The notes beneath the pieces were generated by a model. It worked only from the letters and a program-made list of their open reading frames with translations, was not told where the DNA came from and made no database searches. DNA of 64,000 bases from Chloroflexota bacterium (GTDB lineage Bacteria; Chloroflexota; UBA11872). The translations under genes were made by a program, and so were the position numbers. Positions 1 to 64,000 of this stretch are shown piece by piece; positions within the stretch are counted from its first letter, which is position 1, and every line of letters begins with the position of its first letter. The stretch is from assembly GCA_965208215.1 (NCBI GenBank), contig CBDBOH010000003.1, positions 1,338,129 to 1,402,128 on the forward strand, in the 5' to 3' direction.

Positions 1-1
1 G

Positions 2-2974
2 CGCGAGAAGCTGGTGATGTCTCTGATGACGCGCCTCGGCGCGCGCGGCACTTTCCTGGTGCCCACGCCCGAGGCCGCGCACCTACTGCACCTGGAGTCA
101 CCAGTTCTGAGCGACGAAGACTTGCGGCGTATCGACAAATTGGAGGATCCCGACTTCGCCACGGCCTGGCTTGATGCCCTGTTCCCCGTCGCCGCGGGCC
201 CCGCTGGGCTCGAGCTGGCACTGGACGAACTGGTCAGGCAGGCACTGAGCGCGATCGACGACGGGTCGCGCCTCCTCATCGTCAGCGACCGCGGGATGAA
301 TCGGACCAGGGCGGCGATTCCGATGGCGCTGGCGGTGGGCGCACTGCACTTCGCTCTGATTGAGTCCGGGCGTCGCCTGCACGCCGGCATCGTGGTACAC
401 ACGGCGCAGGCTTGGGACGTGCATCACCTGTGCGCCCTCATCGGCTATGGCGCGGGCGCCGTCAATCCCTACCTCGCGCTGGCCACCGTCAACAGCCTGA
501 CGCCGGCCGCGACCAACGGGTCCGAAAACCTGGGCCAGACGTATCTGCGCATTGCCGAGGACGGGGTGCGCAAGGTGCTCTCCAAGATGGGCATCTCAAC
601 TCTCAGCAGCTACCAGGGCGCGCAAGTCTTTGAGGCCGTCGGACTGTCCGATCAGGTTATCGACCGCTGTTTCCCTGGAACGCCGTCGCGGGTGGGAGGC
701 ATCGGCTTCGAGGAACTGGCGGCCGACGTCCTCGCAAGGCACTCCGAGGCCTTTGAGCCGGAGGCCCCGCCGCAGCCGACCGACATCGGCTGGGCACGCT
801 ACCGGCGAAACGGCGAGTTCCACGCCGCCAACCCGGGCTTCGTCAAGGCCATGCACCGTGCGATCCGGACGGGAGACCCCGAAGACTTCGACGCTTACGA
901 CAGCGTGGTCAACGATCGCGATCCTTATGCCATCCGGGATCTGCTTCGATTTGTCCAACAGGACGATCCGATCTCGATTGACGAAGTCGAGCCGATCGAG
1001 ACCATCGTGCGCCGCTTCACCACGACGGCCATGTCCATCGGCGCGCTAAGCCCGGAGGCCCATAGCACCCTGAGCAAGGCGATGAACAGTCTGGGCGCGC
1101 GCAGTAATACGGGCGAAGGCGGCGAGGACCGCACTTGGTACGCCCCCGATGAGAACGGCCAAGAACCCGATAGCCGGATCAAGCAGGTGGCCTCGGGCCG
1201 GTTCGGCGTCACCCCGCTCTACCTCGCCAAGGCCGATCAACTCGAAATCAAGATTGCGCAGGGCTCCAAGCCGGGCGAGGGCGGGCAGCTTCCGGCGCTC
1301 AAGGTCTCGCCCTACATCGCCAGCCTGCGGCACACCATTCCTGGCATTCCCCTCATCTCGCCGCCGCCGCACCACGACATCTATAGCATCGAGGACCTGG
1401 CACAGTTGATCTACGACCTCAAGCACGCCAACCCAAACGCAGCGGTGGGCGTGAAGCTGGTTGCGGAATCTGGCGTTGGCACGATTGCCGCAGGTGTCGC
1501 CAAGGCCTACGCCGACTACGTGCTCATCAGCGGACACGACGGCGGCACCGGGGCCTCGCCGATCAGTTCAATCAAGAACGCCGGCGTGCCCTGGGAGATT
1601 GGCCTGGTCGAGACCCAGCATGTCCTGGTGCGTAACGGCCTGCGCGACCGCATCCTGGTCAAGACCGACGGCGGACTGAAGACCGCCCGCGACGTCGTGA
1701 TTGCGGGCCTCCTGGGCGCCGAGGAGTTCGGCTTCGGGACGGTGGCCGCCGTGGCCGTCGGCTGCATCATGGCCCGCCAGTGTCACCTCAATACCTGCCC
1801 CGTGGGCGTGGCCACGCAGCGCGCCGACCTGCGCGAACGCTTCGCCGGCGAGCCGGAACACGTGGTCCGTTTCTTCACGCATCTGGCTCAGGGCGTCCGC
1901 GAGATCATGGCCAGCCTCGGCGTGGCTCGTTTCGACGATCTGGTTGGCCAGGTCCAATACCTTGAACCGGACCCCGATCTCGACGCTGGCCGGGCGGCTG
2001 CCCTCGATCTACACGACCTGTTAGTCCCGCCTGACGAAACCCGTGTGTCCCCATTGCGCCGCCATCGCGACCGCAATGACCGGCCGCACGACTTTCATCT
2101 CGACACGCAGATCATTGAGCACCTCGATACGTCGGCGCTGCCCAACGTGTCCCTGCAGTTTGAACTGCCGATCTCCAACACCGACCGTGCCGTGGGCGCC
2201 CAGCTCAGCGGAACCATCGTTCGCGCGGGCTTCGAGGACGGTCTGCCCGACGAGAGCATTCGTCTTACGTTCCGCGGCACTGCTGGCCAGAGCTTCGGCG
2301 CCTTCGTCACCCGCGGCCTGCGCCTGGACCTGATCGGCGAAGCCAACGACTACGTCGGCAAGGGGCTCGGCGGTGGTGTCATCACCGTTCGTCCCCCTGA
2401 CAGCGCCGCCTTCGCGCCCGAAGACAACGTGATCATGGGCAATACTGTCCTTTACGGCGCAACCTCGGGTCGCCTCTTCGTGGCCGGCCGAGCCGGCGAA
2501 CGCTTTGGCGTCCGCAACAGCGGGGCGCAAACGGTCGTTGAGGGCGTCGGCGACCACTGCTGCGAATACATGACCGGCGGCACCGTGGTGGTCCTTGGCC
2601 CGACCGGCAAGAACTTTGCCGCCGGCATGTCGGCAGGGACGGCCTACATCTACGAGCGCGGCGCGATGTTCCTCAAGCGCTTCAATCCGGAACTGGTCAG
2701 CGTCGCGCGCGTCGGCACGCCTGAGGCGGCTGAGGAGCTGCGGAGTCTCATCGCGCAGCACGTGGCGGCTACCGGCAGCGCCATCGGCCGCCGAATCCTC
2801 GACGCGTGGGAGACCGAAGTCGCCAACTTCTGGCAGGTCACCCCCAATCCGCCGGTCGTCGACACGGAAGCGCCGCCCAAGGCCGATGCGGCTCGCGCCC
2901 GACGCGCCGTGGCGGCCCGCCGCCGGGCGGCCCTGCGGCACGGCGGCCGCCGCCGCACGCCCGCCAGGTCCTGA
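2..2974 (+). CDS. gltB: Glutamate synthase (GOGAT) large subunit, C-terminal ~985 aa; 5' end lies upstream of the window
   Basis: Reading frame is open to the window edge. Product has the FMN-binding/central domain (GVGLVAESGVG, ISGHDGGTGASP) and the C-terminal GXGXG beta-helix domain (YVGKGLGGGVITV, EYMTGGTVVVLG). Ends TGA at 2972-2974. Confidence 0.9.
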   Translation, partial: REKLVMSLMTRLGARGTFLVPTPEAAHLLHLESPVLSDEDLRRIDKLEDPDFATAWLDALFPVAAGPAGLELALDELVRQALSAIDDGSRLLIVSDRGMNRTRAAIPMALAVGALHFALIESGRRLHAGIVVHTAQAWDVHHLCALIGYGAGAVNPYLALATVNSLTPAATNGSENLGQTYLRIAEDGVRKVLSKMGISTLSSYQGAQVFEAVGLSDQVIDRCFPGTPSRVGGIGFEELAADVLARHSEAFEPEAPPQPTDIGWARYRRNGEFHAANPGFVKAMHRAIRTGDPEDFDAYDSVVNDRDPYAIRDLLRFVQQDDPISIDEVEPIETIVRRFTTTAMSIGALSPEAHSTLSKAMNSLGARSNTGEGGEDRTWYAPDENGQEPDSRIKQVASGRFGVTPLYLAKADQLEIKIAQGSKPGEGGQLPALKVSPYIASLRHTIPGIPLISPPPHHDIYSIEDLAQLIYDLKHANPNAAVGVKLVAESGVGTIAAGVAKAYADYVLISGHDGGTGASPISSIKNAGVPWEIGLVETQHVLVRNGLRDRILVKTDGGLKTARDVVIAGLLGAEEFGFGTVAAVAVGCIMARQCHLNTCPVGVATQRADLRERFAGEPEHVVRFFTHLAQGVREIMASLGVARFDDLVGQVQYLEPDPDLDAGRAAALDLHDLLVPPDETRVSPLRRHRDRNDRPHDFHLDTQIIEHLDTSALPNVSLQFELPISNTDRAVGAQLSGTIVRAGFEDGLPDESIRLTFRGTAGQSFGAFVTRGLRLDLIGEANDYVGKGLGGGVITVRPPDSAAFAPEDNVIMGNTVLYGATSGRLFVAGRAGERFGVRNSGAQTVVEGVGDHCCEYMTGGTVVVLGPTGKNFAAGMSAGTAYIYERGAMFLKRFNPELVSVARVGTPEAAEELRSLIAQHVAATGSAIGRRILDAWETEVANFWQVTPNPPVVDTEAPPKADAARARRAVAARRRAALRHGGRRRTPARS

Positions 2975-2985
2975 CACCCGTCCAA

Positions 2986-3255
2986 ATGACGGGCAGCCTC
3001 AAACTGGCCGCCCTGGGTGGAGCGTTATGTGTCATCGCGCTGGCCGCGATAGCCGGTGGAATAGTCGGCGGACTGATCGGCCTGCAGAGCGGCGATCCGC
3101 GCGGTCCGTTTGAACCCACGCTCAACGGCGGCATGCGTGGCGCCTACGCCGGATTGGCCGCTGGCGCGATGGTCGCGGCGCCGATTGCGCTGCTCTTCGC
3201 GAGATCCGTTCGCCGCTGGACGCGCGCCCCGGTGGCAAGTCGCCGACGTGGCTGA
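2986..3255 (+). CDS. Small hypothetical membrane protein (2 predicted TM helices)
   Basis: ATG at 2986 inside the longer track ORF 2806..3255. Hydrophobic segments ALGGALCVIALAAIAGGIVGGLIGL and AYAGLAAGAMVAAPIALLF. No obvious SD. Confidence 0.3.
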   Translation: MTGSLKLAALGGALCVIALAAIAGGIVGGLIGLQSGDPRGPFEPTLNGGMRGAYAGLAAGAMVAAPIALLFARSVRRWTRAPVASRRRG

Positions 3256-3859
3256 GCGCCCAATCAACAATCCTGGCCGCGTCCTCATCGCCGGCGAGAA
3301 CCACGTCCTGCGCCTGCGTTCAGACCCGGAGGGTCCGGACGCCGCCCTCGTCAATCACTTTCGGCTCAGGCTCAGCCCACATGGCCCGGGCCATGCCGTA
3401 TTCGTGCTCGCCAACCCGAACGCCGCCGACCCCCGCAACGCCTGCTACAGCGACAACCCCGCCCTGGCCAGCTGGCTGCTTGACTGGTACCTGCGCGGCA
3501 GCCCGCTGTACCGAGACCTGAAGGGCCTTGTTGGTTTGCCCATCGTCACAGCAGGCGGCTTTACCTGCATCGACGAACTACCTCGCCGTTGGACTGAGAC
3601 CGTCCGGGCCGGCGACGTGACCGTCCGCGCCGTCTGGAACGATCTGGCGTCGCCCTTTCACGTCGAGCGGTTGGCCCAACCCGGCGAACCAGGCGCCATG
3701 GACGTCTTCTCAGTCCTCATGTCGGCGTCAGATGCGGCTCTGTCCGTGGACGGCCAGCAAATTCCCGGCGTCGTGTTTCCTCGACAGGTCGGCTCCCAGC
3801 CCATCACCAGCGCCTTCCTCGCCTTCGCCGAGTCCTGGGTCGAGGTAGCGAGCGCCTAG
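3248..3859 (+). CDS. Hypothetical protein (no recognisable family)
   Basis: Track ORF 3110..3859. The most plausible start is GTG 3248, which overlaps the stop of the upstream small ORF by 8 nt. GC3-rich codon usage. No motif recognised. Confidence 0.4.
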   Translation: MAERPINNPGRVLIAGENHVLRLRSDPEGPDAALVNHFRLRLSPHGPGHAVFVLANPNAADPRNACYSDNPALASWLLDWYLRGSPLYRDLKGLVGLPIVTAGGFTCIDELPRRWTETVRAGDVTVRAVWNDLASPFHVERLAQPGEPGAMDVFSVLMSASDAALSVDGQQIPGVVFPRQVGSQPITSAFLAFAESWVEVASA

Positions 3860-3886
3860 CACGCGGCCCCGCATCCACGCGTCGGC

Positions 3887-5137
3887 TTAGCCGGCCAGCA
3901 CCTCCAGCCGCCGCTTTCGTACCACTTCCCGCCCGCCCAGATAAACCGACACGGTGCGCCCGATGTTGCAGATGTTCTCCGCCGCATCGCCGTCTACGAC
4001 CAGCAGGTCTGCCTGTTGTCCGGGAACGACTTCCCCGGTCAGGCCACCCAGGCCGATGGCTCGAGCGGCCGCGCCAGTGACGAGGTGCACAGCGTCGACC
4101 GGCGTGGTGTCCAGCGCAACGACCGCGCTGATGACTGACAGTGGGAATTCGTGGAAGGGCGTATCGATCACGCCCGCATCCGTCGACACCACATGCGGAA
4201 CGCCGCGCTCGCGCATGTAGCGGAAGTTCGCACCCGCCGCGCGGATGCGCTCTCGTTCACCCGCGGGCAACGCGTCCAGATGCGCCAGGTCGCGGAACGG
4301 CGTTCGGTTCATGGCGGCCAGCGTCATGTGGACTGACTGGTGCGAAGCATCGATACGCTCCACGGCTTCTTCGTCAACCGCCGATTGCCCCCGGATCCCA
4401 TCGGGCGTGAGCCATGAGCAGTGCTCCAACGTGTCAACGCCGGCATCGATCGCGTCCCGGCAGCCGTCCGCTCCCAGCACGTGCGCGGCCACGTGGCGTT
4501 GCAATCGGTGGGAGTCCGTCACCAGCGCGCGCAACGTATCCAGGTCGTACTGCGAGTGTCCGGCCTGCGATCCGGGCGTCATCATCCCGCCCGTGGCCAT
4601 CACCTTGATGAAGTCCGCGCCAGCTTCCACCATCTGGCGCAGGGCCCGAATCACGTCGTCGCGCGAGTCGGCCCGCAGCCCGCACCAGTTCAGGTGCCCG
4701 CCCGTCGTGGTGATGGGAGCTCCGCAAACCAGCAGGCGTGGTCCCAAAGCCAACCCTCGGCGAAGCGCGTCACGCACAACCATGTTGAGCGTGAGATACC
4801 CGCCTGTGTCCCGCATCGTTGTGACGCCGGTCGCCAGCGCGCGCTGACCGTTGGCGATGGCAGTCATCACGCGTTCTTCGTTGGAGGCCGACTTGTGGAC
4901 GGCCAGGGTGCGTTCGTGGCTCTCGTAGGCGCCGAACTGCAGGTGACAGTGGCAATCGATCAGGCCCGGCATGATCGTGGCGTCACCGTAATCGACCACA
5001 TCGGCGTCATCGACGTAGGCGCCCACCGTTCCAACGTGGGCAATTACCCCGTCGCGCACGACGACTTCGGGGTCATGAATCGGATCGGCGCCGGTTCCGT
5101 CAATCAGCGTGGCCGCGCGCAGAACCAGGTCCGCCAT
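3887..5137 (-). CDS. Amidohydrolase-family metal-dependent hydrolase
   Basis: N-terminal ATLIDGTG...MPGLIDCHCHL metal-binding HxH motif. 416 aa, typical of imidazolonepropionase/prolidase-like amidohydrolases. Confidence 0.8.
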   Translation of the reverse strand: MADLVLRAATLIDGTGADPIHDPEVVVRDGVIAHVGTVGAYVDDADVVDYGDATIMPGLIDCHCHLQFGAYESHERTLAVHKSASNEERVMTAIANGQRALATGVTTMRDTGGYLTLNMVVRDALRRGLALGPRLLVCGAPITTTGGHLNWCGLRADSRDDVIRALRQMVEAGADFIKVMATGGMMTPGSQAGHSQYDLDTLRALVTDSHRLQRHVAAHVLGADGCRDAIDAGVDTLEHCSWLTPDGIRGQSAVDEEAVERIDASHQSVHMTLAAMNRTPFRDLAHLDALPAGERERIRAAGANFRYMRERGVPHVVSTDAGVIDTPFHEFPLSVISAVVALDTTPVDAVHLVTGAAARAIGLGGLTGEVVPGQQADLLVVDGDAAENICNIGRTVSVYLGGREVVRKRRLEVLAG

Positions 5138-5206
5138 GAGCTGGTGCCTCTATCGTGGACGGCGCAGTTTATCGGCCCCGCGCCGTCAGGGAGCAAAGCA
5201 GCGCGC

Positions 5207-5938
5207 TCAGCCCCGCCCGATGAAGGGCTGACCCACCGGCAACACGGTGGCTTCCAACATGTTCACGTGGTCGGGCATGGCGGCCATGGTCACGGCGGCG
5301 GCGGCCAGTTCGTCCACGGTCATCATTGGTTCCTCATCCTCACGACGCTGCGTGCCGCTGCGGCGCTCCACCCAGGTGTTGCCGGGGTTGAGGCAACTGC
5401 ACGACACCCCGTGATCGCGGCCTTCCAGGGCAATCACCTGCGTCAGGCCCCACAGGCCGAACTTGGTCGCGCTGTACGAGGCCGATCGCGGTCGCACCCG
5501 CTGCGACGAAATGCTGGCCACGTTGATGATCCGCCCGCGGCCCGCCGCGGCCATCACCCGCAAGGCGGCCCTCGAGCATAAGAATGGTCCGGTCAGGTTC
5601 ACGTCGACCGTGCGCTGCCAGGCTTCCAGCGTCATGTCCACCAGAGGGGCGTGTTCGGCGATGCCGGCGTTGTTGACCAGCACGTCCAGGTGGCCGAACC
5701 GCTCCATGGTTCCATCAATCAGGCCGTCCACGGCTGCTTCATCGGTGACGTCCGTCGGGATGGCCGCGACCTCAGCTCCCAACGCGCGAAACTCGTCGGC
5801 GGCTTCGTCCAACAGCGCTGCGTCCCGCGCCGCCAGCGCCAGGCTGGCCCCGGCGCGCGCGAATCCACGAGCGATCCCGCGGCCGATGCCGCGATTCGAG
5901 CCGGTCACTATCGCGACTTTGCCGTCCAATACCCCCAT
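5207..5938 (-). CDS. SDR-family oxidoreductase
   Basis: VAIVTGSNRGIGRGIA Rossmann motif, and NNAG. ATG at 5938 is preceded by a strong SD (GGAGGTGGAGG). The track's upstream GTG 5950 lies inside that SD. Confidence 0.85.
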   Translation of the reverse strand: MGVLDGKVAIVTGSNRGIGRGIARGFARAGASLALAARDAALLDEAADEFRALGAEVAAIPTDVTDEAAVDGLIDGTMERFGHLDVLVNNAGIAEHAPLVDMTLEAWQRTVDVNLTGPFLCSRAALRVMAAAGRGRIINVASISSQRVRPRSASYSATKFGLWGLTQVIALEGRDHGVSCSCLNPGNTWVERRSGTQRREDEEPMMTVDELAAAAVTMAAMPDHVNMLEATVLPVGQPFIGRG

Positions 5939-6033
5939 CGGTCCCTCCACCTCCCCGCCGATCCATGCGCATTATCCGAAGCCGCCGGCAAGTGAGGCTC
6001 AGGCCGTTCGCACATCGCTGGGTAAGCTCAGAT

Positions 6034-6109
6034 GGGCTGGTAGCTCAGTTGGCAGAGCAGCGGACTTTTAATCCGAAGGTCGTGGGTTCGAGACCCACCC
6101 GGCCCACCA
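6034..6109 (+). tRNA. tRNA-Lys (anticodon UUU)
   Basis: 76-nt cloverleaf. Acceptor GGGCTGG/CCGGCCC with one G-U. D-stem GCTC/GAGC. Anticodon loop C-U-UUU-A-A. T-arm GTGGG-TTCGAGA-CCCAC. Discriminator A and encoded CCA. One G-A mismatch at the top of the anticodon stem. Confidence 0.8.
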
Positions 6110-6237
6110 GTCTGGAGGCCCGAAATCGAAGCTCTCAATAGTCGGACAGCGGAGGTCTGGCCCATTCCCGGTGCCCCGGCCGACTGCAGCCCTTAGGCTG
6201 GGTCTCAGTTCTGTTTAGGGCGGATGCCCGAGTCGCT

Positions 6238-7263
6238 ATGCCTCCGATTGAGACGGTCCAACTCACCAAGCACTTCGAGCGTCGGCGGCCGCCGCGCAGG
6301 CCCTGGGATTTGCTGCGCCGGCGGCCGACGAATGAGACGGATGACTTGATCGTCGCGGTCGACAACGTGTCGCTCTCCGTGGAAGCCGGCGAGGTTTACG
6401 GTCTGCTGGGCCCCAACGGCGCCGGCAAGACGACTATGGCTCGCATGCTCTCCACGCTGCTCGAACCAACCTCCGGCAGCGCCCGAATCTGTGGGTACGA
6501 CACGGTTCGCGACGGCACCGCGGTGCGGACGCGAATTGGCGTGATGTTTGCCGGCGAGCGCGGTGTCTTTTGGAGGCTTACCGGCCGAGAGAACCTGCAG
6601 ATGTTCGGGCGTCTGGTGTTCATGGACGGTAGCGCGATTCGCCGGCGCACGGATGAACTCATGGAACGGCTGGGGCTCGCCGATCGCACGGATGAGCTGG
6701 TCGAGTCCTATAGCACGGGCATGAAGCAACGGCTCAATCTCGCTCGCACCCTGATGCACGACCCGCCAGTGCTGCTTCTGGACGAACCGACGGCCGCCCT
6801 CGACCCCGCCGCCGCCCGCGCGACGCGCAGATTCGTCACCGAACTTCGTCAAGAGGGAAAGGCGATCCTCCTGACCACCCACAACATGCACGAAGCCGAC
6901 GAGGTATGCGACCGGGTCGGGATCATCGATAAAGGCCGCCTCGTTGCGGAAGATCGACCGGCAGACCTCATCAGCCGCGCCGGCGTGGAACCGCGCCTGG
7001 AATTGATGCTGCGCGGCAATACGTCCGCGGCGCGCGCCGCTATCGGCGAGGCCGCCCTCTGGTGGGGGGAGATCGAGAGCGATGGAGCCGTTCAGGTCGC
7101 GGTACGAGCGCCCGACGGCTGGCGATCGGCGGAAGCCATCACGCAGCGCGTGTCGGCTGCGGGCGCCGAAATCGTCCAGTCGCGCCTGCGCGAAGCCACC
7201 CTGGAAGACGCCTACATCGAGCTGACCGGCAGCCGTCTCGAGGGACCGTTTGCCCCGGTTTAG
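6238..7263 (+). CDS. ABC transporter ATP-binding protein (ABC-2 exporter type)
   Basis: Walker [10 protein letters not shown], signature [12 protein letters not shown], Walker B LLLDEPT. C-terminal extension is typical of ABC-2 ATPases. Confidence 0.85.
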
Positions 7264-8104
7264 GTTGGGCGTGAGATTCGCTTTGGCGAACGCCGCCGCA
7301 ACGGTGCAACTGGCCAGTCTGGGATGGCGGATGAAGCAGCGCCAGCCGTTTTTCCTGGTCAGCAGCGCGGGGATCGCAACGTTTGCGGTACTTCCCATGG
7401 CGCTGGCGGCGATTGCCCTGGTTGGCCCCGAGGCCAGGCACATTCAAACGTTCGTTGAGCTCGCCGGCACGGACAACTACATGGCCTTCGTGACGATTGG
7501 TGCGACGGCCATGATTTGGTCGACGCAGATCGGAGCCAACGTTGGCTTCGTCCTGGAAGACCAGCGATCCGACGGCACGCTGGGCTCGATCTGGTCGACC
7601 CCGACGTCGTTGCTGGCGCGCCTGGCCGGTCTGGGCGCATCCGGCATGTCCATTGGAATCGCGCGGACGTTCATTGCCTTCGCCGTTGCCTGGGCCATCC
7701 TCAGGTTCCCGGTCAGCCTCGATCCATTGGCGCTACTCGCCGTTCTTGCCGCGTCAACCTTCGCCGTCGGGGCATTCGGTCTCATCTGGGCCGCTTTCGT
7801 TCTGCGTGCGCGCGCCGGCATGATCCTGGTGCAGACGCTCTTGATGGGGATGGGAATCCTGGCCGGCCCGGCTTACCCCACAACCGTGCTCCCTGATTGG
7901 GCCCAGGCGGTCGGCCACCTGCTTCCCCCGACCTGGATGATCCGCGGACTCCGAGCGACGCTCGTGTTCAACGACGCCGCGGCCGCGTGGGTATCGGTCG
8001 CGGCGTTGCTCGGTCTCGGACTAGTCTTCGGTACATGCGGCATGTGGCTATTCGCGCGATTCGATCGCGACGCCCGCCAGCGAGGGCATCTTGAGGCCTT
8101 CTAA
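7250..8104 (+). CDS. ABC-2 family transporter permease
   Basis: About 6 hydrophobic helices. Overlaps the ATPase stop by 14 nt. Alternative start ATG 7331. Confidence 0.7.
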   Translation: MPRFRLGVRFALANAAATVQLASLGWRMKQRQPFFLVSSAGIATFAVLPMALAAIALVGPEARHIQTFVELAGTDNYMAFVTIGATAMIWSTQIGANVGFVLEDQRSDGTLGSIWSTPTSLLARLAGLGASGMSIGIARTFIAFAVAWAILRFPVSLDPLALLAVLAASTFAVGAFGLIWAAFVLRARAGMILVQTLLMGMGILAGPAYPTTVLPDWAQAVGHLLPPTWMIRGLRATLVFNDAAAAWVSVAALLGLGLVFGTCGMWLFARFDRDARQRGHLEAF

Positions 8105-8924
8105 GGTGCAGCGGGCGAGTCGTGTGAGTGCGGTGGTATTGGCCGCGTTCGCGCAGATGTGGCGCGAACACAACCGCTTTCGGATCGTGTGGGCTGCTCG
8201 CGTGGTCACAACGTTCTTGTTCCTTGCGCCCATTCTGCTGATGAGCCGGGCCTACGGTTCCGAGGGTTTTGCGGCCAGCGGCGGTGGCCACGACTTCGTC
8301 ACCTTCGCCGCCGTTGGTCTCGTAGTCATCAATGCGGCCACCCGGCCCATGGCCGCCACCATCTTCTATCTCTCGAATTCAAATCGCGTCGGCATCCTGC
8401 CCGCCCTGTGGACAACGCCCGCCCCGCGCTGGGCCCTCTGCCTCGGTGCGTCCCTTGCGGCGCTGGCGGATGCGGTGGTTGAGGGCGCGGTCATCATCGT
8501 CTTGGCATTTCTGTTGTTTGGTCCGTCGACGCAGCCTGTCTCCGCGCTCGCCATCGTTCCTTTGATATTCGGTCTCGCGACGTTCTGGGGCCTCGGCCTC
8601 GTGTTTGGCAGCGTGTTTCTGTCCACGCGCTCCTGGGCCGCTAACGCAATCGTGAGCGGCCTCCTTCTGGCGCTGGCCGGCACTGTTTTTCCAATCACGA
8701 TCCTGCCGTGGTCCGTCCGCTGGCTGAGCTACGCATTTCCGCACACCTACGTGCTCGACGCTCTGCGGCATCTGGTTCTTGGAACCCCAACGATCGCGCC
8801 GCTGGCTGTTGACCTTGCCGTCGCTGGGGGCAGCGCGATTCTTGCGGTGCTTGGCGGCATTGTGATGTTCCGGCGCGCCGACCGAGAAGCCGCTCGTCGC
8901 GGCGTCATCGGGCTATACACTTGA
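8091..8924 (+). CDS. ABC-2 family transporter permease (second subunit)
   Basis: Polytopic membrane protein. Its 14-nt overlap with the preceding permease repeats the ATPase/permease coupling pattern. Confidence 0.7.
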   Translation: MRPSKVQRASRVSAVVLAAFAQMWREHNRFRIVWAARVVTTFLFLAPILLMSRAYGSEGFAASGGGHDFVTFAAVGLVVINAATRPMAATIFYLSNSNRVGILPALWTTPAPRWALCLGASLAALADAVVEGAVIIVLAFLLFGPSTQPVSALAIVPLIFGLATFWGLGLVFGSVFLSTRSWAANAIVSGLLLALAGTVFPITILPWSVRWLSYAFPHTYVLDALRHLVLGTPTIAPLAVDLAVAGGSAILAVLGGIVMFRRADREAARRGVIGLYT

Positions 8925-9250
8925 TGTCCGGCGACTGTCCGTGGCCCGAAGAATCCCGGCGAAATCGGTAGCCGCGCTTGCTCGCTGATAACCTCACACG
9001 TTGGTCGTTCTGGTCATGTGCTCACAATGCCCGGGGCCCGAGCCCTACCTGTCGTGTCGTGAAATATGATTCTTGGGGCTGTATATTGCCGCCAGTCTCC
9101 TCTCCAATCCGGGCGGATGAGGGTCAGCGTGGACACAGCATCGTCCGGTCGTGCCGCTCAAGCGGATTGGCAAGCGTCGCAGTCCATCGCTCGATACCAG
9201 AACCCCAACAAGACTGTCGTCACCGGTCGTTGCATGGAGGGAGTTAAGCC

Positions 9251-11437
9251 TTGACTGGATATCTGGCCCGCATAAGCGCCCGGCGGCCGCTCGTCACGCT
9301 GGCAGTCTGGCTTGTCGTCGCCGTTGTTTCGGGCGGTTTGAGTCAGGCGTTGCTTGACAGCGCCACGACCACTGAACTGAAACTTGGCTCGGGTGCACGA
9401 TCGCAGCAAGCGGCGGAACTGCTGGAAGACAGGCTCCGAGGCCCTGAGCCGATAACGGAAATCGTTATCGTTCAGTCCGAGAATCTGACCGTCGACGATC
9501 CCGCGTTCAAGGCCAAAGTCGAGACCGTATTTGGACAGATCATTGCCCTTGGACCTGACGCGGTCACGGCCGGCCTGAACTACTACCTGACCGGTGACGA
9601 GCGGCAGGTATCTCCCGATCGCCGGACCACGCTCATGCCGTTCCGGCTGGCCGGCGACCTCAACGAGGCCGAGGGGCACGCCGAGTACATCCTGGACATC
9701 GTCGAGGCAGCCGACGGGGTGGACGGCTTTCGCGTTCTGACAAGCGGCAGAGCCAGTATTTCCGTCGAGCAGAACGAGCTTGCGTTGCATGACCTCGAGC
9801 AGGGCGAGCGGTTTGGCATTCCCGTGGCCCTGCTCATCCTCGTGGCGCTCTTCGGATCGCTGGTCGCGGCACTTGCGCCGATTGGCCTTGCCATCGTCGC
9901 CATCGTCATCGCCCTCGGCCTGGTGGCGGTGATCGGCCAGGCCTTTCAGTTGGTGTTCTTCGTCACGCTGATGGTCACGATGATCGGCCTGGCCGTTGGC
10001 ATCGACTATTCGCTGCTGATCATCTCCCGCTTCCGCGAGGAAATGGACCGCGGCCTGGACAGGCTCGAGGCGGCGGAGCGCGCCGGCTCCACGGCCGGCC
10101 GCACCGTCCTCTTCAGCGGCGTCACCGTCATCATCGCCATTTGCGGAATGCTGATCGTCCCGTTCCTCTTCTTCCAGTCCCTGGCCATCGGCGCCATCCT
10201 GGTCGTGGCCGTTGCCCTGGCGGCCACGCTGACGCTGCTTCCGGCTGTGCTGGCGCTGCTTGGACCCAGGGTGAACCTGCTGCCGGTGCCCTTGCTCGGC
10301 CGCTTCAAGGTGACCAGCCCCGACCATTCAAAAGCAGGGTTCTGGGAGTTCATCACCGAGAAAGTCATGCGATTTCCGGTCATCAGCATCCTCGCCATCG
10401 CCGTGCCCATGATCGTATTGACGGTCTTCTACTTCGACATCAAGACCGGCCTGAGTGGTGTCGACGCCTTCCCTGAGGGTTCGAAAAGTCGGGAAGCCTT
10501 CTACGTTCTGGAAGAGAACTTCTCCTTCGGCATCGTCAATCCGGTCGAAGTGGTGGTTGACGGCAACGTCAACAGTCCCGAGGTCCAGGGTGCCGTTCAG
10601 CGCCTGCAGGCCACGCTCAGCAATGACCCCAGGTTTCCTATTCCTCCTGTTCCAACCGTCAACGATGCGGGTGACCTGGCGCTGTTGACGCTGATTATCC
10701 ACGGGGAGTCGAGCAGCCAGGCTGCGGTTGACGCCGTCACGGCCTTGCGTGACGAATACATCCCGGCGGCGTTTGCAGGCGTCTCCGCGAATGTCTTGGT
10801 CGGCGGCGTAACTGCCATCACGGCGGACGTATTCGAAATCGTCGAAATCTACACGCCCTTCGTCTTCCTTTTTGTGCTCGGCTTCAGCTTCATCGTGCTG
10901 ATGCTGGTCTTCCGTTCGATTGTCATTCCAATCAAGGCCGTCATCATGAACCTGCTGTCGGTCGGCGCCTCGTACGGGTTGCTGGTCCTGGTTTTCCAGA
11001 AGGGCGTGGGGACGGAACTGCTGGGATTCCGCCACGCGGAAGTCGTGGACGCCTGGATCCCACTGTTCCTCTTCTCGATCCTGTTTGGACTTTCGATGGA
11101 CTACCACGTATTTCTGCTCAGCCGCATCCGCGAACGCTACGACCACACGGGGGATAACGCCGAGGCCGTGGCGTACGGGCTGCGCTCGACCGCCGGAATC
11201 ATTACCGGGGCGGCCCTGATCATGGTCGCCGTCTTCGGCGGCTTCGCGCTCGGCGAAACCATCATCAACCAGCAGGTCGGCTTCGGGTTGGCCGTCGCCG
11301 TGTTCCTTGACGCGACTCTCGTTCGATCCGTCTTGGTTCCGGCTAGCATGGAGGTACTGGGCAAGCGCAACTGGTACTTGCCCTCATTCCTGCGCTGGCT
11401 ACCCGACGTGAGGGTTGAACCCGCCGAGGACGAATAA
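9251..11437 (+). CDS. MMPL family (RND superfamily) transporter
   Basis: 728 aa with two sets of TM bundles separated by soluble domains, and conserved MMPL blocks (GIDYSLLIISRFREE, GLSMDYHVFLLSRIRE). TTG start at 9251 preceded by GGAGGGAG. Confidence 0.85.
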   Translation: MTGYLARISARRPLVTLAVWLVVAVVSGGLSQALLDSATTTELKLGSGARSQQAAELLEDRLRGPEPITEIVIVQSENLTVDDPAFKAKVETVFGQIIALGPDAVTAGLNYYLTGDERQVSPDRRTTLMPFRLAGDLNEAEGHAEYILDIVEAADGVDGFRVLTSGRASISVEQNELALHDLEQGERFGIPVALLILVALFGSLVAALAPIGLAIVAIVIALGLVAVIGQAFQLVFFVTLMVTMIGLAVGIDYSLLIISRFREEMDRGLDRLEAAERAGSTAGRTVLFSGVTVIIAICGMLIVPFLFFQSLAIGAILVVAVALAATLTLLPAVLALLGPRVNLLPVPLLGRFKVTSPDHSKAGFWEFITEKVMRFPVISILAIAVPMIVLTVFYFDIKTGLSGVDAFPEGSKSREAFYVLEENFSFGIVNPVEVVVDGNVNSPEVQGAVQRLQATLSNDPRFPIPPVPTVNDAGDLALLTLIIHGESSSQAAVDAVTALRDEYIPAAFAGVSANVLVGGVTAITADVFEIVEIYTPFVFLFVLGFSFIVLMLVFRSIVIPIKAVIMNLLSVGASYGLLVLVFQKGVGTELLGFRHAEVVDAWIPLFLFSILFGLSMDYHVFLLSRIRERYDHTGDNAEAVAYGLRSTAGIITGAALIMVAVFGGFALGETIINQQVGFGLAVAVFLDATLVRSVLVPASMEVLGKRNWYLPSFLRWLPDVRVEPAEDE

Positions 11438-11446
11438 GTCCGCGAT

Positions 11447-12655
11447 ATGGATCCTGGGACATCGCGAGCTGCTGGGGGGGATCTACCAACCTGCTATCGC
11501 GATGGCTACGACAAGGCCCGCGCGCTTGATCCGGCGGTAGCCGCCAACTACGTCGCTCACACGCGCGTCGGCGATCCGGTCGCCGACGCGATGATGGCGA
11601 CGCTCGAAGATCTCGGGCCGCGGGAGTCGTGGCGGATCGTTCAGACTGTCATGGACAATCTGGATGACGAGCGCGCGCTGGCTGATGCGCCGCGCGAAGT
11701 CCGGGATTTCTTCGAGGAATTGAAGACCCCGCCCGATTGGGTCGACGAAGCGTCGTTCATCCCCGGAATGCGCATGTTTCATCGGAATTCCAGAATCATT
11801 CTGGGAGCGTTTGTTGGAGGGACGCTAGTCGAAGGGTTCGCGACCAATATCAGCAAGTCGTTTTTTACGACCGGCCGGCTGCGCGAGCAGGGGGTCAGGC
11901 GGCTCAAACAAAACAACCGGCACATGCTGGAGATGTTCGTCCCCGGTGGTATGGATCGAGGCGGCGATGGCTGGAAACTGTCCGTCCGAGTCCGCATGGT
12001 TCACGCCCAGGTTCGGCGCCTGCTCGCAAGCTCAGGCGATTGGGACTTTGATGAACTGGGCGAACCCGTGAGCGCCGCGCACCTTGGCTTTGCCATTACG
12101 GCCTTTTCCGCGCGACTGCTTAAGCACATGAAGAGCCTGGGCGCCGTCTATGACGACGAAGAACGCGCCAGTTTCATGCAGGTCTGGCGCTATGGCGGCT
12201 ACCTGATGGGCATTCCCGAGTCGATCTTGTACCGAGATGAAGCCGAAGCGCTGCGAATCTTCGAGATTGGTGGGATCTGCGAGCCCGAGCCGGACTTCGA
12301 GTGCATCGCGATGGCGAATTCACTGATCAACTCCGCCCCGTTGCTGATTGGCCTGACTGATCCCGATGAGCGCCGCCACCTTGCCAAGTACGTCTACCGG
12401 GTGTCCCGCGCGCTCATCGGCAAAGACCTCGCCAACAAGCTGAAGTATCCGCGCAGCCCAACCGTCGGCGTGCTGCCCTGGTTCCGCATGCAGGGCCGGA
12501 TCGAACGCACGCTGGGCCGGCTCTTTCACAAGCACCTGCAACAGACCAACTACACCAATCTCACGTCGTTACTTGAAGTGTCCGTATTCGACGAGGCCGG
12601 AATCAGCTACAAGATGCCCGACCATGTTTACGCTGAAGAATCCACCAAGTGGTAG
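11447..12655 (+). CDS. Hypothetical protein, possibly DUF2236 / MpaB-type oxygenase family
   Basis: 402 aa, 10 nt downstream of the MMPL gene and probably co-transcribed. Contains an R-x-x-H-A-x-V-R block (VRVRMVHAQVRRLL) that I recall as the DUF2236 hallmark. The family call is from memory only. Confidence 0.45.
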   Translation: MDPGTSRAAGGDLPTCYRDGYDKARALDPAVAANYVAHTRVGDPVADAMMATLEDLGPRESWRIVQTVMDNLDDERALADAPREVRDFFEELKTPPDWVDEASFIPGMRMFHRNSRIILGAFVGGTLVEGFATNISKSFFTTGRLREQGVRRLKQNNRHMLEMFVPGGMDRGGDGWKLSVRVRMVHAQVRRLLASSGDWDFDELGEPVSAAHLGFAITAFSARLLKHMKSLGAVYDDEERASFMQVWRYGGYLMGIPESILYRDEAEALRIFEIGGICEPEPDFECIAMANSLINSAPLLIGLTDPDERRHLAKYVYRVSRALIGKDLANKLKYPRSPTVGVLPWFRMQGRIERTLGRLFHKHLQQTNYTNLTSLLEVSVFDEAGISYKMPDHVYAEESTKW

Positions 12656-12799
12656 CGCGATCCAGAACGCGAGCGACCTGGCGATTACCGGCGAAACTGG
12701 TTTTCGCTTCAGTTCCAGACCGGTCAGCGGGCCCTTAGCGAAGGTAACCGGACGACGACACCCTGGCCGGCCGGCGCTGTCGAGTCAGCACCACGTCAG

Positions 12800-13546
12800 T
12801 CAGGAATGAGGGGATTCCGCCACTGTCTTCGAGTTGCCACTTCGCCGTCGGTCCAGGCGCAGTCGACCGCGCGTGCCCGCAAGATCTTTGAGCCGCGAGG
12901 ACTCCTCCCATGTGCTGTCAATGTAGCCAGCCTGCTTGTAAAACTCACGTGCGGCACGGTTTTCGGCCAGCACGTACAGGCTGCAGGCGGACGATTGGCG
13001 ATCCGCGTGTTGGTGCACATTGGCCAGCAGTGCCTTGGCCACGCCGTTGCCGCGGTGCTTTGGGAACACCGCCAGGTACGGGATGAACCAATGATCCACG
13101 GGTACGGCAGGGCTTGCGCGGATCAGCATTCGCAGCCTTGGCAAGAGCCGGAAGAACCCCCACGGACCGTACACGCGCAGGTAGGCCAACATCGTGGCTC
13201 GATACCGCCGGGCCAGTTCCGTCCACGGCGCATGCGACACCATGCCGGCCACCTGACCGTCAACCTCGGCCAGCGTGACCAGGTCGTAGCTCCACAAGGT
13301 GCCGGGTCGAGCGAATAGCCGCTCCAGGTAGCTCGTGGCTGCGCCTTCGTCCCCGAGTCCAAACACGGCGTCCGCCAGTTCCGGCGTCAGTGCTTCGCGC
13401 AGCAGATGACCCGCCGAACGCTTGTCCTCGAGCCGGGCGCGACGGAGCTTTGGCCCTGCCTCCGTGGGCTGGTGACGCTGAGCGACGTTGAGATCAATAT
13501 CGGCAACGGCCTCGGCCGTCGCACTCGCCAGCACAGCCCCGCTCAT
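12800..13546 (-). CDS. GNAT family N-acetyltransferase
   Basis: Acetyl-CoA binding motif FPKHRGNGVAKALL and a GNAT-like fold. Confidence 0.75.
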   Translation of the reverse strand: MSGAVLASATAEAVADIDLNVAQRHQPTEAGPKLRRARLEDKRSAGHLLREALTPELADAVFGLGDEGAATSYLERLFARPGTLWSYDLVTLAEVDGQVAGMVSHAPWTELARRYRATMLAYLRVYGPWGFFRLLPRLRMLIRASPAVPVDHWFIPYLAVFPKHRGNGVAKALLANVHQHADRQSSACSLYVLAENRAAREFYKQAGYIDSTWEESSRLKDLAGTRGRLRLDRRRSGNSKTVAESPHS

Positions 13547-13699
13547 TCTCCGGGCGGCCTCCCAACACGTACCGGATAAAATCTATTTTGCGGAGGCTAG
13601 CGGCTGTCTGTCGAGTTGGTGTGAAGCCCGTGTGCACGCCCTATGCACGCGGCCTTCGAGTACAAGGCGAACAGCCGCCAGCGTAAACCTGGCGGTGTA

Positions 13700-15538
13700 T
13701 CACCACCCCAGCGCGTGCCCGATTATTCCTTTCGGCGACACTGCTCCCGCGATCACGCCGCCTGGCCCGCCGAACCGTATGCCCATCGGCTTGCCGTTCG
13801 CCCAGTCGTCCGTGACTTCGACCTCGTGCCCGCGTCGCTCGAGTTCCGCCAGCACCGCGCCGCTGATGCGTCCCTCGGCCACCAGGCGCACCGGATAGGA
13901 CTCGCGCGGGTAGAACGACGACGGGAAGTGCACCGAGTGCACGGTCGGCGCGTCCAGCGCTTCCTGCAGGTTCATGCCAAAGTGCACGCAGTTCAGGAAG
14001 AACTGCAGCGTCCACTGGTCCTGCCCGTCGCCGCCCGGCGTGCCGAACACCATTTCCGGCGCGCCGTCGCGCGTCACCAGCGATGGCGTCAGCGTGGCCC
14101 GCGGCCGCTTGCGCGGCGCCAGCGCGTTAGGCCGCGCCGGGTTCAGATAGAACATCTGGCCGCGCGTGCCCAGCGGAAAGCCCAGGCCTCGAATCACCGG
14201 CGACGTCCCCAACCACCCGCCGCTCGGCGTAGCCGCCACCATGTTGCCCTCGTGGTCGACCGCGTCCAGGTGGGTCGTGTCGCCCACGTGCGCGTGTCCC
14301 AGCCCCAGGTCCCGCACCTCGCGAGCCTCCACCTGCAGCGCCCGCCGATTGTCTTCGGCCACATCAAGCGTGGCGTATGCCGGGAAGCCGCTCCCCGCGT
14401 CCCCCGGCCGCATCTCCAGCGACGCTCGCTCGCCGACAAGGCTCCGCCGCTCGTCCGCATAAGCCTTCGATAGCAGCCGCTCGAACGGCACGTCGTCGAA
14501 CTTCGGATCGCCGTAGTGCGCCTCGCGGTCGGCGAAGGCCAGCTTGGCGCACTCGATCAGCGTATGCAGGTAGTCCGCCGAGTTGTGCCCCATCGCCGCC
14601 AGGTCGAAGCGCTCCAGCAGCGTCAACTGCTGCAGGAACACCGGCCCCTGCGTCCAACTGGAGCACTTATGCACGTCCAGGCCGTGATAGTTCACGCTGA
14701 CCGGCTCGTTGAACTCCGCTTCCCAGTCCGCAAAGTCCGCAAAGCTCAGCAATCCGGCATGCGCCGAGCCGCTGGCGTCCTCCACCGGAGTGCTGATGAA
14801 GTCCAGGATTCGCTCGGCAATCTCGCCCTTGTAGAAGGCGTCACGCGCGGCCTCGATCCCCGCTATACGGCCGCGTCCTGCGGCCGCTTTCTCCGCTCGA
14901 CACAGGACGCGCAACGTCTCGGCCCACTCGGGATTCCGGTGCAACTCGCCCACCTCGGGCGCCTTGCCTCCCGGCAGGTACACCTCGCCGGTGCTGGGAT
15001 ACATCTCCGTGAACTTGTCCACGTTGCTTGCCAGGCTGTTGTACAGGCTGTCGTAGACCGGATACCCGTTCTCGGCCAGGTCGATCGCCGGCTGCAGCAC
15101 TTCTCCAAAGGTCAGCGTTCCAAAGCGCGCCAGCGCGGCCGCCCAGGTACCCACCGTCGCGGGCACGCAGGCCGGCAGGTAGCCGTCGCCCGGCACCAGG
15201 TCAATCCCATGCTCCCGGCACCAGTCGATGGTGAACGCCTGCGCCGACCAGCCCATGCCGCTCAGCTCGTACGCCTTGCGTTCGCGCGCCGAGTAGATCA
15301 GCGTCGGCACCTCGCCCGCCAAACCGTTGCTCTGCGGTTCCAGCAGGTTCAGGCAGAAGCACATCGCCGCCGCCGCGTCGATGGCATTACCGCCCTGCTC
15401 CATCATCCGGAACCCGGCCGCTGTCGCCAGGTAGTGGCCGGACGTCACCACCCCGCGCCGCCCCATTACCACCGGCCGCGTCGTAAACCCCGTCCGCATC
15501 CCCACGCTGCGATCTCCCAAAAACGTCGTAATCGTCAT
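13700..15538 (-). CDS. ggt: Gamma-glutamyltransferase
   Basis: Conserved autoprocessing/nucleophile region TTHLDAVDHEGNMVAATPSGG, and the GGDGQDQ motif near the C-terminus. 612 aa. Confidence 0.9.
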   Translation of the reverse strand: MTITTFLGDRSVGMRTGFTTRPVVMGRRGVVTSGHYLATAAGFRMMEQGGNAIDAAAAMCFCLNLLEPQSNGLAGEVPTLIYSARERKAYELSGMGWSAQAFTIDWCREHGIDLVPGDGYLPACVPATVGTWAAALARFGTLTFGEVLQPAIDLAENGYPVYDSLYNSLASNVDKFTEMYPSTGEVYLPGGKAPEVGELHRNPEWAETLRVLCRAEKAAAGRGRIAGIEAARDAFYKGEIAERILDFISTPVEDASGSAHAGLLSFADFADWEAEFNEPVSVNYHGLDVHKCSSWTQGPVFLQQLTLLERFDLAAMGHNSADYLHTLIECAKLAFADREAHYGDPKFDDVPFERLLSKAYADERRSLVGERASLEMRPGDAGSGFPAYATLDVAEDNRRALQVEAREVRDLGLGHAHVGDTTHLDAVDHEGNMVAATPSGGWLGTSPVIRGLGFPLGTRGQMFYLNPARPNALAPRKRPRATLTPSLVTRDGAPEMVFGTPGGDGQDQWTLQFFLNCVHFGMNLQEALDAPTVHSVHFPSSFYPRESYPVRLVAEGRISGAVLAELERRGHEVEVTDDWANGKPMGIRFGGPGGVIAGAVSPKGIIGHALGW

Positions 15539-15675
15539 CGCTAATCGCTCCCGTACCGGCCGGCGAGGTCGGCCCGCAGCTTAGCCCCAAGCGGTATCCC
15601 ATGCTCTCGGTGCCCGCGGGGTAGGCATGACTCGAGTCGGCGCCACGTTGGCCATCTGCTGACCGGGTCATGGCG

Positions 15676-15696
15676 TTGTAACGCAAACGGTTACAA
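15676..15696. promoter_or_regulatory. Perfect 7-bp inverted repeat TTGTAAC-N7-GTTACAA, 8 nt upstream of brnT
   Basis: Read directly from the sequence. Overlaps a TACAAT -10-like hexamer. Plausible BrnA operator. Confidence 0.35.
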
Positions 15697-15703
15697 TAGC
15701 TGC

Positions 15704-15988
15704 ATGGTCCATGTACGGGAGTTGGTCTGGGACGCGTGGAACGTAGGCCATATAGCGCGGCACGAAGTCACCCCCGACGAGGTCGAAGAAGTATGTCGGG
15801 GATTCACTCACGCAAGCCGCACCTACAAAGGGCGTCTTCGTTTGATTGGTCAGACAACGTCCGGGCGGACGCTCACGGTGATCCTGGCGCCGGTTCAACC
15901 TGAGATCTATTACCCGGTGACGGCGCGGCCGGCCAGCCGTCGTGAGCGGGAGATGTACCGGATTTTGGAGAATGGAGTGACCGAATGA
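15704..15988 (+). CDS. brnT: BrnT-family toxin (RelE-like ribonuclease, DUF497)
   Basis: 94 aa. N-terminal VxxVxWDxxN...H motif (VRELVWDAWNVGHIARH). Toxin gene comes first and overlaps the next ORF by 4 nt. Confidence 0.8.
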   Translation: MVHVRELVWDAWNVGHIARHEVTPDEVEEVCRGFTHASRTYKGRLRLIGQTTSGRTLTVILAPVQPEIYYPVTARPASRREREMYRILENGVTE

Positions 15989-16272
15989 GTAAGACGAAGA
16001 AGCAGACTCGGATTCCGACGTTCAACAGTCCCGAGGAAGAGGCCGAGTTCTGGGACACGCACGACACGGCTGACTTCGAGGACGAGTTCGAGCGCACCGA
16101 GGTGCGCTTCGCCAAGAACCTCTCCCAGGGCATCACGGTGCGCTTTACGGCGGAGACCCTGGCAACCCTGCGGGCGACGGCCCGGAAGAAGGGCATCGGT
16201 CCAACCACGTTGGCGCGAATGTGGATCCTGGAACGCCTCGAGGCGATTGACCAGGGGACTGCCGCGCCATAG
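15985..16272 (+). CDS. brnA: BrnA-family antitoxin (CopG/RHH-like C-terminus)
   Basis: 95 aa. EAEFWDTHD motif and C-terminal ribbon-helix-helix (TLARMWILERL). Start is translationally coupled to brnT. Confidence 0.8.
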   Translation: MSKTKKQTRIPTFNSPEEEAEFWDTHDTADFEDEFERTEVRFAKNLSQGITVRFTAETLATLRATARKKGIGPTTLARMWILERLEAIDQGTAAP

Positions 16273-16406
16273 CTCAAGAGTCCGCCGGCGACCTGTTTGA
16301 CTCGAAGCGCGCCGCCGATCTCTACGCCCGCGCTCGCCCCTACCACCACGACCTCGTCATTCAGCGAATCGCGGCTCAATTCGACATTGACCGAAATCTC
16401 GACCGC

Positions 16407-17051
16407 GTGCTTGATGTCGCCTGCGGAACCGGGCTGTCCTGCATCGCCTTGAAGCAGATCGCAAAGCGAATCGTCGGTTCCGACATCTCAGCCGCCATCC
16501 TCGCCCAGGCCGAGCGCGACGAGCGCATTGACTACCTGCGCTGTCCGGCCGAGGCCCTACCCCTGGCCAGCCGGTCCTTCGACCTCCTAACCGTCTCGTC
16601 CGGCTTGCACTGGTTCGAGCGACACGCCTTCCTGGCGGAAGCCCGCCGCGTGCTCAGGCCCCGTGGCTGGCTCGTCATCTACGATAACTTCTTCTCCGCC
16701 AATCTTCGCGGCAATCCGGCCTTCAAACCCTGGTTCAATTCGACCTACCTTCAGCGCTTCCCCACGCCCCTTCGCGACAACCAACCTCTTGGCGATCAGT
16801 CGGCCAGACACGCCGGCTTTCACTTGCTCGCGCAGGAGAAGTACGCCAACGTCGTTTTCTTCGATCGAGAGCCGTTGGTCGACTACTTGCTCACCCAGAC
16901 CAACGTCCTCGCGGCCATCCAGGGTGGCGATTGGACCATCAACGACGCCCGGACCTACCTCACGGACGAAGTCAGCCCCTACGTCCCATCATCCGAGCCG
17001 CAAGCCTTCGACTTCGGCGGCCCGATCGCCTACCTGCGCAAGATCGGCTAA
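16407..17051 (+). CDS. Class I SAM-dependent methyltransferase (the true N-terminus probably begins upstream near 16272, where no canonical start codon exists)
   Basis: Motif I LDVACGTGLS lies immediately after the first in-frame start (GTG 16407). The frame is open from 16251 and encodes a typical methyltransferase N-terminus (LFDSKRAADLYARARPYHHDLV), but has no ATG/GTG/TTG there. Confidence 0.65.
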   Translation: MLDVACGTGLSCIALKQIAKRIVGSDISAAILAQAERDERIDYLRCPAEALPLASRSFDLLTVSSGLHWFERHAFLAEARRVLRPRGWLVIYDNFFSANLRGNPAFKPWFNSTYLQRFPTPLRDNQPLGDQSARHAGFHLLAQEKYANVVFFDREPLVDYLLTQTNVLAAIQGGDWTINDARTYLTDEVSPYVPSSEPQAFDFGGPIAYLRKIG

Positions 17052-18325
17052 CCCGACACCACGCTCCGCGCCATTTCCTTCAGCGTCGGCCGCTTGCCGT
17101 ACATCAGCAGGTAGGCCCGGAACAACCGCATCGCCAGCCAGAGCGCGCCCGACGCACTCGCCGCCAGTACCAGCAGCGCCGCCACGGTTTCCAGCGGCCC
17201 CATCGCGTCGATAGCAAGGCGAATGAAACCAGTGACGGGCGCCGTGACCGGGATGTACGTCAGCACTCGAGCCACGGTGCCCTCCGGTTCGGTGAACAGG
17301 ATGAAGTTCAGCCAGACCGGAATGAAGGCCGGAACGATGACGATGGCCGAAATCTGGTTGGCCTCGCGCAGCGAAGTCGTTATCGCTCCCACCGCCGCCA
17401 TCAGCGATGCGAACAACGCGTAGCCGAACAGGAAGTACCCGGCGGCGATGGCAATGTCGCCAAGCCCCGGCATGGTCAGAAAGTCGGCCGGAATGTCCAC
17501 GATAAGGCCGACCACCAGCACGCCCACGCCAACCGAGGCCAGCCAGGCCGCCATCTGTAGTAGCCCCGCGGCGCCCAGGCCGAAGAACTTACCCAGCAGC
17601 AGTGCGTCCGGCTTGACCGACGACAACAGCACCTCCATCACCCGGTTTTCCTTTTCCTCCACCAGCGCGTTCAGGACGTAGCCAGAGCTGAAGAAGACCG
17701 AAAACAAGAGCGAAATGCCGGCAACCGCAAAGAACGCCGCCCGCCCGATGTCGAATCCCGCCGACTCATCCTCCGCTCCGTCGGGCCGGACCTCCTCCGT
17801 CACCAGTGTGTAGGGGATCCGGAGCCGCTCGGCCAGTCCAGCCGGGACTTCGTCTGCGAACAGGTTCGAGAGCACGAACCCGCGCAGCGTCCCGCTATAC
17901 GAGGGACCGTCCGGTCCGAAGACGCCCCCGTCGTCAGCGATCTGAACCCGCACGACCGTTCCTGTTTCGGCAAAGTCCGGCGGAAACACGAAGAGCGCGT
18001 CGATCTGCTCGTCCATGAGCGCCGCTATTCCGGCCTCACGATCCGATACCGGTACGAACACCGCGCCCGGCTGTTCCTGGTATGCGCCAAACAGCGCCGG
18101 ACCGTCCGTAAGGTCTACGTATCCCAGCCTTGGCGTCTGAGCGCTGGACTCGGTGCTGGATGCGGCCTCCGCTTCGGCGTCCTCCCGCGTCACCAGCGTG
18201 AAAATTGCAAAGCCCGCCACCGCCAGCGCCACCAGCACCGGCACGGCCGCCGTCAGGATGATGTATGACGGACGGGTAACGGCCGTCCGGAACTCGTGCC
18301 GGGTCACAATCCGAACGCTACCCAT
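17048..18325 (-). CDS. ABC-2 type transporter permease with a large extracytoplasmic domain
   Basis: One N-terminal TM helix, then a ~170-aa soluble domain, then 5 C-terminal TM helices. Start chosen at ATG 18325, an 8-nt overlap with the upstream ATPase. The track ORF extends to 18373. Confidence 0.7.
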   Translation of the reverse strand: MGSVRIVTRHEFRTAVTRPSYIILTAAVPVLVALAVAGFAIFTLVTREDAEAEAASSTESSAQTPRLGYVDLTDGPALFGAYQEQPGAVFVPVSDREAGIAALMDEQIDALFVFPPDFAETGTVVRVQIADDGGVFGPDGPSYSGTLRGFVLSNLFADEVPAGLAERLRIPYTLVTEEVRPDGAEDESAGFDIGRAAFFAVAGISLLFSVFFSSGYVLNALVEEKENRVMEVLLSSVKPDALLLGKFFGLGAAGLLQMAAWLASVGVGVLVVGLIVDIPADFLTMPGLGDIAIAAGYFLFGYALFASLMAAVGAITTSLREANQISAIVIVPAFIPVWLNFILFTEPEGTVARVLTYIPVTAPVTGFIRLAIDAMGPLETVAALLVLAASASGALWLAMRLFRAYLLMYGKRPTLKEMARSVVSG

Positions 18326-19292
18326 CGGTGCGCGTCCCTTCATCCGGCGTCCCGTTCCCGTTGGCGCTCCCATCAGCGCCGCCTACGATTTGCAGGAATA
18401 TCTCCTCCAGCGTCGGCGCCTCGCGTTCGAACCGCTCGATCTGCACGCCTGCGTCCAGCAGCGCTTGCAAGACTTTCTCCGCGGATCCCTCGGCGTCCAG
18501 ACTGATCCGCCAGCCGTCGCCGTGCGACTCCACCGTCGCAACCCCCGGTAGCTTCAGGGCGTACGGCAGGTCCGCCGCACATTCCACCAGCAGACGGTTG
18601 CTCGCGTGCTGTCGCCGAATCTCTCGTACCCCTCCGTTCAGCACGATCTCGCCGTGGTTGATCATCACCACCCGGTCGCAGAGTTCCTCCACGTCCGTCA
18701 TCTGGTGCGTCGAGAACAGCACGGCCACCCCGTCGTCTCGCAATTCGGCCACCGTGTTCTTCATCAGTCGCACGTTGACCGGATCCAGGCCCGAGAACGG
18801 CTCGTCCAGCACCAGGAAGTCCGGCTTGTGCTGAATCGTCGCCGCAAACTGCAGCAACTGCCGCAGCCCGCGGCTCAGCTCCCCCACCTTCTTGGGGCGG
18901 TGTTCCGTCAGGCCCAACCGCTCCAGCGCCGCGTCCGCCAGCCTTGGCGCTTCCTGCGTCGGCACCCCCTTCAACTCCGCCATGTACTTCAGAATCGGCG
19001 GAATGCGCAGACCCGGATACAGCCCGCGCTCTTCCGGCAGATAGCCGATGCGCTGCCGCGCCGCGTCGTCGATCGGTGCGCCAAACACCTCCACCGTGCC
19101 GCGGTCCGGCGCGAAGATGTCCAGCATCATCCGGATCGTGGTGCTCTTGCCCGCGCCGTTGGGCCCCACAAAGCCCACCACCTCGCCCTGCGCGATCTCC
19201 AGCGAGACATCCCGCACCACGTCCAACGCCCCAAACCGCTTCCACAGCCCGCTGGCCCGGACCGGAACGCCGCTGGTCGCAAAGGTCGCCAT
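18318..19292 (-). CDS. ABC transporter ATP-binding protein
   Basis: Walker A GPNGAGKST, signature LSRGLRQLLQFA, Walker B LVLDEPFSGLD. Confidence 0.85.
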   Translation of the reverse strand: MATFATSGVPVRASGLWKRFGALDVVRDVSLEIAQGEVVGFVGPNGAGKSTTIRMMLDIFAPDRGTVEVFGAPIDDAARQRIGYLPEERGLYPGLRIPPILKYMAELKGVPTQEAPRLADAALERLGLTEHRPKKVGELSRGLRQLLQFAATIQHKPDFLVLDEPFSGLDPVNVRLMKNTVAELRDDGVAVLFSTHQMTDVEELCDRVVMINHGEIVLNGGVREIRRQHASNRLLVECAADLPYALKLPGVATVESHGDGWRISLDAEGSAEKVLQALLDAGVQIERFEREAPTLEEIFLQIVGGADGSANGNGTPDEGTRTDG

Positions 19293-19408
19293 GACGGGAA
19301 GTTTAGGCGTTAGACGTCACCATAAACCGTGGTAAACACGCCACAAGCACGCCGCGCCGCCGCCGACTAGGATGGGCGCACAACTGGCTCACGCGGAAGG
19401 GCAGGCCG

Positions 19409-20263
19409 ATGCCGGTAGGAAGTGGATCGCATCGATACGAGCGCGTGCAGGGATGGCCGCAGCTGCCGGCGGATATTTTCCTGGGCTGGATTGGCAGCGT
19501 GGGCGTGGACAGCCAGGGCCGCGTCTACTGCTTCTGCCGCGGCACGCACCCCATGCTCGTCTTCAATGCCGATGGCCGCGTCGTCGATACCTGGGGCGAC
19601 GACCTCCTCAACCACGCCCACGGCGTCTACGTGGATGCCGACGAGCACCTATGGCTGACCGACCGCTACGCCCACGTCGTCTGGGTCACCACCACCGAAG
19701 GTCGCGTCGTGCGCCGCATCGGCTACCCCAACTTCACCAGCGCCGACGGCGGGCACTTCAACCACCCCACCAACACCCACCTCGGCGCCGACGGCTCCAT
19801 CTACGTGTCCGACGGATACGGCGACACCCGCTGTCACCGCTTCGCGCCCAGCGGCCAGTTGCTCAACAGCTGGGGCGAACCCGGCACCGGGCCGGGCCAG
19901 TTCGACCTGCCCCACGGCATCTGGGCCCTCAGCGACGACCGGATCCTGGTGGCCGACCGCGAAAACCACCGCATCCAGATCTTCGACCCCGACGGCGTCT
20001 ACATGGACGAGTGGACCGGATTCCGCCAGCCCTCCGACTTCTACGTGGACGAGGACGCCGGCGTTATCTACCTCGCCGAAGTCGGCGGTCGCGTCTCGAT
20101 CCTCGACCTCGCTGGCCAGACCATCACCTCCTGGGAAGACCCCGGCGACGGTGGCGCTACCTTCAGCGCTCCCCACGGCATTTGGGTCGATGCCGAAGGC
20201 GCCATCTATATGGGCGAAGTCCAGCGCGACGACGCTCTTTACAAGTTCCAGCCCATCGGCTGA
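19409..20263 (+). CDS. NHL-repeat beta-propeller protein
   Basis: Repeated ...HG(V/I)...D.G.(I/L)YV.D.....(I/V) units, about 6 blades in 284 aa. Confidence 0.75.
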   Translation: MPVGSGSHRYERVQGWPQLPADIFLGWIGSVGVDSQGRVYCFCRGTHPMLVFNADGRVVDTWGDDLLNHAHGVYVDADEHLWLTDRYAHVVWVTTTEGRVVRRIGYPNFTSADGGHFNHPTNTHLGADGSIYVSDGYGDTRCHRFAPSGQLLNSWGEPGTGPGQFDLPHGIWALSDDRILVADRENHRIQIFDPDGVYMDEWTGFRQPSDFYVDEDAGVIYLAEVGGRVSILDLAGQTITSWEDPGDGGATFSAPHGIWVDAEGAIYMGEVQRDDALYKFQPIG

Positions 20264-20306
20264 CTGCGATCAGTCGTCGGCCGAGGAATCTGGGGTGATG
20301 GCGGCG

Positions 20307-21257
20307 CTACCTGGCTGACTGTTCGGCCCGTAACTCCGCCAGCACTGCGTCCGTCATCCCCTCCAGGTCGAACCTGGGCGCCCAGCCCCAGTCGGCGCGG
20401 GCGCTCGTGTCGTCCATGCTAGAGGCCCAGCTGTCCACCACGCCCGCGGGCACGGGATCGGGGTCGAACGTTAGCTTCACGTCCGGCATTCGCCTCTTCA
20501 CCGCGTCGGCCATCTCCTGGACCGTGGGGTTGGAGCCCATCACCTGGTAGACGCGGCGACTCAGACTGCTGGCGGGCGCGTCGTGCAGTTGCAGCATCGC
20601 CCCCACCACGTCGTCCACCCAGACCAGCGGGATGCGGCTGTGGGGATAGACCTTGAAGGTATAGCCGCCCTCGCGCACGGACCCGATATAGAGCTCGCAC
20701 ACGAACGCGCTGGCCGCGCCGGCCGCCGGCGCCGTGGGCGCCACCATGGCCGAGAGCCGCACACACCGAAAATCCACGCCAAACCGCTGGTAGTAGTACA
20801 CCCCCAGACGCTCGCCCAGCACCTTCGTCACGCCGTACAGGCCGGCCGGCCATTGCGGGCTGTCGTCGGACACCGTGTCGCCCACGCCCAGGCCAAACGT
20901 GGCCACGGAACTGGGAAACAGCACCCGCCCGACGTCATGAATCCGCGCCGCCTCCAGCACGTTGCGGATGCCGTCCAGGTTCACCCGCCAGGCCAGCTCC
21001 GAGTCCGTCTCCGAACTTCCCGATAGAAGCGAAGCCAGGTGGTAGATGCTGTCGGGTCGGGTTTCGGCGACGATGCCGTCAATAAACCCCGGCGCCTGGG
21101 TCTCTCCCACCCGTACGTCCGCGCGCTCGAACGCCGCCGACGGCGCCACTGGATCGGCCCTTACATCCACCACCGTCACCCGGTCGCCCCGCTTGATCAG
21201 CGCCGCAGCCAAGCGTGATCCAATGCTGCCGGCGCCCCCGGTAATCAGCGCGTGCAT
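20307..21257 (-). CDS. NAD-dependent epimerase/dehydratase family protein
   Basis: N-terminal MHALITGGAGSIGSRL Rossmann motif and YxxxK (YGVTK). 316 aa. Confidence 0.8.
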   Translation of the reverse strand: MHALITGGAGSIGSRLAAALIKRGDRVTVVDVRADPVAPSAAFERADVRVGETQAPGFIDGIVAETRPDSIYHLASLLSGSSETDSELAWRVNLDGIRNVLEAARIHDVGRVLFPSSVATFGLGVGDTVSDDSPQWPAGLYGVTKVLGERLGVYYYQRFGVDFRCVRLSAMVAPTAPAAGAASAFVCELYIGSVREGGYTFKVYPHSRIPLVWVDDVVGAMLQLHDAPASSLSRRVYQVMGSNPTVQEMADAVKRRMPDVKLTFDPDPVPAGVVDSWASSMDDTSARADWGWAPRFDLEGMTDAVLAELRAEQSAR

Positions 21258-21371
21258 GCGTCATCCCTCACGGATCAAAGCGGGCCGTTCCAAGACATCG
21301 ATCATTCTGCCCCGCAAGGGGGCCGCCCGACGAAACGCACGTCCAACCGCCGGGGCTAGGTTTCGTGTGCC

Positions 21372-22817
21372 TCAGCCCAGACCGAGCCGCGCCGCGCTCA
21401 AGCGCTCCAGCGTCGCCGGCGTCGCGTCGTGGGCGGCCAGCCACTCAAGCATCGCGGCATGAATCCTCCGCGCTTCGTCCCGGTCGCTGTCGATCAGGTT
21501 CACCGACTCAGTCGGATCGTCGGCAATGCGATAAAGCCCCGGTCCGCCGTCACCGTCGCCTTCATCCACCAGCAGCTTCCACTCGCCGTCGGTCACGGCA
21601 GGCGCTCGCGTATGCACCCAGCCGCCGCCTACATCCGTGGTCGTCGCAGTGATTGCCAGCGATCGAGGCCCTTCCGAATCCCCTTCGAGCAGCGAAACCA
21701 GGCTGGCGCCCTCCAGGTCCATTTCGCCCGGCACCGGGATGTCGCACAGCTCCAGCACCGTCGGCAGCAAATCCGGCGCCTGCACCAGGCCCGCCAGCCG
21801 TGATCCCGGCGCCACCGTCGTCCGCTTCAACGACGGCGGTACGTGCATCGACCAGCAGATCCCGTTGATCTCACTGTGGAACGGGAACACGCTCCGCGCG
21901 TCGGCCTGGATGCCCGACTTTCCGGTGCGTCCTCGCTCGCCCAGATACATCCCGTGGTCCGACATGAACACCACGATCGAGTTGTCCAGCAAACCCGCGT
22001 CCTCGATCGTGCGCAACATCCGCCCCACCGCCTTGCTCAGCAGCGTGCACATCGCCTTATAGCGCGCCTGCATGTTCCGCAGCTCGGCCGGCGTGTAGAC
22101 GCTCGCCTCCCGGTAGTTCGGCTGCGCGATCGGCGGACCGTCGTACGTCGGGTCGTATAGGTCGAGCAGATACCGAGGCGGAAACCACGGCTCATGCACG
22201 TCAAAGCAGTCCACCCACAGCATGAACGGCTGCGGGCTGGCGTAGCAGTCTTCCAGGAAACGGCACACGTCGTCCGCCATCCGCATCGGCTGCGACTGGT
22301 CCTCGTAGCGCCGCCAGTAGTTCGTATGCGCGTGGATGTCGGGCAGCACCGGCGTATACGAATGGTTCCCAAACTCCACCCGCGTCTTGCGCGGATCCTC
22401 AACCAGGTGCTCGATCGGATCGTTAAGCCGCAGAAACTTGCCGTCGCCTTCATGCCCCCGGTTGAAGTGATGGCGATCGAATCGATGAAAGAAATGCGAG
22501 TTCATCAGGTGCGTGGTGTCCGCGATCAGCTGCGTGCGGTACCCGTTCGCCCCCAGCACCTCCGGCAGCGTCACCGCCTTCGGATCCAGGTTCCGCCAGC
22601 CATGGCGCGGGTGCCCGAACCGCCCCGTAAACCAGTCCGTCCGCATCGGAATCGTCGGAAAACTCGACACCGTGGCCTGCTCAAACGTCACACTCCGCCC
22701 CAGCCAGTCGTCCAGCTCCGGCGTAACCACGTCTGGATGCCCATTCGCCGCAATATGGTCCGGCCGGTACGTGTCGCTCACGATCACGATGACGTTCGGG
22801 CGTACACGGCTGGACAT
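21372..22817 (-). CDS. Sulfatase-like protein of the alkaline-phosphatase superfamily, with Thr at the formylglycine position
   Basis: N-terminal VIVIVSDTYRPDH metal-binding block and C-terminal sulfatase-like blocks. The position aligning to the C-x-P-x-R signature reads TIPMRTDWFTG. Confidence 0.7.
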   Translation of the reverse strand: MSSRVRPNVIVIVSDTYRPDHIAANGHPDVVTPELDDWLGRSVTFEQATVSSFPTIPMRTDWFTGRFGHPRHGWRNLDPKAVTLPEVLGANGYRTQLIADTTHLMNSHFFHRFDRHHFNRGHEGDGKFLRLNDPIEHLVEDPRKTRVEFGNHSYTPVLPDIHAHTNYWRRYEDQSQPMRMADDVCRFLEDCYASPQPFMLWVDCFDVHEPWFPPRYLLDLYDPTYDGPPIAQPNYREASVYTPAELRNMQARYKAMCTLLSKAVGRMLRTIEDAGLLDNSIVVFMSDHGMYLGERGRTGKSGIQADARSVFPFHSEINGICWSMHVPPSLKRTTVAPGSRLAGLVQAPDLLPTVLELCDIPVPGEMDLEGASLVSLLEGDSEGPRSLAITATTTDVGGGWVHTRAPAVTDGEWKLLVDEGDGDGGPGLYRIADDPTESVNLIDSDRDEARRIHAAMLEWLAAHDATPATLERLSAARLGLG

Positions 22818-22954
22818 GGGAGAGGCCTTCGGAGTTGTCGCGCCGGCGGCGCATTCTCGCCTACCGCGCGCCGGAACGTCTGATCACAGTTGATTGGCTG
22901 TGGCTCGGGGGGAGGGACCGTCGATAGCGAGCGGCCAGCGAGCGGGCGCTGACC

Positions 22955-24124
22955 TTAGATTGGCTCCGTCCCCTCAGCCAGGTCGGCAAGGTAGCGATCG
23001 TGTGCGAAAACCCGGTTGCGACGCCTGCCTGTCAGTTCACGGGTGATCTCCAGCTCGACGAGCAAGTTCATTGCCGACGAGACGGCGGGAAATGAGAGGC
23101 CGGTGGCGTCGGCGGCGCTGCTCACAGATAGCACGGGCCGCGCCTTAATTGCCTCGTGGACTCGTAGGGCTGAGCCCGCACGCCTGCCGGCTGCTTCGAT
23201 CATGGCACGGTCCCTCTGGAACATTGCTTCCAGACGCTCTGCGGCCACGACGGCTTCTGTGGCAACTTGCCGGACGCCTTCAAGGAAGAATCCCAGCCAG
23301 GCTTCCCAATCGCCCTCATGTCGAACGCGGTCCAGCAGGTCGTAGTAGGTCGCGCGGTTCTGCTTGAAGTACAGGCTGAGATAGAGCAGCGGTTCGCGCA
23401 GGGCGCCGCCGTGGCAGAGCAGAAACGTGATTAAGAGACGTCCAACGCGCCCGTTGCCGTCCAGGAACGGGTGAATGGTCTCGAACTGGACGTGCGCCAG
23501 CCCGGCCCGTACCAGCAGCGGCAATCCATCGTCGTCGGCGTGCAGGAAGCGCTCGAGTGCCGCCATGCAATCGGGAACGGCGGGATGCGGCGGCGGCACG
23601 AAGCGTGCGTTCCCAGGCCGTGTTCCCCCGATCCAGTTCTGTGAGCGTCGGAACTCGCCCGGGGACTTCTCGCTGCCGCGCCCGCTTGCGAGTAGCACTC
23701 CGTGGATTTCGCGGATCAGTCGGTTCGAGAGCGGAAAGTCTCCACGCAGCCGCGCGATACCGTGATCTAGAGCCGCGACGTAGTTGGACACCTCCACCAC
23801 GTCCAGGTCGTTCCGCGGCACGCCCGGTACCTGCTCCAATTCGTAGAGCAGCAGATCCGAGAGCGAAGACTGTGTGCCCTCAATCTGCGACGAGAGTACG
23901 GCCTCCTTGCGGATGTAGCTGTAGATGAAGAGTTCAGGAGCCGGCAGCATCGTCGAAATGCTGTCCAGGCGCCCGAGGGCGAGCAGCGCGCGTTCCAAGG
24001 CCTGTTGCAGCGTCCCGTCAAGCGCGAGCGGCGGGTCGGGCGGCAAGGGCACGGGCACGAACGCCTTGAATTGCTCACCGACCCTGGCCATGCTCTGGTA
24101 TCTGCCAGTGGCGCCGCGTTGCAT
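22955..24124 (-). CDS. Fic/DOC family protein with a C-terminal winged-helix-like domain
   Basis: Canonical Fic motif HPFLDGNGRVGRLL. 389 aa. Confidence 0.85.
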   Translation of the reverse strand: MQRGATGRYQSMARVGEQFKAFVPVPLPPDPPLALDGTLQQALERALLALGRLDSISTMLPAPELFIYSYIRKEAVLSSQIEGTQSSLSDLLLYELEQVPGVPRNDLDVVEVSNYVAALDHGIARLRGDFPLSNRLIREIHGVLLASGRGSEKSPGEFRRSQNWIGGTRPGNARFVPPPHPAVPDCMAALERFLHADDDGLPLLVRAGLAHVQFETIHPFLDGNGRVGRLLITFLLCHGGALREPLLYLSLYFKQNRATYYDLLDRVRHEGDWEAWLGFFLEGVRQVATEAVVAAERLEAMFQRDRAMIEAAGRRAGSALRVHEAIKARPVLSVSSAADATGLSFPAVSSAMNLLVELEITRELTGRRRNRVFAHDRYLADLAEGTEPI

Positions 24125-24155
24125 TTTTGGAAAGCCTGTCCCTTAGTACGCAACA

Positions 24156-24319
24156 CTGAATAACGCGATTCGCTATTCAGACTTCTGCCATGAAGTCTAA
24201 ATAAGGGAATGTCTGGAAGTCTAGGCTCTCCATTCGGAAAAGGCCTATCGAAAGCTATGCAATGTTGAATAACGGGATCGTCTATTCAGACTTCCCCCGG
24301 TAAGTCTGAATAGCGAGGT
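24156..24319. repeat. Cluster of nested palindromes built from TATTCAGACTT / AAGTCTnAATA units, in the divergent fic / GH172 promoter region
   Basis: Element A at 24156-24185 and element B at 24263-24293 both read TGAATAACGnGATnCGnTATTCAGACTTC. There is a perfect 12-bp inverted repeat CTATTCAGACTT-N9-AAGTCTGAATAG at 24281-24314. The region is locally AT-rich. Confidence 0.6.
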
Positions 24320-24472
24320 TTACGGAAGGCGAGTGAGTCCAGGTGAGTGGTGCCAGACCCCGCGACGGATGCGCGCTTCCGCCATTTCCACGTCTACGAC
24401 GTCACTGGCTCGCGGTCCAGCGCTCCACGAACTCACAATGGGCACCGTCGCTCATGCCACCAGGATCCCACC

Positions 24473-25591
24473 ATGCCCGCCTTCAACGGCCTCAACCTCC
24501 ACCTCGGCAACCTCTCACGCCTGTCCTCGGCCCAATCCCGCTCCATCTCCGCCGAAAACCCGCGCGGCGAACGCGGCGGCGGCGCCAGGGCCGAAGCTGA
24601 TCCCAACGGCCCCTCCCGCCACCTGGGTCGCGGCTGGAAGTGCCGTCCCGCCGTCGCGATAGACCCTGGCGAGACCCTGGAAATGGCCGACATCCAGGGT
24701 CCCGGCGCCATCCAGAGCATCTGGATCACCGGCTCCGTCTCCCGCAACCTCATCCTGCGCATGTACTGGGACAATCAGCAGCAGCCCGCCGTCGAGGTCC
24801 CGCTGCCCGATTTCTTTGCCGTGCCTTGGGCGACCAGGGAGGACGACCTGAAAGACCACTTTGCCCAGGTCACCGCCCTGCCCATCGCCGTCAATCCCGG
24901 CTGCGGACTGAACTGCTTTTGGCAGATGCCCTTCCGGCGACACTGCCGGATCACGCTTGAGAATCAGCACCCCGCCCATTCCCAGCGCTGCTTCTACCAG
25001 GTCAACTACACCCTCACCGACGTGCCGGACGATGCTGCCTACTTCCACGCCCAGTTCCGGCGCGCCAACCCGGTGCCGTACGGCGAGGAATACACCATCG
25101 TCGATGGCATCCGCGGCCGAGGCCACTACGTCGGCACCTCCCTCGGTTGGGGCGTGCTGGACGACCGCTGGTGGGGCGAAGGCGAGATCAAGTTCTTCAT
25201 CGATGGTGACGACGAGTTTCCGACCATCTGCGGAACGGGAACCGAGGACTATGTCGGCGGCTCATACGACTGGAGCGTCGCTGGCGAATACCGCACCTAC
25301 ACCACCCCGTTCCTGGGCATGCACCAGGTCATCAAGCCCGACGGCCACATGCTCAACAAGCACCGACATGCCATGTACCGCTTCCACGTCCTCGACCCGA
25401 TCCGGTTTCAGCGCGATCTCCGCGTCACCATCCAGGACCTCGGCTTCCATCCCGATCGCGACTTCGACGGTAAGGGCAAGCTCTTCATGGCCCGCCAGGA
25501 CGACATCTGCTCCGTCGCCTACTGGTACCAGGCCCTGCCCACTGCGCCGTTCCCCGAGTTGCCCGACCGGATGTTCCTGACCCTGCCGTGA
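24473..25591 (+). CDS. DUF2961 / glycoside hydrolase family 172-like protein
   Basis: ATG 24473 with AGGA upstream. The track ORF 24347.. is upstream read-through. Conserved blocks (GTGTEDYVGGSYDW, WYQ) resemble DUF2961; assigned from memory. Confidence 0.65.
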   Translation: MPAFNGLNLHLGNLSRLSSAQSRSISAENPRGERGGGARAEADPNGPSRHLGRGWKCRPAVAIDPGETLEMADIQGPGAIQSIWITGSVSRNLILRMYWDNQQQPAVEVPLPDFFAVPWATREDDLKDHFAQVTALPIAVNPGCGLNCFWQMPFRRHCRITLENQHPAHSQRCFYQVNYTLTDVPDDAAYFHAQFRRANPVPYGEEYTIVDGIRGRGHYVGTSLGWGVLDDRWWGEGEIKFFIDGDDEFPTICGTGTEDYVGGSYDWSVAGEYRTYTTPFLGMHQVIKPDGHMLNKHRHAMYRFHVLDPIRFQRDLRVTIQDLGFHPDRDFDGKGKLFMARQDDICSVAYWYQALPTAPFPELPDRMFLTLP

Positions 25592-25715
25592 CGTAGCCGC
25601 GTCATGAACCCGACAGAGCGCCGTCCGGAATCCAAGCCGCCAACCTTCTACAGAATATTCGCGCAGGAGCAACAGATTGCCGGTGTCGCGTGGCACACTC
25701 AACCAGGATTAACGT

Positions 25716-27095
25716 GTGCCTGCAGGAGCTCAACCTCTGGCCGCAAGCAAGCGTCCGTCAGCAGTCTCGGCGTGCGATCACGGCCCCGGCTGTCAGTGCG
25801 CTGGCCGGTGCGATGCGGTGCTGTTTGATGTGCCGGGTCTGAAACTGGCGTCGCGCCGCGGATTCCTGCGCGCAACCCTGGCTGTCGCCGCCGCTGCGGG
25901 TGCAAGCCCGCTCATTGCCCGTGCCGTCACTGAAGGGGAGATTGAGGATGCGGAGCGCGAGCAGGCTGAACTCGAACGCCTCGCTCAGGAGGAACTAACG
26001 CTCCTGGCCGCCGCCGAGGCCCGCGAGGGCGCGCTCCAGCAGCAACTCGCCGTTATCGACCGCCAGCGTTTTGCCGCAGTCGAGCGCTTGCGCGATGTCA
26101 ACCGCCAGCTCGAAACGGTGGAACTCGAAGTCTTCGATATCAACGCGTCCATCGCCAACCTCAATCGAGCTCTGGCCCGCGAAACCGACAACCTGGGCGC
26201 CCGCGTTCGTTCCCTCTACAAGGCTGGCCGCACTACCACGCTCGAGACCGTGCTCTCCTCCACTTCATTCTCCGAGGCGCTTGATCGCGCAACCTCGCTT
26301 GAGCGAGCCCTGGCCCAGGACCTTGAAGAAATTGAGTCTCTCCGGCGCAGCCGCCAGACCGTGCAACTTCGCACAGCCGACTTGGCCGCCCGTCTCCAGC
26401 AGATGGACGAACTCCGTCAGGAAGCGGCCGCCATCGAGGGCGAACTCCAGCGGCGTTCGAGAGAACAACAGGACCTGATCTTCGGTGTCCAGCGCGAACA
26501 GGTGACGCTCGACGCGAACAGGCTCGCCTTCGAAGCCGAGGCCGCAGTCGTCAGCAACCGCATTCTCATCCTTCGCGATATTCGCCAGCGCGAACTCGCT
26601 CAGCTGGAACGCATCAAGAAGCTCCAGCAAGCTCAGGAGCAGGCCCGCGAGTTGGCACGCCAGGTCGCGCAGACCCAGGGCACGTCGGTCGCCGGTGTCT
26701 ACACCTGGCCCCTCTGGGGCCTCATTACCACCGAGTTCGGCGGCTGTACCTGGGGCCAGTGCCCCCACATCGGCATCGACGTTGCCGGTGACATGCTGGC
26801 GCCCATCGTGGCCGCCAACGACGGCATCGTGCTTGCGGCCGACTACGTCGTGCCCGGCAACCGCCAGGCCTCCTACGGGATGATCGTGGTCATCGCCCAC
26901 AATCAGAACGAGGAAACCCTCTACGCCCACCTGGACGACTACACGTCCCCGCCGCCCGTCTCGCCTGGACAATTCGTCAGTCGCGGTCAGGTGATCGGCT
27001 ATGTCGGTCTCACGGGTTGGACCACCGGCCCCCACCTGCACTTCGAATACCGCGTAAACGGCGTCGCGCAGAATCCCCGTAATGTCCTGGTCTGA
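25716..27095 (+). CDS. M23 family metallopeptidase with an N-terminal coiled-coil (EnvC-like)
   Basis: LytM domain motifs HIGIDVAG and AHLD, then HLHFEY. A long coiled-coil region precedes it. A twin-arginine-like signal SRRGFLRATLAVAAAAGA suggests the real start may be GTG 25830. Confidence 0.8.
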   Translation: MPAGAQPLAASKRPSAVSACDHGPGCQCAGRCDAVLFDVPGLKLASRRGFLRATLAVAAAAGASPLIARAVTEGEIEDAEREQAELERLAQEELTLLAAAEAREGALQQQLAVIDRQRFAAVERLRDVNRQLETVELEVFDINASIANLNRALARETDNLGARVRSLYKAGRTTTLETVLSSTSFSEALDRATSLERALAQDLEEIESLRRSRQTVQLRTADLAARLQQMDELRQEAAAIEGELQRRSREQQDLIFGVQREQVTLDANRLAFEAEAAVVSNRILILRDIRQRELAQLERIKKLQQAQEQARELARQVAQTQGTSVAGVYTWPLWGLITTEFGGCTWGQCPHIGIDVAGDMLAPIVAANDGIVLAADYVVPGNRQASYGMIVVIAHNQNEETLYAHLDDYTSPPPVSPGQFVSRGQVIGYVGLTGWTTGPHLHFEYRVNGVAQNPRNVLV

Positions 27096-27238
27096 CGTCT
27101 CGCGCCGGCACTGAGCCCCCTCCCCCGGTCGGTGACGGACTGGCACAGTCCAGATCGCTCGTATCATGGCCCTTCGCCCCATGCTTGGTTTGACTAGCCG
27201 AGCGCCCGCCCCGCCCCGTGCCTCAGGATTCGCTACGG

Positions 27239-27580
27239 ATGGAAACTGCTACCGATACGACGGCCGGCCACGAACTGAAGTACGACGCCGCCGGTCTGGT
27301 TCCGGCGATCTGTCAGGACGAGACCAGCGGCGACATCCTCATGCTTGGCTATATGAACCGCGAGGCCTTTGCCCGCACGCTGAACTCCGGCACGGTCTGG
27401 TTCTTCAGCCGCAGCCGCCGGGAACTCTGGAACAAGGGTTCCACCTCCGGCAACTACCTTTGCGTGGTCGATCTGGTGGCCGACTGCGACTGCGACGCCC
27501 TTCTGGTAAAGGTCAACCCCGCCGGTCCCACCTGTCACACCGGCGTGCGTTCCTGCTTCCACAACCCGGTCAATCTCTGA
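27239..27580 (+). CDS. hisI: Phosphoribosyl-AMP cyclohydrolase
   Basis: Conserved LVPAICQDETSGDILMLGYMNREA, and the C-terminal Cys cluster CDCDALLV...CHTG. ATG 27239 with an upstream AGGA. The track start is GTG 27218. Confidence 0.85.
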   Translation: METATDTTAGHELKYDAAGLVPAICQDETSGDILMLGYMNREAFARTLNSGTVWFFSRSRRELWNKGSTSGNYLCVVDLVADCDCDALLVKVNPAGPTCHTGVRSCFHNPVNL

Positions 27581-27620
27581 TGCGGTCCTGGAAGCCACGC
27601 GCTGCAGCCGCCTGACAAGC

Positions 27621-28205
27621 ATGTCCGACCTCATCGGCGCTCACCTGCGCGCGCTAAGTCGGCGACTCTCCGCACTCCGGCTCGCCGCTATCGAACCCCT
27701 GGCTGCGTCCGTGGAGGCTGCGTGGCGCGCCGACCGTACGGTTTTCATCGTCGGCAACGGGGGCAGCGCAGCCACCGCGTCGCACTTCGCCACTGACCTC
27801 GCCAAGACCACGGCCGCCAGCGCGCCGGGCGCGCGACGTATCCGCGCGTTGGCGCTCACGGAAAGCGTTGGCCTACTCACCGCCTGGGCCAACGACGCGG
27901 CTTACGAGCACGTGTTTGCCGAGCAACTCCGCAACCTCGCCCGCCCGAACGACCTGCTGATTGCCATCAGTACCAGCGGAGAGTCGCCCAACCTCGTCGC
28001 CGCCGTCGCGGCCGCCGCGGACTGCGGCGTGCGCACCGTGGCTCTGGCTCCGCCATCGTCCGCCGTGGCGGAGGGCGCCGACCTTGTGGTCCCCGTTGAA
28101 AGCGAGTCCGTCCAGATCGCCGAAGACTTGCATCACGCCGTTTGCCACAGCGTCACCGTGCACATGACGTCGGTGCTCACCGCCGCGCAGTCGCGCCGCG
28201 CTTGA
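27621..28205 (+). CDS. gmhA: SIS-domain sedoheptulose-7-phosphate isomerase (GmhA-like)
   Basis: FIVGNGGSAATASHFATDL and ISTSGESPNL SIS motifs. 194 aa. Confidence 0.8.
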   Translation: MSDLIGAHLRALSRRLSALRLAAIEPLAASVEAAWRADRTVFIVGNGGSAATASHFATDLAKTTAASAPGARRIRALALTESVGLLTAWANDAAYEHVFAEQLRNLARPNDLLIAISTSGESPNLVAAVAAAADCGVRTVALAPPSSAVAEGADLVVPVESESVQIAEDLHHAVCHSVTVHMTSVLTAAQSRRA

Positions 28206-28284
28206 TCGTGCCTCCAGCCGGCTTGCGGATTCCTTCGGATCTCGCGATCTCGGCCCTGGACGCCACGGCCTTCGTTCCCTTTCC

Positions 28285-29262
28285 ATGATCGTCACCCAGA
28301 CGCCGCTGCGTCTCAGCTTCTTCGGCGGCGGCACTGACTTTCCCGACTACTACAGAATCGACGGCGGTGCGGTACTCACCACCGCCATCGATAAGTGCGT
28401 CTACGTCATCGTCAAAGAGCGCTTCGACGACGATATCTACATCAACTACTCCATCAAGGAAATCGTCCAATCGGTCGACGCAATTCGGCACGACCTCGTG
28501 CGCGAATCCATGCGAATTACCGGCGTAAGCCGCGGCGTCGAGATCACCACCTTGGCCGATGTTCCCAGCACTGGTACCGGGCTTGGCTCTTCTGCCGCCG
28601 TTACCGTAGGTCTGTTGCATGCCCTGCACACCTATTGCGGCCGCCTGGTTGATGCGCGCACGCTCGCGGAGCAGGCCTGCCGGATCGAACTCGAAATCCT
28701 CGACCGGCCGATGGGCAAGCAGGATCAGTACATCTCGGCCTTCGGCGGCCTGCGATCAATTGGCTTCCATTCCGATGACCGTGTCGATGTGCGACACATC
28801 CGGACCGATCCGGATATCCCGCGCCGGCTCCAGGATCGGCTACTGGTCTTTTTCACCGGACGTACCCGCTCGTCGTCAACAATCCTCGATCGTCAACAGC
28901 GGCGAATCGTCCGGTCCCGCGTCGACCTCGACCGGCTCAAGGCCTGTGCGCTTGAGGCCCATGAGCTGCTCTCGGCCGGCCGGCTAGACGAGTTTGGCGC
29001 GTTGCTCGACACGGCTTGGCGTCATAAGAAGGCGCTGGCCGAGGGTGTGTCCGACGCCGCTATCGACAGGCTCTATGACCAGGCCCGCAACGCCGGGGCG
29101 TTGGGCGGCAAAATCGCCGGCGCTGGCGGCGGCGGTTTTCTGGTCTTTTATGTGACCCCGCGTCGCCAGGACGACGTTCGCCAGGCGCTATTCCCGTTAC
29201 GCGAACTTCCCGTGGCCTTCGACCCCGCCGGTGCCCGGGTCGTGTTCAATATCCACCGTTAG
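28285..29262 (+). CDS. hddA: GHMP kinase, D-glycero-D-manno-heptose 7-phosphate kinase-like (HddA-like)
   Basis: N-terminal PLRLSFFGGGTD and GHMP motif PSTGTGLGSSAAV. Confidence 0.75.
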   Translation: MIVTQTPLRLSFFGGGTDFPDYYRIDGGAVLTTAIDKCVYVIVKERFDDDIYINYSIKEIVQSVDAIRHDLVRESMRITGVSRGVEITTLADVPSTGTGLGSSAAVTVGLLHALHTYCGRLVDARTLAEQACRIELEILDRPMGKQDQYISAFGGLRSIGFHSDDRVDVRHIRTDPDIPRRLQDRLLVFFTGRTRSSSTILDRQQRRIVRSRVDLDRLKACALEAHELLSAGRLDEFGALLDTAWRHKKALAEGVSDAAIDRLYDQARNAGALGGKIAGAGGGGFLVFYVTPRRQDDVRQALFPLRELPVAFDPAGARVVFNIHR

Positions 29263-29294
29263 GCGCCGCGTCGCACCATCGAGTTTCTGAACCC

Positions 29295-30413
29295 ATGCAC
29301 GTTCTCGTAACCGGCGGAGCTGGTTTCATCGGCTCCCATGTCGTCGACGCACTGCGTCATCGAGGTCACACCGTCGCCGTTCTCGACAACCTCGCGTCGC
29401 GCGTGCACCCCAACCGCGCATGGCCGTTCGACTTGCCTGATGTCCGGCGCATTCGAGGCGACGTGACCCAACGCGACGATTGGCTGGTGGCACTGGACGA
29501 CGTCGACGCCGTGGTGCATCTGGCCGCGTATCAGGACTATCAGGCCGACTTCAGCCGATTCGCCCGCGTCAACGATGCCGGCACCGCGCTCCTGTACGAG
29601 TTGCTGGTCGAGCGCCGTCAGCCGGTCAAACGCGTTGTCGTGGCCAGTTCGCAGGCCGTCTATGGCGAGGGTGCCTATTGGTGTCCCGACCACGGACGGC
29701 AGTTTCCGCCGCCGCGCGCTCCGCACCAGCTGGCCCGCGGCGTCTGGGATCCGGTCTGCGTCTCGTGCCGCGCGCCGCTTGAGCCAGTGGCGTCACATGA
29801 AGAACACCCGGCCCCGACCAACGCCTACGGAATCTCCAAGCTGGCCAGCGAGGCCTACGCGCTAACCATCGGTGCTCGTCACGGCATTCCGACCGCGGCC
29901 CTCCGCTTCAGCATCATCCAGGGGCCGCGCCAGAGTCCTGCCAATGCCTATTCGGGAGTGCTCCGCGCCTTCGTCGGGCACCTCCGCCATGGACGTCGTC
30001 CGGTGATCTTCGAGGACGGTCGACAGAAGCGCGACTACACACACATTCGCGACGCGGTCGCGGCCGTCGAGCTGACGCTCGAACATCCCGACGCGGTCGG
30101 CCAGGCCTTCAACGTCGGCAGCGGCGAGGTCACAACCGTGCTGGAGTACGCCCGGGCGGTCACGGATGCCATGGGCGCCAACCTCCAGCCGGACGTCAGC
30201 GGTCGCTATCGCCTGGGAGATACGCGCCACGTCTGGTCCGACACCACGCGCCTCTGGGCGCTCGGCTGGCGACCCTCGCGAACGCTCAGCGAAATCATTC
30301 GCGACTATCTGGAGTGGATTGCCAGCGTGACCACGGGCACGGACTGGTCGGCCCGAGCCCTTGCCCGAATGGAATCCGGCGGCGTGGTCCGCCGCGTATC
30401 CCGAGCCGAGTGA
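29295..30413 (+). CDS. NAD-dependent epimerase/dehydratase (nucleotide-sugar modifying) with a Cys/His-containing insertion
   Basis: MHVLVTGGAGFIGSHV Rossmann motif and YGISK catalytic motif. A ~45-aa insert carries CPDH...CVSC. Confidence 0.8.
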   Translation: MHVLVTGGAGFIGSHVVDALRHRGHTVAVLDNLASRVHPNRAWPFDLPDVRRIRGDVTQRDDWLVALDDVDAVVHLAAYQDYQADFSRFARVNDAGTALLYELLVERRQPVKRVVVASSQAVYGEGAYWCPDHGRQFPPPRAPHQLARGVWDPVCVSCRAPLEPVASHEEHPAPTNAYGISKLASEAYALTIGARHGIPTAALRFSIIQGPRQSPANAYSGVLRAFVGHLRHGRRPVIFEDGRQKRDYTHIRDAVAAVELTLEHPDAVGQAFNVGSGEVTTVLEYARAVTDAMGANLQPDVSGRYRLGDTRHVWSDTTRLWALGWRPSRTLSEIIRDYLEWIASVTTGTDWSARALARMESGGVVRRVSRAE

Positions 30414-30480
30414 TCGAACGTCCTATGCGGTCTGCGACGACCGACACCTCGCCTGGTTCAGGAATGGCGAGTTGCTGCGC

Positions 30481-31626
30481 TCAGGAACGCGCGGCTGCCC
30501 TCGAGTCCTCAACCGGAACAGGCAAATCCTCCCCGGCTTCCGCTGGATACTGCTGAAACAGCTCGCCCCACGGTCCACCCAGCGCTTTTCGAACTCGCCC
30601 CCGTCCAACCACGTTGTACCAGTACACGTCGTGATAGAGGCGCGATGCTGCGTATGACCAGGGCGCGATAACCGTCCGCAGCAGCACCTTCTCAAGCCGC
30701 TTGAGCGGCCCCCAGTAGATCAACTTCTGGCCCCGGCTGGCGAATGTGTCCTGCCGGGCCGCCACCTGCCACCGCACCTCGTCGATGTCGGCGCCAACCA
30801 CCTCGATCTCGCGCGCGTCCGCCGTCCCCAGACCGTCCTCGTGCGCCATGCGCAGAAATGGAATCTCAAAGGGATCCAGGCCCATCAGTCGCGCGCTGGT
30901 GGCGTCCAGCGCCACCTGGTCGGCGCCTGCCAGCATCAGATTGCGCTCGTGCACTCGCATGCAGCGCGGCCCCGGCCCTTCGCCCACAAACGTGCCGTCC
31001 ATCACGGCAAATATGCCCGGGTGGATTTCCTTCTGAATCATCAACAGGTCCACCAGGGTTTCGTGGATCGTCGCGTGGCAGTAGTGCCGCTTCTCGAACA
31101 GCAGCCCGCCGAATGCGTTTTTCATTGCCCCGGTAATCGTGGTGAAGACGTGCGTCTTCACCGTCGGCAGGTGAATGATGTTGGTACCGATCAATCGCTT
31201 CGGAATCCGTACGCCCTCGGGGTAGACCTCATGCAGCGTGTGCAGGCGGCCTTTGGGCTCATACCGAACCCAGGCGTCGTCCTCGTACAGGTGAATGTTG
31301 CGCAGTCCGTGCGCCGTCACCACCGGCAGATGCTTGTTCTGGCGCTCGCCTACGTGAGCGTCCACTACCACCGTTCGGTTGTGGGCGCCAAACAGCGACT
31401 CTGGGGCGAAGCCGTCGGCTCGCAGCTTTCGGATCACGCCGTCCAGCTGCCACGGCGCGGTCGAGCAGGCCGGGTACCAGTGGTGCCACGAAATATTGAT
31501 CTTTAGCGCCGTCTCCGCTCGGCGATCCAGCGCTGCCTGGTAGCCGGCCTCGTCCATGGCCTTGGCCACGTCCTTGAGCACCGTTTCGGGCGATGTCGGA
31601 ATAAGCGCGACGCGAGCCAAGCGCAA
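30481..31626 (-). CDS. DUF362 domain-containing protein
   Basis: 381 aa. Family assignment is from recalled DUF362 sequence features (ALKINISW, GTFVGEGPGP). No cofactor motif identified. Confidence 0.55.
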   Translation of the reverse strand: MRLARVALIPTSPETVLKDVAKAMDEAGYQAALDRRAETALKINISWHHWYPACSTAPWQLDGVIRKLRADGFAPESLFGAHNRTVVVDAHVGERQNKHLPVVTAHGLRNIHLYEDDAWVRYEPKGRLHTLHEVYPEGVRIPKRLIGTNIIHLPTVKTHVFTTITGAMKNAFGGLLFEKRHYCHATIHETLVDLLMIQKEIHPGIFAVMDGTFVGEGPGPRCMRVHERNLMLAGADQVALDATSARLMGLDPFEIPFLRMAHEDGLGTADAREIEVVGADIDEVRWQVAARQDTFASRGQKLIYWGPLKRLEKVLLRTVIAPWSYAASRLYHDVYWYNVVGRGRVRKALGGPWGELFQQYPAEAGEDLPVPVEDSRAAARS

Positions 31627-31753
31627 CCGTCCTGAGCGGGACAGGGGAATGCCTGATCTTACGTCGCCGCGCGGCCTGGACAGGCGCCACGTCGTGTTTT
31701 CCTACGCTCAGGCATCATGCAGGCATCAACCGTGCGTCTCGTCGGAGTCCGCC

Positions 31754-32884
31754 ATGCCTGCTTACCGCGCCGTCGCCATTGCCGATTCCACGCTCGAACG
31801 CGCCTACGGCCACGCCATCCACAAGGCGTTCTACGAGATTCCGAATGTCGAACTCACGGCGCTGGCCGATCCCGTTGCCGAACCTCGAGCCGAGCGCGCG
31901 GCCGAAATCGGCAACCCCAGGCAATACGACGACTACCGCGACATGCTCGCCGCCGAGACGCCGGATCTGGTAGCGATTTGCCCTCATCACTTCAAACACC
32001 ACGGACGCTGGCTGCTGGATGTCATTGAGTCGGGCGCCCGGGGCGTCTACATCGAGAAACCCATCACCGCCAGCCTCGACGAAGCCGACGCCGTGGTGGA
32101 GGCTGCGGACGCCGCCGGCACCAGGATCGCCGTCGCCCACCAGAACCGCTATCGACCCGGCACCCGCCGCGTAGCCGAACTGGTGCAGTCGGGCGCCATC
32201 GGGACCCTCCGCTACATGCACGGCATCGGCAAGTGCGACCAGCGAGGCGGAACCCACGATCTGCGTGTGCTCGGCACCCACGTGCTCGATGCGCTCCGCT
32301 ATATCGCGGGCGACGACGTGATCTGGGCCACCGGCCACATGCAGGTCAATGGACGTGATGTCACGGTCGACGACATCTATGACGGCCCCGAAGGTCTCGG
32401 CCAGATGGCCGGCGACGCGCTCACGGGCTATTTCGCCTTCGAATCCGGAGCCATCGCCCGCTTCGACACGTACACGCGCCCGGCTGGCGGTCCGGCCCCG
32501 TGGTTCGGCTACGAGCTATGGGGCGACGACGGCGGCATCTCAGTCCGCGACGGTGGCCGATCAATCTTCCTCTACCCCGCACCGGCGAACCTCCCCGGCG
32601 ACCCTTCGCGCGCTTGGGAACGTATCGACGCGTCCCCGCTGGCATACCCGGATGGACGACTGGCAACCGAGGCCCAGCTGCTTGATGCGCTCAACCGCCA
32701 CGCGGCGATCGATGTGATTGACTGCATCGAAAACGGTGGCGAACCGGTCTCCAGCGCCCGCCAGGCCACGGCGGCGCTCGAGATGGTAATGGCGATTCTG
32801 GAAGGCCACCGCACCGGAGCCCGGGTACCGTTCCCCATGCAAACCCGCGCAAACCCGCTCGCCGTCTGGCAGGCCGAGATTTAG
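31754..32884 (+). CDS. Gfo/Idh/MocA family oxidoreductase
   Basis: ATG 31754. The track ORF 31556.. is upstream read-through. Contains EKP (IEKPITAS) and the family C-terminal domain. Confidence 0.8.
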   Translation: MPAYRAVAIADSTLERAYGHAIHKAFYEIPNVELTALADPVAEPRAERAAEIGNPRQYDDYRDMLAAETPDLVAICPHHFKHHGRWLLDVIESGARGVYIEKPITASLDEADAVVEAADAAGTRIAVAHQNRYRPGTRRVAELVQSGAIGTLRYMHGIGKCDQRGGTHDLRVLGTHVLDALRYIAGDDVIWATGHMQVNGRDVTVDDIYDGPEGLGQMAGDALTGYFAFESGAIARFDTYTRPAGGPAPWFGYELWGDDGGISVRDGGRSIFLYPAPANLPGDPSRAWERIDASPLAYPDGRLATEAQLLDALNRHAAIDVIDCIENGGEPVSSARQATAALEMVMAILEGHRTGARVPFPMQTRANPLAVWQAEI

Positions 32885-32944
32885 TCGAACGGGCGGTATG
32901 CATACCGCCTTCCAAAACGAAGGCTGCGGCCTGGCGGTCGCCGG

Positions 32945-33973
32945 CTACAGCGTTACGCGGCTCCCCGATTCCGCCGACGCGTAGGCGGCGTGCACGACCC
33001 GCAGCACCTTCAGGCCGTCCTCGGCCGTGATCGGCGGGTCGATCTCGCCCAGGCAGGCTCGCACCGTGCAGTCGACCCACGGGGTGTATCCGCCGCCGCG
33101 ACCGTCGTACTCGAAGCGCCGGTCATTGGACCCCGCCATGGCCGACGAGATGGAACGCCACTCCAGCGCGTCCGCCTCGCCCTCGTGCGCGCGTACCCAG
33201 CCTTCCGAGCCATAGACGGTGAACCCGTTGTGCCCCTTCTGGTCCATCAGGTAGCCGCTGAACAGCACCCCCAGCGCGCCGCCGGCGAACTTGAAGGTGA
33301 CGATGCCCAGGTCCTCCACGTCGATCGGCGCCCCGCCCGCCACCGCCGTCATGGCGGATACCTCGGCGATGTCCTCGCCCACCAGGTAGCTCAGCATGTC
33401 CAGCCGGTGGATACCCAGCCAGCTCAGGTGTCCTCCGCCGGCCAGCTTCTTCTGAAACGTCCAGTCCGGATCGCCAAGCCGCCGCTGAATACGCGTCTGG
33501 TCGTCCACTTGCACCGCGCGAACGGCATACAGGTCGCCAATGCCGTCGCTCTGGATGATGCGTCGGGCGTCTGCAACGCTGGGGCTATTGCGATTGGCCA
33601 GCGCCAACATCAGGTGCGCGCCGTTCGCGTCCGCCAGCCCCGCCAGTTCCTCGAACTGCCCCACATTTGTACAGGCTGGCTTCTCGGCCATCACGTGCAC
33701 GCCGGCTTCCAGCAGCGGCCGAATCACGTCGGGGGCGTGCGCCGCGATCATGGTCACGATGGCCATGTCCGGCTTCCCGGCCGCCAGCAGCGAGTCCACC
33801 GTCGTGTGCGTGCCGCCCGCCTTGGCGCCAACCGTCGCGACGGAGTCTCCAAACGTCGTCCCGCCGGGATCCATCAGCTCCGCCTGCTCGATAACGTCGA
33901 GGTCGCGAATCGCGTCGCGATACGGCTGCTGGTGGGCGGCGCCCTCCTCGGTTATCAGTGCGACCGTGGCCAT
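32945..33973 (-). CDS. Gfo/Idh/MocA family oxidoreductase
   Basis: ATG 33973 preceded by AGGAGA. The track ORF starts further upstream. Contains EKP (MAEKPACT). Confidence 0.8.
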   Translation of the reverse strand: MATVALITEEGAAHQQPYRDAIRDLDVIEQAELMDPGGTTFGDSVATVGAKAGGTHTTVDSLLAAGKPDMAIVTMIAAHAPDVIRPLLEAGVHVMAEKPACTNVGQFEELAGLADANGAHLMLALANRNSPSVADARRIIQSDGIGDLYAVRAVQVDDQTRIQRRLGDPDWTFQKKLAGGGHLSWLGIHRLDMLSYLVGEDIAEVSAMTAVAGGAPIDVEDLGIVTFKFAGGALGVLFSGYLMDQKGHNGFTVYGSEGWVRAHEGEADALEWRSISSAMAGSNDRRFEYDGRGGGYTPWVDCTVRACLGEIDPPITAEDGLKVLRVVHAAYASAESGSRVTL

Positions 33974-34062
33974 GTCCAAATCTCCTGCGCGGCTGGCGGT
34001 GCGCGTATGGTAGTCGAGCCGGGTTGGCGCGCGTGCTCCGCGGTCAGTCCACGCCCTTGTTT

Positions 34063-34461
34063 CTAGCCTGCAGTCCCGTCCTTGCGGCTGTGGAGGAGGA
34101 TCAGGTTGCCGTCGGGGTCGGATATGCCGGCGGCGTGGCACGACGCCTGTTCGCCAGGCTCAAGGGCAATCTCCACACCCTGTTGACGAAGTTCGTCAAC
34201 GGCTTGTCCGACATCATCGACGGCGATAGCTATCGCCCCGCTCTGGACAGGAGCATCCGCCATCCCGCCTTCCGTATCGAGTCGCAGCGCGATGACCGTT
34301 GGCGTGTCGCCAACCGCAAATTCGACCCAGCCGGATCCATCCCGCGATTGGAGTGTGAGTCCCAGAATCTGCTCGTAGAAGTCCACGCTCCTGGCGAGGT
34401 CGCGGACGCCGTATACGAAGAAATCGATACCCCGTGGCTTCACCAGTGCCTCCTTCCCCAT
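34063..34461 (-). CDS. VOC (glyoxalase/bleomycin-resistance) family protein
   Basis: ATG 34461. ~130 aa paired beta-alpha-beta-beta-beta fold signature (FFVYGVRDLARSVDFYEQILGL...DPDGNLILL). Confidence 0.7.
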   Translation of the reverse strand: MGKEALVKPRGIDFFVYGVRDLARSVDFYEQILGLTLQSRDGSGWVEFAVGDTPTVIALRLDTEGGMADAPVQSGAIAIAVDDVGQAVDELRQQGVEIALEPGEQASCHAAGISDPDGNLILLHSRKDGTAG

Positions 34462-34587
34462 TGACACCGGACTCGCTGCACTTCGACCTCGCTGGCACCG
34501 CTCCCGTCTTCGCTGTGTGTCAGGAGGCCTGCCCAATGGCGAAGCGGTGGTCCTGGTCTGCCCATGAACGCTACCCGAAGTCGGCGC

Positions 34588-35340
34588 TTACGCGAGCGGG
34601 CTTGCACCCCGCACGCGATACCGCAGAAACACTTCGCCGTCCCGCGCAATTGTGCTCATGAGTTCGAGTTCCAGCAGCTGATCGTTCGGCAGGGCGGCTG
34701 GACCCTCCACCGCCGTTCTCGGTCTCGGCTCACCGATGACCGAGGGCGTGACCGTAATGAAAAACTCGTCCACCAGCCCAGCCGCCAGCATGTGGAAGTT
34801 CAGGATCGCGCCGCCCTCGCAGACGAGCCGCCGAACCCCGCGTTCGGACGCCAAGTGGCGCATGAGGCCGTCGAGATCGACGCGCTCTTTGCCAATCCTT
34901 AAGACCTCCGCCACCTCCGGTAGACCGGCCGCGACCTCAGCGACCTCCGGTACGACCATCAGCGGTGCAATCGGGTAGCTGCGGCGCTGAAACACCTGGT
35001 CGTTCGGATCAATTTGCCCCGAGTTCGACACCACGATGAACAGCGGCGGATCGTGAAGTCCGCGTTGTTGCCGCTCATGCTGCAGCTCGGCGCTCCACAT
35101 GTAGCGGTCGATCCGCATCCCCAGCGTGCGCGCTCCATGCAGCACCGCGTCGAAGTGGATGCGAAACCGCCGAAAGGTGTGCTGGTCGGCGTCCAGGCTG
35201 ATCGGCCAGTACGCGTCCGTTGGTCCCTTGATCGCCCCGTCCACCGTCATCACCATCTGGATCGCCGTGTAAGGACGCCACGTCCCGCTCGGCAGTTCCA
35301 GGGCGTCGTAAACGCCGCTGGCCGGTGCTTGCTCGCTCAC
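34588..35340 (-). CDS. Dihydrofolate reductase-like / RibD C-terminal domain protein
   Basis: Motifs LVCEGGAILNFHMLAAGLVDEFFITVTPSVIG and MVMTVDGAI. Confidence 0.75.
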   Translation of the reverse strand: MSEQAPASGVYDALELPSGTWRPYTAIQMVMTVDGAIKGPTDAYWPISLDADQHTFRRFRIHFDAVLHGARTLGMRIDRYMWSAELQHERQQRGLHDPPLFIVVSNSGQIDPNDQVFQRRSYPIAPLMVVPEVAEVAAGLPEVAEVLRIGKERVDLDGLMRHLASERGVRRLVCEGGAILNFHMLAAGLVDEFFITVTPSVIGEPRPRTAVEGPAALPNDQLLELELMSTIARDGEVFLRYRVRGASPLA

Positions 35341-35367
35341 CTCGGCCGGCGCTGAATCTTCGCTGTC

Positions 35368-35811
35368 CTACTCCGGCGGCAGCTTCACAATGTTCAGCCA
35401 AAAGTCCTGGATAGACGACACCACGTGCATGAACTGCTCCAGGTCCACCGGCTTCGTCACGTAGGCGTTGGCATACAGGTCGTACGTGCGCAGGATGTCC
35501 TGCTCGGCCTCCGAGCTGGTCAGCACCACCACCGGAATCCGGTGCAGGTCGGGGTCGCACTTCAGATCCTGCAACACCTCGCGCCCGTCCTTCCGGGGCA
35601 GGTTCAGGTCCAGCAGGATCAGGTCGGGTCGCGGCCGGTCGGCGAACTCGCCCTGTCGGCGCACGTAGGCGATCGCCTGCTCTCCGTCATTGACCACGTT
35701 GAGCGTGTTGCGGATCTTGGCCTCGCGCACCGCCTCTTGCGTCAGGCGCACGTCGCCGGGGTTGTCCTCCACCAGCAGAATCTCTATCGGGGCGCCGCTG
35801 GCCTGGGCCAT
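35368..35811 (-). CDS. Single-domain response regulator (CheY-like receiver)
   Basis: [10 protein letters not shown]...LILLDLNLP...K receiver motifs. ATG 35811 preceded by AAGGAGG. Confidence 0.85.
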
Positions 35812-35891
35812 GGCCGGCCTCCTTTCGCCTGGGACGTCGCCCAGCATCCTGGCGCATGTCCTGCTGCGCGCGCGGGTTCCACGGGCGCGGC

Positions 35892-37172
<1,281 letters not shown>

Positions 37173-37328
37173 GGTGCCCGGCCCGGCGGGTTCGGTTTGG
37201 CGTCTGCATTTCTGAAGCCCAGTGCCTCCAGTCGCACGGGATCACCGCCGCAATTGTTACAGTTTGGACACACTTCGAATGTGAACGACCGCCGCCGCGA
37301 CGACGCGGTGCCCGCTGGGAGGGGAAAA

Positions 37329-38087
37329 ATGGCCGCGCAAACGCTCCGCATTCTGGTCATCGAGGACAACCCCGGCGACGTTCGGTTGCTCGAAGAAATG
37401 CTCGTCCCAACCGGGGACGTGCAATACGAAGTCCAGAGCTTCGCCAATCTTCCGGACGGACTCGGGGCCATCGGCGACTTCGCTCCATCCGTCATCCTGC
37501 TGGACCTCGGCCTCGGCGAAACCCAGGGCCTCGATACATTCACCGCTGCCCAGGAAGGCGCCGGTGGCGTTCCCATCGTCATCCTCTCCGGTCTTGGCGA
37601 CGAAGCCGTGGCAACCGCCGCCGTCGGCCAGGGCGCCCAGGACTACCTGGTCAAGGGCGAATTCGAGGAGGAACGGCTGCGCCGCACCATCCGCTATTCC
37701 ATCGAGCGCCAGCGCCGCGCCGCCACCGCCGAGGAACGCATCCGCACCCTCGTCGCCGAAGAGCCCGGCTTCGCTGACATCGTCATGAATCAGCCCGACG
37801 GCGTCATCGTGGCCGACTCCACCCGCAAGGTTCTGTTCGCCAACCCCGCTGCCGCTGAGTTGTTCACCGTCCCGGTTGACGACCTGGTCGGCAGTGAGCT
37901 CGAGTTCAACGTGCGTCCCGGCGCCTCGCAGATGGTGCAGATTCGCGAGGACCCCCGGAACCCCAAGTACCTGGAAGCACACAGCGCCCAGGCCGTCTGG
38001 TCCGGCAGCGACGTCCACGTTCTCACCTTCCGCGAAGGCGAACACATCGGCTTCTTCCGCCGCATCCTCAGAAACATCGGCTTCTAG
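37329..38087 (+). CDS. Response regulator with receiver plus PAS-like domain
   Basis: ATG 37329 preceded by GGGAGGGGAAAA. ILVIEDNPGD...LLDLGL receiver, then a PAS-like C-terminus. The 700-aa track ORF 35985.. is antisense read-through. Confidence 0.8.
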   Translation: MAAQTLRILVIEDNPGDVRLLEEMLVPTGDVQYEVQSFANLPDGLGAIGDFAPSVILLDLGLGETQGLDTFTAAQEGAGGVPIVILSGLGDEAVATAAVGQGAQDYLVKGEFEEERLRRTIRYSIERQRRAATAEERIRTLVAEEPGFADIVMNQPDGVIVADSTRKVLFANPAAAELFTVPVDDLVGSELEFNVRPGASQMVQIREDPRNPKYLEAHSAQAVWSGSDVHVLTFREGEHIGFFRRILRNIGF

Positions 38088-38108
38088 GCGTCAGCCTGAC
38101 CTCGGCGA

Positions 38109-40169
38109 TTAGGCCAGGTCGCCGAACAGCCGGTCAATCAGCCGGCAGGCGTCGCCGCGGCTGATCGTCGCCTCCGGCTGCGCGGGCGTCGGCACGTCCG
38201 GCAACCCGCCCATCGACATCCGTAGCGGCGACGGATCGGCCATCCAACTGCGCACGATGTCCGTGAACCCCGACCAACTACAAGCCGCCTGATCGTTGAA
38301 TAACCCCGAGTCCACCTCGACGGGACGCCACGGGTCCACCGCCCGCCGCGCCAGCCATGCCCACCGCTGAGCCTCGCCCTGGGTCAGCGGTTCGTCCGAC
38401 CGCGCGGCGTAGCGCCTAAAGAACCCCCGTGCTCCCCAGAACTGCGCCGCCTCCGACAGGCCCCGCGCCTGCTGTTCGTATCCCGCAAACCCGGCCGGCA
38501 CCACATCCTCGAAGTACGTAATCACCTGCCTGCCGTCCAACAGCGCCCGCTGCAACGCCCCGCGCGGCACGTCCCGAACCCGCACACCACGCGCCAGCGC
38601 CAGCGCCGCCGCCGTCCCGGCCGCTTCGCCCAGCGCCATCCACACCGGCTCCATGCGGATCGTCCCGTACCCCAGGTGGCTGGCCGACACCGCCACCGGC
38701 ACCAGCAACCCGTCGATCCCCTCCGGCACCATCACCCGGTACGGAATCTGGTACGGCACGGTCTCCTCGTGCAGCCCGATAAACCCCTCCAGCGCCACCT
38801 GCCGCCCATCCGGGGCCTCGCCGTCGGCCGGTTCCCCTAGCCCCAGGTCCTCCCGCTTTCGCGTCGCGTGCGAGTCGATCTGGTAACCGCCCGACGCCAC
38901 GCTATCCCAGTGCGTGGGCGAGCGACCGCCCGAACTGTCCAGCAGCGCGTCGCTGGCGCTGAACACGTAGCCGCCCAGGATGCGGCAGCCTTCCCGCACG
39001 TACATCTGCCGCGGAAACCCGCCGTTGTCCTGGAACTCGTCTGCCGCCAGCCCCCACTCCCGCGCCGCTTTCCGATAGTCCGCCGGCACTTCCTTGTCGT
39101 TCTGGCAAAACCACACCAGCCCCTCGGTATATGCCCGATGCGCTGCTGCGATCTCCAGCCGGCGTTTCGGCCCGGCCTCCGGATAGTCGAAGTTCGCCTC
39201 GGCCCAGTCACTGGACGTGAAGCAAAAGTGGTGGTTGTTCGCGTCCGACTTCCGGTTCGGCATCGGCACGAAGTTCAGCACCGCCGTCCCGCCCCGCGGA
39301 CCCCAGAACCCCGGCATCCGCCCGCTCCGAACGTCGTCAACCAGCGGGGCGTACACGCTGCGGTCATAGCTGTCCGGCCGCTCCACGTCGCGCCTGTTCG
39401 CCGGATCGTCCGTCAGGCACAGCCGGTAGTTGTACGCCTGGATCCGCCGGTCCGCCGCCCCCGTGGACCCCGGATACGTCCTCCGGTCGTGAAAGTCCTG
39501 GTACACCACCCCGGCGTGCGACTCGCCCAGCTCCGCCCGCCCCTCGCGCCCGATCCGGTACGCCGCCCCTGCCCCCAGCGCAACGTCGCCCTCGTAAGTC
39601 GCGTCCACGAACACCCGCGCCTCCAGCCGTACCTGCTCGCCCGTCGCCGTTCCCCGCTCGTCCACCGCCGCCAGCCTCACCGCCGTGACACGCCGCTCCG
39701 GCGTCTCGTCAATACGCGACACGTCCGCCCCCGGCTCCGTCTCCACCAGCCAGCGCCCGCCCTCCGGCATTGACGCTCCGCCCTCCCAGGCCAGCCGCCA
39801 TCCCTGCCACACTTCCAGCCGCTCCTGTTCCCCAACCAGCGCCTCCAGCAGCCGCTCCGCAACCGAGGGCTCGAACCGGTAGCCCCCATTGCAGTCGCGA
39901 ACCTGCTCGGAGTCCTCCCCGTACGTCGACGTGTAGTGCTCCCGCACCATCCCCACGAACCGCCGGAAGATCCCGCCCACCGATTCGTTCGGCCGGATGT
40001 CCGTCGCCCCCAGCCCGCTCGTCATCAGCCCGCCCAGGTGCCGCGACGGCTCCACCAGCACCACGTCCAGCCCCGCGCGCGCCGCCGCGATGGCGGCCGC
40101 GATCCCGCCGGGCGTCCCCCCGATCACCGCCACGTCGGTCAGCTTGCTTGCCCCTGGTTCAGCCCGCAT
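38109..40169 (-). CDS. FAD-dependent oxidoreductase (large, polysaccharide-locus type)
   Basis: N-terminal dinucleotide motif VAVIGGTPGGIAAAIAAARAG...E. About 686 aa. ATG 40169. Confidence 0.7.
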   Translation of the reverse strand: MRAEPGASKLTDVAVIGGTPGGIAAAIAAARAGLDVVLVEPSRHLGGLMTSGLGATDIRPNESVGGIFRRFVGMVREHYTSTYGEDSEQVRDCNGGYRFEPSVAERLLEALVGEQERLEVWQGWRLAWEGGASMPEGGRWLVETEPGADVSRIDETPERRVTAVRLAAVDERGTATGEQVRLEARVFVDATYEGDVALGAGAAYRIGREGRAELGESHAGVVYQDFHDRRTYPGSTGAADRRIQAYNYRLCLTDDPANRRDVERPDSYDRSVYAPLVDDVRSGRMPGFWGPRGGTAVLNFVPMPNRKSDANNHHFCFTSSDWAEANFDYPEAGPKRRLEIAAAHRAYTEGLVWFCQNDKEVPADYRKAAREWGLAADEFQDNGGFPRQMYVREGCRILGGYVFSASDALLDSSGGRSPTHWDSVASGGYQIDSHATRKREDLGLGEPADGEAPDGRQVALEGFIGLHEETVPYQIPYRVMVPEGIDGLLVPVAVSASHLGYGTIRMEPVWMALGEAAGTAAALALARGVRVRDVPRGALQRALLDGRQVITYFEDVVPAGFAGYEQQARGLSEAAQFWGARGFFRRYAARSDEPLTQGEAQRWAWLARRAVDPWRPVEVDSGLFNDQAACSWSGFTDIVRSWMADPSPLRMSMGGLPDVPTPAQPEATISRGDACRLIDRLFGDLA

Positions 40170-40258
40170 CGTCCGTGTCCATTCCGGTACGCCCGATCGC
40201 GCGCATCGTTTCACATGCCGCCCCTGGGCCATAACTGGCGGAGCCTTACCATGGGCGC

Positions 40259-40498
40259 ATGGACGGCGGCTTCAACGTCGGCGGCCTCGGCCGCCTCCTC
40301 ATCATCGCGGGCGGCCTGATCCTCGCCGCCGGCGTCCTCCTCGTCCTCCTCGGTCAGATCCCCTTCTTCGGCCGCCTCCCCGGCGACATCGCCGTTGAAC
40401 GCGAACGCTTCTCCTTCTTCTTCCCCCTCGCCTCCATGCTCATCCTCAGCCTCATCCTCACCATCCTCATCAACATCATCCTCCGCTTCTTCCGCTAG
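40259..40498 (+). CDS. DUF2905 family small membrane protein
   Basis: 79 aa with two TM helices and a GRLPGDI motif. Confidence 0.55.
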   Translation: MDGGFNVGGLGRLLIIAGGLILAAGVLLVLLGQIPFFGRLPGDIAVERERFSFFFPLASMLILSLILTILINIILRFFR

Positions 40499-40552
40499 CC
40501 AGGATCGGGATCAAGGCGCGACACTGAAGCTAGTCGTTGCTCATGGGGACGA

Positions 40553-41548
40553 TTGGCATTCTCGGGAATCGGCTGTTCTGTAGCGACCGCAGCAGGGCAT
40601 AGCGTGCACGGCAAGGTTGTGCAGACACCCGCCCACCAACGCACGCTCTTTCCGCCAGTCGCGCGCTCAAGAGCCGAAGTCGGTTCGTGGCAGCCATACC
40701 TCCGCGTTGACGATCTGAGCCGCGCGCCCTTTGAAGCCATCAGCCGACCACTATTGTTCTGCGGGGACGCCCACGCAGGGCTGGCCTTACTACCTGATGA
40801 GTCGGTGCAGACCGTCTTGACCTCGCCGCCCTACTGGTCACTCAGAGACTACGAGGTCGAGGACCAGATCGGCCGTGACGAAAGCCTCGACGCCTATCTG
40901 GACGCCGTTGTGGCTGTCTTTGAGCAGATCCGCCGGGTTCTGCGATCCGACGGGACGGTATGGCTGAATGTCGGCGATTCATACACGTCCGGCAATCGCG
41001 GGTACCGCGCTCCCGATCGAAAGAACAGCGCCCGCGCGATGAGCGTGCGTCCGCCCACCCCCGAGGGCTTGAAGCCAAAGGACCTGATCGGCGTTCCTTG
41101 GCGTCTGGCCTTCGCGCTTCAGGACGCGGGGTGGTGGCTCCGAAGCGAGGTGATCTGGCACAAGCCGAATGCGCATCCGGAATCGGTGGGCGATCGCCCG
41201 ACCAAGGCGCACGAAACGCTGTTTCTGCTGTCGAAGCAGCAGGACTACTACTACGACCAGGAAGCCGTCAAAGGCCCGCATGACCGTCGCCTTCGGACAG
41301 TCTGGGACATCCCTACGGAGCCGCTTCGGCGAACAAACGGCAGTGCCGACGATCACCCGGCCATGATGCCGATGTCCCTGGCGCGTCGCTGCCTGTCGAT
41401 CACCAGCAGGCGCAACAGCGTTGTGCTGGATCCGTATGCCGGGTCGGGCACGACGCTCCTTGCCGCCCGCGAGCTCGAATGCGCCTGGGTAGGCATCGAG
41501 ATCAAGCCGGGTTTCGTGGATCTGATCGAGCGACGGATGCGTGGGTAG
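40553..41548 (+). CDS. Site-specific DNA methyltransferase, beta class (amino-methyltransferase, likely N4-cytosine)
   Basis: Motif IV TSPPYW precedes motif I DPYAGSGTTLLAA (permuted beta order). SPPY is the form typical of m4C enzymes. Start is uncertain; there is a long N-terminal lead-in. Confidence 0.8.
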   Translation: MAFSGIGCSVATAAGHSVHGKVVQTPAHQRTLFPPVARSRAEVGSWQPYLRVDDLSRAPFEAISRPLLFCGDAHAGLALLPDESVQTVLTSPPYWSLRDYEVEDQIGRDESLDAYLDAVVAVFEQIRRVLRSDGTVWLNVGDSYTSGNRGYRAPDRKNSARAMSVRPPTPEGLKPKDLIGVPWRLAFALQDAGWWLRSEVIWHKPNAHPESVGDRPTKAHETLFLLSKQQDYYYDQEAVKGPHDRRLRTVWDIPTEPLRRTNGSADDHPAMMPMSLARRCLSITSRRNSVVLDPYAGSGTTLLAARELECAWVGIEIKPGFVDLIERRMRG

Positions 41549-42303
41549 TGACCCTCGCAGAACTCAAGGCGAAACTCGACACTTTTTCACCAGTCAAGAT
41601 CGAGTTCGTTGCCAGGGTCATGGATTCTCTGGCCAATCCGCCCAGCGCCGAGATCAAGCAGCAGGGCACATGGCTTACGGGATCCGAGGAGTGGATCGAG
41701 TACTTCGGCCTCGCCCTGTCGGTCCACCACAGCGCCACAACTGAACCTCTGGGTCTGTCCGCGTTCGAAACCGTTTTCAGGAACGCTTGCGACCACCTCG
41801 ATTGGCTGATCGACCCTCCAGGATCCAAGACTCAGCGGTTCGTTGACTTGACCGTGCAGCCGGGCGCCGAACCCGAACGGCGGCTTTCCCTCAAGTCGAC
41901 GGCCGCGCGGAATCTCTCGAAGACGTCACTGCACATTTCGAAACTCACCGAAGCTGCCTGGATACAGGACGCGCGTACGGCTCGAGACCGTCGCAACCTC
42001 ACACAGGAGTTATTTCGGCAATACCAGGCGGCGGTCACGCACATCGTCATGCTGCGAGCGTTCCGAGAGGGGCCTCACGAAGTGCCAAGCCTCTACCAAC
42101 TCGTCGAAGTCCCGGCCAGCATCTTCGACTCAGTCCAGACCGCACGTTTGGACGTTTTCTCGCGGGACGCACCGCTTATTGAGTGCCAAGCCGAAGGCAA
42201 TGCGGTGGCGGTTGTTGCCGTCGATAGGTCAGACGCAAAGATCACAGTCAGGCGGGTCCAACTCTCCGCTTGCACCGTCCACGCCGAGTGGAGTCGAGCC
42301 TAG
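41548..42303 (+). CDS. Hypothetical protein; candidate cognate restriction endonuclease
   Basis: GTG at 41548 shares a nucleotide with the methyltransferase stop (TAGTG). ~58% GC versus ~69% in flanking DNA. No recognised nuclease motif. Confidence 0.4.
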   Translation: MTLAELKAKLDTFSPVKIEFVARVMDSLANPPSAEIKQQGTWLTGSEEWIEYFGLALSVHHSATTEPLGLSAFETVFRNACDHLDWLIDPPGSKTQRFVDLTVQPGAEPERRLSLKSTAARNLSKTSLHISKLTEAAWIQDARTARDRRNLTQELFRQYQAAVTHIVMLRAFREGPHEVPSLYQLVEVPASIFDSVQTARLDVFSRDAPLIECQAEGNAVAVVAVDRSDAKITVRRVQLSACTVHAEWSRA

Positions 42304-42347
42304 GCGAGAGACCGAGTACGACGGTCTGCCCGTCCGAAAGTCGCTAG

Positions 42348-43814
42348 CTAAACCGCCGCTCCATACACCCCCGCCGCATTCCCCTCCCGCGGCGTCCCCG
42401 GCACCATCGGCCCATGCGGCCGCCCCGCAATCAGCCGCGATCCGTCCGTAAATCCCTCCGGGCGGTCCCTCAGCCGCTCGATCAGCCGCTCCCGCCACGG
42501 TCTCAGGTCCGCCGTCCCCGCCAGGTCCCGCGTCTCATCCGGATCCTCGGCAATATCAAAAAGCTGCTCCCGACCCGACTGGCTGTACCAGATGTACTTG
42601 GTGCGGCCGTCCGTGATGAAGTGCCACGCCGTCTCCGGCCGGTTTTTCCCGCCCGAGTGCTCCCCGTGCAGCGTCTCCCGCCAGCTTGGCGTCTCCCCGC
42701 GTACGAACGGCATCAGGCTCCGACCCGTCACCGACTCCGGAACCTCCAGCCCCACCCCGTCCAGGATCGTCGGCATCACGTCCTGCAGGCCCACCGGCTC
42801 GTCGCGGACCACGTGCGTCGGATAGTCCCCCGAGGGCGGGCCCAACACCAGCAGCGGCACCCGCGCCGCCGCCTCGTACGGCCACGACTTGTGAAACAGC
42901 CGGTGATCCCCAAGCATCTCGCCGTGGTCCGACACGAACACCACCAGCGTGTCGTCCAGCAGTTGCATGTCGTTCATGTACTGCAACAGCCGGCTGATCT
43001 GCATGTCCACGTGGTTGATCAGCCCGTAATACCCCGCCCGGCAGGCGTGCATCACCCGTGCGTCCAGCTCCAGCCCCTGCGAGCGCGCCTCCTGCATCTC
43101 GATGTCGATCCCCCGCGTCGGCGCCTCCACCGGGTCCGCCCAATCCCCGATCACCGGGTTCGGCAGGTCCCGCCAGTGGTACCGGTCGTAGTAGAACCGC
43201 GGCGGCGTAAACGGCGGATGCGGATCAATGAACGACACCTTCAGAAAGAACGGCGCGCTCGCATCCCGCCGCTGCAGGAAGTTGATGGCCTCGGACACGC
43301 ACCAGAACGCGTGCGTCCGCTCCTCCGGCAGGTAGCTCGGGCGCCCGATCCACCCGTTCGGCGTCGCCCCGTGCGCCATCGCCCAGCGATTGAGCGGGAT
43401 CTCCCCGTGCAGCCAGTCCAGGTAATCGTTCCCGCCGCCCCGCGTGCTGTCCGCCAGCGACATCCGGTCAAACCCGTAGCGCTTCCGCTTCGGCGCCAGG
43501 TGCAGCTTGCCGCTCAGCCACGTCTCGTATCCGGCTGACCGCAGCTCGCCCGCCAGCGTCGCCGGCGGGTCCCACGCGGTATCCGGGTGGTTTTGCAGCA
43601 TCCCGTGCGTGGCCGGATCCTGGCCCGACATCAGCGTCCGCCGCGCGGGAATGCACTGCGGACACTCCGCGTAGGCGCGACGGAACCTCGCCCCCGTCGC
43701 CCCGATCTCGTCCATTACCGGCGTCTGCAACACCGGATGGTCCTCGATCCCCAGGCAATCGCCGCGCTGCTGGTCCGTCACCAGCAGCAGCACGTGCGGT
43801 CGCTGGGCGCTCAT
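42348..43814 (-). CDS. Sulfatase (formylglycine-dependent)
   Basis: Signature CPQCIPARRTLMSG (C-x-P-x-R) and N-terminal VLLLVTDQQRGD metal-binding block. Confidence 0.85.
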   Translation of the reverse strand: MSAQRPHVLLLVTDQQRGDCLGIEDHPVLQTPVMDEIGATGARFRRAYAECPQCIPARRTLMSGQDPATHGMLQNHPDTAWDPPATLAGELRSAGYETWLSGKLHLAPKRKRYGFDRMSLADSTRGGGNDYLDWLHGEIPLNRWAMAHGATPNGWIGRPSYLPEERTHAFWCVSEAINFLQRRDASAPFFLKVSFIDPHPPFTPPRFYYDRYHWRDLPNPVIGDWADPVEAPTRGIDIEMQEARSQGLELDARVMHACRAGYYGLINHVDMQISRLLQYMNDMQLLDDTLVVFVSDHGEMLGDHRLFHKSWPYEAAARVPLLVLGPPSGDYPTHVVRDEPVGLQDVMPTILDGVGLEVPESVTGRSLMPFVRGETPSWRETLHGEHSGGKNRPETAWHFITDGRTKYIWYSQSGREQLFDIAEDPDETRDLAGTADLRPWRERLIERLRDRPEGFTDGSRLIAGRPHGPMVPGTPREGNAAGVYGAAV

Positions 43815-43821
43815 GCCTGGC

Positions 43822-44865
43822 TCAGGTCCAATCGATCATGATCTTGCCGGTCGTCGCCGAGTCCGCCAGCCTGAAGGCCTCTATCGCCTCGCCGATCCGA
43901 ATCCGCTTCGCGATCACGTCCTTCACCGGCAGCTTGTGACGCCGCAGGAAGTCCAGCAGGTCTTCCCACTCGTACAGCTTGAAGATCCACGAACCCGTCA
44001 GCGTGATCTCGCGCGCGTTCAGCGGGGCGCTCAGCTTGTAGACGGTCTCCTCGCCGATCCCCACTTCTACGAAGATGCCGTGTGGCCGCAGCCCTTCCAG
44101 CGCCGCCGTGCGCGCCGGCGTAAAGCCTGACGTGTCGATGGCCGCGTGCACGCCATCGCCGCCCCCGAACTCCCGCATGGCCTCCACCGGGTCGGTCTCC
44201 GCCGCATTGCACGTCGCGTCGATCCCCAGCTGCTCCGCCATCTCGATCCGGCTCGGCTGTACGTCGATCCCCAGCACCGAGGCCCCCATCGCCCGCGCAA
44301 ACATCACCGTGTAGAGCCCCACCGGGCCCAACCCACTCACCGCCAGCGTCATGTCGCCCGACGCCTTCGCCTTGCGCACCGCTCCGAACGCCGTGCCCAG
44401 GTTGCACGCCAGCAGCGCGCCGTCCTCATAGTCAAAGTCGTCCGGCAGCGGCAGCGTGCTGCGCGCCGGCACCACCACGTAGTCGGCGTTCACCCCGTCG
44501 CGCACCCAGTTGAACCCCTGCATGTCGCGACAGAACCCCGGCTCCCCGCGCCGGCAGTGCTCGCAGTGCCCGCAGCCGATCAGGTGATAAATCACCACCC
44601 GGTCACCCACCGCCGGATGCGTAACCCCGGGACCCACCGCGTCCACCACCCCGGCCCCTTCGTGCCCCAGCGTCAGCTTGCTGTAACCGTGCTCGTCCCG
44701 TTCGGCCTGGGGCTGCCGGTACTTATGCAGGTCGCTCCCGCAAATCGCCGACCCCATGATTCGAATCCGCACGTCGTCCGGCCCCGGCTCCGAAACCGGC
44801 TTCGTCGTCAACTCCACCGTCCGATCGCCGGGACAGATAAGGCACTGCATGCGGTCTGAGGTCAT
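43822..44865 (-). CDS. Zinc-dependent medium-chain alcohol dehydrogenase
   Basis: Zn ligands GHEGAGVV, structural zinc CGHCEHCRRG, and a Rossmann GLGPVG. Ends 7 nt upstream of the sulfatase start. Confidence 0.85.
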   Translation of the reverse strand: MTSDRMQCLICPGDRTVELTTKPVSEPGPDDVRIRIMGSAICGSDLHKYRQPQAERDEHGYSKLTLGHEGAGVVDAVGPGVTHPAVGDRVVIYHLIGCGHCEHCRRGEPGFCRDMQGFNWVRDGVNADYVVVPARSTLPLPDDFDYEDGALLACNLGTAFGAVRKAKASGDMTLAVSGLGPVGLYTVMFARAMGASVLGIDVQPSRIEMAEQLGIDATCNAAETDPVEAMREFGGGDGVHAAIDTSGFTPARTAALEGLRPHGIFVEVGIGEETVYKLSAPLNAREITLTGSWIFKLYEWEDLLDFLRRHKLPVKDVIAKRIRIGEAIEAFRLADSATTGKIMIDWT

Positions 44866-44966
44866 CGGGGCGTCACTTCCTGCTCCCTCCAGCCCGTGAA
44901 CCTAACGCCCCCCACCCCGCCCCGTAAACTCTCAGGCCGCTTCAGACCTGATGCAGGAGGCGCGCC

Positions 44967-45779
44967 GTGCCCCCCTTCGCTGAACTCAAAGACCGCGTCG
45001 CCATCGTCACCGGCGCCGCCCAGGGCATCGGCTGCAGCACCGCCGTTACCCTTGCTAGCCACGGCATGCCCGTCGTCCTCGCCGACCTCAACGACGACCG
45101 CGGCCAGCGCGTTGCGTCTGAGATCACAGCCGCCGGCGGCCGCGCCGCCTACGTCCACGCCGACGTCGGCACGATGGCCGGCTGCGAAGAAATGGTCCAA
45201 ACCGCCCTCCACCGCTTCGGCGGCGTCTACGCCCTCGTCAACAACGCCCGCTGGCACCCCCACGACAAGCTCGTGGACGTCACCGAGGCCGACTGGGACC
45301 GCAGCCAGGACGTGCTCATCAAGTCCCACTTCATGGCCTGCAAGCTCGCCATACCCCACATGATCGCCGGCGGCGGCGGCTCCATCGTCGGCATCTCGTC
45401 TGCCCACGCCATCCAGGTCAACTCCATTGAGGGCCCCTACGAAGCCGCCAAGGCCGCCATCAACGCCCTCATGCGCAACGTCGCCGTCGCCTATGGCGAA
45501 CACGGCATCCGCGCCAACAGCATCTTGCCCGGCGGCATCATGACCGACGTCAAATACGAAGCCGCCGCCCTTGATCCCACTCCCGAGCTCGACGCCCGTC
45601 AGGCCCTCCAGAACCCCGTCCGCCGCCGCGGCGACGCCCAGGACATCGCCAACGCCGTCCTCTTCCTCGTCTCCGACCTCGCCGGCTTCGTCACCGGCGA
45701 ATCCCTCGTCGTCGACGGCGGCATGTCCATCGAACTCCCCGGCTCCATCGCCAGCCGCATCACGGGCCTTGACATCTGA
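44967..45779 (+). CDS. SDR-family oxidoreductase
   Basis: VAIVTGAAQGIGCSTA, NNAR, and YEAAK catalytic motif. Confidence 0.85.
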   Translation: MPPFAELKDRVAIVTGAAQGIGCSTAVTLASHGMPVVLADLNDDRGQRVASEITAAGGRAAYVHADVGTMAGCEEMVQTALHRFGGVYALVNNARWHPHDKLVDVTEADWDRSQDVLIKSHFMACKLAIPHMIAGGGGSIVGISSAHAIQVNSIEGPYEAAKAAINALMRNVAVAYGEHGIRANSILPGGIMTDVKYEAAALDPTPELDARQALQNPVRRRGDAQDIANAVLFLVSDLAGFVTGESLVVDGGMSIELPGSIASRITGLDI

Positions 45780-45881
45780 CGGCGGCCCTTCAGTTTGAGA
45801 GTCAGCGCGAGGCCGTAATGGCCGCCGGGCCAGTCGCGGGATGCCCTTGACTTAGTAACGTGCCGCGCAACCTGCGGATCC

Positions 45882-45889
45882 TGTAGAAT
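45882..45889 (+). promoter_or_regulatory. Extended -10 promoter element TGTAGAAT
   Basis: TGn-TAGAAT ends 6-7 nt before the first base of the conserved leader (CAGTCGGG at 45896). Confidence 0.5.
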
Positions 45890-45895
45890 TATTTA

Positions 45896-46155
45896 CAGTC
45901 GGGTTTGCGAACGGCAATGCCGGACGGGTCGCAAAAGGACCGCCGGCAAATGATGGTCACGGGCCTGGGGTGAGGGTTGCGATGCCCCGGCAGCGCCCCG
46001 CGCAGGCGGGCCGCGGCTCCAGCCCGGGCTAGTGGGCGGGCCGCGAATCGCGAGATCTGCATCGTGGCTTGGTCCACCGCTGACGTCGAAATGGAAGCGG
46101 CGTCATACAAGCGCGCCCCGCGCGCAAGCCGGAGCGCAGAATCGGAGAGCCCGCT
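45896..46155 (+). ncRNA. Conserved ~260-nt 5' leader of paralog A (candidate cis-regulatory RNA)
   Basis: ~93% identical to the copy-2 leader although upstream DNA has diverged. GC-rich with hairpin-prone segments (GGGGTGAGGGTTGCGATGCCCCGG). Confidence 0.4.
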
Positions 46156-46797
46156 GTGAGATGGATCAGAACAATTGCCGTCGGACTGGCCGTGGCCCTC
46201 ACGGCCATCGCGCTCAGCGTCGGCCTCGTCACGGCCGATGACTGCAATCAGCCGGCCCCTGATGACTTTCGGTCCGACGTGGCCTGGGATGGAACGGGGC
46301 TGCATCATCAACCACAAGACGTGCAGGACCTGTTCAGCAGGGTCTGGGGGACCGACGACGATCTTCATGTCCGCACCTGGGCCTGGCAGCACAACTGCCG
46401 AACGCAGCCGCGCGAAGCGGCGGGCGACCCGGCGCACGGGTCCTCGATAAGCGACGATCAGGACGCCGCTGGAGCCTTGGGCAGCCTGGCCGGCCCCCAG
46501 CGGCAGTCGCTTTCCGAATCGAGGGTCAACCTTGCGAATGTGACCACGGGCGGCCCCTGCCGCAGTTCATCCTGGCCAAATCCGGATCAGAGGGAGCTCA
46601 TCGCTGCGGGCGAGTGGTATTTCTGCAATGAGAGCACCGGTGAATGGGTCCTGCGCAAGCGCGCGAGACCGTCGATCGACTACGCCACGGACGATCAGTT
46701 GGTGGCGCCCGAGGTTGGCCACTGTACGTCAGGCTTCACGCACTATGACCCAATTGCCCGGACCTGCATCCTGTATCCGGATGGGCCTGACGTGTAA
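46156..46797 (+). CDS. Secreted Cys-containing hypothetical protein, paralog A
   Basis: Signal peptide MRWIRTIAVGLAVALTAIALSVGLVTA. N-terminal ~90 codons near-identical to paralog B. Variable acidic linker. C-terminal ~60-aa domain with 4 conserved Cys (FCN...HYDPI..TC..YPDGPDV). Confidence 0.65.
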   Translation: MRWIRTIAVGLAVALTAIALSVGLVTADDCNQPAPDDFRSDVAWDGTGLHHQPQDVQDLFSRVWGTDDDLHVRTWAWQHNCRTQPREAAGDPAHGSSISDDQDAAGALGSLAGPQRQSLSESRVNLANVTTGGPCRSSSWPNPDQRELIAAGEWYFCNESTGEWVLRKRARPSIDYATDDQLVAPEVGHCTSGFTHYDPIARTCILYPDGPDV

Positions 46798-46987
46798 AGC
46801 CGAATAAGGGCCGCGTCGCCGACCGCGCAGTGTCCATCGAACTCCCCGGCGCCATCGCCAGCCGCCTGACCGCCTCGACATCTAACGCCGGCCATTTGGT
46901 TGGCGAGGCCGTGCGAGTCCGGGGCGGCCACCAGGTCTGGCGCGCGCTGCCGGTGATGCAGGCACGCGCGGCGCAGGCTGCGGAGCG

Positions 46988-46995
46988 TGTAAAAT
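46988..46995 (+). promoter_or_regulatory. Extended -10 promoter element TGTAAAAT (copy 2)
   Basis: Same position relative to the conserved leader (CAGTCGGG at 47001), although the surrounding promoter-proximal sequence has diverged. Confidence 0.5.
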
Positions 46996-47000
46996 CATGC

Positions 47001-47262
47001 ACAGTCGGGTTTGCGAACGGCAATGCCGGACGTGTCTCAAAAGGACCGCCGGCGAAACGATGGCACCGGGTCTGGGGTGAGGGTTGCGATGCCCCGGCCG
47101 CGCCCCGCGCAGGCGGGCCGCGGCTCCAGCCCGGGCTAGTGGGCGGGCCGCGAATCGCGAGATCTGCATCGTGGCTTGGTCCACCGCTGACGTCGAAATG
47201 GAAGCGGCGTCATACAAACGCGCCCCGCCCAGAAGCCGGAGCGCAGATTCGGGGAGCCCGCT
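47001..47262 (+). ncRNA. Conserved ~260-nt 5' leader of paralog B
   Basis: See 45896-46155. Confidence 0.4.
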
Positions 47263-47904
47263 GTGAGATGGATCAGGACAATTGCCGTTGGGCTGGCCGC
47301 GGCCCTTACGGCCATCGCGCTTAGCGTCGGCCTCGTCACGGCCGATGACTGCAATCAGCCGGCCCCTGATGACTTTCGGTCCGACGTGGCCTGGGATGGC
47401 ACGGGGCTGCATCATCAACCACAAGACGTGCAGGACCTGTTCAGCAGGGTCTGGGGGACCGACGACGATCTTCATGTCCGCACCTGGGCCTGGCAGCACA
47501 ACTGCCGAACGCAGCCGCGCGAATCGGCGGGCGACCCGGCGGACGAGTCCACGACAACCGACGATCAGGACGCCGATGACGACTCAAGTGGCCAGTCGGG
47601 CGGCGGGCGCGAAAAGCGTCCCGAATCGGGAGTCAACATGGCGCACGTGGCCACTCGAAGTCCCTGCCACGGCCAGACTCGGCCAAACATAACCACGGAG
47701 GAGGTCATCCAGGACGGCGCGTGGATTTTCTGCAATGCGGAAACCCGCCAGTGGTTCAAAGCCAGGCGTGTGATCCCGGGAGTCGACTATGCCGCGGACC
47801 ACCAGCTGGTGGCGCCCGGGGTTGGCAACTGTGCGGACGGCCAAACGCACTACGATCCCATCAGCAAAACCTGCATGTTCTACCCGGATGGGCCCGACGT
47901 GTAA
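47263..47904 (+). CDS. Secreted Cys-containing hypothetical protein, paralog B
   Basis: Same architecture as paralog A. The central region (DDQDADDDSSGQSGGG) differs. Confidence 0.65.
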   Translation: MRWIRTIAVGLAAALTAIALSVGLVTADDCNQPAPDDFRSDVAWDGTGLHHQPQDVQDLFSRVWGTDDDLHVRTWAWQHNCRTQPRESAGDPADESTTTDDQDADDDSSGQSGGGREKRPESGVNMAHVATRSPCHGQTRPNITTEEVIQDGAWIFCNAETRQWFKARRVIPGVDYAADHQLVAPGVGNCADGQTHYDPISKTCMFYPDGPDV

Positions 47905-48039
47905 GGCTGACCAGGAACCTCGCCGCGTCCATCGCGAGGCACATGCCCGGCCTCGAGGTCTCGAGGTCGGGCCTCTCAGGTCAGACGCTTGAAGGCCGGA
48001 GGCGGACGAACGCCCCAAATGCTCGGTTGCGGAAACGCG

Positions 48040-48058
48040 GTGATATCATTGCTATCAC
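48040..48058. promoter_or_regulatory. Inverted repeat GTGATA-N7-TATCAC, 30 nt upstream of vapB
   Basis: Read from the sequence. Candidate VapB operator. Confidence 0.35.
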
Positions 48059-48087
48059 TGTATGACGTTTCTGGCGAAGGCTCTGTC

Positions 48088-48333
48088 ATGGCCAGCATCA
48101 TCGTGCGCAACCTCGACGAAGGGCTGAAACACCGCTTGCGCATCCGGGCGGCTGAGAACGGGCGGTCCATGGAGGAGGAAGTCCGCGACATCCTTCGAAC
48201 GGCGCTCAACAACCAGCCCGCGGCGCCGGAGAATCTGGCAAGCGCGATCCGCGCCCGGTTCGCGCCGTTGGGCGGCGTCGAACTGGACCTGCCGCCTCGC
48301 TCACCCATGCGCAAGCCGCCTCGATTCGACTGA
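48088..48333 (+). CDS. vapB: VapB/FitA-like ribbon-helix-helix antitoxin
   Basis: MASIIVRNLDEGLKHRLRIRAAENGRSMEEEVRDILRTAL is a typical RHH antitoxin N-terminus. ATG 48088. The longer track ORF starts at 47989. Confidence 0.7.
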   Translation: MASIIVRNLDEGLKHRLRIRAAENGRSMEEEVRDILRTALNNQPAAPENLASAIRARFAPLGGVELDLPPRSPMRKPPRFD

Positions 48334-48343
48334 CACGGCCGCG

Positions 48344-48766
48344 ATGATCGTCCTGGACACCAACGTCGTCTCGGAGTTGATGCGTCCCAATCCCAGTTCC
48401 CGCGTCATGCATTGGGTTGCCGCACAGTCGGTGCCACGGTTGTACCTCTCCACCGTTAGCGAAGGCGAGTTGCGCTACGGCGTGGAAATCCTCCCATCCG
48501 GTAATCGGCGAACCCTATTGCAGGACCAGATTGAAGGAATGCTCTCGGAAGACTTCGCCGGCCGCATCCTGCCCTTTGACCGCGCGGCGGCCCACGCCTA
48601 CGCCGCGATAGCCGCCGCCCGACGCGCTGCCGGGCGCCCGATCAACCACGCCCACTGCCAGATCGCGGCCATAGCTCGGTGCCGGGGAGCTTCAGTGGCA
48701 ACCAGGGACGTCGTCGGCTTCGAGGGAAGCGGCATCGACGTGATCGATCCTTGGACGGATCGCTGA
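48344..48766 (+). CDS. vapC: VapC-family PIN-domain toxin
   Basis: MIVLDTNVVSE (first acidic residue), further conserved D/E, and the C-terminal TRD motif. 140 aa, 10 nt after vapB. Confidence 0.85.
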   Translation: MIVLDTNVVSELMRPNPSSRVMHWVAAQSVPRLYLSTVSEGELRYGVEILPSGNRRTLLQDQIEGMLSEDFAGRILPFDRAAAHAYAAIAAARRAAGRPINHAHCQIAAIARCRGASVATRDVVGFEGSGIDVIDPWTDR

Positions 48767-48796
48767 ATTCGCCTGGGGCGATCACGGGAATCAACG

Positions 48797-49465
48797 ATGG
48801 AGACCTTTGACACCGAGTCCCTCACCCGGGAGTTCCGCTCCCGGGTCGACGCCCTGGCGTCACCCAGGGTGCCCCGCGTCCGGCCCATCCGCCGTGAATT
48901 CTCAAGAAGAGTCTCTTCCGCCCAACCGGAGCAGGTGCTCGAGCTGGCCGAGCGCCTGATCGACCTCGACCTGCGAATCTGGGCCTACGAAGTCGTCCAC
49001 TACCACCGCCCCACCCTCAGAACCCTGGACGCCGCCACCATCGAGTGCCTCGGCCAGGGCCTCGCCGACTGGGCCTCCGTCGATGTCTTCGGCGGCTATC
49101 TCGCCGGCCCCGCCTGGGTGAACCGGCAGATTACTGATCAGGACGTGCACCGCTGGGCCAGGTCCCCGGATCGCTGGTGGCGCCGCACCGCCCTCGTGGC
49201 CACCGTCGGCCTCAACACCAAGACCCGCGGCGGCTACGGCGATGCCCCCCGCACCCTCGTCGTATGCGAAATCCTGGCCGACGACCGCGATGACATGGTC
49301 GTCAAAGCCCTCTCCTGGGCCCTCCGCACCCTCGCCAACCACGACCCCACGGCCGTCCAACACTTCCTCACCACCAACCAGCACCGCCTCGCCGCTCGAG
49401 TCAAACGCGAAGTCCGCAACAAACTCACCACCGGCATCAAAAACCCACGCAAGACACCCGGCTGA
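48797..49465 (+). CDS. DNA alkylation repair enzyme-like (AlkD/AlkC-type HEAT-like repeat) protein
   Basis: 222 aa. Helical-repeat profile and conserved blocks (WWRRTALVATVGLN, VVKALSWALR) typical of the DNA_alkylation family. Confidence 0.7.
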   Translation: METFDTESLTREFRSRVDALASPRVPRVRPIRREFSRRVSSAQPEQVLELAERLIDLDLRIWAYEVVHYHRPTLRTLDAATIECLGQGLADWASVDVFGGYLAGPAWVNRQITDQDVHRWARSPDRWWRRTALVATVGLNTKTRGGYGDAPRTLVVCEILADDRDDMVVKALSWALRTLANHDPTAVQHFLTTNQHRLAARVKREVRNKLTTGIKNPRKTPG

Positions 49466-49646
49466 TCACTCAGGCAACAGTCGCCCCGGCGCTGTTACAA
49501 GGTGCCCCCGAATTGAATCGCCTGTCTCCAGGCCAGCGCCCGCGACCCTTGTGCGAGAGCGCACTCACCCGATAAACGCGGAGGCTGCGACCGCGACCCG
49601 ATAGGCTGGCCAGGGCAAGGCAACGTCGTCATCGATTGGTGAGACC

Positions 49647-50174
49647 GTGGAGCGATGCGCGACCCGGCCAATTACGGTCGCGGCATTGGTTGGCGTCGTT
49701 GCTTGCGTGGCGGGCCTCGCCTGGCGGCAGGCGCGGCTGGCCGGACTGGACTTGCTCGACAGCCGGGGCTGGTACACACCCGCGGAAGCGGCGGCCCTGT
49801 TCGACGCCCTCGACCAACTCGACTCGAGCGCGCGAGTCGTCTATGCAGCCACCGCGCTCACCATCGACATGGTCTTTCCGGCCTGCTACGGCCTGCTCTT
49901 GGCCATCCTGCTGTTCCGGCTGTTTCGAGGCGGGCCGCCGCTATATCTGCTGCCCCTGATGGTCGCCGTAACGGATGCGCTGGAGAACATCACCGTCGCG
50001 ACGCTCGCGCTCACCCACGCCGGTGCGCCGTCTCAGCTGGCCTGGTTGGCTGCCGTCTTCACTGTGGGCAAGACCGGCCTGTTTCTAGCCACCTTGGCTG
50101 TAACAGGCGTCGGCGGGGTGCGCTGGCTGTGGCTACGCACACGGCCGCACGCTGACCAGGGAACGGCTTCTTGA
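49647..50174 (+). CDS. Hypothetical integral membrane protein (4-5 TM helices)
   Basis: Hydrophobicity pattern only. No family recognised. Confidence 0.45.
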   Translation: MERCATRPITVAALVGVVACVAGLAWRQARLAGLDLLDSRGWYTPAEAAALFDALDQLDSSARVVYAATALTIDMVFPACYGLLLAILLFRLFRGGPPLYLLPLMVAVTDALENITVATLALTHAGAPSQLAWLAAVFTVGKTGLFLATLAVTGVGGVRWLWLRTRPHADQGTAS

Positions 50175-50207
50175 CCAACGCTGCGTTCGGTTAGCGGGGA
50201 CCTCTCA

Positions 50208-50223
50208 CTTCGAACACTCGAAG
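50208..50223. promoter_or_regulatory. Palindrome CTTCGA-N4-TCGAAG in the parDE promoter region
   Basis: Read from the sequence. A further GAAATTCGG-T-CCGAATCG inverted repeat follows 30 nt downstream. Confidence 0.3.
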
Positions 50224-50322
50224 GCCTGACCGGCAACAGCGCCGCCTCCTGGCAAGTAGTTCGAAATTCGGTCCGAATCGCACCGCCTTGCCAAACTTTG
50301 CCAAGCCCGCTAGCGTCACTCC

Positions 50323-50562
50323 ATGAGCACCATGAACATCTCCCTCCCCGAGTCCCTCAAGACCTTTGTTGACCAGCAGGTCAGGTCCCGCGGCTACAGT
50401 TCCTCGAGCGAGTACGTCCGCGAATTGATCCGCAAGGACCAGGACCGCCAGCGCTTGCGCAGCCTGCTACTGGAAGGCGCGGCATCGCCGTTGTCGGTCA
50501 CCGCCGACGCGCACTACTTCGGCCAGCTTCGCGATCAAGTCCACCAAGCCGGCAGGCGGTGA
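50323..50562 (+). CDS. parD: ParD-family antitoxin (RHH)
   Basis: MSTMNISLPESLKTFVDQQVRSRGYSSSSEYVRELIR matches the ParD/COG3609 N-terminus. Confidence 0.75.
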   Translation: MSTMNISLPESLKTFVDQQVRSRGYSSSSEYVRELIRKDQDRQRLRSLLLEGAASPLSVTADAHYFGQLRDQVHQAGRR

Positions 50563-50888
50563 CCCCAAAACCAGTCGTTCTTCGCGGGCGGGCGCGGCAC
50601 GACATCGACGAGGCCATCGATCACTATTCGACCGTGGCGACTTCGGCTCTAGCGCTGGCCTTCATCGACGCGTTGGAAGAGACCTTCAGCCACGTGGCCG
50701 ATCACCCCGCCAGTGGCTCCCCCCGCTACGCGGACGAACTGGCCCTCCCCGGTCTTCGCTCCCTGGTCGTGAAGGGCTCTCCTTATTTGGTCTTTTGCGT
50801 CGAACGGGAAGCGGACATCGACGTCTGGAGAGTCCTGCATGCCGCGCGGGACATCCCTACCTGGCTGCAGGAGCCACCCGAAAACTGA
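50559..50888 (+). CDS. parE: ParE/RelE-family toxin
   Basis: 4-nt overlap with parD. 109 aa. Conserved ...RVLHAARD C-terminal motif. Confidence 0.8.
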   Translation: MTPKPVVLRGRARHDIDEAIDHYSTVATSALALAFIDALEETFSHVADHPASGSPRYADELALPGLRSLVVKGSPYLVFCVEREADIDVWRVLHAARDIPTWLQEPPEN

Positions 50889-50903
50889 TCACTCGCACTC
50901 CAC

Positions 50904-51074
50904 ATGGCACCATCCAACCCCACCCATCCCTCACCGACCCAACCCATGACCCCCGACTACGACTGGCAGTCCCTCCACAGCGACGCCCTCGTCATCGACT
51001 CCCACAACGACACCATCGCCGGCCTCATCCGCCCTGATGGCCAGAGCACCGCCGACCTCAGTTCTCGTCCTTAG
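50904..51074 (+). pseudogene. Truncated duplicate of the first ~47 codons of the M19 dipeptidase gene (52275..)
   Basis: MAPSNPTHPSPTQPMTPDYDWQSLHSDALVIDSHNDTIAGLIRPDGQS is ~90% identical to the N-terminus of the 52275 gene. It runs into a stop after 56 codons. Its TAG overlaps the TAA of the convergent NTase gene. Confidence 0.75.
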
Positions 51075-51739
51075 CTGTATCTGTGCGCCAGCGCGTCCGC
51101 CAGGCGCTCAGCCAGCGGCGCCTCGCCAATCTGCCGCAACTGATCGGCCAGTTCCGGGCGCGATCGCGGCAGGACGCCCGCGTCGCTCAAGGTTGCCCGG
51201 GCCAGATGGGTCAGCATTGAGACGTAATTCTCCGTAGCGGCGTCGTGATCGCCGAGCAACTGCATTTCTTGGTGGAGCTGCTGCGCACGCTTCGCACGCT
51301 TGCGGGCTTCGGCAGCCGACGGCAACGACAGCCGGCCACTCCAGTCGGCCCGCAGGCGCGACCACCACTGTTCGCGCTCGAATAGCGGCTGGCCTAAGCG
51401 AACGGCCCACGAGAGGAAGTCGTGTCCCTTCGCCAGTTTCCGTGGCACCTCATCCGCTTCGTGCTGTTGAAGGTCCACACCAATCGGCGGCCGTGAGAGA
51501 CTCGGCCGACGCGTGCGGTACACCAGCACGAGGTCAAGGTCATCGCTCTGCGAAACGTCGCGAACCGCCGATCCGGAGGCGACGATCGCCAGAATCGCCG
51601 CGTCCTGCCCGGCCAGAGCCACGGCATCCATCGTCCAAAGGCGCGCTTTGCTATTCGGCCACGATCGCACGGCCCCGAGCGTTTGGTTCGACTCGTCGAG
51701 CTGGTGCGCGGATCGCTCCGTCGAAAGCTGCCGTGTCAT
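51071..51739 (-). CDS. Nucleotidyltransferase (minimal pol-beta-type NTase, MntA-like)
   Basis: GS-x9-DxD motif (ASGSAVRDVSQSDDLDLVLVY). 222 aa. Confidence 0.8.
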   Translation of the reverse strand: MTRQLSTERSAHQLDESNQTLGAVRSWPNSKARLWTMDAVALAGQDAAILAIVASGSAVRDVSQSDDLDLVLVYRTRRPSLSRPPIGVDLQQHEADEVPRKLAKGHDFLSWAVRLGQPLFEREQWWSRLRADWSGRLSLPSAAEARKRAKRAQQLHQEMQLLGDHDAATENYVSMLTHLARATLSDAGVLPRSRPELADQLRQIGEAPLAERLADALAHRYS

Positions 51740-52122
51740 CGGGCAAGCAACCCTTGCACGAGGTCGACATACGTCTCAATCGTGCTCGCAGTGTCCTCAG
51801 GGTCCATTCCGACTGGGGCAGGTGTGTCTCCATAGGCCTGGTGTTTGCGCATGGTGTTCAGGTCGATGAGCACGTCGCCGATGTCAGGCAGGCCGTGCTC
51901 CTGGCTCAAAGACTCGGCAGCCTCCGCCTTCGCGAAGTGACTTCCGGGACGGGGCTGCCCTAGATGTAGAGCCGCGGCAACAATGCAGGCCTCAAGGCAA
52001 TACAGACCGTATGACGAAAGATCGGCCCAGTCCGGCGGATCCCACGATGCCTTTTGCACCCGTTCAAGGTGCGCCCGAGCGAGTCGGAGCGAATCCTCAG
52101 CGGATTGCTGCACCATGCTCAC
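51736..52122 (-). CDS. Putative HEPN-like helical protein partnered with the NTase
   Basis: 128-aa all-alpha protein overlapping the NTase start by 4 nt. No canonical R-x(4-6)-H motif seen. The call rests on context and helical profile. Confidence 0.45.
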   Translation of the reverse strand: MSMVQQSAEDSLRLARAHLERVQKASWDPPDWADLSSYGLYCLEACIVAAALHLGQPRPGSHFAKAEAAESLSQEHGLPDIGDVLIDLNTMRKHQAYGDTPAPVGMDPEDTASTIETYVDLVQGLLAR

Positions 52123-52274
52123 TTGCGTCCAGGTCCCTAGTCTGCTCTGAGTCTAGCGGCAGGCACGCTGCCCGATCGCGCTGCCTGCGCCGTGCTTCAT
52201 CAGATCCAAATACTCCAAATAAACCGTCTACGACTCGGATTCACCTCGCCTCGCTCGGTGCCCGCCCACCCCGC

Positions 52275-53351
52275 ATGGCACCATCCAACCCCACCCATCC
52301 CTCAACCAATCCAACTATGACCCCCGACTACGACTGGCAGTCCCTCCACCGCGACGCCCTCGTCATCGATTCCCACAACGACACCATCGTCGGCCTCATC
52401 CGCCGCGACGGCCAGAGCATGGCTGGGCCTGATGCCCCTGCCCGCCCCGAGCCTGAGAGCCTGATCGGCTACCTGCGCGGCCCGGTCGATACCGCCGAAA
52501 TCCCCATCCAGTCCGACCTCCCCGCCATGCGGGAAGGCGGCATTGACGCCGGCTACTTCGCCATCGACAACACCCGCGCCTGGGGCAACCACCTGGCCTA
52601 CGTGCTGGATGGCTTTGGCTGGTTCCACGCCGAACTCCAGGCCCATTCCGATCAGCTCGCCCTCGCCCTGACCGCAGACGACATCCTGGCCGCCAAGGCC
52701 GCCGGCAGGGTCGCCGCCGTCCTCGCCATCGAGAACTCCGAGGCCCTCGAACGCAGCCTCCACGTCCTGCCCATGCTCTACCGGGTCGGCGTCCGCACCA
52801 TGACCATCACCCACTCCATCCGCACCTTCGCCGGCGACGGCGAGAGCCACCACCACTCCGGCGGCGGCCTCACCCAATTCGGCCGCGACCTCATCGCCGC
52901 CATGAACGACCTCGGGATGCTGGTTGATGTCTCCCACCTCAGCGTCCCCGCCTTCTGGCACGCCATGCAGGCCACTAACGCTCCCGTCATCGCCAGCCAC
53001 AGCTCCTGCCGCGCCCTCAACGAGCACGGCCGCAACCTCCACGACGACCAGCTCAAGGCCATCGCCGACGGCGGCGGCGTCATCGGCGTCACCTGCGTCC
53101 ACCACTTCGTCGACACCCACAACCCCACCCTCGAGCGCTACCTCGACCACATCGAACACGCCGTCAACATCGCCGGCATCGACCACGTCGGCTTCGGCTC
53201 CGACTTCGACGGCGGCTCCTATCTCCTCGACGACGCCCGCCAGGTCCCCCTCGTCACCCAGGGCCTCGCCGCCCGCGGCTGGTCCGAACCCAACCTCCGC
53301 AAATTCCTCGGCCTCAACCACCTCCGCGCCTTCCGCGCCGCCTGCGGCTAA
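52275..53351 (+). CDS. Membrane dipeptidase (peptidase M19 family)
   Basis: DSHNDT motif and further conserved metal-binding blocks (HSIRTFAGDGESHH, VDVSHLS, IASHSSCRAL, GFGSDFDG). ATG 52275. Alternative start ATG 52317. The track ORF begins upstream at 52011. Confidence 0.85.
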   Translation: MAPSNPTHPSTNPTMTPDYDWQSLHRDALVIDSHNDTIVGLIRRDGQSMAGPDAPARPEPESLIGYLRGPVDTAEIPIQSDLPAMREGGIDAGYFAIDNTRAWGNHLAYVLDGFGWFHAELQAHSDQLALALTADDILAAKAAGRVAAVLAIENSEALERSLHVLPMLYRVGVRTMTITHSIRTFAGDGESHHHSGGGLTQFGRDLIAAMNDLGMLVDVSHLSVPAFWHAMQATNAPVIASHSSCRALNEHGRNLHDDQLKAIADGGGVIGVTCVHHFVDTHNPTLERYLDHIEHAVNIAGIDHVGFGSDFDGGSYLLDDARQVPLVTQGLAARGWSEPNLRKFLGLNHLRAFRAACG

Positions 53352-53386
53352 CCCTTACTCCGTTCATTCCCGGTCTGCAGAACGCT

Positions 53387-53411
53387 GTAGGGGTGCCCCT
53401 TGTGGGTACCC
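53387..53411. repeat. REP-like element, GTAG head plus palindrome (variant GTAGGGGTGCCCCTTGTGGGTACCC)
   Basis: 36 nt after the dipeptidase stop. Belongs to the family listed below. Confidence 0.7.
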
Positions 53412-53445
53412 TTTTCTCCCGGCTGCCTCCGGGCTGCTGTCACCC

Positions 53446-53832
53446 TCACTCCCGAATCACCCGCACCTCAACCCCAACATCCAACTCCCCCCACGCCCGA
53501 TCCGCCGTCACCGCCGGCAACCCCCGCAGCGCCGCCAGCTGCAGACACGCCCGATCCCCAAGCGACAGCCCAAGGCAGCGCGTGGACCGTCCAATACTTC
53601 CTGAGGCGAGCGCCTGAACGTCGTCGAAGCTGACAACGTCCAGATCCATCAGGGCAAGGACGTAGTGCCTCTGCTCTTGGGGCATCCCTTGCTCGGCAAG
53701 CTTGGAGGCAACCTCGGCGATATTGACCGCCGAGACCAGCGCGTCGCCCCGGTAGCCGTCAACGATCTCGGCGCCCGCCTCACTTCGGAGAACGGCCAGA
53801 ATCGCCGAGGAGTCCAAAACTGCGCGACTCAT
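53446..53832 (-). CDS. PIN-domain toxin (VapC-like)
   Basis: MSRAVLDSSAIL (first Asp), VNIAEV, and the C-terminal TADRAW motif. 128 aa. Confidence 0.8.
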   Translation of the reverse strand: MSRAVLDSSAILAVLRSEAGAEIVDGYRGDALVSAVNIAEVASKLAEQGMPQEQRHYVLALMDLDVVSFDDVQALASGSIGRSTRCLGLSLGDRACLQLAALRGLPAVTADRAWGELDVGVEVRVIRE

Positions 53833-54413
53833 TTAGACTCCGTTTCCGCAGCCTCAGCTGCTCTAGCCTGCCTCGCCTTGATCTCAGCAACTTCGGCCTC
53901 CTCCGCCGCAGCTTCCCGCCGTCGTTCCGCAATCAGCTCGTCCACGACGCTTACGCCTTCGGGAACATAGCGGGAGAGCACCTCTTGCATGCGCTTGAGC
54001 TCCTTGGCGTCGTTGGACACTCGCAGATCCTCACCGTCCATCTGCATCACGATGTAATCGCCCTCGTCAACCTCCAACGCCTTCCGATACGCGGCCGGGA
54101 TCACTACCCGCCCCCCTGGCCCAATCGCCATCCGCACTAGCACTGGCAATGAATCCTCGGACGTAAGAGCATCGGCTGGCATCGGCTGGCTGAGTTGGGT
54201 CTCTGTGAATCCGCTTCGTACGAGCACGTTTCGCACGTGCTGGTACCGAATGCCTAGGAATCCCGCGATCTCAGAGCGGCTGTACCCCGCGCGAAAGAGT
54301 GCCCGGATTTTGTCGGCCTTTGTCGTTAGGCCGTCCGCCACCTCGTCCATGGGCCGACGCTCGCATACGCAGACACAGGGATCCTGATCGCAGCTGCAGT
54401 CACAGCACTCCAT
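53829..54413 (-). CDS. AbrB/SpoVT-type antitoxin-like protein with an HTH domain and a Cys-rich N-terminus
   Basis: ATG 54413 preceded by AAGGAGA. N-terminal MECCDCSCDQDPCVCVCE. HTH-like KIRALFRAGYSRSEIAGFLGIRYQHVRNVL. Swapped-hairpin GRVVIPAAYRKALEVDEGDYIVM. 4-nt overlap with the PIN gene. Confidence 0.7.
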   Translation of the reverse strand: MECCDCSCDQDPCVCVCERRPMDEVADGLTTKADKIRALFRAGYSRSEIAGFLGIRYQHVRNVLVRSGFTETQLSQPMPADALTSEDSLPVLVRMAIGPGGRVVIPAAYRKALEVDEGDYIVMQMDGEDLRVSNDAKELKRMQEVLSRYVPEGVSVVDELIAERRREAAAEEAEVAEIKARQARAAEAAETESK

Positions 54414-54449
54414 TGTTAGTCTCCTTTCAGAGCAGTTTGGGAAGCCGTC

Positions 54450-54923
54450 CTAGCGGTTCCAGGGCGGCTTGAGGGCGGCGATCAATTCGCTCTCGACTGC
54501 CTCGCGAGCGCGCTTGCCTCCGTTTACCGGATAGAACCACAGAACGAAGTTCTCCTCTGTCGTGGTTCCCTGGTGGATCAGGCTGTTGATCCGGCAATTC
54601 GTTTCCTGTCCACCCTGGTAGCAGTTCTTCGGCGAGATTCGGCCGAAGCCATCGTTCCAGCGGCTCTGGAGGTTCTGGCACTCACCGACGTAAAGCGCCC
54701 GTCCGTCGCCATTCGTGAGAACGTAGACGCCACTCCCCCACCAGCCCTTCGGTATTCGAATGCGACCAAATGGTCCTCGTCCGTACTTGTGCAGCGGCAA
54801 ATCTCGCTCGTTGCGATACCTGGACTGCGGCATCTCGTCGATGGCCGCACCGCGCCTATCGCGCTCCGGTCGAATCCGCCCGACATGCAAGAACATGTAC
54901 CCGGCAATGCTGTGTTCATTCAT
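54450..54923 (-). CDS. GIY-YIG nuclease family protein (standalone, 157 aa)
   Basis: GVYVLTNGDGRALYVGECQNLQSRW has the GIY/YVG plus Arg core. A downstream glutamate (REAVESE) and Asn follow. Confidence 0.75.
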   Translation of the reverse strand: MNEHSIAGYMFLHVGRIRPERDRRGAAIDEMPQSRYRNERDLPLHKYGRGPFGRIRIPKGWWGSGVYVLTNGDGRALYVGECQNLQSRWNDGFGRISPKNCYQGGQETNCRINSLIHQGTTTEENFVLWFYPVNGGKRAREAVESELIAALKPPWNR

Positions 54924-55139
54924 CTCTACGGAGTCCTTTCGTAGGAGCTAGCACAACTAGACGGGCAGTTGCCACTAGATGATCCAGCCCATGACAGGCT
55001 GAATATCCAAGGATAGACAGAACTAAGGCTACTTGCCAACAGTATGGGTTATCTGACGCTGGTGGGTACGATTGGCTGCCTGATTCGCGCAACTCCCAAC
55101 TACACTGCCCTACCACCCCCCCCGCCGAGGCCCTCACCC

Positions 55140-56030
55140 ATGCAACGCCGCAAACTCGGCCGCGTCCACCACCACAGCTCCATCGTCACCCTCGGCGCCG
55201 CCGGCCTTGGCCGCGCCGACCTCCCCCAGGCCGTCGTCGACACCGCCGTCGAACAAGCCCTCGCCGCCAGCGTCAACCACCTCGATATCGCCCCCACCTA
55301 CGGCAACGCCATGGAACACATGGCCCCCTGGATGCCCCGCCTCCGCGACGAAGGCTGGTTCATCGGCGCCAAGACCCGCGGCCGCACCCGCCGGGAAGCC
55401 TGGGACAACATCCGCTCCTGCCAGCAACGCCTCGGCGTGGAGACATTCGACCTCTTCCAACTCCACTCCGTCGTCGATTTCGACGACCTCGACCAGGTCA
55501 CCCAACCCGGCGGCGGCCTCGAAGCCCTCCTCGAGATGCGCGACCAGGGCCTCACCCGCTACATCGGCATCACCGGCCACGGCCCCCTCGCCCCCGCCGT
55601 CCAGCTCGAGGCCCTCAACCGCTTCGACTTCGACACCGTCATGTTCCCCCTCGCCGCCGCCATCTACCTCAGCCCCGACTACCGGCGCGATGCCCAGGCC
55701 CTGCTGGATGCCTGCCAGCAACGCGACGTCGGCGTCCAGACCATCAAAATGCTCGCCCGCGGCGGCTGGGGCGACGGCCCCCAGGAACTCAGCTGCTGGT
55801 ACGACCCCCATCGCGACCAGCCCCAGATCGACCAGGCCCTCTGGTGGGTCCTCTCCCAGCCCGTCCACACCGCGCCCTCGACAGGCGAAACCACCCTCCT
55901 CCCCCGCATCTTCTCCGCCGCCAAACGCTTCCGCCCCCTCGATGCCGCCCAACAATCCGCCGCCATCGCCGCCCAACACCCCCCACGCCCCGAACCCCGC
56001 CTCGCCATCCCCGCCGCGGCAGTCCTCTAG
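55140..56030 (+). CDS. Aldo/keto reductase
   Basis: ATG 55140. AKR blocks (LDIAPTYGN, YIGITGHG). The track ORF begins upstream at 55044 in a C-rich tract. Confidence 0.85.
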   Translation: MQRRKLGRVHHHSSIVTLGAAGLGRADLPQAVVDTAVEQALAASVNHLDIAPTYGNAMEHMAPWMPRLRDEGWFIGAKTRGRTRREAWDNIRSCQQRLGVETFDLFQLHSVVDFDDLDQVTQPGGGLEALLEMRDQGLTRYIGITGHGPLAPAVQLEALNRFDFDTVMFPLAAAIYLSPDYRRDAQALLDACQQRDVGVQTIKMLARGGWGDGPQELSCWYDPHRDQPQIDQALWWVLSQPVHTAPSTGETTLLPRIFSAAKRFRPLDAAQQSAAIAAQHPPRPEPRLAIPAAAVL

Positions 56031-56043
56031 GACGTTCCAGTCC

Positions 56044-56068
56044 CGTAGGGGTACCCCTTGTGGGTACC
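56044..56068. repeat. REP-like element GTAGGGGTACCCCTTGTGGGTACCC
   Basis: 13 nt after the AKR stop. Contains the perfect 10-bp palindrome GGGGTACCCC plus GGGTACCC. Confidence 0.75.
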
Positions 56069-56115
56069 CATGGGCTCGATGCAGGGTCGCTTAGGCCACG
56101 CCCATCGTCGTACGC

Positions 56116-56328
56116 CTACGCGTCGGACTTCGACTGGTCTCCCCGCGTAGCGCCACCGTCTACCGGCCGCTGTCGCTTCGTACCTTGATAGAACAACCCG
56201 CGCTTGGCGCCCGACCAATCCAGCGTCTCGGGAATGTCCGACGTATCGATCTGGTCATCCGGCAACGCCTCAAGCGCATCAAGTTCGGCCCTCTCATCGT
56301 CAGTCAGGCCAGAATCTCTCGTGGTCAT
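56116..56328 (-). CDS. DUF4415-like small protein (BrnA-associated family), orphan
   Basis: ATG 56328 preceded by GAGGAGGG. MTTRDSGLTDDERAELDALEALPDDQIDTSDIPETLDWSGAKRGLFY resembles DUF4415. No BrnT partner is nearby. Confidence 0.5.
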   Translation of the reverse strand: MTTRDSGLTDDERAELDALEALPDDQIDTSDIPETLDWSGAKRGLFYQGTKRQRPVDGGATRGDQSKSDA

Positions 56329-56366
56329 AAGCCCTCCTCGCACGCGTCGTTCCTTCCCGTACCCTC

Positions 56367-57143
56367 ATGCCACCGGAGCACAGAGGACTAGCTGTGGGCG
56401 ATTCTCAAGCAGCAGCCACGAGTGACCGCACGCCACTGCCCGCCTCCCTGTCCCAGCACTACCGCTGGCTCCTCACCCTCCCTACCCCACCGCCCCAGCG
56501 CCTCCTCGACGTCGGCGCCGGCGACGGCCGCCTCCTCCAGGTCGCCCGCGACCTCCGCATCCCCCACCTCGTCGGCCTGGAGCGCAAGCGCCGCTGGCGC
56601 CCCGCCAGCCCCGACTTCGCCCCCACCATCGGCGACGCCCAGCGCCTCCCCTTCCCCAACGACACCTTCGACTGCGTCGTCGAAAACGAATCCCTCGAGT
56701 GGATCACGCAGCCAGTCCACTTCCTCCGCGAAGCCTCCCGCGTCTGCGCCACCCACGGCTGCATCCTCACCGACGACTCCGACTGGGACACCCTCGTCTA
56801 CGCCGTCCAGGACACCGCCCGCGCCCGCCGCATCCTCCGGACCTTCGGCGACACCGGCCCCAACGGCTGGATCGGGCGCAACGCGCCTTCCCTCATGCGG
56901 CAGTCAGGTCTGCGCGACATCCAGGTCCACGTCCGCGTCATCACCGAACGCGAATTCACCCCCCACACCCTCGGCTACCACCAGGCCCAGGTCATCGACG
57001 ACTGGCTCCGCACCGTCGGCGACATCACCCCCACCCAACTCGACGACTTCCACGCCGACCTCCACCACACCGCCCAGCGCGGCGACTACCTCTTCACCCT
57101 CAACCGCTACATCTGCTTCGGTCACCCAGTCCAGCGCTCGTAG
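56367..57143 (+). CDS. Class I SAM-dependent methyltransferase
   Basis: Motif I LLDVGAGDGRLL. Post-I acidic residue and motif II (DTFDCVV). Confidence 0.8.
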   Translation: MPPEHRGLAVGDSQAAATSDRTPLPASLSQHYRWLLTLPTPPPQRLLDVGAGDGRLLQVARDLRIPHLVGLERKRRWRPASPDFAPTIGDAQRLPFPNDTFDCVVENESLEWITQPVHFLREASRVCATHGCILTDDSDWDTLVYAVQDTARARRILRTFGDTGPNGWIGRNAPSLMRQSGLRDIQVHVRVITEREFTPHTLGYHQAQVIDDWLRTVGDITPTQLDDFHADLHHTAQRGDYLFTLNRYICFGHPVQRS

Positions 57144-57147
57144 CACC

Positions 57148-57172
57148 GTAGGGGTACCCCTTGTGGGTACCC
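57148..57172. repeat. REP-like element GTAGGGGTACCCCTTGTGGGTACCC
   Basis: 4 nt after the methyltransferase stop. Confidence 0.75.
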
Positions 57173-57179
57173 ACCGCCC

Positions 57180-57398
57180 CTAGCGCCTCGGCCCCTTATC
57201 CGCCAGCGACATCGCAATCACCAACCCAATCGGCCCCAGGAAAAACCCCACAAAAAACCAGATTGGAACCCACAAGTTCCCCCACACCTCCGGCTCGTCC
57301 TTCTTCGACGCCACCCGCGACGTCGCCCACCCAAACCCAACCGCCACCACAAAAAACACAAAAAACAACGGCTCCGGAACCGACACTGAGCTACCCAC
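57180..57398 (-). CDS. Small hypothetical membrane protein
   Basis: 72 aa with two hydrophobic helices, sitting between two REP copies. Weak. Confidence 0.3.
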   Translation of the reverse strand: MGSSVSVPEPLFFVFFVVAVGFGWATSRVASKKDEPEVWGNLWVPIWFFVGFFLGPIGLVIAMSLADKGPRR

Positions 57399-57401
57399 GT
57401 C

Positions 57402-58583
57402 TTGTCCTCAACGCCGAAAGTCTACGCACCCCTTCTCCATTGGCCTGCCCATCCCGTAGGGGTACCCCTTGTGGGTACCCATTGCCCCGGCAGCACGCAC
57501 CCTCCAACCACGTATCCTTCCCCCACCACATCACCGCCAATCCCGAATCCCATCCACTTCCCCTTCGCCCAATTCACCGGCACCCCCTACGACCTCGGCC
57601 TCCAACACGGCCAGCGCTTCCGCGACCTCGTCCGCCTCCAGCTCGCGGAAACCATGCAAGGCGCCGCGGACAGCGGCCTCACCGCCGCCGCCGCGCTCCA
57701 GTGGACCCGCCAGCAGCAACCTGCGGTCGAGGCCATAGGCCCCCACTGGATCGACGAGCTCCAGGGCCTCGCCCACGGCGCCGGCATCCAATTCGACGAA
57801 GCCCTCGCCCTCCAGCTCCGCCCCGGCGCCGGCGGCCTCCCCGAAGGCTGCACCTCATTCGCCGCCGTTGGATCCGCAACCACCGACCGCCAGACCATCT
57901 GCGGCCAGAACCGCGACCTTGGCGAGCCCTACCTCCACCGCATGTTCCTCGCCGCGTTCAGGCCCACCCGTGGCCCCCACATCCTCATGCACTGCGTGCC
58001 CGGCGAAATCGGCGGCGTCGGCCTCAACAGCCGTGGCGTCTGCGTCTTCGCCAACTCCCTCTGGGGCAAATCCGGTCGAACCTGGATGGCCCCGCCCATC
58101 CTCCGCCGCGCCGCCCTCGAAAGCGCCACGGCCGAATCTGCCACCCAGCGAATCCGTGCCATGTCCGGCCCCGCCGTCGGCAACTTTCTGGTCGCCGACA
58201 CCCGCCACGCCCGCAACCTCGAAATCCTGGCCGAAGGCCTCCACGTCACCGAAGTCGACGACGGCGTCTACGCCCACGCCAACAACTGCACCGCCTCAAT
58301 CCTCCTCCCCCACCAAGCCACCCGCCGGCCCCTCCCCTACTCCGAAGGCCGACGCGCCTCCCTACAAACCGCCCTTGAGACCCACTCCGGCTCAATCGAT
58401 ACCGATGTTTGCCGCCACCTCCTCAGCGACGAATCAGGCCGCCCCGAACCCGTCTGCCGCCCCTTCCGTTCCGGCGACCCCTTCGCCACCATCGCCGCCC
58501 TCATCGCCGTCCCCCACACCCAAACCCTCCACCTCAGCCACGGCCCCCCATCCAACAACCACTTCACCGCCTACCGCCTGTAG
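57402..58583 (+). CDS. Peptidase C45 / acyl-CoA:6-APA acyltransferase-like N-terminal-nucleophile hydrolase (start unresolved)
   Basis: Autoprocessing/nucleophile motif GCTSFAAVGS, plus conserved N-terminal region PYDLGLQHGQRFRD. The only upstream in-frame starts are TTG 57402 and GTG inside the REP. The N-terminus as drawn is a P/T/S-rich tract. Confidence 0.6.
   Translation: MSSTPKVYAPLLHWPAHPVGVPLVGTHCPGSTHPPTTYPSPTTSPPIPNPIHFPFAQFTGTPYDLGLQHGQRFRDLVRLQLAETMQGAADSGLTAAAALQWTRQQQPAVEAIGPHWIDELQGLAHGAGIQFDEALALQLRPGAGGLPEGCTSFAAVGSATTDRQTICGQNRDLGEPYLHRMFLAAFRPTRGPHILMHCVPGEIGGVGLNSRGVCVFANSLWGKSGRTWMAPPILRRAALESATAESATQRIRAMSGPAVGNFLVADTRHARNLEILAEGLHVTEVDDGVYAHANNCTASILLPHQATRRPLPYSEGRRASLQTALETHSGSIDTDVCRHLLSDESGRPEPVCRPFRSGDPFATIAALIAVPHTQTLHLSHGPPSNNHFTAYRL
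57456..57480. repeat. REP-like element GTAGGGGTACCCCTTGTGGGTACCC
   Basis: Lies inside the 5' end of the track ORF for the C45 gene. Confidence 0.75.
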
Positions 58584-58607
58584 GGGCGGGATTCAAACCC
58601 GCCCGTC
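58580..58607. repeat. REP-like element GTAGGGGCGGGATTCAAACCCGCCCGTC
   Basis: Its GTAG overlaps the TAG stop of the C45 gene. Stem GGCGGG/CCCGCC. Confidence 0.7.
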
Positions 58608-58641
58608 GTCTCCGCCATCCCGGCGTCCCAGGCCGTCTTCT

Positions 58642-58670
58642 GTAGGGGCGGCGTCTGAGACCCGCCCGTC
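58642..58670. repeat. REP-like element GTAGGGGCGGCGTCTGAGACCCGCCCGTC
   Basis: Same GTAGGGG head with a GC hairpin. Confidence 0.7.
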
Positions 58671-58842
58671 TTCCGCGCACCCAGCCACCCCGTCAAACTC
58701 ACAATCCCAGGCGCACCGACCTGCCCTACCCCTCCTGCCCCCTCTCTTTCCCACTCCTGGCCTCGCACCATCCGGTGGTGAGCCGCCCCGGAGTCCTTCG
58801 GAGGGGCGTGTCGAACCACACCCCCGTGACATCCCCCCGGTC

Positions 58843-58866
58843 GTAGGGGCCGGTCCCCGACCGGCC
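58843..58866. repeat. REP-like element GTAGGGGCCGGTCCCCGACCGGCC
   Basis: Same head. Stem GGCCGG/CCGGCC. The surrounding 58700-58990 region carries further short direct repeats (CTGCCCTGAGCT twice; GGTGAGCCG twice). Confidence 0.65.
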
Positions 58867-58992
58867 TCTTCCGCCCACCCCGTTCGTGGTGAGCCGGACC
58901 GCCGTCCCCGGCGACCCGTCGAACCTGCCCTGAGCTAGTCGAAGAAGGGCCTGCCCTGAGCTTGTCGACGGGAACCACACCCCCCGCCACCC

Positions 58993-61900
58993 TCACGCCG
59001 CCTGCGTCACCGTAATCGTCACCGTCGTCGTCGCCGACGGGCTGTCGCGGCTGGTGCTGGCTTTGATGGTGAGGCTGTAGCTGGACGTGGTGGCGTGGCT
59101 CAGTTGGGCGCCCACCGCCAGGGTTCCGGCCAGCGCGTCCACCGCCCAGTGGCCGGCGGCGTTGCCCGCCGTGATGTCGTAGACCACCGTCGCCCCTTCC
59201 GGATCCGTGGCCGTCACCGTCCCGATCTTCGTGCCGATCAGCACGTCCTCCGCCACGCTGAAGCTGTACGAGGTCGCCCCGAAGACCGGCGCCTTGTCCG
59301 GCTTCGTCACCGTGATCGAGATCGTCGCGGTGGCCGTCCCGCCGGCCGCGTCGCTGACCGTGACCGTCAGGCTATAGCTGCTGGTGGTAGTGCGGTCCAG
59401 CGTCCCCGCCACCGTCAGCGCCCCCGTGCTGGAGTTGAGCGCAAAGTCCCCGGCGTCATTGCCCGCCGTCAGCGCATAGGTCAGCGTCCCGCTTTCCGGG
59501 TCGGTCGCCGTCACCGTGCCCACGGCCGCCCCCACGGCCGCGTCGTCGTCCACGCGGAAGCTGTAGCTGGTCGCGCCGAACGCCGGCGCCTCGTCCACGT
59601 CCGTCACCGTCACGGCTGCCCCCACCGTCGCGCTGGCCGTGGCCGTGCCGCTGTGGCTGGTGGCGCCGACGGTCAGGCTATGGCTGGCGGTCGTCTCGTA
59701 GTCCAGCGCCCCCGCCACCGTCAGCGCCCCGGTCGCGGCGTCGATCGCGAACGTCCCGGCGTCATTGCCCGCCGTGATCGTGTACGTCACCGCCTCGCCT
59801 TCCGGGTCCGTCGCGCTGACCGTGCCCACGGCCGCCCCTGCCGCCGCGTCCTCCGCCACCGACCATGCGTAGCTCTCCGCCCCGAACACCGGCGGGAAGG
59901 CCGCGTTCGTCACCGTGATGGCCACGTCCGCCGTGCCCGTGTGGCCCGCGGCGTCGCTGGCCGTCACCGTCAGGTTGTAGTCGTCCGCCGTCTCGTAATC
60001 CAGCGTGCCCGCCACCGTCAGCGCGCCGCTGTCCGCGTCCAGCGCAAAGGCCCCCGCCTCATTGCCCGCCGTGATGGCATAGGTCAGGTCGCCGGCCTCG
60101 GGGTCGGTCGCGCTGACCGTGCCCACCGCCGCGTCCGTGGCCGCGTCCTCGGCCACTGAGAACTCGTAGTCCGCGGTCCCGAACGCCGGCGCCTCGTCCA
60201 CGTCCGTCACCGTCACCGTCGCCGTGACCGTCGCTTGGCTGCCCCCCGCGCGGGCCTCCACGGTCAGCGCGTGACTGGCGCTGGCCTCGTGATCCAGCGT
60301 CCCCGCCACCGTCAGCGCCCCGGTCGCGGCGTCGATGGCGAAGCCTCCGGCGTCGTTGCCCGCGGTGATGGCGTACGTCACTGAGTCCGACCCCGTGGTC
60401 GTGGCCGCCACCGTCCCCACGGCGGTGGCCGCGGCGCTGTTTTCGGCCACGCTGAACGCATAGGACTCCGCCCCAAACACCGGCGGCGGACACGCCCCGG
60501 TGGTCGCCGCCAGGGCCGTCGAGGGGGCGCTCCAGGCGTTGGTGTAGCCCGCCCCGCTGCCAAACGCCCGCACCTGGACCTCGTAGGCCGTCGCGCAGGT
60601 CAGGTCGGCCAGCGTGGTGCTGGCGGTGGTCAGGTCATCCGCCGCCGTCGTCCAGGCCTCGGCGCCGCTGGTCCGGGAGTCCACCTGGTACTTCGTGGCC
60701 CCGGTCACCGCGTCCCACCTGAGCGCCAGGCTGGTGGCCGCCGGCGTGGCCGCCACGTTGGCCGGCGCCGGCGGCGCGTCCTCCACGTCCGTCACCGTCA
60801 CGTTCACCGTGGTCGTGGACGTCAGGCGGCTGCCTTCCAGGACGCCGGCCCGCACCGTCAGCGTGTAGGTCGCCGTGGTTTCGTAGTCCAGCCAGTTGGC
60901 CACCACCAGCCGCCCGGCCAGCGCATCCACCGCCCACTGGCTGGCCGTATCGCCCGCCGTGATGTCATAGATCACCGTCCCGCCTTCGGGGTCGCTCGCC
61001 GCCACCGCGCCGATCGCGGCGCCGATCGGGGCGTCCTCCGCGACGCTGAACGCATAGCTGTCCGCCCCGAAGACCGGCGGCTCGTCCACGTTCGTCACCG
61101 TGATCGTCACCGGGACCACGGTGGCGGCCGCCGGGCCGCTGCGGGCTTCGACGGTCAGGTGATAGGTGGGCGCGGTCTCGTAATCCAGGGTCCCCGCCAC
61201 CTTCAACTCGCCGGTCGTGGCATCGATCGCCCACACGTCGTCCGTGGTGCCCGCCGTCAGCGTGTGCGTGACCGCCGCCCCGCCGGCCACGGTGGCCCGG
61301 ATCGTTCCGATCTGGATGGCGACGGCCGTGTCCTCGGCCACCGTGAAGGCGTAGCTGGCCGCCCCGAAGACCGGCTGCGGGGGCACGTCGAGTACCGTCA
61401 CGGTCACCGTGGTCGTGGCCGTGCCGCCGTGGGCGTCGGTGGCCGTCAGGGTCAGCGTGTAGCTGGGCGTCGTCGCGTGGTCCAGCGCCCCCGCCACCGT
61501 CAGCTGGCCGGAGGTTGTGTCCAGGGCAAAGGCGCCGCCGGTGGTGCCGGCCGTCAGCGCATAGGTCAGCGGGCCGCCGTCGAGGTCGCGGGCCGCGGCC
61601 GTCCCCACCAGCGTGCCCACCGCCGCGTCCTCGGCCACGCGGAAGGTCCAGCCGCCCGCCGGGAACAGCGGCGGCGCGCGCTGCCGGACCGCGTCGGCTA
61701 CCCCCACCGCCACCGGGACGCGCGAGACGCCGCCCCGCGCGTCCGTGGCCGTGACCGTGAGGCTGGCCCCGCCCGCCGGCAGCGTCCCGGCCACCGAAAG
61801 GACGCCGGTGCTCGCGTCCAACTTGAACACCCCGGCGTCGTTGCCCGCCGTGATGGCGTAGGTGACCGTCCCGCCGCCCGGATCGGTGGCCTGTACCTGG

Positions 61901-64000
61901 CCAATGGCCGCGCCCACCGGCAGCCCGGCCGGCACGATCCACTCGTAGCGCGGCGCCCCGAAGGCCGGGCCCGCCTGGCAGGCGGCCAGGCCCTGCGCCG
62001 CCGCGTCCGTGGTCGTCACCGCCGCTAAGGTCCCCGGCAGGCAACCCGTCAGCCGGGTGCCGCCCAGTCGCAGCTCCGTCAGCCGCGTCAGGGTCCCCAG
62101 GGCCTCGGGCACGTCGCCGGTCAGCGCGTTGCCGCGCAGGTCCAGCGCGGTCAGCTGGGTCAGGTCGCCCAGCGCCGCCGGCACGGGCCCGGTCAGGCCC
62201 TGCGCGCCCAGCCGCAGCCCGGTCACGCGCTGCGGCGTGCCGCCCACGGTCACCCCGGTCCAGGCGCTGAGCGCGCGCGTCCCGTCCCAGTTCAGGCGGC
62301 CGGGCCCGGCCAGCGCGTCGCGCGCCGCCAGCAGGGCCGCGCAGTCCTGCACCAGGCCGGTATTGGTGGTGGGATTGGGCACCGTGACCCCGTTGCTGCA
62401 CGGGGCCGAGGCCGGCGCCGGCCAGCTCAGCGTCACCGGCGCCGAGTGGGCCAGGGCGCCCGAGGCGTAGCGGGCCTGCACCCGCCAGGTGCCGGTGATG
62501 GCCGTCAAGGCACGCGCCCCGTAACTGGCGCCCGCGGCGCCCACCGGCGTCCAGACCCCGCCCACGTCGCGCTGCCACTGGTAGGTCGCCGCGCCCGCGT
62601 CGGCGGGCACGGCCGCCGTCAGGGTCGCGGTGGCGCCGGCCGCCGGCGAGGCCGCATCGACCGTCACCGTGGGCAGGGCGGGGGCGCCGGGGCAGGCCGG
62701 GGCCGCCGGCGGGGCGCCCGCCGGGGCGGCACTGATCCGCAGCATCAGGCGCTCGCCCGGCTGCCAGGGTTGCGTACACACCGGCCAGCGCAGCTCGTGG
62801 CCGCCCGCCGTGGCCGTGCGCGCGGCGGCGTCGCCGCGCAGCGTCAGCCCCACCGTGCCGTCCAGCCGGATCAGCTCCAACTGCTGGCCGGCCAGGGTCG
62901 TCCCGGCCACGTCCAGCCGCAACTGCCCCGCGTCCCAGGTCAGCCGCCGCAGGGTCGCGGCCGATGTGCTGGCCCCGCTGGCCCCGCGGCTCGCCGCAGC
63001 GGCCGCGGCGTCGCCGGCGACGCCGACCGCCGCCGGCGCCAGCACCCCCTGCGCGGCGTCCCGCCCGACCACCCCGCTGCCCAGCGCCGCCGGATCGAAG
63101 AACGCCTCGTGCACCGTCCCCGCCGGCGCCGTGACCGTGACGGTGAAATGACCGTAGGCGTCGTCAGGTACGAAATTGCAGACAAAGCGCGTGTACTGCT
63201 GGGAATTGTAGAAGACGTCGTACTCGCCGGCCGGCAATGGGCGCGCCGCGACCAGGAGGTGGTCGTAGCCGGTGCTGGCTTGGCCGTCGTCGTCGCTGAT
63301 TCGCACCTCGAATTGCGCCGCGTTCGGGCCACTGAGCCAGTAACGGCTGTACTCGGGATCGTCATGCGCATTGGTCCCGCGACTCAACTCGGTCGCCGCC
63401 GCCGACCCGGAGGGAATCGTCACTGCTTCCTGCAATGGCGTCCACGGGTCGGCACGGTTATATCGTTCACGGAGGACTCTGCCGTAGAGGCAGCCTGCGT
63501 ACCCATCAATGCCTTCCCCGGCCTTCAGTTCCGCCTCCATCGTCGCGATCCGGGCCCGCAGGTCAACGAGGGTAATGGTGGGCGGCGGTGATTGCGCGCC
63601 GTCCGTGATGAAGGACGTTGGTACCTCGCCCTCGGCCGGCGTGTCCTGCGCCGGCAACCAGGCCCGGCTCAGCGTGTCCACGCTGTAGGCCCACGGCGGT
63701 TGGTCGTAGTTCGATAACACGAACTGCCAGGCGGACGGGGTGTACGGCCGCGACGGCGTCTCCAGGAAGAGCACCGCCTGCCGCGCGTCCCAGGTCGAGA
63801 CCCGCGCCTGCACGGTCCAGTCCGCGAAGTCGCGGGCCTCGGCCTCCACCGGGTTCGCGTGCCGACCGCGCACCACCACCAGCAGGTCGGTTGGGCCGCT
63901 GCCCTTCAGGTACTCGTGCACCGCGAAGCGCAACTCCTGGACCGACAGGTAGGTGGGCGCGACGCCGGGGTCGCTGGGCAGCGTCTCCGTCGTCGCCGTC
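58993..64000 (-). CDS. Giant cell-surface protein with LRR, ~10 cadherin-like repeats and an FN3 domain (N-terminus beyond the window)
   Basis: Frame is open to the window edge, more than 1,660 aa. Leucine-rich repeats (LTGPVPAALGDLTQLTALDLRGNALTGDVP). Repeated ~100-aa cadherin-like units (PVFGAESYAFSVAED...VTYAITAGNDAG.FAID..TGALTVAGTLDYET...YTLTV.A.D). An FN3-like segment (LALRWDAVTGATKYQV). Stop at 58993. Confidence 0.85.
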   Translation of the reverse strand, partial: TATTETLPSDPGVAPTYLSVQELRFAVHEYLKGSGPTDLLVVVRGRHANPVEAEARDFADWTVQARVSTWDARQAVLFLETPSRPYTPSAWQFVLSNYDQPPWAYSVDTLSRAWLPAQDTPAEGEVPTSFITDGAQSPPPTITLVDLRARIATMEAELKAGEGIDGYAGCLYGRVLRERYNRADPWTPLQEAVTIPSGSAAATELSRGTNAHDDPEYSRYWLSGPNAAQFEVRISDDDGQASTGYDHLLVAARPLPAGEYDVFYNSQQYTRFVCNFVPDDAYGHFTVTVTAPAGTVHEAFFDPAALGSGVVGRDAAQGVLAPAAVGVAGDAAAAAASRGASGASTSAATLRRLTWDAGQLRLDVAGTTLAGQQLELIRLDGTVGLTLRGDAAARTATAGGHELRWPVCTQPWQPGERLMLRISAAPAGAPPAAPACPGAPALPTVTVDAASPAAGATATLTAAVPADAGAATYQWQRDVGGVWTPVGAAGASYGARALTAITGTWRVQARYASGALAHSAPVTLSWPAPASAPCSNGVTVPNPTTNTGLVQDCAALLAARDALAGPGRLNWDGTRALSAWTGVTVGGTPQRVTGLRLGAQGLTGPVPAALGDLTQLTALDLRGNALTGDVPEALGTLTRLTELRLGGTRLTGCLPGTLAAVTTTDAAAQGLAACQAGPAFGAPRYEWIVPAGLPVGAAIGQVQATDPGGGTVTYAITAGNDAGVFKLDASTGVLSVAGTLPAGGASLTVTATDARGGVSRVPVAVGVADAVRQRAPPLFPAGGWTFRVAEDAAVGTLVGTAAARDLDGGPLTYALTAGTTGGAFALDTTSGQLTVAGALDHATTPSYTLTLTATDAHGGTATTTVTVTVLDVPPQPVFGAASYAFTVAEDTAVAIQIGTIRATVAGGAAVTHTLTAGTTDDVWAIDATTGELKVAGTLDYETAPTYHLTVEARSGPAAATVVPVTITVTNVDEPPVFGADSYAFSVAEDAPIGAAIGAVAASDPEGGTVIYDITAGDTASQWAVDALAGRLVVANWLDYETTATYTLTVRAGVLEGSRLTSTTTVNVTVTDVEDAPPAPANVAATPAATSLALRWDAVTGATKYQVDSRTSGAEAWTTAADDLTTASTTLADLTCATAYEVQVRAFGSGAGYTNAWSAPSTALAATTGACPPPVFGAESYAFSVAENSAAATAVGTVAATTTGSDSVTYAITAGNDAGGFAIDAATGALTVAGTLDHEASASHALTVEARAGGSQATVTATVTVTDVDEAPAFGTADYEFSVAEDAATDAAVGTVSATDPEAGDLTYAITAGNEAGAFALDADSGALTVAGTLDYETADDYNLTVTASDAAGHTGTADVAITVTNAAFPPVFGAESYAWSVAEDAAAGAAVGTVSATDPEGEAVTYTITAGNDAGTFAIDAATGALTVAGALDYETTASHSLTVGATSHSGTATASATVGAAVTVTDVDEAPAFGATSYSFRVDDDAAVGAAVGTVTATDPESGTLTYALTAGNDAGDFALNSSTGALTVAGTLDRTTTSSYSLTVTVSDAAGGTATATISITVTKPDKAPVFGATSYSFSVAEDVLIGTKIGTVTATDPEGATVVYDITAGNAAGHWAVDALAGTLAVGAQLSHATTSSYSLTIKASTSRDSPSATTTVTITVTQAA
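59010..61900 (-). repeat. Intragenic ~290-300-bp tandem repeats encoding the cadherin-like domains
   Basis: Recurrent PVFGA(E/T)SY(A/S)F(S/T)VAED blocks at ~100-aa spacing in the translated product. Confidence 0.6.

Follow-up and report, generated by a model that had tools for sequence, protein, structure and literature searches.

Layout of the locus

The window analyzed here, a 64,000-nucleotide stretch of a Chloroflexota contig, contains an array of two related genes, which we term X1 and X2, and the features described below, apart from two antisense reading frames, lie on its + strand. An intact short-chain dehydrogenase (SDR) gene (44967 to 45779; Pfam adh_short_C2, 1.3e-58), which is the syntenic neighbor of X in all related loci, is followed by two head-to-tail units of 1,107 bp, located at about 45704 to 46810 (unit 1) and at about 46811 to 47910 (unit 2). 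This arrangement, proposed in a preliminary description of the DNA, was borne out: a repeat finder returned families of direct repeats spaced by 1107 (1106) nt, blastn aligned the two units at 82.9% identity over 1083 nt (E = 0), and the units are collinear over their full length with an equal period of 1107 nt. The repeat is genuine and could not plausibly arise by chance. Its homology begins at about 45704 and 46811, and the start given earlier, 45724, was wrong. A search for further paralogs, which had been suggested at the same time, revealed no copy of the unit in the window beyond those of X1 and X2 (blastn).

Each unit carries, as had been described, a relic of the SDR 3′ end, a leader of about 260 to 270 nt, and a gene for an intact 213-amino-acid (aa) protein. 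X1 (46156 to 46797; defined by its open reading frame and the family alignment) consists of a signal peptide read by eye (aa 1 to 27, 46156 to 46236), an N-domain with two cysteines (aa 28 to 86, 46237 to 46413), a linker (aa 87 to 133, 46414 to 46554), and a C-domain with four cysteines (aa 134 to 213, 46555 to 46794). X2 (47263 to 47904) is an intact paralog that is 69.5% identical to X1 at the protein level and keeps all six cysteines and the invariant residues of the C-domain.

The left direct repeat comprises the last ~75 nt of the SDR gene plus ~15 nt downstream (45704 to 45790). Spacer 1, which runs from the SDR stop codon to the −10-like hexamer (45780 to 45881), is poorly conserved, being 67.6% identical to spacer 2 and 49 to 69% identical to those of orthologs. 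At the unit junction lies relic 1 (46811 to 46885), a pseudogenized SDR 3′ end that has lost 1 nt six codons ahead of the stop; it matches 45704 to 45790 at 74 of 88 positions and has a 20-nt exact word in common with the SDR 3′ end. A second, degenerate relic, missed by the earlier reader, follows X2 (relic 2, 47915 to 47979); aligned with the SDR 3′ end, it agrees at 47 of 65 positions, a score that none of 300 shuffles equaled. Downstream of the array and outside the duplication, a FitA-like RHH antitoxin and a PIN toxin (VapBC, 48088 to 48766; Pfam PF22513, 2.4e-19, and PF01850, 3.7e-10) are found, which we mention as context only.

A −10-like element is present in each unit, TGTAGAAT at 45882 to 45889 in unit 1 (hexamer TAGAAT), where conservation among orthologs starts, and TGTAAAAT at 46988 to 46995 in unit 2; the pattern TGTAnnrT occurs at the same place in 12 of 12 leaders. 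The units had been assigned a promoter each. In favor of this, a conserved TAnnnT hexamer stands where conservation begins, whereas a sigma-70 consensus scan gave no promoter site on the + strand and did not call the element of unit 1. Conservation of the hexamer suggests that each unit may have its own promoter.

The leader is a putative 5′ untranslated region (UTR) of ~260 nt (leader 1, 45895 to 46155; leader 2, 47002 to 47262, 93% identical to leader 1). Identity among the 12 leaders ranges from 62 to 93% (63 to 93% for leader 1) versus 49 to 75% for the spacer, and the leader is noncoding, since frame-breaking indels occur in it among orthologs. In the predicted fold, the nucleotides that separate the Shine-Dalgarno sequence from the start codon base-pair with the 5′ end of the leader; this helix, which joins the leader 5′ end and the ribosome-binding region, was predicted in 12 of 12 leaders. 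From these few and closely related sequences, the RNAalifold structure yielded 13 pairs with double changes versus 6.8 in shuffles (0 of 500) and 1 to 3 when slid, and the single-sequence minimum free energy structure yielded 13 such pairs versus 9.6 in shuffles (42 of 500). The leader may be a structured 5′ UTR. No Rfam match was obtained at an E value of ≤1 for either strand of 44800 to 48400, and no leader homolog was detectable upstream of the distant X relatives in loci L012 and L018. Two antisense open reading frames (45889 to 46437 and 46882 to 47499) coincide with the conserved block; they were rejected as genes, given that their length and frame are unconserved in orthologs, that the leader carries frame-breaking indels, and that they have no Pfam hit.

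Gene conversion between the two copies

When identity between the units was read per 100-nt block of a global alignment, the mosaic pattern of conservation reported earlier was confirmed. The SDR relic blocks are 78 to 85% identical and the promoter-proximal spacer block 68%, the leader blocks reach 91, 100, and 90%, the first ~90 codons show 97 to 100% DNA identity per block, and the values then fall to 65 to 79% in the linker and 64 to 76% in the C-domain. Two points of the preliminary description need correction. Spacer and linker, said to be almost unrelated, are ~65 to 70% identical. The similarity of the leader and the N terminus is high, as stated, but not uniform: two near-identical tracts are parted by stretches of 87 to 90% identity. 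Tract 1 (45993 to 46110, corresponding to 47100 to 47217) has no difference in 118 nt and spans 75 consecutive polymorphic alignment sites (P < 5e-5, Sawyer-type permutation); in this tract, the window differs at 8 sites from L001, a relative with a single X. Tract 2 (46216 to 46416, matching 47323 to 47523) has one difference in 201 nt and comprises two runs of polymorphic sites, one of 22 and one of 39; the longer run gave a P value of 1.5e-4 in the same type of permutation. Inside the tracts, X1 and X2 share about 28 derived states relative to L001.

Synonymous and nonsynonymous divergence was estimated pairwise by the Nei-Gojobori method (NG86). For X1 against X2, the N-domain has a dS of 0.027 (a single synonymous difference over 37 sites), the signal peptide 0.24, the linker 0.40, and the C-domain 0.72, the last value being that of the deepest orthologs. 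Between X1 and L001, dS is 0.35 in the N-domain and 0.37 in the C-domain, and the SDR gene gives a baseline of 0.13 to 0.27. Among orthologs, N-domain dS is 0.31 to 0.64; thus, synonymous sites of the N-domain are unconstrained, and a synonymous constraint or an overlapping element in this region was ruled out.

Neighbor-joining trees of the individual segments are discordant. In the C-domain tree, X1 groups with L001 at 100% bootstrap and with X2 at 0%, and the X1 C-domain is 83.5% identical to that of the single-copy X in L001; the linker and spacer trees also join X1 to L001 (68%). In the four segments that begin with the leader and end with the N-domain, X1 pairs with X2 (77 to 99%). As judged from these comparisons, X1 is the ortholog of the single-copy X in L001. 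Gene conversion of the leader and N terminus, one of two causes put forward earlier for the mosaic, is supported by the dS contrast, the discordant segment trees, and the run-length permutation. These data indicated that the mosaic is gene conversion laid over an old duplication.

It is scarcely credible that no conversion occurred and that the leader and the N-domain are kept identical by very strong purifying selection, acting on an RNA element in the one and on the encoded protein in the other. The N-domain is nearly invariant as a protein across the family and conservation is higher in the leader than in the spacer, both in keeping with such selection, but the ortholog dS leaves synonymous sites of the N-domain free to change, and the derived states common to both copies in the tracts argue against it as well. 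Nor does selection explain the identity of tract 1, because the part of the leader in which it lies is deleted in L015 to L017; among orthologs, this region is only 58 to 94% identical.

The other proposed cause was strong diversification of the linker and C-domain. By pairwise NG86 estimates only, which recombination confounds, dN/dS is 0.03 to 0.13 in the N-domain, 0.4 to 2.3 in the linker (mean near 1), and 0.14 to 0.81 in the C-domain, with 0.53 for the X1 and X2 C-domains, and no value above 1 was obtained in the variable C-domain. The C-domain evolves faster than the N-domain (0.4 to 0.8 versus 0.03 to 0.13), and the linker is unconstrained. Since dN/dS stays under 1 for the C-domain and lies near 1 for the linker, these estimates do not show strong positive selection, and a C-domain dS of 0.72 lends no support to diversification as the source of the mosaic. 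A recent duplication followed by fast divergence of linker and C-domain under positive selection is accordingly highly improbable. Although these two segments are the fastest evolving throughout the family, linker dN/dS extends to 2.3, and both copies are still intact, dS, which differs between the C-domain and the N-domain as given above, is not increased by positive selection at the protein level; in addition, the noncoding spacer is also just 68% identical, and the X1 C-domain is nearer to L001 than to X2. As for a diversity-generating retroelement, this candidate was rejected, for the 121 mismatches include every one of the 12 types of substitution and are not adenine specific; no reverse transcriptase was seen among the genes adjacent to X (42348 to 50174).

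Origin of the tandem array

In relatives, this locus next to the SDR gene holds one X only, and no other available genome retains both copies there. A survey of the single-copy relatives for which downstream sequence was fetched detected an SDR relic after X in L001, L004/L005, L007, L008, L009, L011, and L014 to L017, with a length of 39 to 217 nt; the exception is L010, in which a 245-nt SDR relic lies upstream of X. Relic 2 matches the post-X region of L001 at 71 of 91 positions, and relic 1 matches the post-X relic of L011 at 79 of 94. Relic 1 is a hybrid, its left flank resembling post-X sequence and its right flank resembling the spacer between SDR and X. Because the same relic follows X in single-copy relatives and X2, the SDR relic predates the X1/X2 duplication; relic 2 is orthologous to the relic after X in single-copy genomes. 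The single-copy X is flanked by the relic and the SDR 3′ end; therefore, X already lay between direct repeats. The earlier placement of the duplication breakpoint inside the SDR gene was half right: the relic is older than the duplication and served as the substrate of recombination rather than arising as its by-product. The tandem duplication itself is supported by the hybrid relic 1 at the junction, the distal relic 2, and the repeats flanking the single-copy X.

We consider the best explanation, at a probability of roughly 70%, to be an old tandem duplication of an accessory cassette followed by partial gene conversion, with the copy number read from the assembly. The cassette comprises the −10-like element, the ~270-nt leader, and gene X; in the single-copy ancestor, X was preceded by the 3′ end of the SDR gene and followed by a relic of it. 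Unequal homologous recombination between these direct repeats would most likely have produced the order SDR-X1-relic1-X2-relic2. The duplication would have preceded the split from L001, which would later have lost X2. Both copies stayed intact while spacers, linkers, and C-domains diverged, and at least two recent nonreciprocal exchanges, to which the tracts attest, then rehomogenized the mid-leader and the N-domain.

Rather unlikely, yet the most serious competitor, is that unit 2 is an allele imported from a related strain, in which DNA running from an SDR 3′ end through X to a relic recombined with the resident relic, was inserted in tandem, and later had its leader and N-domain homogenized with those of unit 1 by conversion. 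The flanking repeats would permit such an insertion, and interstrain recombination at the locus is evident from L004 and L010, whose N-domain dS is 0.027 but whose C-domain dS is 0.31, with L016 and L017 showing the reverse pattern. Furthermore, the X2 C-domain is not close to any sampled lineage (≤73% identical) and is sister to the pair of X1 and L001 with only 65% bootstrap, and some motifs of spacer 2 such as GGCCGTGCGAG are common to the spacers of L004, L009, and L011 and absent from spacer 1. Against import, X2 falls beside X1 and L001 in the spacer, linker, and C-domain trees (47 to 87% bootstrap), not with another lineage, and a donor-like allele was not found among 14 homologs in 5.8 billion proteins.

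It is very unlikely that the array is an assembly artifact in which the haplotypes of two strains, differing at a hypervariable locus, were placed one behind the other. The window does come from an uncultured-genome assembly, the locus is hypervariable between strains (the C-domain is 64 to 84% identical versus 90 to 95% for the last 280 nt of the neighboring SDR gene), and the 20-nt word shared by the SDR 3′ end and relic 1 offers an overlap. In a contig of 1.9 Mb, however, 20 nt of overlap do not suffice to cause a misjoin. Relic 1 is decayed, with a deletion that would frameshift a real SDR gene, and it covers no more than the final 75 nt up to the stop; a functional SDR gene from a second strain therefore does not end there. 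Patchy tracts of identity are the product of coresident paralogs, and tandem or rearranged X cassettes arise independently in L018, L010, and L009, of which L018 represents a second lineage with tandem X copies.

Protein X and its likeness to known systems

Throughout the family, X proteins have a conserved N-domain, a low-complexity linker of variable length, and a moderately conserved C-domain, and the two domains are each also found separately in other proteins. The N terminus, read by eye as MRWIRTIAVGLAVALTAIALSVGLVTA↓DDC, consists of MRWIR, a 20-residue hydrophobic core, and VTA↓DD, and a signal-peptide-like N terminus is conserved in all X homologs. X is thus predicted to be exported via a Sec-type signal peptide, although an uncleaved signal anchor is possible, and it would be a two-module exported protein with a disulfide-closed N-domain. 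Only 14 close homologs occur in 5.8 billion proteins, and all those with a source name or a genome record belong to Chloroflexota metagenome-assembled genomes. Profile re-searches of a word-indexed protein database yielded just four new proteins with the C-domain alignment and two with the N-domain alignment; P0020, a 1382-aa eukaryote-like repeat protein among the hits of the exhaustive search, was dismissed as spurious. X has no match in Pfam, NCBIfam, PHROGs, or PADLOC, a match to Cap3 at E values of 0.07 to 0.09 being noise, and it is absent from plasmid and phage collections.

A sequence-profile search of the PDB with X returned no hit at an E value of ≤10, and the AlphaFold2 model of the full-length protein was poor and unusable (pLDDT 45). 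Modeling of the C-domain on its own, which the preliminary description had suggested, reached a pLDDT of 70 and gave no Foldseek match: the best E values against PDB and BFVD were 2.4 and 0.46 with a TM score of ≤0.33, and no fold was assigned.

As a working model, the N-domain may contact a partner that does not vary, for instance a conserved receptor or the envelope of the cell itself, and the C-domain may be a module for binding targets that differ from strain to strain. With the same regulatory and N-terminal parts placed in front of two divergent C-domains, specificity would then be broadened under common regulation. Taken further, X1 and X2 would represent a new polymorphic extracytoplasmic recognition protein with an N-domain handle and a C-domain binding module, encoded by a recombining cassette kept by SDR 3′ repeats and controlled in its expression by a novel, structured ~270-nt leader whose 5′ end sequesters the ribosome-binding region in the manner of a riboswitch or thermosensor. 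We regard this extended proposal as speculative and improbable; if it is true, both X domains are undescribed families that also occur in other architectures.

What the locus records is an ordinary evolutionary process in an uncharacterized, Chloroflexota-only protein family. The finding changes no concept, and it provides a clean example of partial concerted evolution, in which the sequence and its relatives together reveal the flanking repeats that gave rise to the duplication, its hybrid junction, how old the copies are, and where conversion took place. It exposes two small, predicted disulfide-bonded extracellular domains that have no family assignment and, in uncultured bacteria, are found joined to other modules (the taxon labels of the domain carriers are Chloroflexota wherever available). 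It also exposes a locus that varies unusually between strains next to a well-conserved SDR 3′ region, and a long conserved leader that is maybe a new cis-regulatory RNA. Should X prove to mediate surface recognition specific to individual strains, the locus would give access to the ecology of a clade without cultured members.

Several known systems resemble the array in part. Polymorphic toxin and effector loci such as CdiA-CT and Rhs orphan arrays combine a conserved N terminus with a variable C terminus, and X likewise has a conserved N terminus, a C-terminal module that varies between strains, tandem copies, recombination at the conserved part, and a location among toxin-antitoxin modules. 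Unlike them, X is a 213-aa protein with a Sec-type signal peptide and has no recognizable toxin domain, adjacent immunity gene, or dedicated secretion-system domain; no C-terminal toxin domain was found in Pfam, NCBIfam, PADLOC, or PHROGs, and X is followed by the SDR relic and vapB.

In RiPP precursor families such as prochlorosin ProcA, a conserved leader precedes a hypervariable Cys-rich core, and the X paralogs are similarly near identical N-terminally and variable in their Cys-containing C-terminal part. They differ from these precursors in their Sec signal peptide, their length of 213 aa, their two folded domains that are seen independently elsewhere, and the lack of conserved modification enzymes nearby. 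Antigenic variation of type IV pilins (pilE/pilS) proceeds by gene conversion, and the likeness lies in the conserved N terminus, the variable disulfide-containing C terminus, and the conversion between copies. However, X has no prepilin-peptidase motif (the class III signal G↓F(M)xxxE is not present at its N terminus), both X copies are complete, each with a −10-like element, a leader, and a Shine-Dalgarno sequence, and conversion homogenizes the conserved part instead of diversifying the variable one.

In bacteria, unequal recombination between direct repeats that flank a segment is a general route to its tandem duplication and amplification. The array agrees with it in the repeat-flanked single-copy ancestor, the hybrid junction repeat, and the variants with loss or rearrangement in relatives. 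It departs from the general case in that the repeats are short, about 75 to 95 nt here and up to ~245 nt elsewhere, with 84 to 94% identity, and in that the duplication persisted until the copies had diverged by ~30%. Concerted evolution of bacterial paralogs by gene conversion is exemplified by tufA/tufB in Salmonella. With that pair, the X genes have in common coresident paralogs, nonreciprocal exchange, tracts of near identity, synonymous homogeneity, and trees grouping the paralogs; unlike tufA/tufB, the X copies are adjacent and derive from preexisting flanking repeats, and conversion is confined to the 5′ half (part of the leader and the N-domain) while the 3′ half diverges.

Layout and origin of the tandem array

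Repeat finding and alignment of the units confirmed a tandem duplication of gene X, encoding a predicted small secreted protein (signal peptide, N-domain, linker and C-domain), as two head-to-tail units with a period of 1,107 nt. An intact short-chain dehydrogenase gene (SDR, 44967-45779; Pfam adh_short_C2 at 1e-58) is followed by spacer 1, a -10-like element (TGTAGAAT, 45882-45889), a leader of ~260 nt (45895-46155) and X1 (213 aa, 46156-46797). Next come relic 1, a 75-nt copy of the SDR 3' end (46811-46885), spacer 2, a second -10-like element (TGTAAAAT, 46988-46995), leader 2 (47002-47262) and X2 (213 aa, 47263-47904). Behind X2 we found a degenerate third SDR relic that had been overlooked in the preliminary description (relic 2, 47915-47979). 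It is identical to the SDR end at 47 of 65 positions, and none of 300 shuffles scored as well. A FitA-like/PIN toxin-antitoxin pair and then a DNA-alkylation-repair gene lie 3' of it. No third X copy was detected within the 64-kb window by blastn of the units.

Searching 5.8 billion clustered proteins yielded only 14 X homologues at E≤1e-3; all those of known source (P0003 by its name, L006 and L007 by public genome records) belong to Chloroflexota- or Chloroflexi-labelled metagenome-assembled genomes. Among 18 fetched loci, 17 form an SDR-linked clade with a syntenic gene order (sulfatase, Zn-ADH, (VapBC), SDR, X, FitA/PIN, DNA_alkylation), in all of which X is single-copy; the remaining one, L018, has an unrelated genomic context.

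The SDR 3' end recurs directly after the X stop codon in the single-copy loci for which downstream sequence was retrieved (L001, L004/L005, L007, L008, L009, L011 and L014-L017). This post-X relic spans SDR from ~codon 246 to the stop and then ~15 nt of post-SDR spacer. Most lineages carry 39-75 nt of it, and L009 and L014 carry 217 nt; L010 is an exception, with a 245-nt relic upstream of X. Relic 2 matches the L001 post-X relic at 71 of 91 positions and is the orthologue of the ancestral post-X relic. Since the relic follows X in single-copy loci as well as X2, X was bracketed by direct repeats before it was duplicated, and the relic predates the X1/X2 duplication. Unequal crossing-over between the SDR 3' end and this relic most likely generated the array. 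The left flank of relic 1 resembles post-X sequence and its right flank the SDR-X spacer, the hybrid outcome expected from such an exchange, and its 1-nt deletion, which would frameshift a real SDR gene, marks it as a pseudogene fragment. Thus, the breakpoint inside SDR was correctly placed in the preliminary description, but the relic is the ancestral substrate of the duplication rather than its by-product. This ancestral relic is an added result that would explain how the array arose.

The GC3 of X and of the PIN gene is 0.76, versus 0.85-0.90 for the SDR, ADH, sulfatase and DNA-alkylation genes, and GC skew is slightly positive at 46000-48000 (+0.015 to +0.03) but negative in the 1-kb bins on either side over 24-64 kb. 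Together, this signature suggests accessory genes. Elsewhere in the window, a lower-GC stretch at 8000-13000 (0.60-0.62 versus ~0.66), a few kb beyond tRNA-Lys(UUU) (6034-6109), could be an integrated element, and its AT skew is strongly negative (-0.33 at 8-9 kb). A 1646-aa ORF on the minus strand (58993-63933) carries many cadherin-like repeats ('FSVAEDA..G..VGTV.ATDPEG..VTY.ITAGN') and an LRR-like stretch; in its region TRF reported 297-nt tandem repeats at 59396-60380, with GC up to 0.80.

Divergence and gene conversion between the copies

Conservation between the units had been described as uneven, and segment-wise identities bore this out: 84% for the SDR relic, 68% for the spacer, 89%, 100% and 90% for the leader 5' part, the leader middle and the leader 3' part plus signal peptide, 99.4% for the N-domain, 70% for the linker and 67% for the C-domain. 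Synonymous divergence estimated per segment by the Nei-Gojobori method followed the same mosaic. The N-domains of X1 and X2 differ at a dS of 0.027 (a single synonymous change among 37 sites), whereas dS reaches 0.24 in the signal peptide, 0.40 in the linker (dN/dS 0.89) and 0.72 in the C-domain (dN 0.38, dN/dS 0.53). Between X1 and its single-copy counterpart in L001, dS is similar for the N-domain (0.35) and the C-domain (0.37), and other orthologue pairs that include the window copies show N-domain dS of 0.31-0.64. The N-domain thus tolerates synonymous change, and the X1/X2 identity there is not due to selection. As a baseline, SDR shows a dS of 0.13-0.27 between these genomes, at a GC3 of 0.90 versus 0.76 for X.

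Per-segment neighbor-joining trees with bootstrap gave discordant topologies. In the C-domain tree, (X1, L001) had 100% bootstrap support and (X1, X2) 0%, and the former grouping was also favoured in the linker and spacer trees (68%). In contrast, (X1, X2) was recovered at 77%, 97% and 88% in the three leader segments and at 99% in the N-domain. A Sawyer-type run test on 635 polymorphic alignment columns identified two tracts in which X1 equals X2, over 75 consecutive polymorphic sites at 45994-46110 (P<5e-5) and over 39 at 46294-46416 (P=1.5e-4). The first falls in a leader module that is deleted from L015-L017 and is the most variable leader part among orthologues; ~28 states inside the two tracts are common to X1 and X2 and differ from L001. 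Judging from these patterns, the X1/X2 duplication is probably older than the split of the window genome from L001, and at least two recent conversion events that re-homogenised the leader middle and the N-domain are supported. The dS contrast, the segment trees and the runs thus favour gene conversion of the leader and N-terminus, one of the two explanations offered initially. The other, strong diversification of the linker and C-domain, is not supported as the cause of the mosaic: rapid positive diversification is contradicted by the divergence at synonymous and non-coding sites and by dN/dS values under 1. Both copies have remained under purifying selection, each retaining its six Cys and the residues that are invariant in the C-domain.

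Beyond the window pair, the X locus is recombinogenic in general, and the histories of its segments conflict among orthologues too. L004 and L010 differ at a dS of 0.027 in the N-domain and 0.31 in the C-domain, and L016 versus L017 shows the opposite pattern. C-domain identity between genomes is 64-84%, except within the L004/L007 and L015-L017 groups (89-99%), whereas over the last 280 nt of SDR the window shares 90-95% identity with its relatives. Structural variants were also found: L010 (1-1183) reads SDR, vapB', the 245-nt relic and X, and L009 (4640-5640) and L014 (1095-2085) read X, ~170 nt, a relic of at least 217 nt and vapB'. In all three, the vapB start is changed from ATG to ATC and vapC is absent. 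In L018 (4001-8393), from a different Chloroflexota lineage, X is interrupted between the N-domain and the C-domain by an IS1595 transposase, a gene for an N6/N4-methyltransferase-HNH protein and an ORF of 87 aa, a block that is duplicated in turn at L018 1-302. Behind the split X lies another N-domain copy, now degenerate (8113-8310), indicating that tandem X arrays recur. At such a locus, unit 2 might instead have arrived as a foreign allele via the flanking repeats, which we regard as unlikely compared with local duplication followed by conversion.

The leader and its upstream region

Twelve leaders were compared, the two in the window and those of L001, L004, L007, L009-L011, L013 and L015-L017. 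Orthologue conservation begins at a TGTAnnrT element and extends over 125-269 nt as far as the Shine-Dalgarno sequence (GGAGA) and the start codon (GTG or ATG); in L015-L017 the middle ~110 nt are deleted. In the window, transcription is predicted to start near 45895 and 47002. Frame-breaking indels, together with long antisense ORFs that are not conserved, indicate that the leader is non-coding on both strands, and the antisense ORFs at 45889-46437 and 46882-47499 were ruled out as genes on the same lack of conservation among orthologues. No Rfam match was obtained.

RNAalifold predicted 67 pairs, 13 of them with compensatory changes versus 6.8 in column shuffles (0/500 as high), from few and closely related sequences; when pairing partners were slid, 1-3 remained. 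The signal was weaker for the single-sequence structure (13 versus 9.6, with 42 of 500 shuffles as high). The most consistent predicted helix pairs the 5'-terminal ~11 nt of the leader (~45896-45906 in unit 1) with sequence between the Shine-Dalgarno motif and the start codon (~46146-46157). It recurs in independent MFE folds of all 12 leaders (5-17 nt paired), and a GGG/CCC to GAG/CUC double change is present in L004 and L007 and visible also in L015. The leader was not detected in distant lineages carrying X relatives. A structured, translation-controlling 5' UTR is plausible from these models, and the leader is possibly a new cis-regulatory RNA.

A conserved ACGTAC-like motif (AACGTRC) lies ~20 nt upstream of the -10-like hexamer (~45855-45865 and ~46960-46970) and occupies the same place in orthologues, although the rest of the spacer is poorly conserved. 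A regulator might bind there, or the motif might serve as an atypical -35 element.

Protein X and its two domains

Across the family, conservation follows the pattern of the window pair: sequence is nearly invariant over the signal peptide and N-domain (aa 28-86, with 2 Cys and four Trp), of low complexity and variable length in the linker (whole proteins 201-233 aa), and moderately conserved in the 4-Cys C-domain. Predicted disulfides join C30 to C81 in the N-domain, and two more are expected among C135, C157, C190 and C204. X has no match in Pfam, NCBIfam, PHROGs or PADLOC, no sequence relatives were found in PDB, and it was not found in plasmid and phage collections. Screening 1.84 billion representatives exhaustively with HMMs returned 28 matches, which show the N-domain and the C-domain to be separable modules.

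The N-domain (C-x(6-12)-DG-x2-L-x-x-Q/E-x3-V/I-Q/R-x-L-F-x3-W-G...H-V-R-x-W-x-W-E/Q-H-N-C) also follows signal peptides in proteins that carry different tails, among them His-rich ones of the HxH or HWHCHG type (P0019, P0030, P0037 and P0038), and forms tandem repeats (P0027 and P0036). The C-domain (C-G-x(4-6)-P-x-L...C-N/D-x2-T-G-E/Q-W-V...P-G-V/I-D-Y-A-x-D-D-Q-L...C...Y/W-D-P-I-x3-C) ends larger secreted proteins of 267-649 aa with repeated 'LVSNxGQ...AQxFTTG' modules (P0023, P0024, P0026, P0028 and P0033) or stands alone (P0025 and P0031). No Pfam domains were found in these proteins. AF2 modelled full-length X poorly (pLDDT 45) and the C-domain alone as a small alpha/beta unit (pLDDT 70), which had no Foldseek match in PDB or BFVD. 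The dN/dS values point to strong constraint on the N-domain (0.03-0.13) and fast evolution of the C-domain (0.4-0.8).

From this anatomy, in which a signal peptide is followed by disulfide-closed modules with a disordered linker, the N-domain being strongly constrained and the C-domain fast-evolving, we propose that X is an exported two-module protein whose N-domain would engage an invariant partner and whose C-domain would bind a strain-variable target. Two divergent C-domains would then be retained under identical regulation. Partial homogenisation of tandem copies is a well-known kind of phenomenon, seen here in an uncharacterised gene family whose protein domains and leader are likewise uncharacterised.

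Follow-up and report, generated by a model that had tools for sequence, protein, structure and literature searches.

Elements in 5′ UTRs that pair the 5′ end of a transcript with its translation initiation region, or that act as 5′-terminal stabiliser stems, are represented by the E. coli ompA 5′ UTR and by the fold-back inhibition of hok mRNA. T-box leaders are known in Chloroflexi. Duplicated bacterial genes can undergo concerted evolution by gene conversion, for which the duplicated tuf genes are an example. Near-identical non-coding DNA between tandem paralogs can arise by gene conversion too, which calls for caution, and among closely related MAGs, conservation should be weighed against the divergence at synonymous sites before it is taken as a sign of a structured RNA. 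These points bear on a leader of about 260 nt in a Chloroflexota genome, which occurs in two near-identical copies and had been proposed in an initial annotation as a candidate riboswitch or other cis-regulatory RNA.

The Locus and Its Protein Family

The window, that is, the whole stretch of 64,000 nt that was analysed, is GC-rich and carries two tandem copies of a gene for a 213-aa protein, each preceded by a leader and located downstream of a gene for a short-chain dehydrogenase (SDR). The features needed here are the following (positions in the window):

44967..45779, plus strand, SDR (short-chain dehydrogenase) gene upstream of the leader (Pfam adh_short_C2, E = 1e-58); its 3′ end is the left edge of the duplicated unit
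45882..45889, plus strand, −10-like box of copy 1, TGTAGAAT, with TG directly abutting TAGAAT; putative promoter element
45896..46155, plus strand, leader copy 1, about 260 nt, non-coding, presumed 5′ UTR
46144..46158, plus strand, translation start region of copy 1 (Shine-Dalgarno GGAG 46144-46147, 8-nt spacer, GTG 46156-46158)
46156..46797, plus strand, gene copy 1, 213 aa, GTG start
46829..46885, plus strand, relic of the SDR 3′ end, with which the second duplicate unit begins, 86% identical to 45722-45779
46988..46995, plus strand, −10-like box of copy 2, TGTAAAAT, with TG directly abutting TAAAAT
47002..47262, plus strand, leader copy 2, delimited by its sequence and the alignment with copy 1
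47263..47904, plus strand, gene copy 2, tandem paralog of copy 1, 213 aa, GTG start

The loci closest to the window are the Chloroflexota MAG contigs JAPOWQ010000035 and OY764080. In total, 14 leaders from about nine lineages of uncultured Chloroflexota were compared, derived from two genome loci, one metagenome locus (nearly identical to L004) and contigs encoding members of the protein family. Every recovered leader lies between the SDR gene, which is syntenic at every orthologous locus, and the target gene. No such leader was found upstream of the distant homologs L014 and L016, which reside in other contexts.

The protein consists of a signal-peptide-like N terminus, a 60-residue N-domain that is nearly invariant across the family, a low-complexity linker and a Cys-containing C-domain. 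Only 14 relatives were found among 5.8 billion clustered proteins. Pfam, NCBIfam and the PDB, the latter by profile search, contained no relative, and protein function as a clue to a ligand was abandoned on these empty searches; the AlphaFold model reached a pLDDT of 45 and was too poor for a fold search. The N-domain is 99% identical between the two paralogs and 80–92% identical among orthologs. The C-terminal half (46441-46797 compared to 47548-47904) has diverged fast and mostly non-synonymously, with 72 of 118 codons differing, 12 of them synonymously. A conserved head combined with a variable tail recalls diversifying secreted proteins. Toxin-antitoxin modules flank the locus, namely a FitA-like RHH and PIN pair downstream (window about 47989-48766), beyond which a DNA-alkylation-repair gene is located, and VapB and PIN upstream in orthologs (170-995 in L003/L004; also in L010/L011).

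Several leaders are shortened by deletions, and the gene is intact in all lineages concerned. L011 lacks 21 nt, corresponding to most of hairpin H6 (see below). About 110 nt (window 45963-46076) are missing from L013, L006, L009 and L010, where the junction shows a CTG microhomology, and in L009/L010 a further 35 nt (46099-46133) are deleted. The 5′ ~68 nt of the leader are retained in every lineage, including the one with the shortest form. The L005 locus (923-1860) is a recombinant mosaic, in which the gene is 92–94% identical to those of L002/L004 at 4-fold sites and the leader is 73–75% identical to theirs and 81% to that of the window.

The −10-Like Box and Coding Potential

Both leaders open with CAGTCGGGTTTGCGAACGGCAATGCCGGAC (longer stretch: CAGTCGGGTTTGCG), located 6 nt past a −10-like box. 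A box in front of this common sequence had been described in the initial annotation as an extended −10 with the spacing TGnTA(G/A)AAT; the box itself was found in both copies at the expected position, and the spacing has to be corrected, as the TG directly abuts the hexamer. It is located one position nearer to the hexamer than in the canonical sigma-70-type extended −10 (TGnTATAAT, TG at −15/−14). No −35 element was detected at either box, and a consensus promoter scan called no plus-strand promoter there. An ECF-type GGAAC −35 element was considered and rejected, as it occurs in some orthologs only. The five defining positions of TGTAnnnT are invariant in 13 out of 13 leader-bearing sequences (alignment A3), and this invariant motif is placed exactly at the onset of conservation. 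On the basis of the alignment, a promoter function of the TAnnnT box with flanking TG is plausible, which would make it a non-canonical candidate promoter.

In several orthologs an inverted repeat, CGTACAG(N15)CTGTACG, was observed, the right arm of which overlaps the −10-like box (2703-2731 in L002; also in L004, L015, L013, L009 and L010). It represents a candidate operator or hairpin and is absent from the window copies. CsrA-type GGA sites and DNA palindromes within the leader were rejected after checking the alignment by eye, as they are not conserved. Scanning for intrinsic terminators revealed no terminator-like site inside the leader.

The leader is non-coding, as stops are present in every frame in several orthologs, indels of 1–2 nt occur and no domain shows 3-nt periodicity. 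An upstream extension of the CDS, a conserved uORF and a minus-strand ORF (45889-46437) were ruled out by ortholog stops, frame-breaking indels and missing periodicity. Most long-form lineages and L013 carry a 22-codon uORF (46091-46159, ATG to TGA), whose stop codon and the GTG start are merged in the sequence GTGA. Its ATG is missing in L003, an immediate stop is found in L011 and L006, and coding periodicity is not detectable; the leader contains no conserved small ORF of the kind expected for a leader-peptide or uORF attenuator.

The window and six orthologous loci were further compared to Rfam 15 (4,227 models) using cmscan with both the gathering threshold and a permissive cut-off of E ≤ 10, and no match to the leader was obtained. 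This agrees with the initial annotation, which had matched no known riboswitch class and had proposed this search. A weak match to the Rfam family CRISPR-DR28 corresponds to the GC hairpin H6 on the minus strand. At repeated intergenic elements of L011 (4355-4413) and L013 (43-101 and 3506-3564), sub-threshold matches to whalefall-1 were observed (25.4 bits, gathering score 37, E = 0.01); no such match was present in the window. Riboswitches typically precede metabolic or transport genes in several operons, whereas this leader was found only in front of one small family of 14 proteins.

Tandem Duplication and Probable Gene Conversion

The leader and the beginning of the gene belong to a block that is shared by both copies:

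45896..46440, plus strand, high-identity (95–96%) block common to 47002-47547, interpreted as a gene-conversion tract

Across the duplicated unit of 1,107 bp, identity is mosaic, with 86% in the SDR relic, 67% in the region upstream of the box, 94.6% in the leader (246 of 260 positions), 96.5% in codons 1–95 and 66.7% in codons 96–213. The value for the upstream region was obtained with the two copies aligned in register, shifted registers averaging 29%. This in-register homology together with the 86%-identical SDR relic argues that the whole unit is an old tandem duplication. All lineages examined also carry an SDR 3′-end relic 3′ of the target gene (intergenic regions of L004, L011, L013, L006 and L009), which points to an ancient tandem event in which SDR 3′ end, spacer, leader and gene were duplicated together. 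Among the loci fetched, both gene copies were kept only in the window.

Consequently, the initial picture of the two copies needs revision. Two near-identical leaders do exist, and their identity is slightly higher than the ~93% originally given. The high identity, which had been thought to run up to the start codon, in fact continues through codon ~95, and the DNA upstream of the −10, described as completely diverged, is clearly homologous and preceded by the SDR relic. The few differences between the leaders had been assigned to possible stem halves. Fifteen columns differ, only one of which is located in any proposed helix, and no compensatory pair was found among them, which does not uphold this assignment.

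The two halves of the gene have different closest relatives. Over the N-terminal part, copy 1 shares 99% identity with copy 2 and 88% with the L001 ortholog; over the C-terminal part the respective values are 52% and 72%. For the leader, identity is 0.946 between the two window copies and 0.91 between copy 1 and L001. Both hallmarks of gene conversion are present, i.e., a sharply bounded mosaic profile, and clustering of paralogs inside the tract and of orthologs outside. This clustering points to a tract of some 550 bp, from 45896 to about 46440, that was exchanged by gene conversion or recombination. Since the conversion tract explains the identity of the paralogous leaders, their near-identity provides no evidence of leader-specific selection.

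Conservation of the Leader

To judge conservation between lineages, the 4-fold sites of the target gene were used as yardstick (saturation level about 0.33). Over 36 lineage pairs the mean leader identity was 0.726 compared to 0.693 at these sites, which are possibly not truly neutral; without the hypervariable columns 95–131 the leader reached 0.737. The 4-fold sites of the SDR gene (44967-45779) were dropped as a neutral yardstick, as extreme NNC codon bias keeps them 81–92% identical between all lineages regardless of the divergence elsewhere in the locus. The leader evolves on average at about the synonymous rate. In the lineages for which the downstream intergenic region with the SDR relic was compared, identity was 0.69 in that region and 0.76 in the leader, and the 100 nt upstream of the box showed 0.47–0.68, which is lower than in the leader. 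Leader identity and 4-fold identity of the gene correlated at only 0.24, indicating recombination among the lineages, and in recombining populations any claim of independent compensatory events is weakened.

Substitutions are clustered along the leader (index of dispersion 1.89 versus 0.76 in permutations, p < 0.001). Columns without variation in five other lineages contain only 3 out of 25 differences between window copy 1 and L001 (p = 0.002). Some leader columns are clearly constrained, the rate heterogeneity being reproducible in independent comparisons.

Candidate Secondary Structures of the Leader

The following candidate helices were considered in the leader of copy 1:

45896..45905, plus strand, 5′ strand of H1, CAGUCGGGUU, which can pair with 46148-46156 (the spacer between Shine-Dalgarno sequence and start codon)
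45919..45947, plus strand, hairpin H3/H4 of the 5′ domain (alignment columns 24–52), found in most lineages, broken in L011 and L009/L010
45975..45985, plus strand, 5′ strand of H5, GGUUGCGAUGC, an 11-bp long-range helix
45994..46015, plus strand, H6, a hypervariable GC hairpin, its sequence replaced in the L002 group and largely deleted in L011
46039..46046, plus strand, H5′ strand, GGCCGCGA, alternative and thermodynamically preferred partner for 46062-46069
46059..46069, plus strand, 3′ strand of H5, GCAUCGUGGCU, including CGUGGCU, the longest invariant run of the leader
46081..46105, plus strand, hairpin H7 (UGACGUCG ... CGGCGUCA), identified by helix comparison across the alignment

Folding and covariation were evaluated against shuffled controls. 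MFE z-scores of single sequences ranged from −1.63 (window copy 1) to +1.31 (L002), with −1.0 for the minus strand. RNAalifold applied to six lineages yielded z = −1.32 for the sense and −1.88 for the antisense strand relative to column shuffles, with no sub-domain reaching significance, and a structure conservation index (SCI) of 0.51 at 71% mean identity. Of 26 conserved stacked helices detected in an exhaustive scan, nine had a double-sided change, the respective numbers in shuffled alignments being 25 and 9.3; covarying helices were thus not in excess over column-shuffled alignments, in a set of about nine recombining lineages with low power. The RNAalifold helices 11-13:241-243, 17-20:235-238 and 129-136:222-228 were discarded, as they are poorly retained across lineages. 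A hand-assembled model (H1, X, H3, H4, H6, H5′/H5″ and H7) had 90% of its cells paired and exceeded 500 of 500 within-pair shuffles, as did a variant using H5 instead; the model was chosen post hoc and this control is lenient for related sequences.

Only H5 survived the strict null. This helix comprises 11 bp including four G-U pairs, joins the two best-conserved blocks, and is kept in six out of six long-form lineages with one double change from C-G to U-A. Its length was reached by 9 out of 1000 column shuffles (p about 0.009), and the longest helix on the minus strand was 6 bp. Enforcing H5, however, costs +2 to +11 kcal/mol in eight out of nine long-form sequences and +21 kcal/mol in L003, whereas enforcing the competing H5′ costs 0–1.4 kcal/mol in most sequences, H5′ being in or near the MFE structure. 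Four GGYYRCGR segments (45903-45910, 45955-45962, 45975-45982 and 46039-46046) are each complementary to the single invariant UCGUGGCU at 46062-46069. These complementarities may be due to chance, reflect alternative pairings of the RNA or stem from a partial duplication within the leader (45901-45923 is similar to 45974-45990). The deletions described above take out whole candidate modules, either the H6 hairpin or the domain closed by H5.

H1 is part of the MFE structure of both window copies, L001, L007 and L005, with duplex energies of −14 to −17 kcal/mol. In L003, the L002 group, L011 and all short forms it is weak or absent (at or below background). The predicted unpaired probability of the spacer between Shine-Dalgarno sequence and start codon is 0.04–0.07 in the window copies and 0.33–0.52 in other lineages. 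H1 was rejected as a family-wide mechanism, as it is confined to the sequence type of the window.

Taken together, the leader is undescribed, i.e., outside any described RNA family and without a demonstrable family-wide fold, and the riboswitch reading is unsupported but retains a low probability. What remains of the initial annotation is a non-coding leader downstream of an invariant box that recurs in about nine lineages. Its step from a long conserved leader to a structured RNA, and from there to a riboswitch, is not supported, as none of the consensus-structure tests was significant; H5, the site-rate heterogeneity and the hand-assembled model are left as hints at a structured element.

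Alternative Explanations

The explanation we favour, and hold with about evenly balanced confidence, is that of an ordinary, partly constrained long 5′ UTR, homogenised by gene conversion, which damps translation in a generic way and senses no ligand. The leader would belong to a lineage-specific gene for a secreted protein and would probably be transcribed from the TGTAnnnT promoter without a −35 element. Within the old tandem duplication, conversion or recombination over about 550 bp may have homogenised the leader and the first ~95 codons, such that the near-identity of the copies would be a by-product of concerted evolution and the flanks would have drifted to ~67%. In the window copies and in three out of four relatives that share their sequence type and the long leader (L001, L007 and L005), the first 10 nt are predicted to pair with the 8-nt spacer between Shine-Dalgarno sequence and GTG. 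H1 would in this way damp translation initiation and bury the 5′ end, an effect that is most likely generic and specific to the sequence type of the window. From this arrangement we infer where transcription starts, how translation or mRNA stability is affected, and that no ligand is involved. A simpler possibility, which we consider unlikely, is an essentially unconstrained spacer with function only in the −10 box and the Shine-Dalgarno/start region, the rest persisting through close kinship and recombination. The similarity of leader identity to 4-fold-site identity would fit such a spacer, as would the tolerated deletions of 21–110 nt and the lack of a significant structure signal, and the neighbouring pseudogene relic is likewise still recognisable in every lineage. 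The site-rate heterogeneity, reproducible across independent comparisons, nevertheless argues against it, together with the better conservation of the leader relative to the 100 nt upstream of the promoter, the presence of the 5′ ~68 nt in all lineages, even the shortest, and the H5 complementarity.

That same complementarity also counts in favour of a new structured cis-regulatory RNA, possibly a riboswitch, in which UCGUGGCU (46062-46069) would switch between GGUUGCGA at 45975-45982 (H5) and GGCCGCGA at 46039-46046 (H5′), the 5′ end would be paired alternately with the spacer before the start codon or with other segments, and translation would respond to a signal. We regard this as improbable. 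It is favoured by the conserved 11-bp H5 on the sense strand only and by its mutual exclusion with H5′, both of which are found in six out of six long-form lineages, each with at least one double-sided change; the four GGYYRCGR segments complementary to one UCGUGGCU, a helix X (columns 11–15 with 83–87) with two double changes in different lineages, the loss of the variable hairpin and of a whole domain as units, and the consistency of conserved and variable sites across lineages point in the same direction. Yet folding and covariation stay at the level of column shuffles (SCI 0.51), the consensus fold of the sense strand is no better than that of the antisense strand, and none of H1, H3, H4 and X is intact in every lineage. 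Moreover, the gene is intact in lineages missing 110–145 nt of the leader, the leader is tied to one gene family with no regulon, an intrinsic terminator is lacking, and overall conservation is at about the level of synonymous sites. The more specific proposal of a new RNA class confined to an uncultured Chloroflexota clade, with UCGUGGCU toggling between H5 and H5′ and a helix of the 5′ end with the Shine-Dalgarno spacer gating translation of a fast-evolving secreted protein upon some signal, appears decidedly improbable. If alternative pairing of H5 and H5′ and a constrained 5′ domain did prove true, the phylum Chloroflexota, in which few RNA regulators have been characterised, would gain an undescribed one; with a secreted protein of near-invariant N-domain and fast-diverging C-terminal half under its control, it would offer a route to the function of this protein family. 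Very improbable, finally, is the proposal that the region is untranscribed regulatory DNA, e.g., with operators for DNA-binding proteins, and that the true transcription start is near the GTG. The start at 45896 is a prediction, conservation looks more sequence-level than structure-level, and in orthologs the inverted repeat CGTACAG(N15)CTGTACG overlaps the −10 box (2703-2731 in L002), all of which would be compatible with such DNA. Inspection of the alignment, however, revealed no second conserved TAnnnT box nearer to the start codon, the invariant TGTAnnnT is found exactly where conservation begins, palindromes within the leader such as CGCGAATCGCG are not conserved, and the best conserved complementarity requires G-U pairs, which makes it RNA-like and strand-specific.

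Comparison with Known Systems

Like the riboswitches and structured 5′ leaders in Rfam 15, the leader extends from a promoter-like box to the Shine-Dalgarno/start region over about 260 nt, with conserved and variable blocks alternating and a dispensable variable hairpin. It differs from them in having no model match, no significant fold, no terminator platform, a single associated gene and a narrow distribution. With T-box leaders it shares length and GC-richness, and GGTCCACCGC (about 46073-46082) presumably recalls the T-box sequence in a loose way. In contrast to T-box leaders, no match to RF00230 was obtained at E ≤ 10, the leader contains no terminator, and the downstream gene is neither an aminoacyl-tRNA synthetase nor an amino-acid gene.

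In the structure models, the window-type leader resembles 5′ elements of the ompA/hok type in that its first 10 nt would pair with the spacer before the start codon without a 5′ overhang. The difference is that L003, the L002 group, L011 and the short forms have this pairing only in weak or broken form, so that it is no conserved feature of the family. With no counterpart in Rfam and a distribution limited to a small Chloroflexota clade, the leader can at most be counted among 5′-UTR elements in the broad sense.

The duplication itself parallels the concerted evolution of the tuf genes, with a bounded block of 95–96% identity between flanks of ~67% and discordant gene halves. It differs in the extent of the tract, which here comprises a non-coding leader and only the 5′ ~45% of the gene, whereas the 3′ half is diverging quickly and mostly non-synonymously.

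Follow-up and report, generated by a model that had tools for sequence, protein, structure and literature searches.

Seven GTAG-tagged hairpin elements at gene ends in a Chloroflexota genome and their probable kinship with subclass 2.4 REP sequences

Seven short elements, each with the head GTAGGGG, lie within just 5.5 kb of the 64-kb window (the whole stretch of Chloroflexota DNA that was analysed), while about eight other convergent gaps of the window are empty. All are single copies on the + strand, and six of the seven are found 3′ of a + strand gene, in convergent gaps. REP1 (53387..53411; GTAGGGGTGCCCCTTGTGGGTACCC), a G variant with a G·T wobble in its stem, is located 35 nt past the TAA of an M19 dipeptidase gene and 34 nt ahead of the stop of a convergent PIN gene. 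REP2 (56045..56069; GTAGGGGTACCCCTTGTGGGTACCC) follows the TAG of an aldo-keto reductase (AKR) gene by 14 nt, within an 85-nt convergent gap. The same 25-mer recurs as REP3 (57148..57172), 4 nt past a methyltransferase gene stop (TCG-TAG) in a 36-nt convergent gap, and as REP4 (57456..57480), which has no preceding stop and occupies a divergent gap at the 5′ end of a C45/AAT gene; the maximal ORF here (57402) crosses REP4 in frame and reads it as VGVPLVGT. REP5 (58580..58604; GTAGGGGCGGGATTCAAACCCGCCC) is of the GGGCGGG...CCCGCCC type, carries a mismatch in its stem and leaves no gap at all, its GTAG overlapping the TAG stop of the C45/AAT gene (58581-58583) as an earlier note on this DNA had described. 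REP6 (58642..58667; GTAGGGGCGGCGTCTGAGACCCGCCC) and REP7 (58843..58868; GTAGGGGCCGGTCCCCGACCGGCCTC), the latter with a 9-bp stem and a 3-nt loop, begin 58 and 259 nt past the same stop.

REP1 to REP4 conform to the 25-mer consensus GTAGGGGT(A/G)CCCCTTGTGGGTACCC. The earlier note had placed these four copies correctly at 53387, 57148 and 57456, but the second starts at 56045 and not at 56044. The perfect palindrome GGGGTACCCC that it ascribed to all of them is present in three, the copy at 53387 having GGGGTGCCCC with the G·T wobble; moreover, the real hairpin is not this 10-nt palindrome alone but an 8-bp structure composed of GGGTRCCC, the loop CTTGT and GGGTACCC. The three variants that combine a GTAGGGG head with other hairpins do exist at 58580, 58642 and 58843. 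Proximity to stop codons also holds, although for four of the seven elements (0–35 nt, counting real same-strand genes) and not for the five claimed.

No further match to the 25-mer at ≤ 3 mismatches was found in the 64-kb window, and none is expected (100 shuffles). GTAGGGG itself occurs 13 times against 4.97 expected, a count reached in 1 of 100 shuffles; a hairpin directly follows GTAG only at the seven reported sites and at none of the other six. In all seven elements the nucleotide immediately 5′ of GTAG is C or T. Each 25-mer of the window contains one or two GGTACC palindromes, and from ∼4 nt outward the sequences around the four copies are unrelated. The GC skew is negative over the whole window regardless of gene orientation; the common + strand placement of the seven elements may reflect a replication-strand bias or co-orientation with their upstream genes.

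We determined the folds of the elements both as single-stranded DNA and as RNA. In all seven, GTAG is unpaired and a GC-rich stem of 6–9 bp begins 0–1 nt later; the ssDNA folds range from −6.8 kcal/mol (REP1) to −10.2 kcal/mol (REP7), and the z-scores lie between −2.2 and −3.5. By a criterion taken from Quentin et al. (2018; PMC6006769), the stem should start with three G-C pairs in a row (GGG...CCC); six of the seven have them, the element at 58843 having G·T, G-C and G-C instead. Covariation was assessed with 29 variants from other genomes, picked by head and loop alone. Here 92% of the cells were paired, with 20 double-change cells and four pairs in which both partners had changed; no shuffle out of 500 scored as high, and slid controls stayed at or below 56%. 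The hairpin is maintained through compensatory stem changes among family members. Folding as transcript 3′ structures, which the earlier note had proposed, gave −17 to −21 kcal/mol for 45-nt stretches starting at each GTAG. The intrinsic terminator class was rejected, since no T-tract follows any element and a terminator scan flagged 0 of 7. An Rfam search over 53000-59200 returned three matches only, all sub-threshold and unrelated.

Outside the window, the 25-mer is near-identical in at least ∼14 bacterial phyla whose members range from 37% to 73% in host GC. It is conserved at 24–25 of 25 nt, compared with 57–71% DNA identity of the catalytic core of the associated RAYT genes, and the RAYT proteins that carry or adjoin it are 47–63% identical. 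Contamination or mis-binning was rejected as the cause of the cross-phylum matches because flanks, host GC and RAYT proteins all differ. In the form met most often across phyla, the first arm reads GGTGCC and one GGTACC site is lost. Inverted doublets of the 25-mer were seen only in other genomes, namely in Chamaesiphon and within RAYT genes. A scan of viral contigs yielded no copies; hence, carriage by phages is not supported. Positions relative to genes were determined for 128 listed copies from other genomes, with random positions as control. Twenty-one per cent of these copies followed the stop of a same-strand ORF by ≤ 60 nt, compared with 6% of random positions (3.4-fold); likewise, the element supplied the TAG stop in 5 of 128 copies versus 0 of 2560 random positions (n = 2560 for TAG stops). 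Conversely, 42% of the copies, compared with 81% of random positions, were inside long ORFs.

The identical 25-mer flanks or sits inside Y1-transposase genes at 9 of 120 loci among the matches listed. These ORFs belong to Y1_Tnp (PF01797), and their best NCBIfam match is REP_Tyr_transpos, 'REP-associated tyrosine transposase'. They contain the motifs NHFH, WQ and YIxNNP, i.e. the signature of TnpA_REP subclass 2.4 (RAYT group 4) given by Quentin et al. (2018) as NH[IFV]H / WQ / YIxNNP. Within RAYT genes the 25-mer is in frame and encodes VGVPLVGT. The REP5 type belongs to a widespread family and is RAYT-linked at 5 of 120 metagenome loci among the matches listed; specifically, it lies inside the RAYT gene at locus L140 (encoding RAGLEPAPT), and inverted copies flank the RAYT gene at L184. 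With respect to REP6, TCTGAGA and TCTCAGA are common loops in the metagenome family. The family of RAYT homologues is huge, at least 7993 of 8000 candidates passing. In agreement with the earlier note, tblastn and a RAYT HMM detected no RAYT gene in the window, and none was found in 117 kb of the relatives' loci.

To follow the individual sites over shorter distances, we compared the locus with related Chloroflexota genomes (among them the closed relatives OY764080.1 and ERZ25067264 ctg836622), which have a common gene order but vary at the element-bearing sites. At orthologous sites an element was present, decayed or absent, or a different REP took its place. The REP1 orthologue has been partly replaced in L123, and in L248 its head is mutated. 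At the REP2 site an identical copy is present in L123 and L125-127, and a BrnT/BrnA cassette takes its place in L124 and L248. The REP3 site holds a decayed copy in L123, a copy of the 58642 type, likewise decayed, in L124 and a different REP in L125 (GTAGGGGCGCTTCGCGAAGCGCCC), whose GTAG overlaps the stop. REP4 is identical in L123, with an ATG abutting its 3′ end, and the equivalent place in L124 is taken by a double-foot element. REP5 has the orthologue GTAGGGGCGGGTTTCAAACCCGCCC in L121 and L123, and the same site is empty in L122 (CTC TAG GAAAAAACC); copies related to REP6 are present in L122 and L123. Since the AKR DNA of these relatives is 95–96% identical, they are too close for the perfect conservation of orthologous copies to say anything on selection. 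In this uncultured Chloroflexota genome the locus is thus a hotspot where small elements and toxin-antitoxin cassettes turn over. Nor, in the relatives, are the elements confined to this one locus, which the earlier note had named as a result that would speak against its reading: relatives carry them elsewhere, and in one closed relative copies lie at about 0.26 and 1.14 Mb, ∼0.9 Mb apart.

Known REP systems offer close counterparts. Canonical long REPs of subclass 2.4 likewise have a 5′ GT[AG]G at the hairpin foot and three G-C base pairs (Quentin et al., 2018), and the subclass (group 4) is patchily distributed at low copy number over numerous phyla, Cyanobacteria and Chloroflexi (Caldilineae) among them (Quentin et al., 2018; Bertels et al., 2017, PMC5581495). 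Compared with GTAGGGGCGGGTTCTAAACCCGCCC, the REP that the paper gives for a subclass 2.4 TnpA_REP gene of Chloroflexus aurantiacus, the REP5 type differs in its loop only. In contrast, the 25-mer GTAGGGGT(G/A)CCCCTTGTGGGTACCC has 0 occurrences in the REP table of that paper, and searching the literature for the repeat sequences as strings gave chance matches only, or none. The window also departs from subclass 2.4 systems in that its copies are all singletons in one orientation, with no RAYT in the examined loci of the lineage. Di Nocera et al. (2013; PMC3733652) describe a GTAG-tagged REP super-family of 24 families, occurring in Chloroflexi, Cyanobacteria and Planctomycetes, with an unpaired terminal GTAG, stems of 6–13 bp and G·T pairs; its members are placed downstream of ORFs in convergent or same-direction gaps, their GTAG ends give TAG stops and occasional copies lie inside genes, all of which is alike here. 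The stem of GTAG-23 from the Chloroflexi Thermomicrobium and Roseiflexus appears to be different, as far as the encoded peptides in that account allow a judgement.

Other systems are more distant. According to Ton-Hoang et al. (2012; PMC3333891), the E. coli TnpA_REP cuts at C|T and depends on single-stranded DNA that carries both GTAG and the hairpin; however, this enzyme belongs to subclass 2.2, unlike the subclass 2.4 RAYTs linked to the 25-mer. E. coli REPs are 30–40 nt long, must have a mismatch in the stem and usually come in pairs (BIMEs), whereas the window elements are 25–26 nt, often perfect or with one G·T, and unpaired. Pseudomonas REPINs are short palindromic repeats too and depend on a usually single-copy RAYT, but they are vertically inherited, species-specific inverted doublets (Bertels and Rainey, 2011; PMC3116915), in contrast to singletons whose sequence is common across phyla. 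The REPIN/BIME class was rejected for the window, all seven elements being on the + strand without an inverted partner, as was an IS200/IS605 element or miniature derivative, given single 25-nt hairpins without paired ends and no Y1 homologue in the window. The GTAG foot, the base of three G-C pairs, double-foot forms, REPs inside a RAYT gene and TAG stops supplied by GTAG are all published features; what is mildly unusual is the near-identity of the 25-mer over ∼14 phyla, the finding being otherwise ordinary.

Collectively, the GTAG-foot architecture, the placement after ORFs and the linkage to RAYT genes in other genomes support the REP/RAYT reading of the earlier note, and the seven elements are very probably GTAG-tagged 'canonical long' REPs, cognate to TnpA_REP subclass 2.4/RAYT group 4. 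By this account, the GTAG-bearing strand would fold into its hairpin on single-stranded DNA, and a RAYT would bind GTAG plus the hairpin foot, then cut and rejoin nearby ssDNA, presumably at C|T by analogy with the E. coli enzyme, thereby copying or moving elements. Such a RAYT has probably acted in the lineage of the window, in the past or at present. Elements would survive mainly in short gaps past gene ends, where insertion should be tolerated, and a gene that ends in ...G TAG supplies the GTAG through its own stop. Once transcribed, the hairpins would be stable mRNA 3′-end structures that may protect or modulate messages. Points against this account are the failure to find a RAYT gene in the 64-kb window and in 117 kb of the relatives' loci, the crowding of all seven elements into 5.5 kb, and their occurrence as same-strand singletons, given that inverted REP pairs (REPIN/BIME) are regarded as the mobile unit.

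Several other explanations have to be weighed against this reading. An appreciable, if lesser, possibility is that the elements are orphans whose ancestral RAYT has been lost, i.e. immobile relics kept by drift or as mRNA 3′-end hairpins. The failure to find a RAYT in the window or in the relatives' loci agrees with this, as do the decaying copies (REP3 in L123, REP1 in L248, the remnants in L124 and the stem mismatch of REP5 in the window), the genomes noted to have REPs but no tnpA_REP (Quentin et al., 2018) and the low copy number, ∼14 per replicon, of the 16-mers flanking group 4 genes (Bertels et al., 2017). However, the RAYT search covered ∼180 kb of a lineage with 3.5–3.8 Mb genomes, and one and the same stop codon bears different REP subtypes from relative to relative, which suggests recent turnover. 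Host-evolved terminators or mRNA-stabilizing 3′ hairpins, unconnected to any transposase, would account for the proximity of four elements to stops, the short convergent gaps and the stable 45-nt RNA folds, but they are very improbable: besides the missing T-tracts and the empty terminator scan, independent evolution cannot yield an identical 25-mer at unrelated loci in ∼14 phyla, and neither its presence inside RAYT genes nor the copy at the 5′ end of a gene (57456) is explained.

The in-frame occurrence of the 25-mer in RAYT genes elsewhere, together with the VGVPLVGT reading of the ORF at 57402, could instead mean that the window copies are not free-standing REPs but remnants of degraded RAYT genes. 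We consider this scarcely credible, because neither tblastn nor the RAYT HMM finds RAYT-like flanking sequence anywhere in the window, and the surroundings of the four copies have nothing in common beyond the first few nucleotides. The GGTACC palindromes might likewise suggest binding sites of a regulator or clustered KpnI-type restriction-modification sites, yet the commonest cross-phylum form destroys one of these sites, stems covary freely while head and loop are fixed, and the elements follow genes instead of marking promoters, which makes such an explanation extremely unlikely.

The assignment as subclass 2.4 REPs accounts for conserved hairpins at gene ends in the annotation of this genome, and flags three genes whose stop codon is ≤ 15 nt from a stable hairpin. 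In E. coli, hairpins that near a stop reportedly influence both the termination of translation and the decay of the mRNA. The usual picture of RAYT/REP systems is one of vertical inheritance and species specificity. With the same letters from cyanobacteria to Thermotogota, this subclass 2.4 REP is a tractable case for horizontal spread, and the identity helps define which part of the REP its transposase reads. We tentatively suggest, as a rather unlikely extension, that a RAYT gene and its in-frame REPs spread together as one horizontally transferred package. Each new genome would then be re-seeded with ready-made substrates, and selection within the system would act most strongly on the REP nucleotides (head, GGG/CCC foot and CTTGTG loop). 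The lineage of the window could be a population so seeded, possibly orphaned now.

As the earlier note had observed, the convergent intergenic region downstream of the C45/AAT gene (58584-58992) contains additional repeats. One is a double-foot element on the + strand (58775..58819), GTGGTGAGCC-[hairpin]-GTGTCGAACCAC, with 5′ GTGG ... CCAC 3′ ends; its family is also present in the relatives L113, L122 (twice), L124 and L125. Double-foot REPs of this form (5′ GTGG ... CCAC 3′) are known for subclass 2.4, where they likewise share intergenic regions with REPs (Quentin et al., 2018). A second double-foot element (58886..58978, + strand) is split by two tandem GCCCTGAGCT(A/T)GTCGA units at ∼58926-58972, and the same nesting is found in L125.

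A pattern search of the 64-kb window with the 25-mer GTAGGGGTRCCCCTTGTGGGTACCC returned exactly four matches, at 53387, 56045, 57148 and 57456, all on the + strand; allowing up to three mismatches revealed no further copies in the window, and none appeared in 100 shuffles. The heptamer GTAGGGG occurs 13 times in the 64 kb (4.97 expected), and a hairpin follows it directly at only 7 of the 13 sites, namely the four 25-mers and the variants at 58580, 58642 and 58843. Each of the seven stands alone, and all point the same way. Direct reading and pattern search thus recovered the four 25-mers and three hairpin-bearing GTAGGGG variants described in the earlier note, whose observation was right except in small details. 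The working hairpin of the 25-mer consists of GGGTRCCC, the loop CTTGT and GGGTACCC. Folded as single-stranded DNA, all seven elements gave hairpins of −6.8 to −10.2 kcal/mol (z-scores −2.2 to −3.5 vs shuffles). At 53387 a G replaces the A of the other copies, so that the GTAG strand has a G.T wobble where its complement has an A.C mismatch; the complement therefore folds worse (−5.0 vs −6.8 kcal/mol). None of the seven elements qualified in an intrinsic terminator scan, and an Rfam search of the element region found no family.

Covariation was assessed on variants gathered by head and loop alone, with the 3′ arm left free and matches to the original search pattern left out. Among these, 110 of 124 central stem positions were still complementary. 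In a 29-sequence alignment, 92% of the cells pair, with changes on both sides in four of the eight stem pairs (20 cells). Pairing at this level appeared in 0 of 500 shuffles, and sliding the partner by 1–3 columns left ≤ 56% paired. This comparison indicates that the hairpin structure is under selection.

Gene order around the elements was taken from Pfam assignments and ORF coordinates. An M19 dipeptidase gene (52011–53351, +) is followed by PIN (53446–53832, −), MazE-like (53829–54413, −) and GIY-YIG (54450–54923, −) genes, an aldo-keto reductase (AKR) gene (to 56030, +), a 75-aa ORF (56116–56343, −), a methyltransferase gene (56367–57143, +), a 72-aa ORF (57180–57398, −), a gene for a C45/AAT acyltransferase-like protein (to 58583, +) and that of a giant cadherin-repeat protein (58993–63933, −). 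The earlier note's placement of most elements behind stop codons holds for the 25-mers at 53387, 56045 and 57148, which lie 35, 14 and 4 nt past + strand gene stops in convergent gaps of 94, 85 and 36 nt, and for the 58580 element, which has one TAG in common with the C45 stop codon, the very GTAG/stop overlap it had reported. It fails for the 57456 copy, which sits at the 5′ end of the C45 gene, where the maximal ORF runs through the 25-mer as VGVPLVGT. Before the cadherin gene, the 58642 and 58843 elements and two longer ones fill a convergent gap of 409 nt. A rough gene map of the window shows some eight further convergent junctions that lack any such element; the elements are therefore regionally clustered.

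Several features of this region were seen in passing. Between the 57456 REP (repetitive extragenic palindrome) and the conserved N-terminus of the C45/AAT protein (57402–57560) there is no ATG, GTG or TTG. In the related locus L123, an ATG abuts the 3′ end of the equivalent REP (GGGTACCC directly followed by ATG), where the window has ATT; a frame change in the window makes the C45 ORF read through the REP, with the REP-loop GTG in frame. The cadherin protein has > 1,600 residues and at least nine cadherin domains, which a periodic repeat of ∼297 nt encodes; a homologous cadherin gene is found close to the same region in locus L248. Two local duplications were found, one of 45766–46247 and 46872–47354 (77–94% identity), which are probably tandem paralogous genes, and one of 50896–51048 and 52267–52419 (90%). 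GC skew is negative almost throughout the window (1–64000) regardless of gene strand, and is strongest (−0.2 to −0.33) at 52–60 kb, where the REPs sit.

Scanning one genome per species with GTAGGGGTRCCCCNNNNGGGTRCCC, which leaves four positions free, yielded at least 120 loci, with 128 copies among the matches listed. Despite the free positions, nearly all listed copies have the loop TTGT, TCGT or TTGC, and 63 of the 128 read exactly GTAGGGGTGCCCCTTGTGGGTACCC. Record titles of the listed matches name Cyanobacteria (many Chamaesiphon), Planctomycetota, several Chloroflexota classes, Desulfobacterota, Pseudomonadota, Campylobacterota, Thermotogota, Patescibacteria, Bacteroidota, Fibrobacterota, Lentisphaeria, Acidobacteriota, Binatia and Trueperaceae, and the GC content of the listed host loci ranges from 37% to 73%. 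The 25-mer was absent from 2.9 million viral contigs scanned. When the 128 listed copies from other genomes were compared with random positions (ORFs of ≥ 120 codons for same-strand stops), 21% lay ≤ 60 nt past a same-strand ORF stop vs 6% at random, and 15% lay ≤ 60 nt from an opposite-strand stop vs 4%. The copy itself supplied the TAG stop in 5 of 128 cases vs 0 of 2560, and 42% of copies fell inside a long ORF vs 81% of random positions.

An all-against-all ORF comparison of the 120 loci listed showed that one protein recurs beside the 25-mer, at nine loci that span six or more phyla; seven of these proteins served to build an HMM, which found the same nine of the listed loci and no others. 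The protein belongs to Y1_Tnp (PF01797), and its best NCBIfam match is the REP-associated tyrosine transposase (RAYT), at 63–65 bits, below the cut-off of 80. Its motifs MPNHFHGI, LWQRNYYEH and EYIxNNP contain all three signatures (NH[IFV]H, WQ and YIxNNP) of TnpA_REP subclass 2.4, which corresponds to Bertels's RAYT group 4 (Quentin et al., 2018; PMC6006769). The transposase family is very large, and a frequent JGI name in it is 'REP element-mobilizing transposase RayT'. Five of the nine loci carry the 25-mer within the RAYT gene, in frame, just past the HuH motif, where it reads GTA GGG GTG CCC CTT GTG GGT ACC (VGVPLVGT); several in-gene copies have an inverted partner reading GQPQGIAPT. At four loci a copy lies just outside the gene, flanking it classically or in an adjacent gene fragment. 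The REP/RAYT interpretation advanced in the earlier note is thus supported by 25-mers in or beside RAYT genes at nine loci of other genomes.

The 58580-type variants are likewise linked to RAYTs, in metagenome loci. A metagenome scan with GTAGGGGCGGGNNNNNNNCCCGCCC gave 168 copies among the matches listed, in which the commonest loops were TTTCAAA and TTTGAAA, i.e. the 58580 type, followed by TCTCAGA and TCTGAGA, as in the core of the 58642 element; 62 of the 168 listed copies were double-foot, ending CTAC. RAYT homologues were present in five of the listed loci. In L140 an element in frame past the HuH motif reads RAGLEPAPT and a second copy follows the stop codon, and in L184 the RAYT gene is bracketed by inverted element copies.

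The window elements belong to an already described kind of element, the GTAG-tagged REPs. Di Nocera et al. (2013; PMC3733652) defined these as one super-family, comprising 24 families and found in Proteobacteria, Cyanobacteria, Chloroflexi and the PVC group. Most copies sit just 3′ of ORFs, in gaps between genes that converge or run the same way; their stems show G.T pairs, occasional copies occur within genes, and their GTAG ends 'often provide the stop codon (TAG)'. In the REP table of Quentin et al. (2018; PMC6006769), a Chloroflexus aurantiacus gene is entered with GTAGGGGCGGGTTCTAAACCCGCCC, and no entry starts with GTAGGGGTGCCCC or GTAGGGGTACCCC. RAYT group 4 is present in 17 bacterial classes and common in Cyanobacteria, Chlorobia and Caldilineae, with low-copy flanking repeats (Bertels et al., 2017; PMC5581495). 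The E. coli TnpA_REP needs single-stranded DNA, GTAG and the hairpin for binding and cutting, and cuts at C|T (Ton-Hoang et al., 2012; PMC3333891). Somewhat beyond the published accounts compared goes the near-identity of the REP: RAYT catalytic cores from different phyla share 47–63% protein and 57–71% DNA identity, and the REP that they carry is identical at 24–25 of 25 nt. This suggests that the REP sequence is either very strongly constrained or repeatedly renewed. The pattern fits a proposed joint horizontal transfer of the RAYT gene and its internal REPs.

Relatives of the window lineage allowed a site-by-site comparison. For the C45 protein, identity is 89% to a protein from a 'Chloroflexi bacterium' MAG, and for the methyltransferase 79–87% to Chloroflexota MAG proteins; one methyltransferase homologue lies on the 3,547,690-bp contig of a closed Chloroflexota relative. 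Loci L123–L127 and L248 share the order M19, variable cassette, reductase, small ORF, methyltransferase, small ORF, with the C45 gene next in L123 and L124 only; AKR-gene DNA is 95–96% identical to the window (L123, L125). After the dipeptidase, the 53387 copy is half replaced in L123, absent in L125 and has a mutated head, GTAGCGG, in L248. The 56045 copy after the reductase is identical in L123 and L125–L127, and a BrnT/BrnA cassette stands there instead in L124 and L248 (BrnA in the former, BrnT/BrnA in the latter). Behind the methyltransferase, the window has an intact 57148 copy and L123 a decayed one; at this site, L125 has a different REP and L124 a decayed 58642-type copy, each overlapping the stop. 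The methyltransferase stop itself forms GTAG because the gene ends ...G TAG in the window and in L123, L124 and L125, the relatives keeping that C-terminus. The window and L123 share the 57456 copy before C45, and L124 carries a double-foot element in the corresponding position. The 58580 element on the C45 stop is common to the window, L121 and L123; L122 reads CTC TAG GAAAAAACC, without GTAG and without hairpin. Confinement to one locus, which the earlier note had named as evidence against its reading, does not apply to this family, because the closed relative has an intact 25-mer at ∼0.26 Mb besides the syntenic locus at ∼1.14 Mb.

The slot between the M19 and AKR genes (window 53446–54923) holds a different toxin–antitoxin cassette in each relative: PIN, MazE-like and GIY-YIG in the window, two PIN–MazE pairs in L124 and MazE only in L125. 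The M19–AKR/AKR–methyltransferase region has the look of a hotspot for cassette exchange, with REPs at its borders.

Two double-foot elements in the window (58775–58819 and 58886–58978) have the form GTGGTGAGCC–hairpin–GTGTCGAACCAC, the second split by two tandem GCCCTGAGCT(A/T)GTCGA units. Strings of either family had no match in the literature searched. Members of both families are also present in relatives (L113, L122, L124, L125, L055 and L119), where the nesting seen at 58886–58978 is sometimes repeated. Five double-foot GTAGGGGCGGG...CCCGCCCCTAC copies stand in tandem at ∼100–130 nt spacing in L151 (1500–2000), and L110 (5905–6690) has a 380-nt tandem unit containing three 25-mers. The 25-mer forms part of a longer composite repeat, its flanks being conserved on both sides, in one Anaerolineales MAG and in several Dehalococcoidia MAGs (L013, L018, L042, L065; L037, L051, L062, L094).
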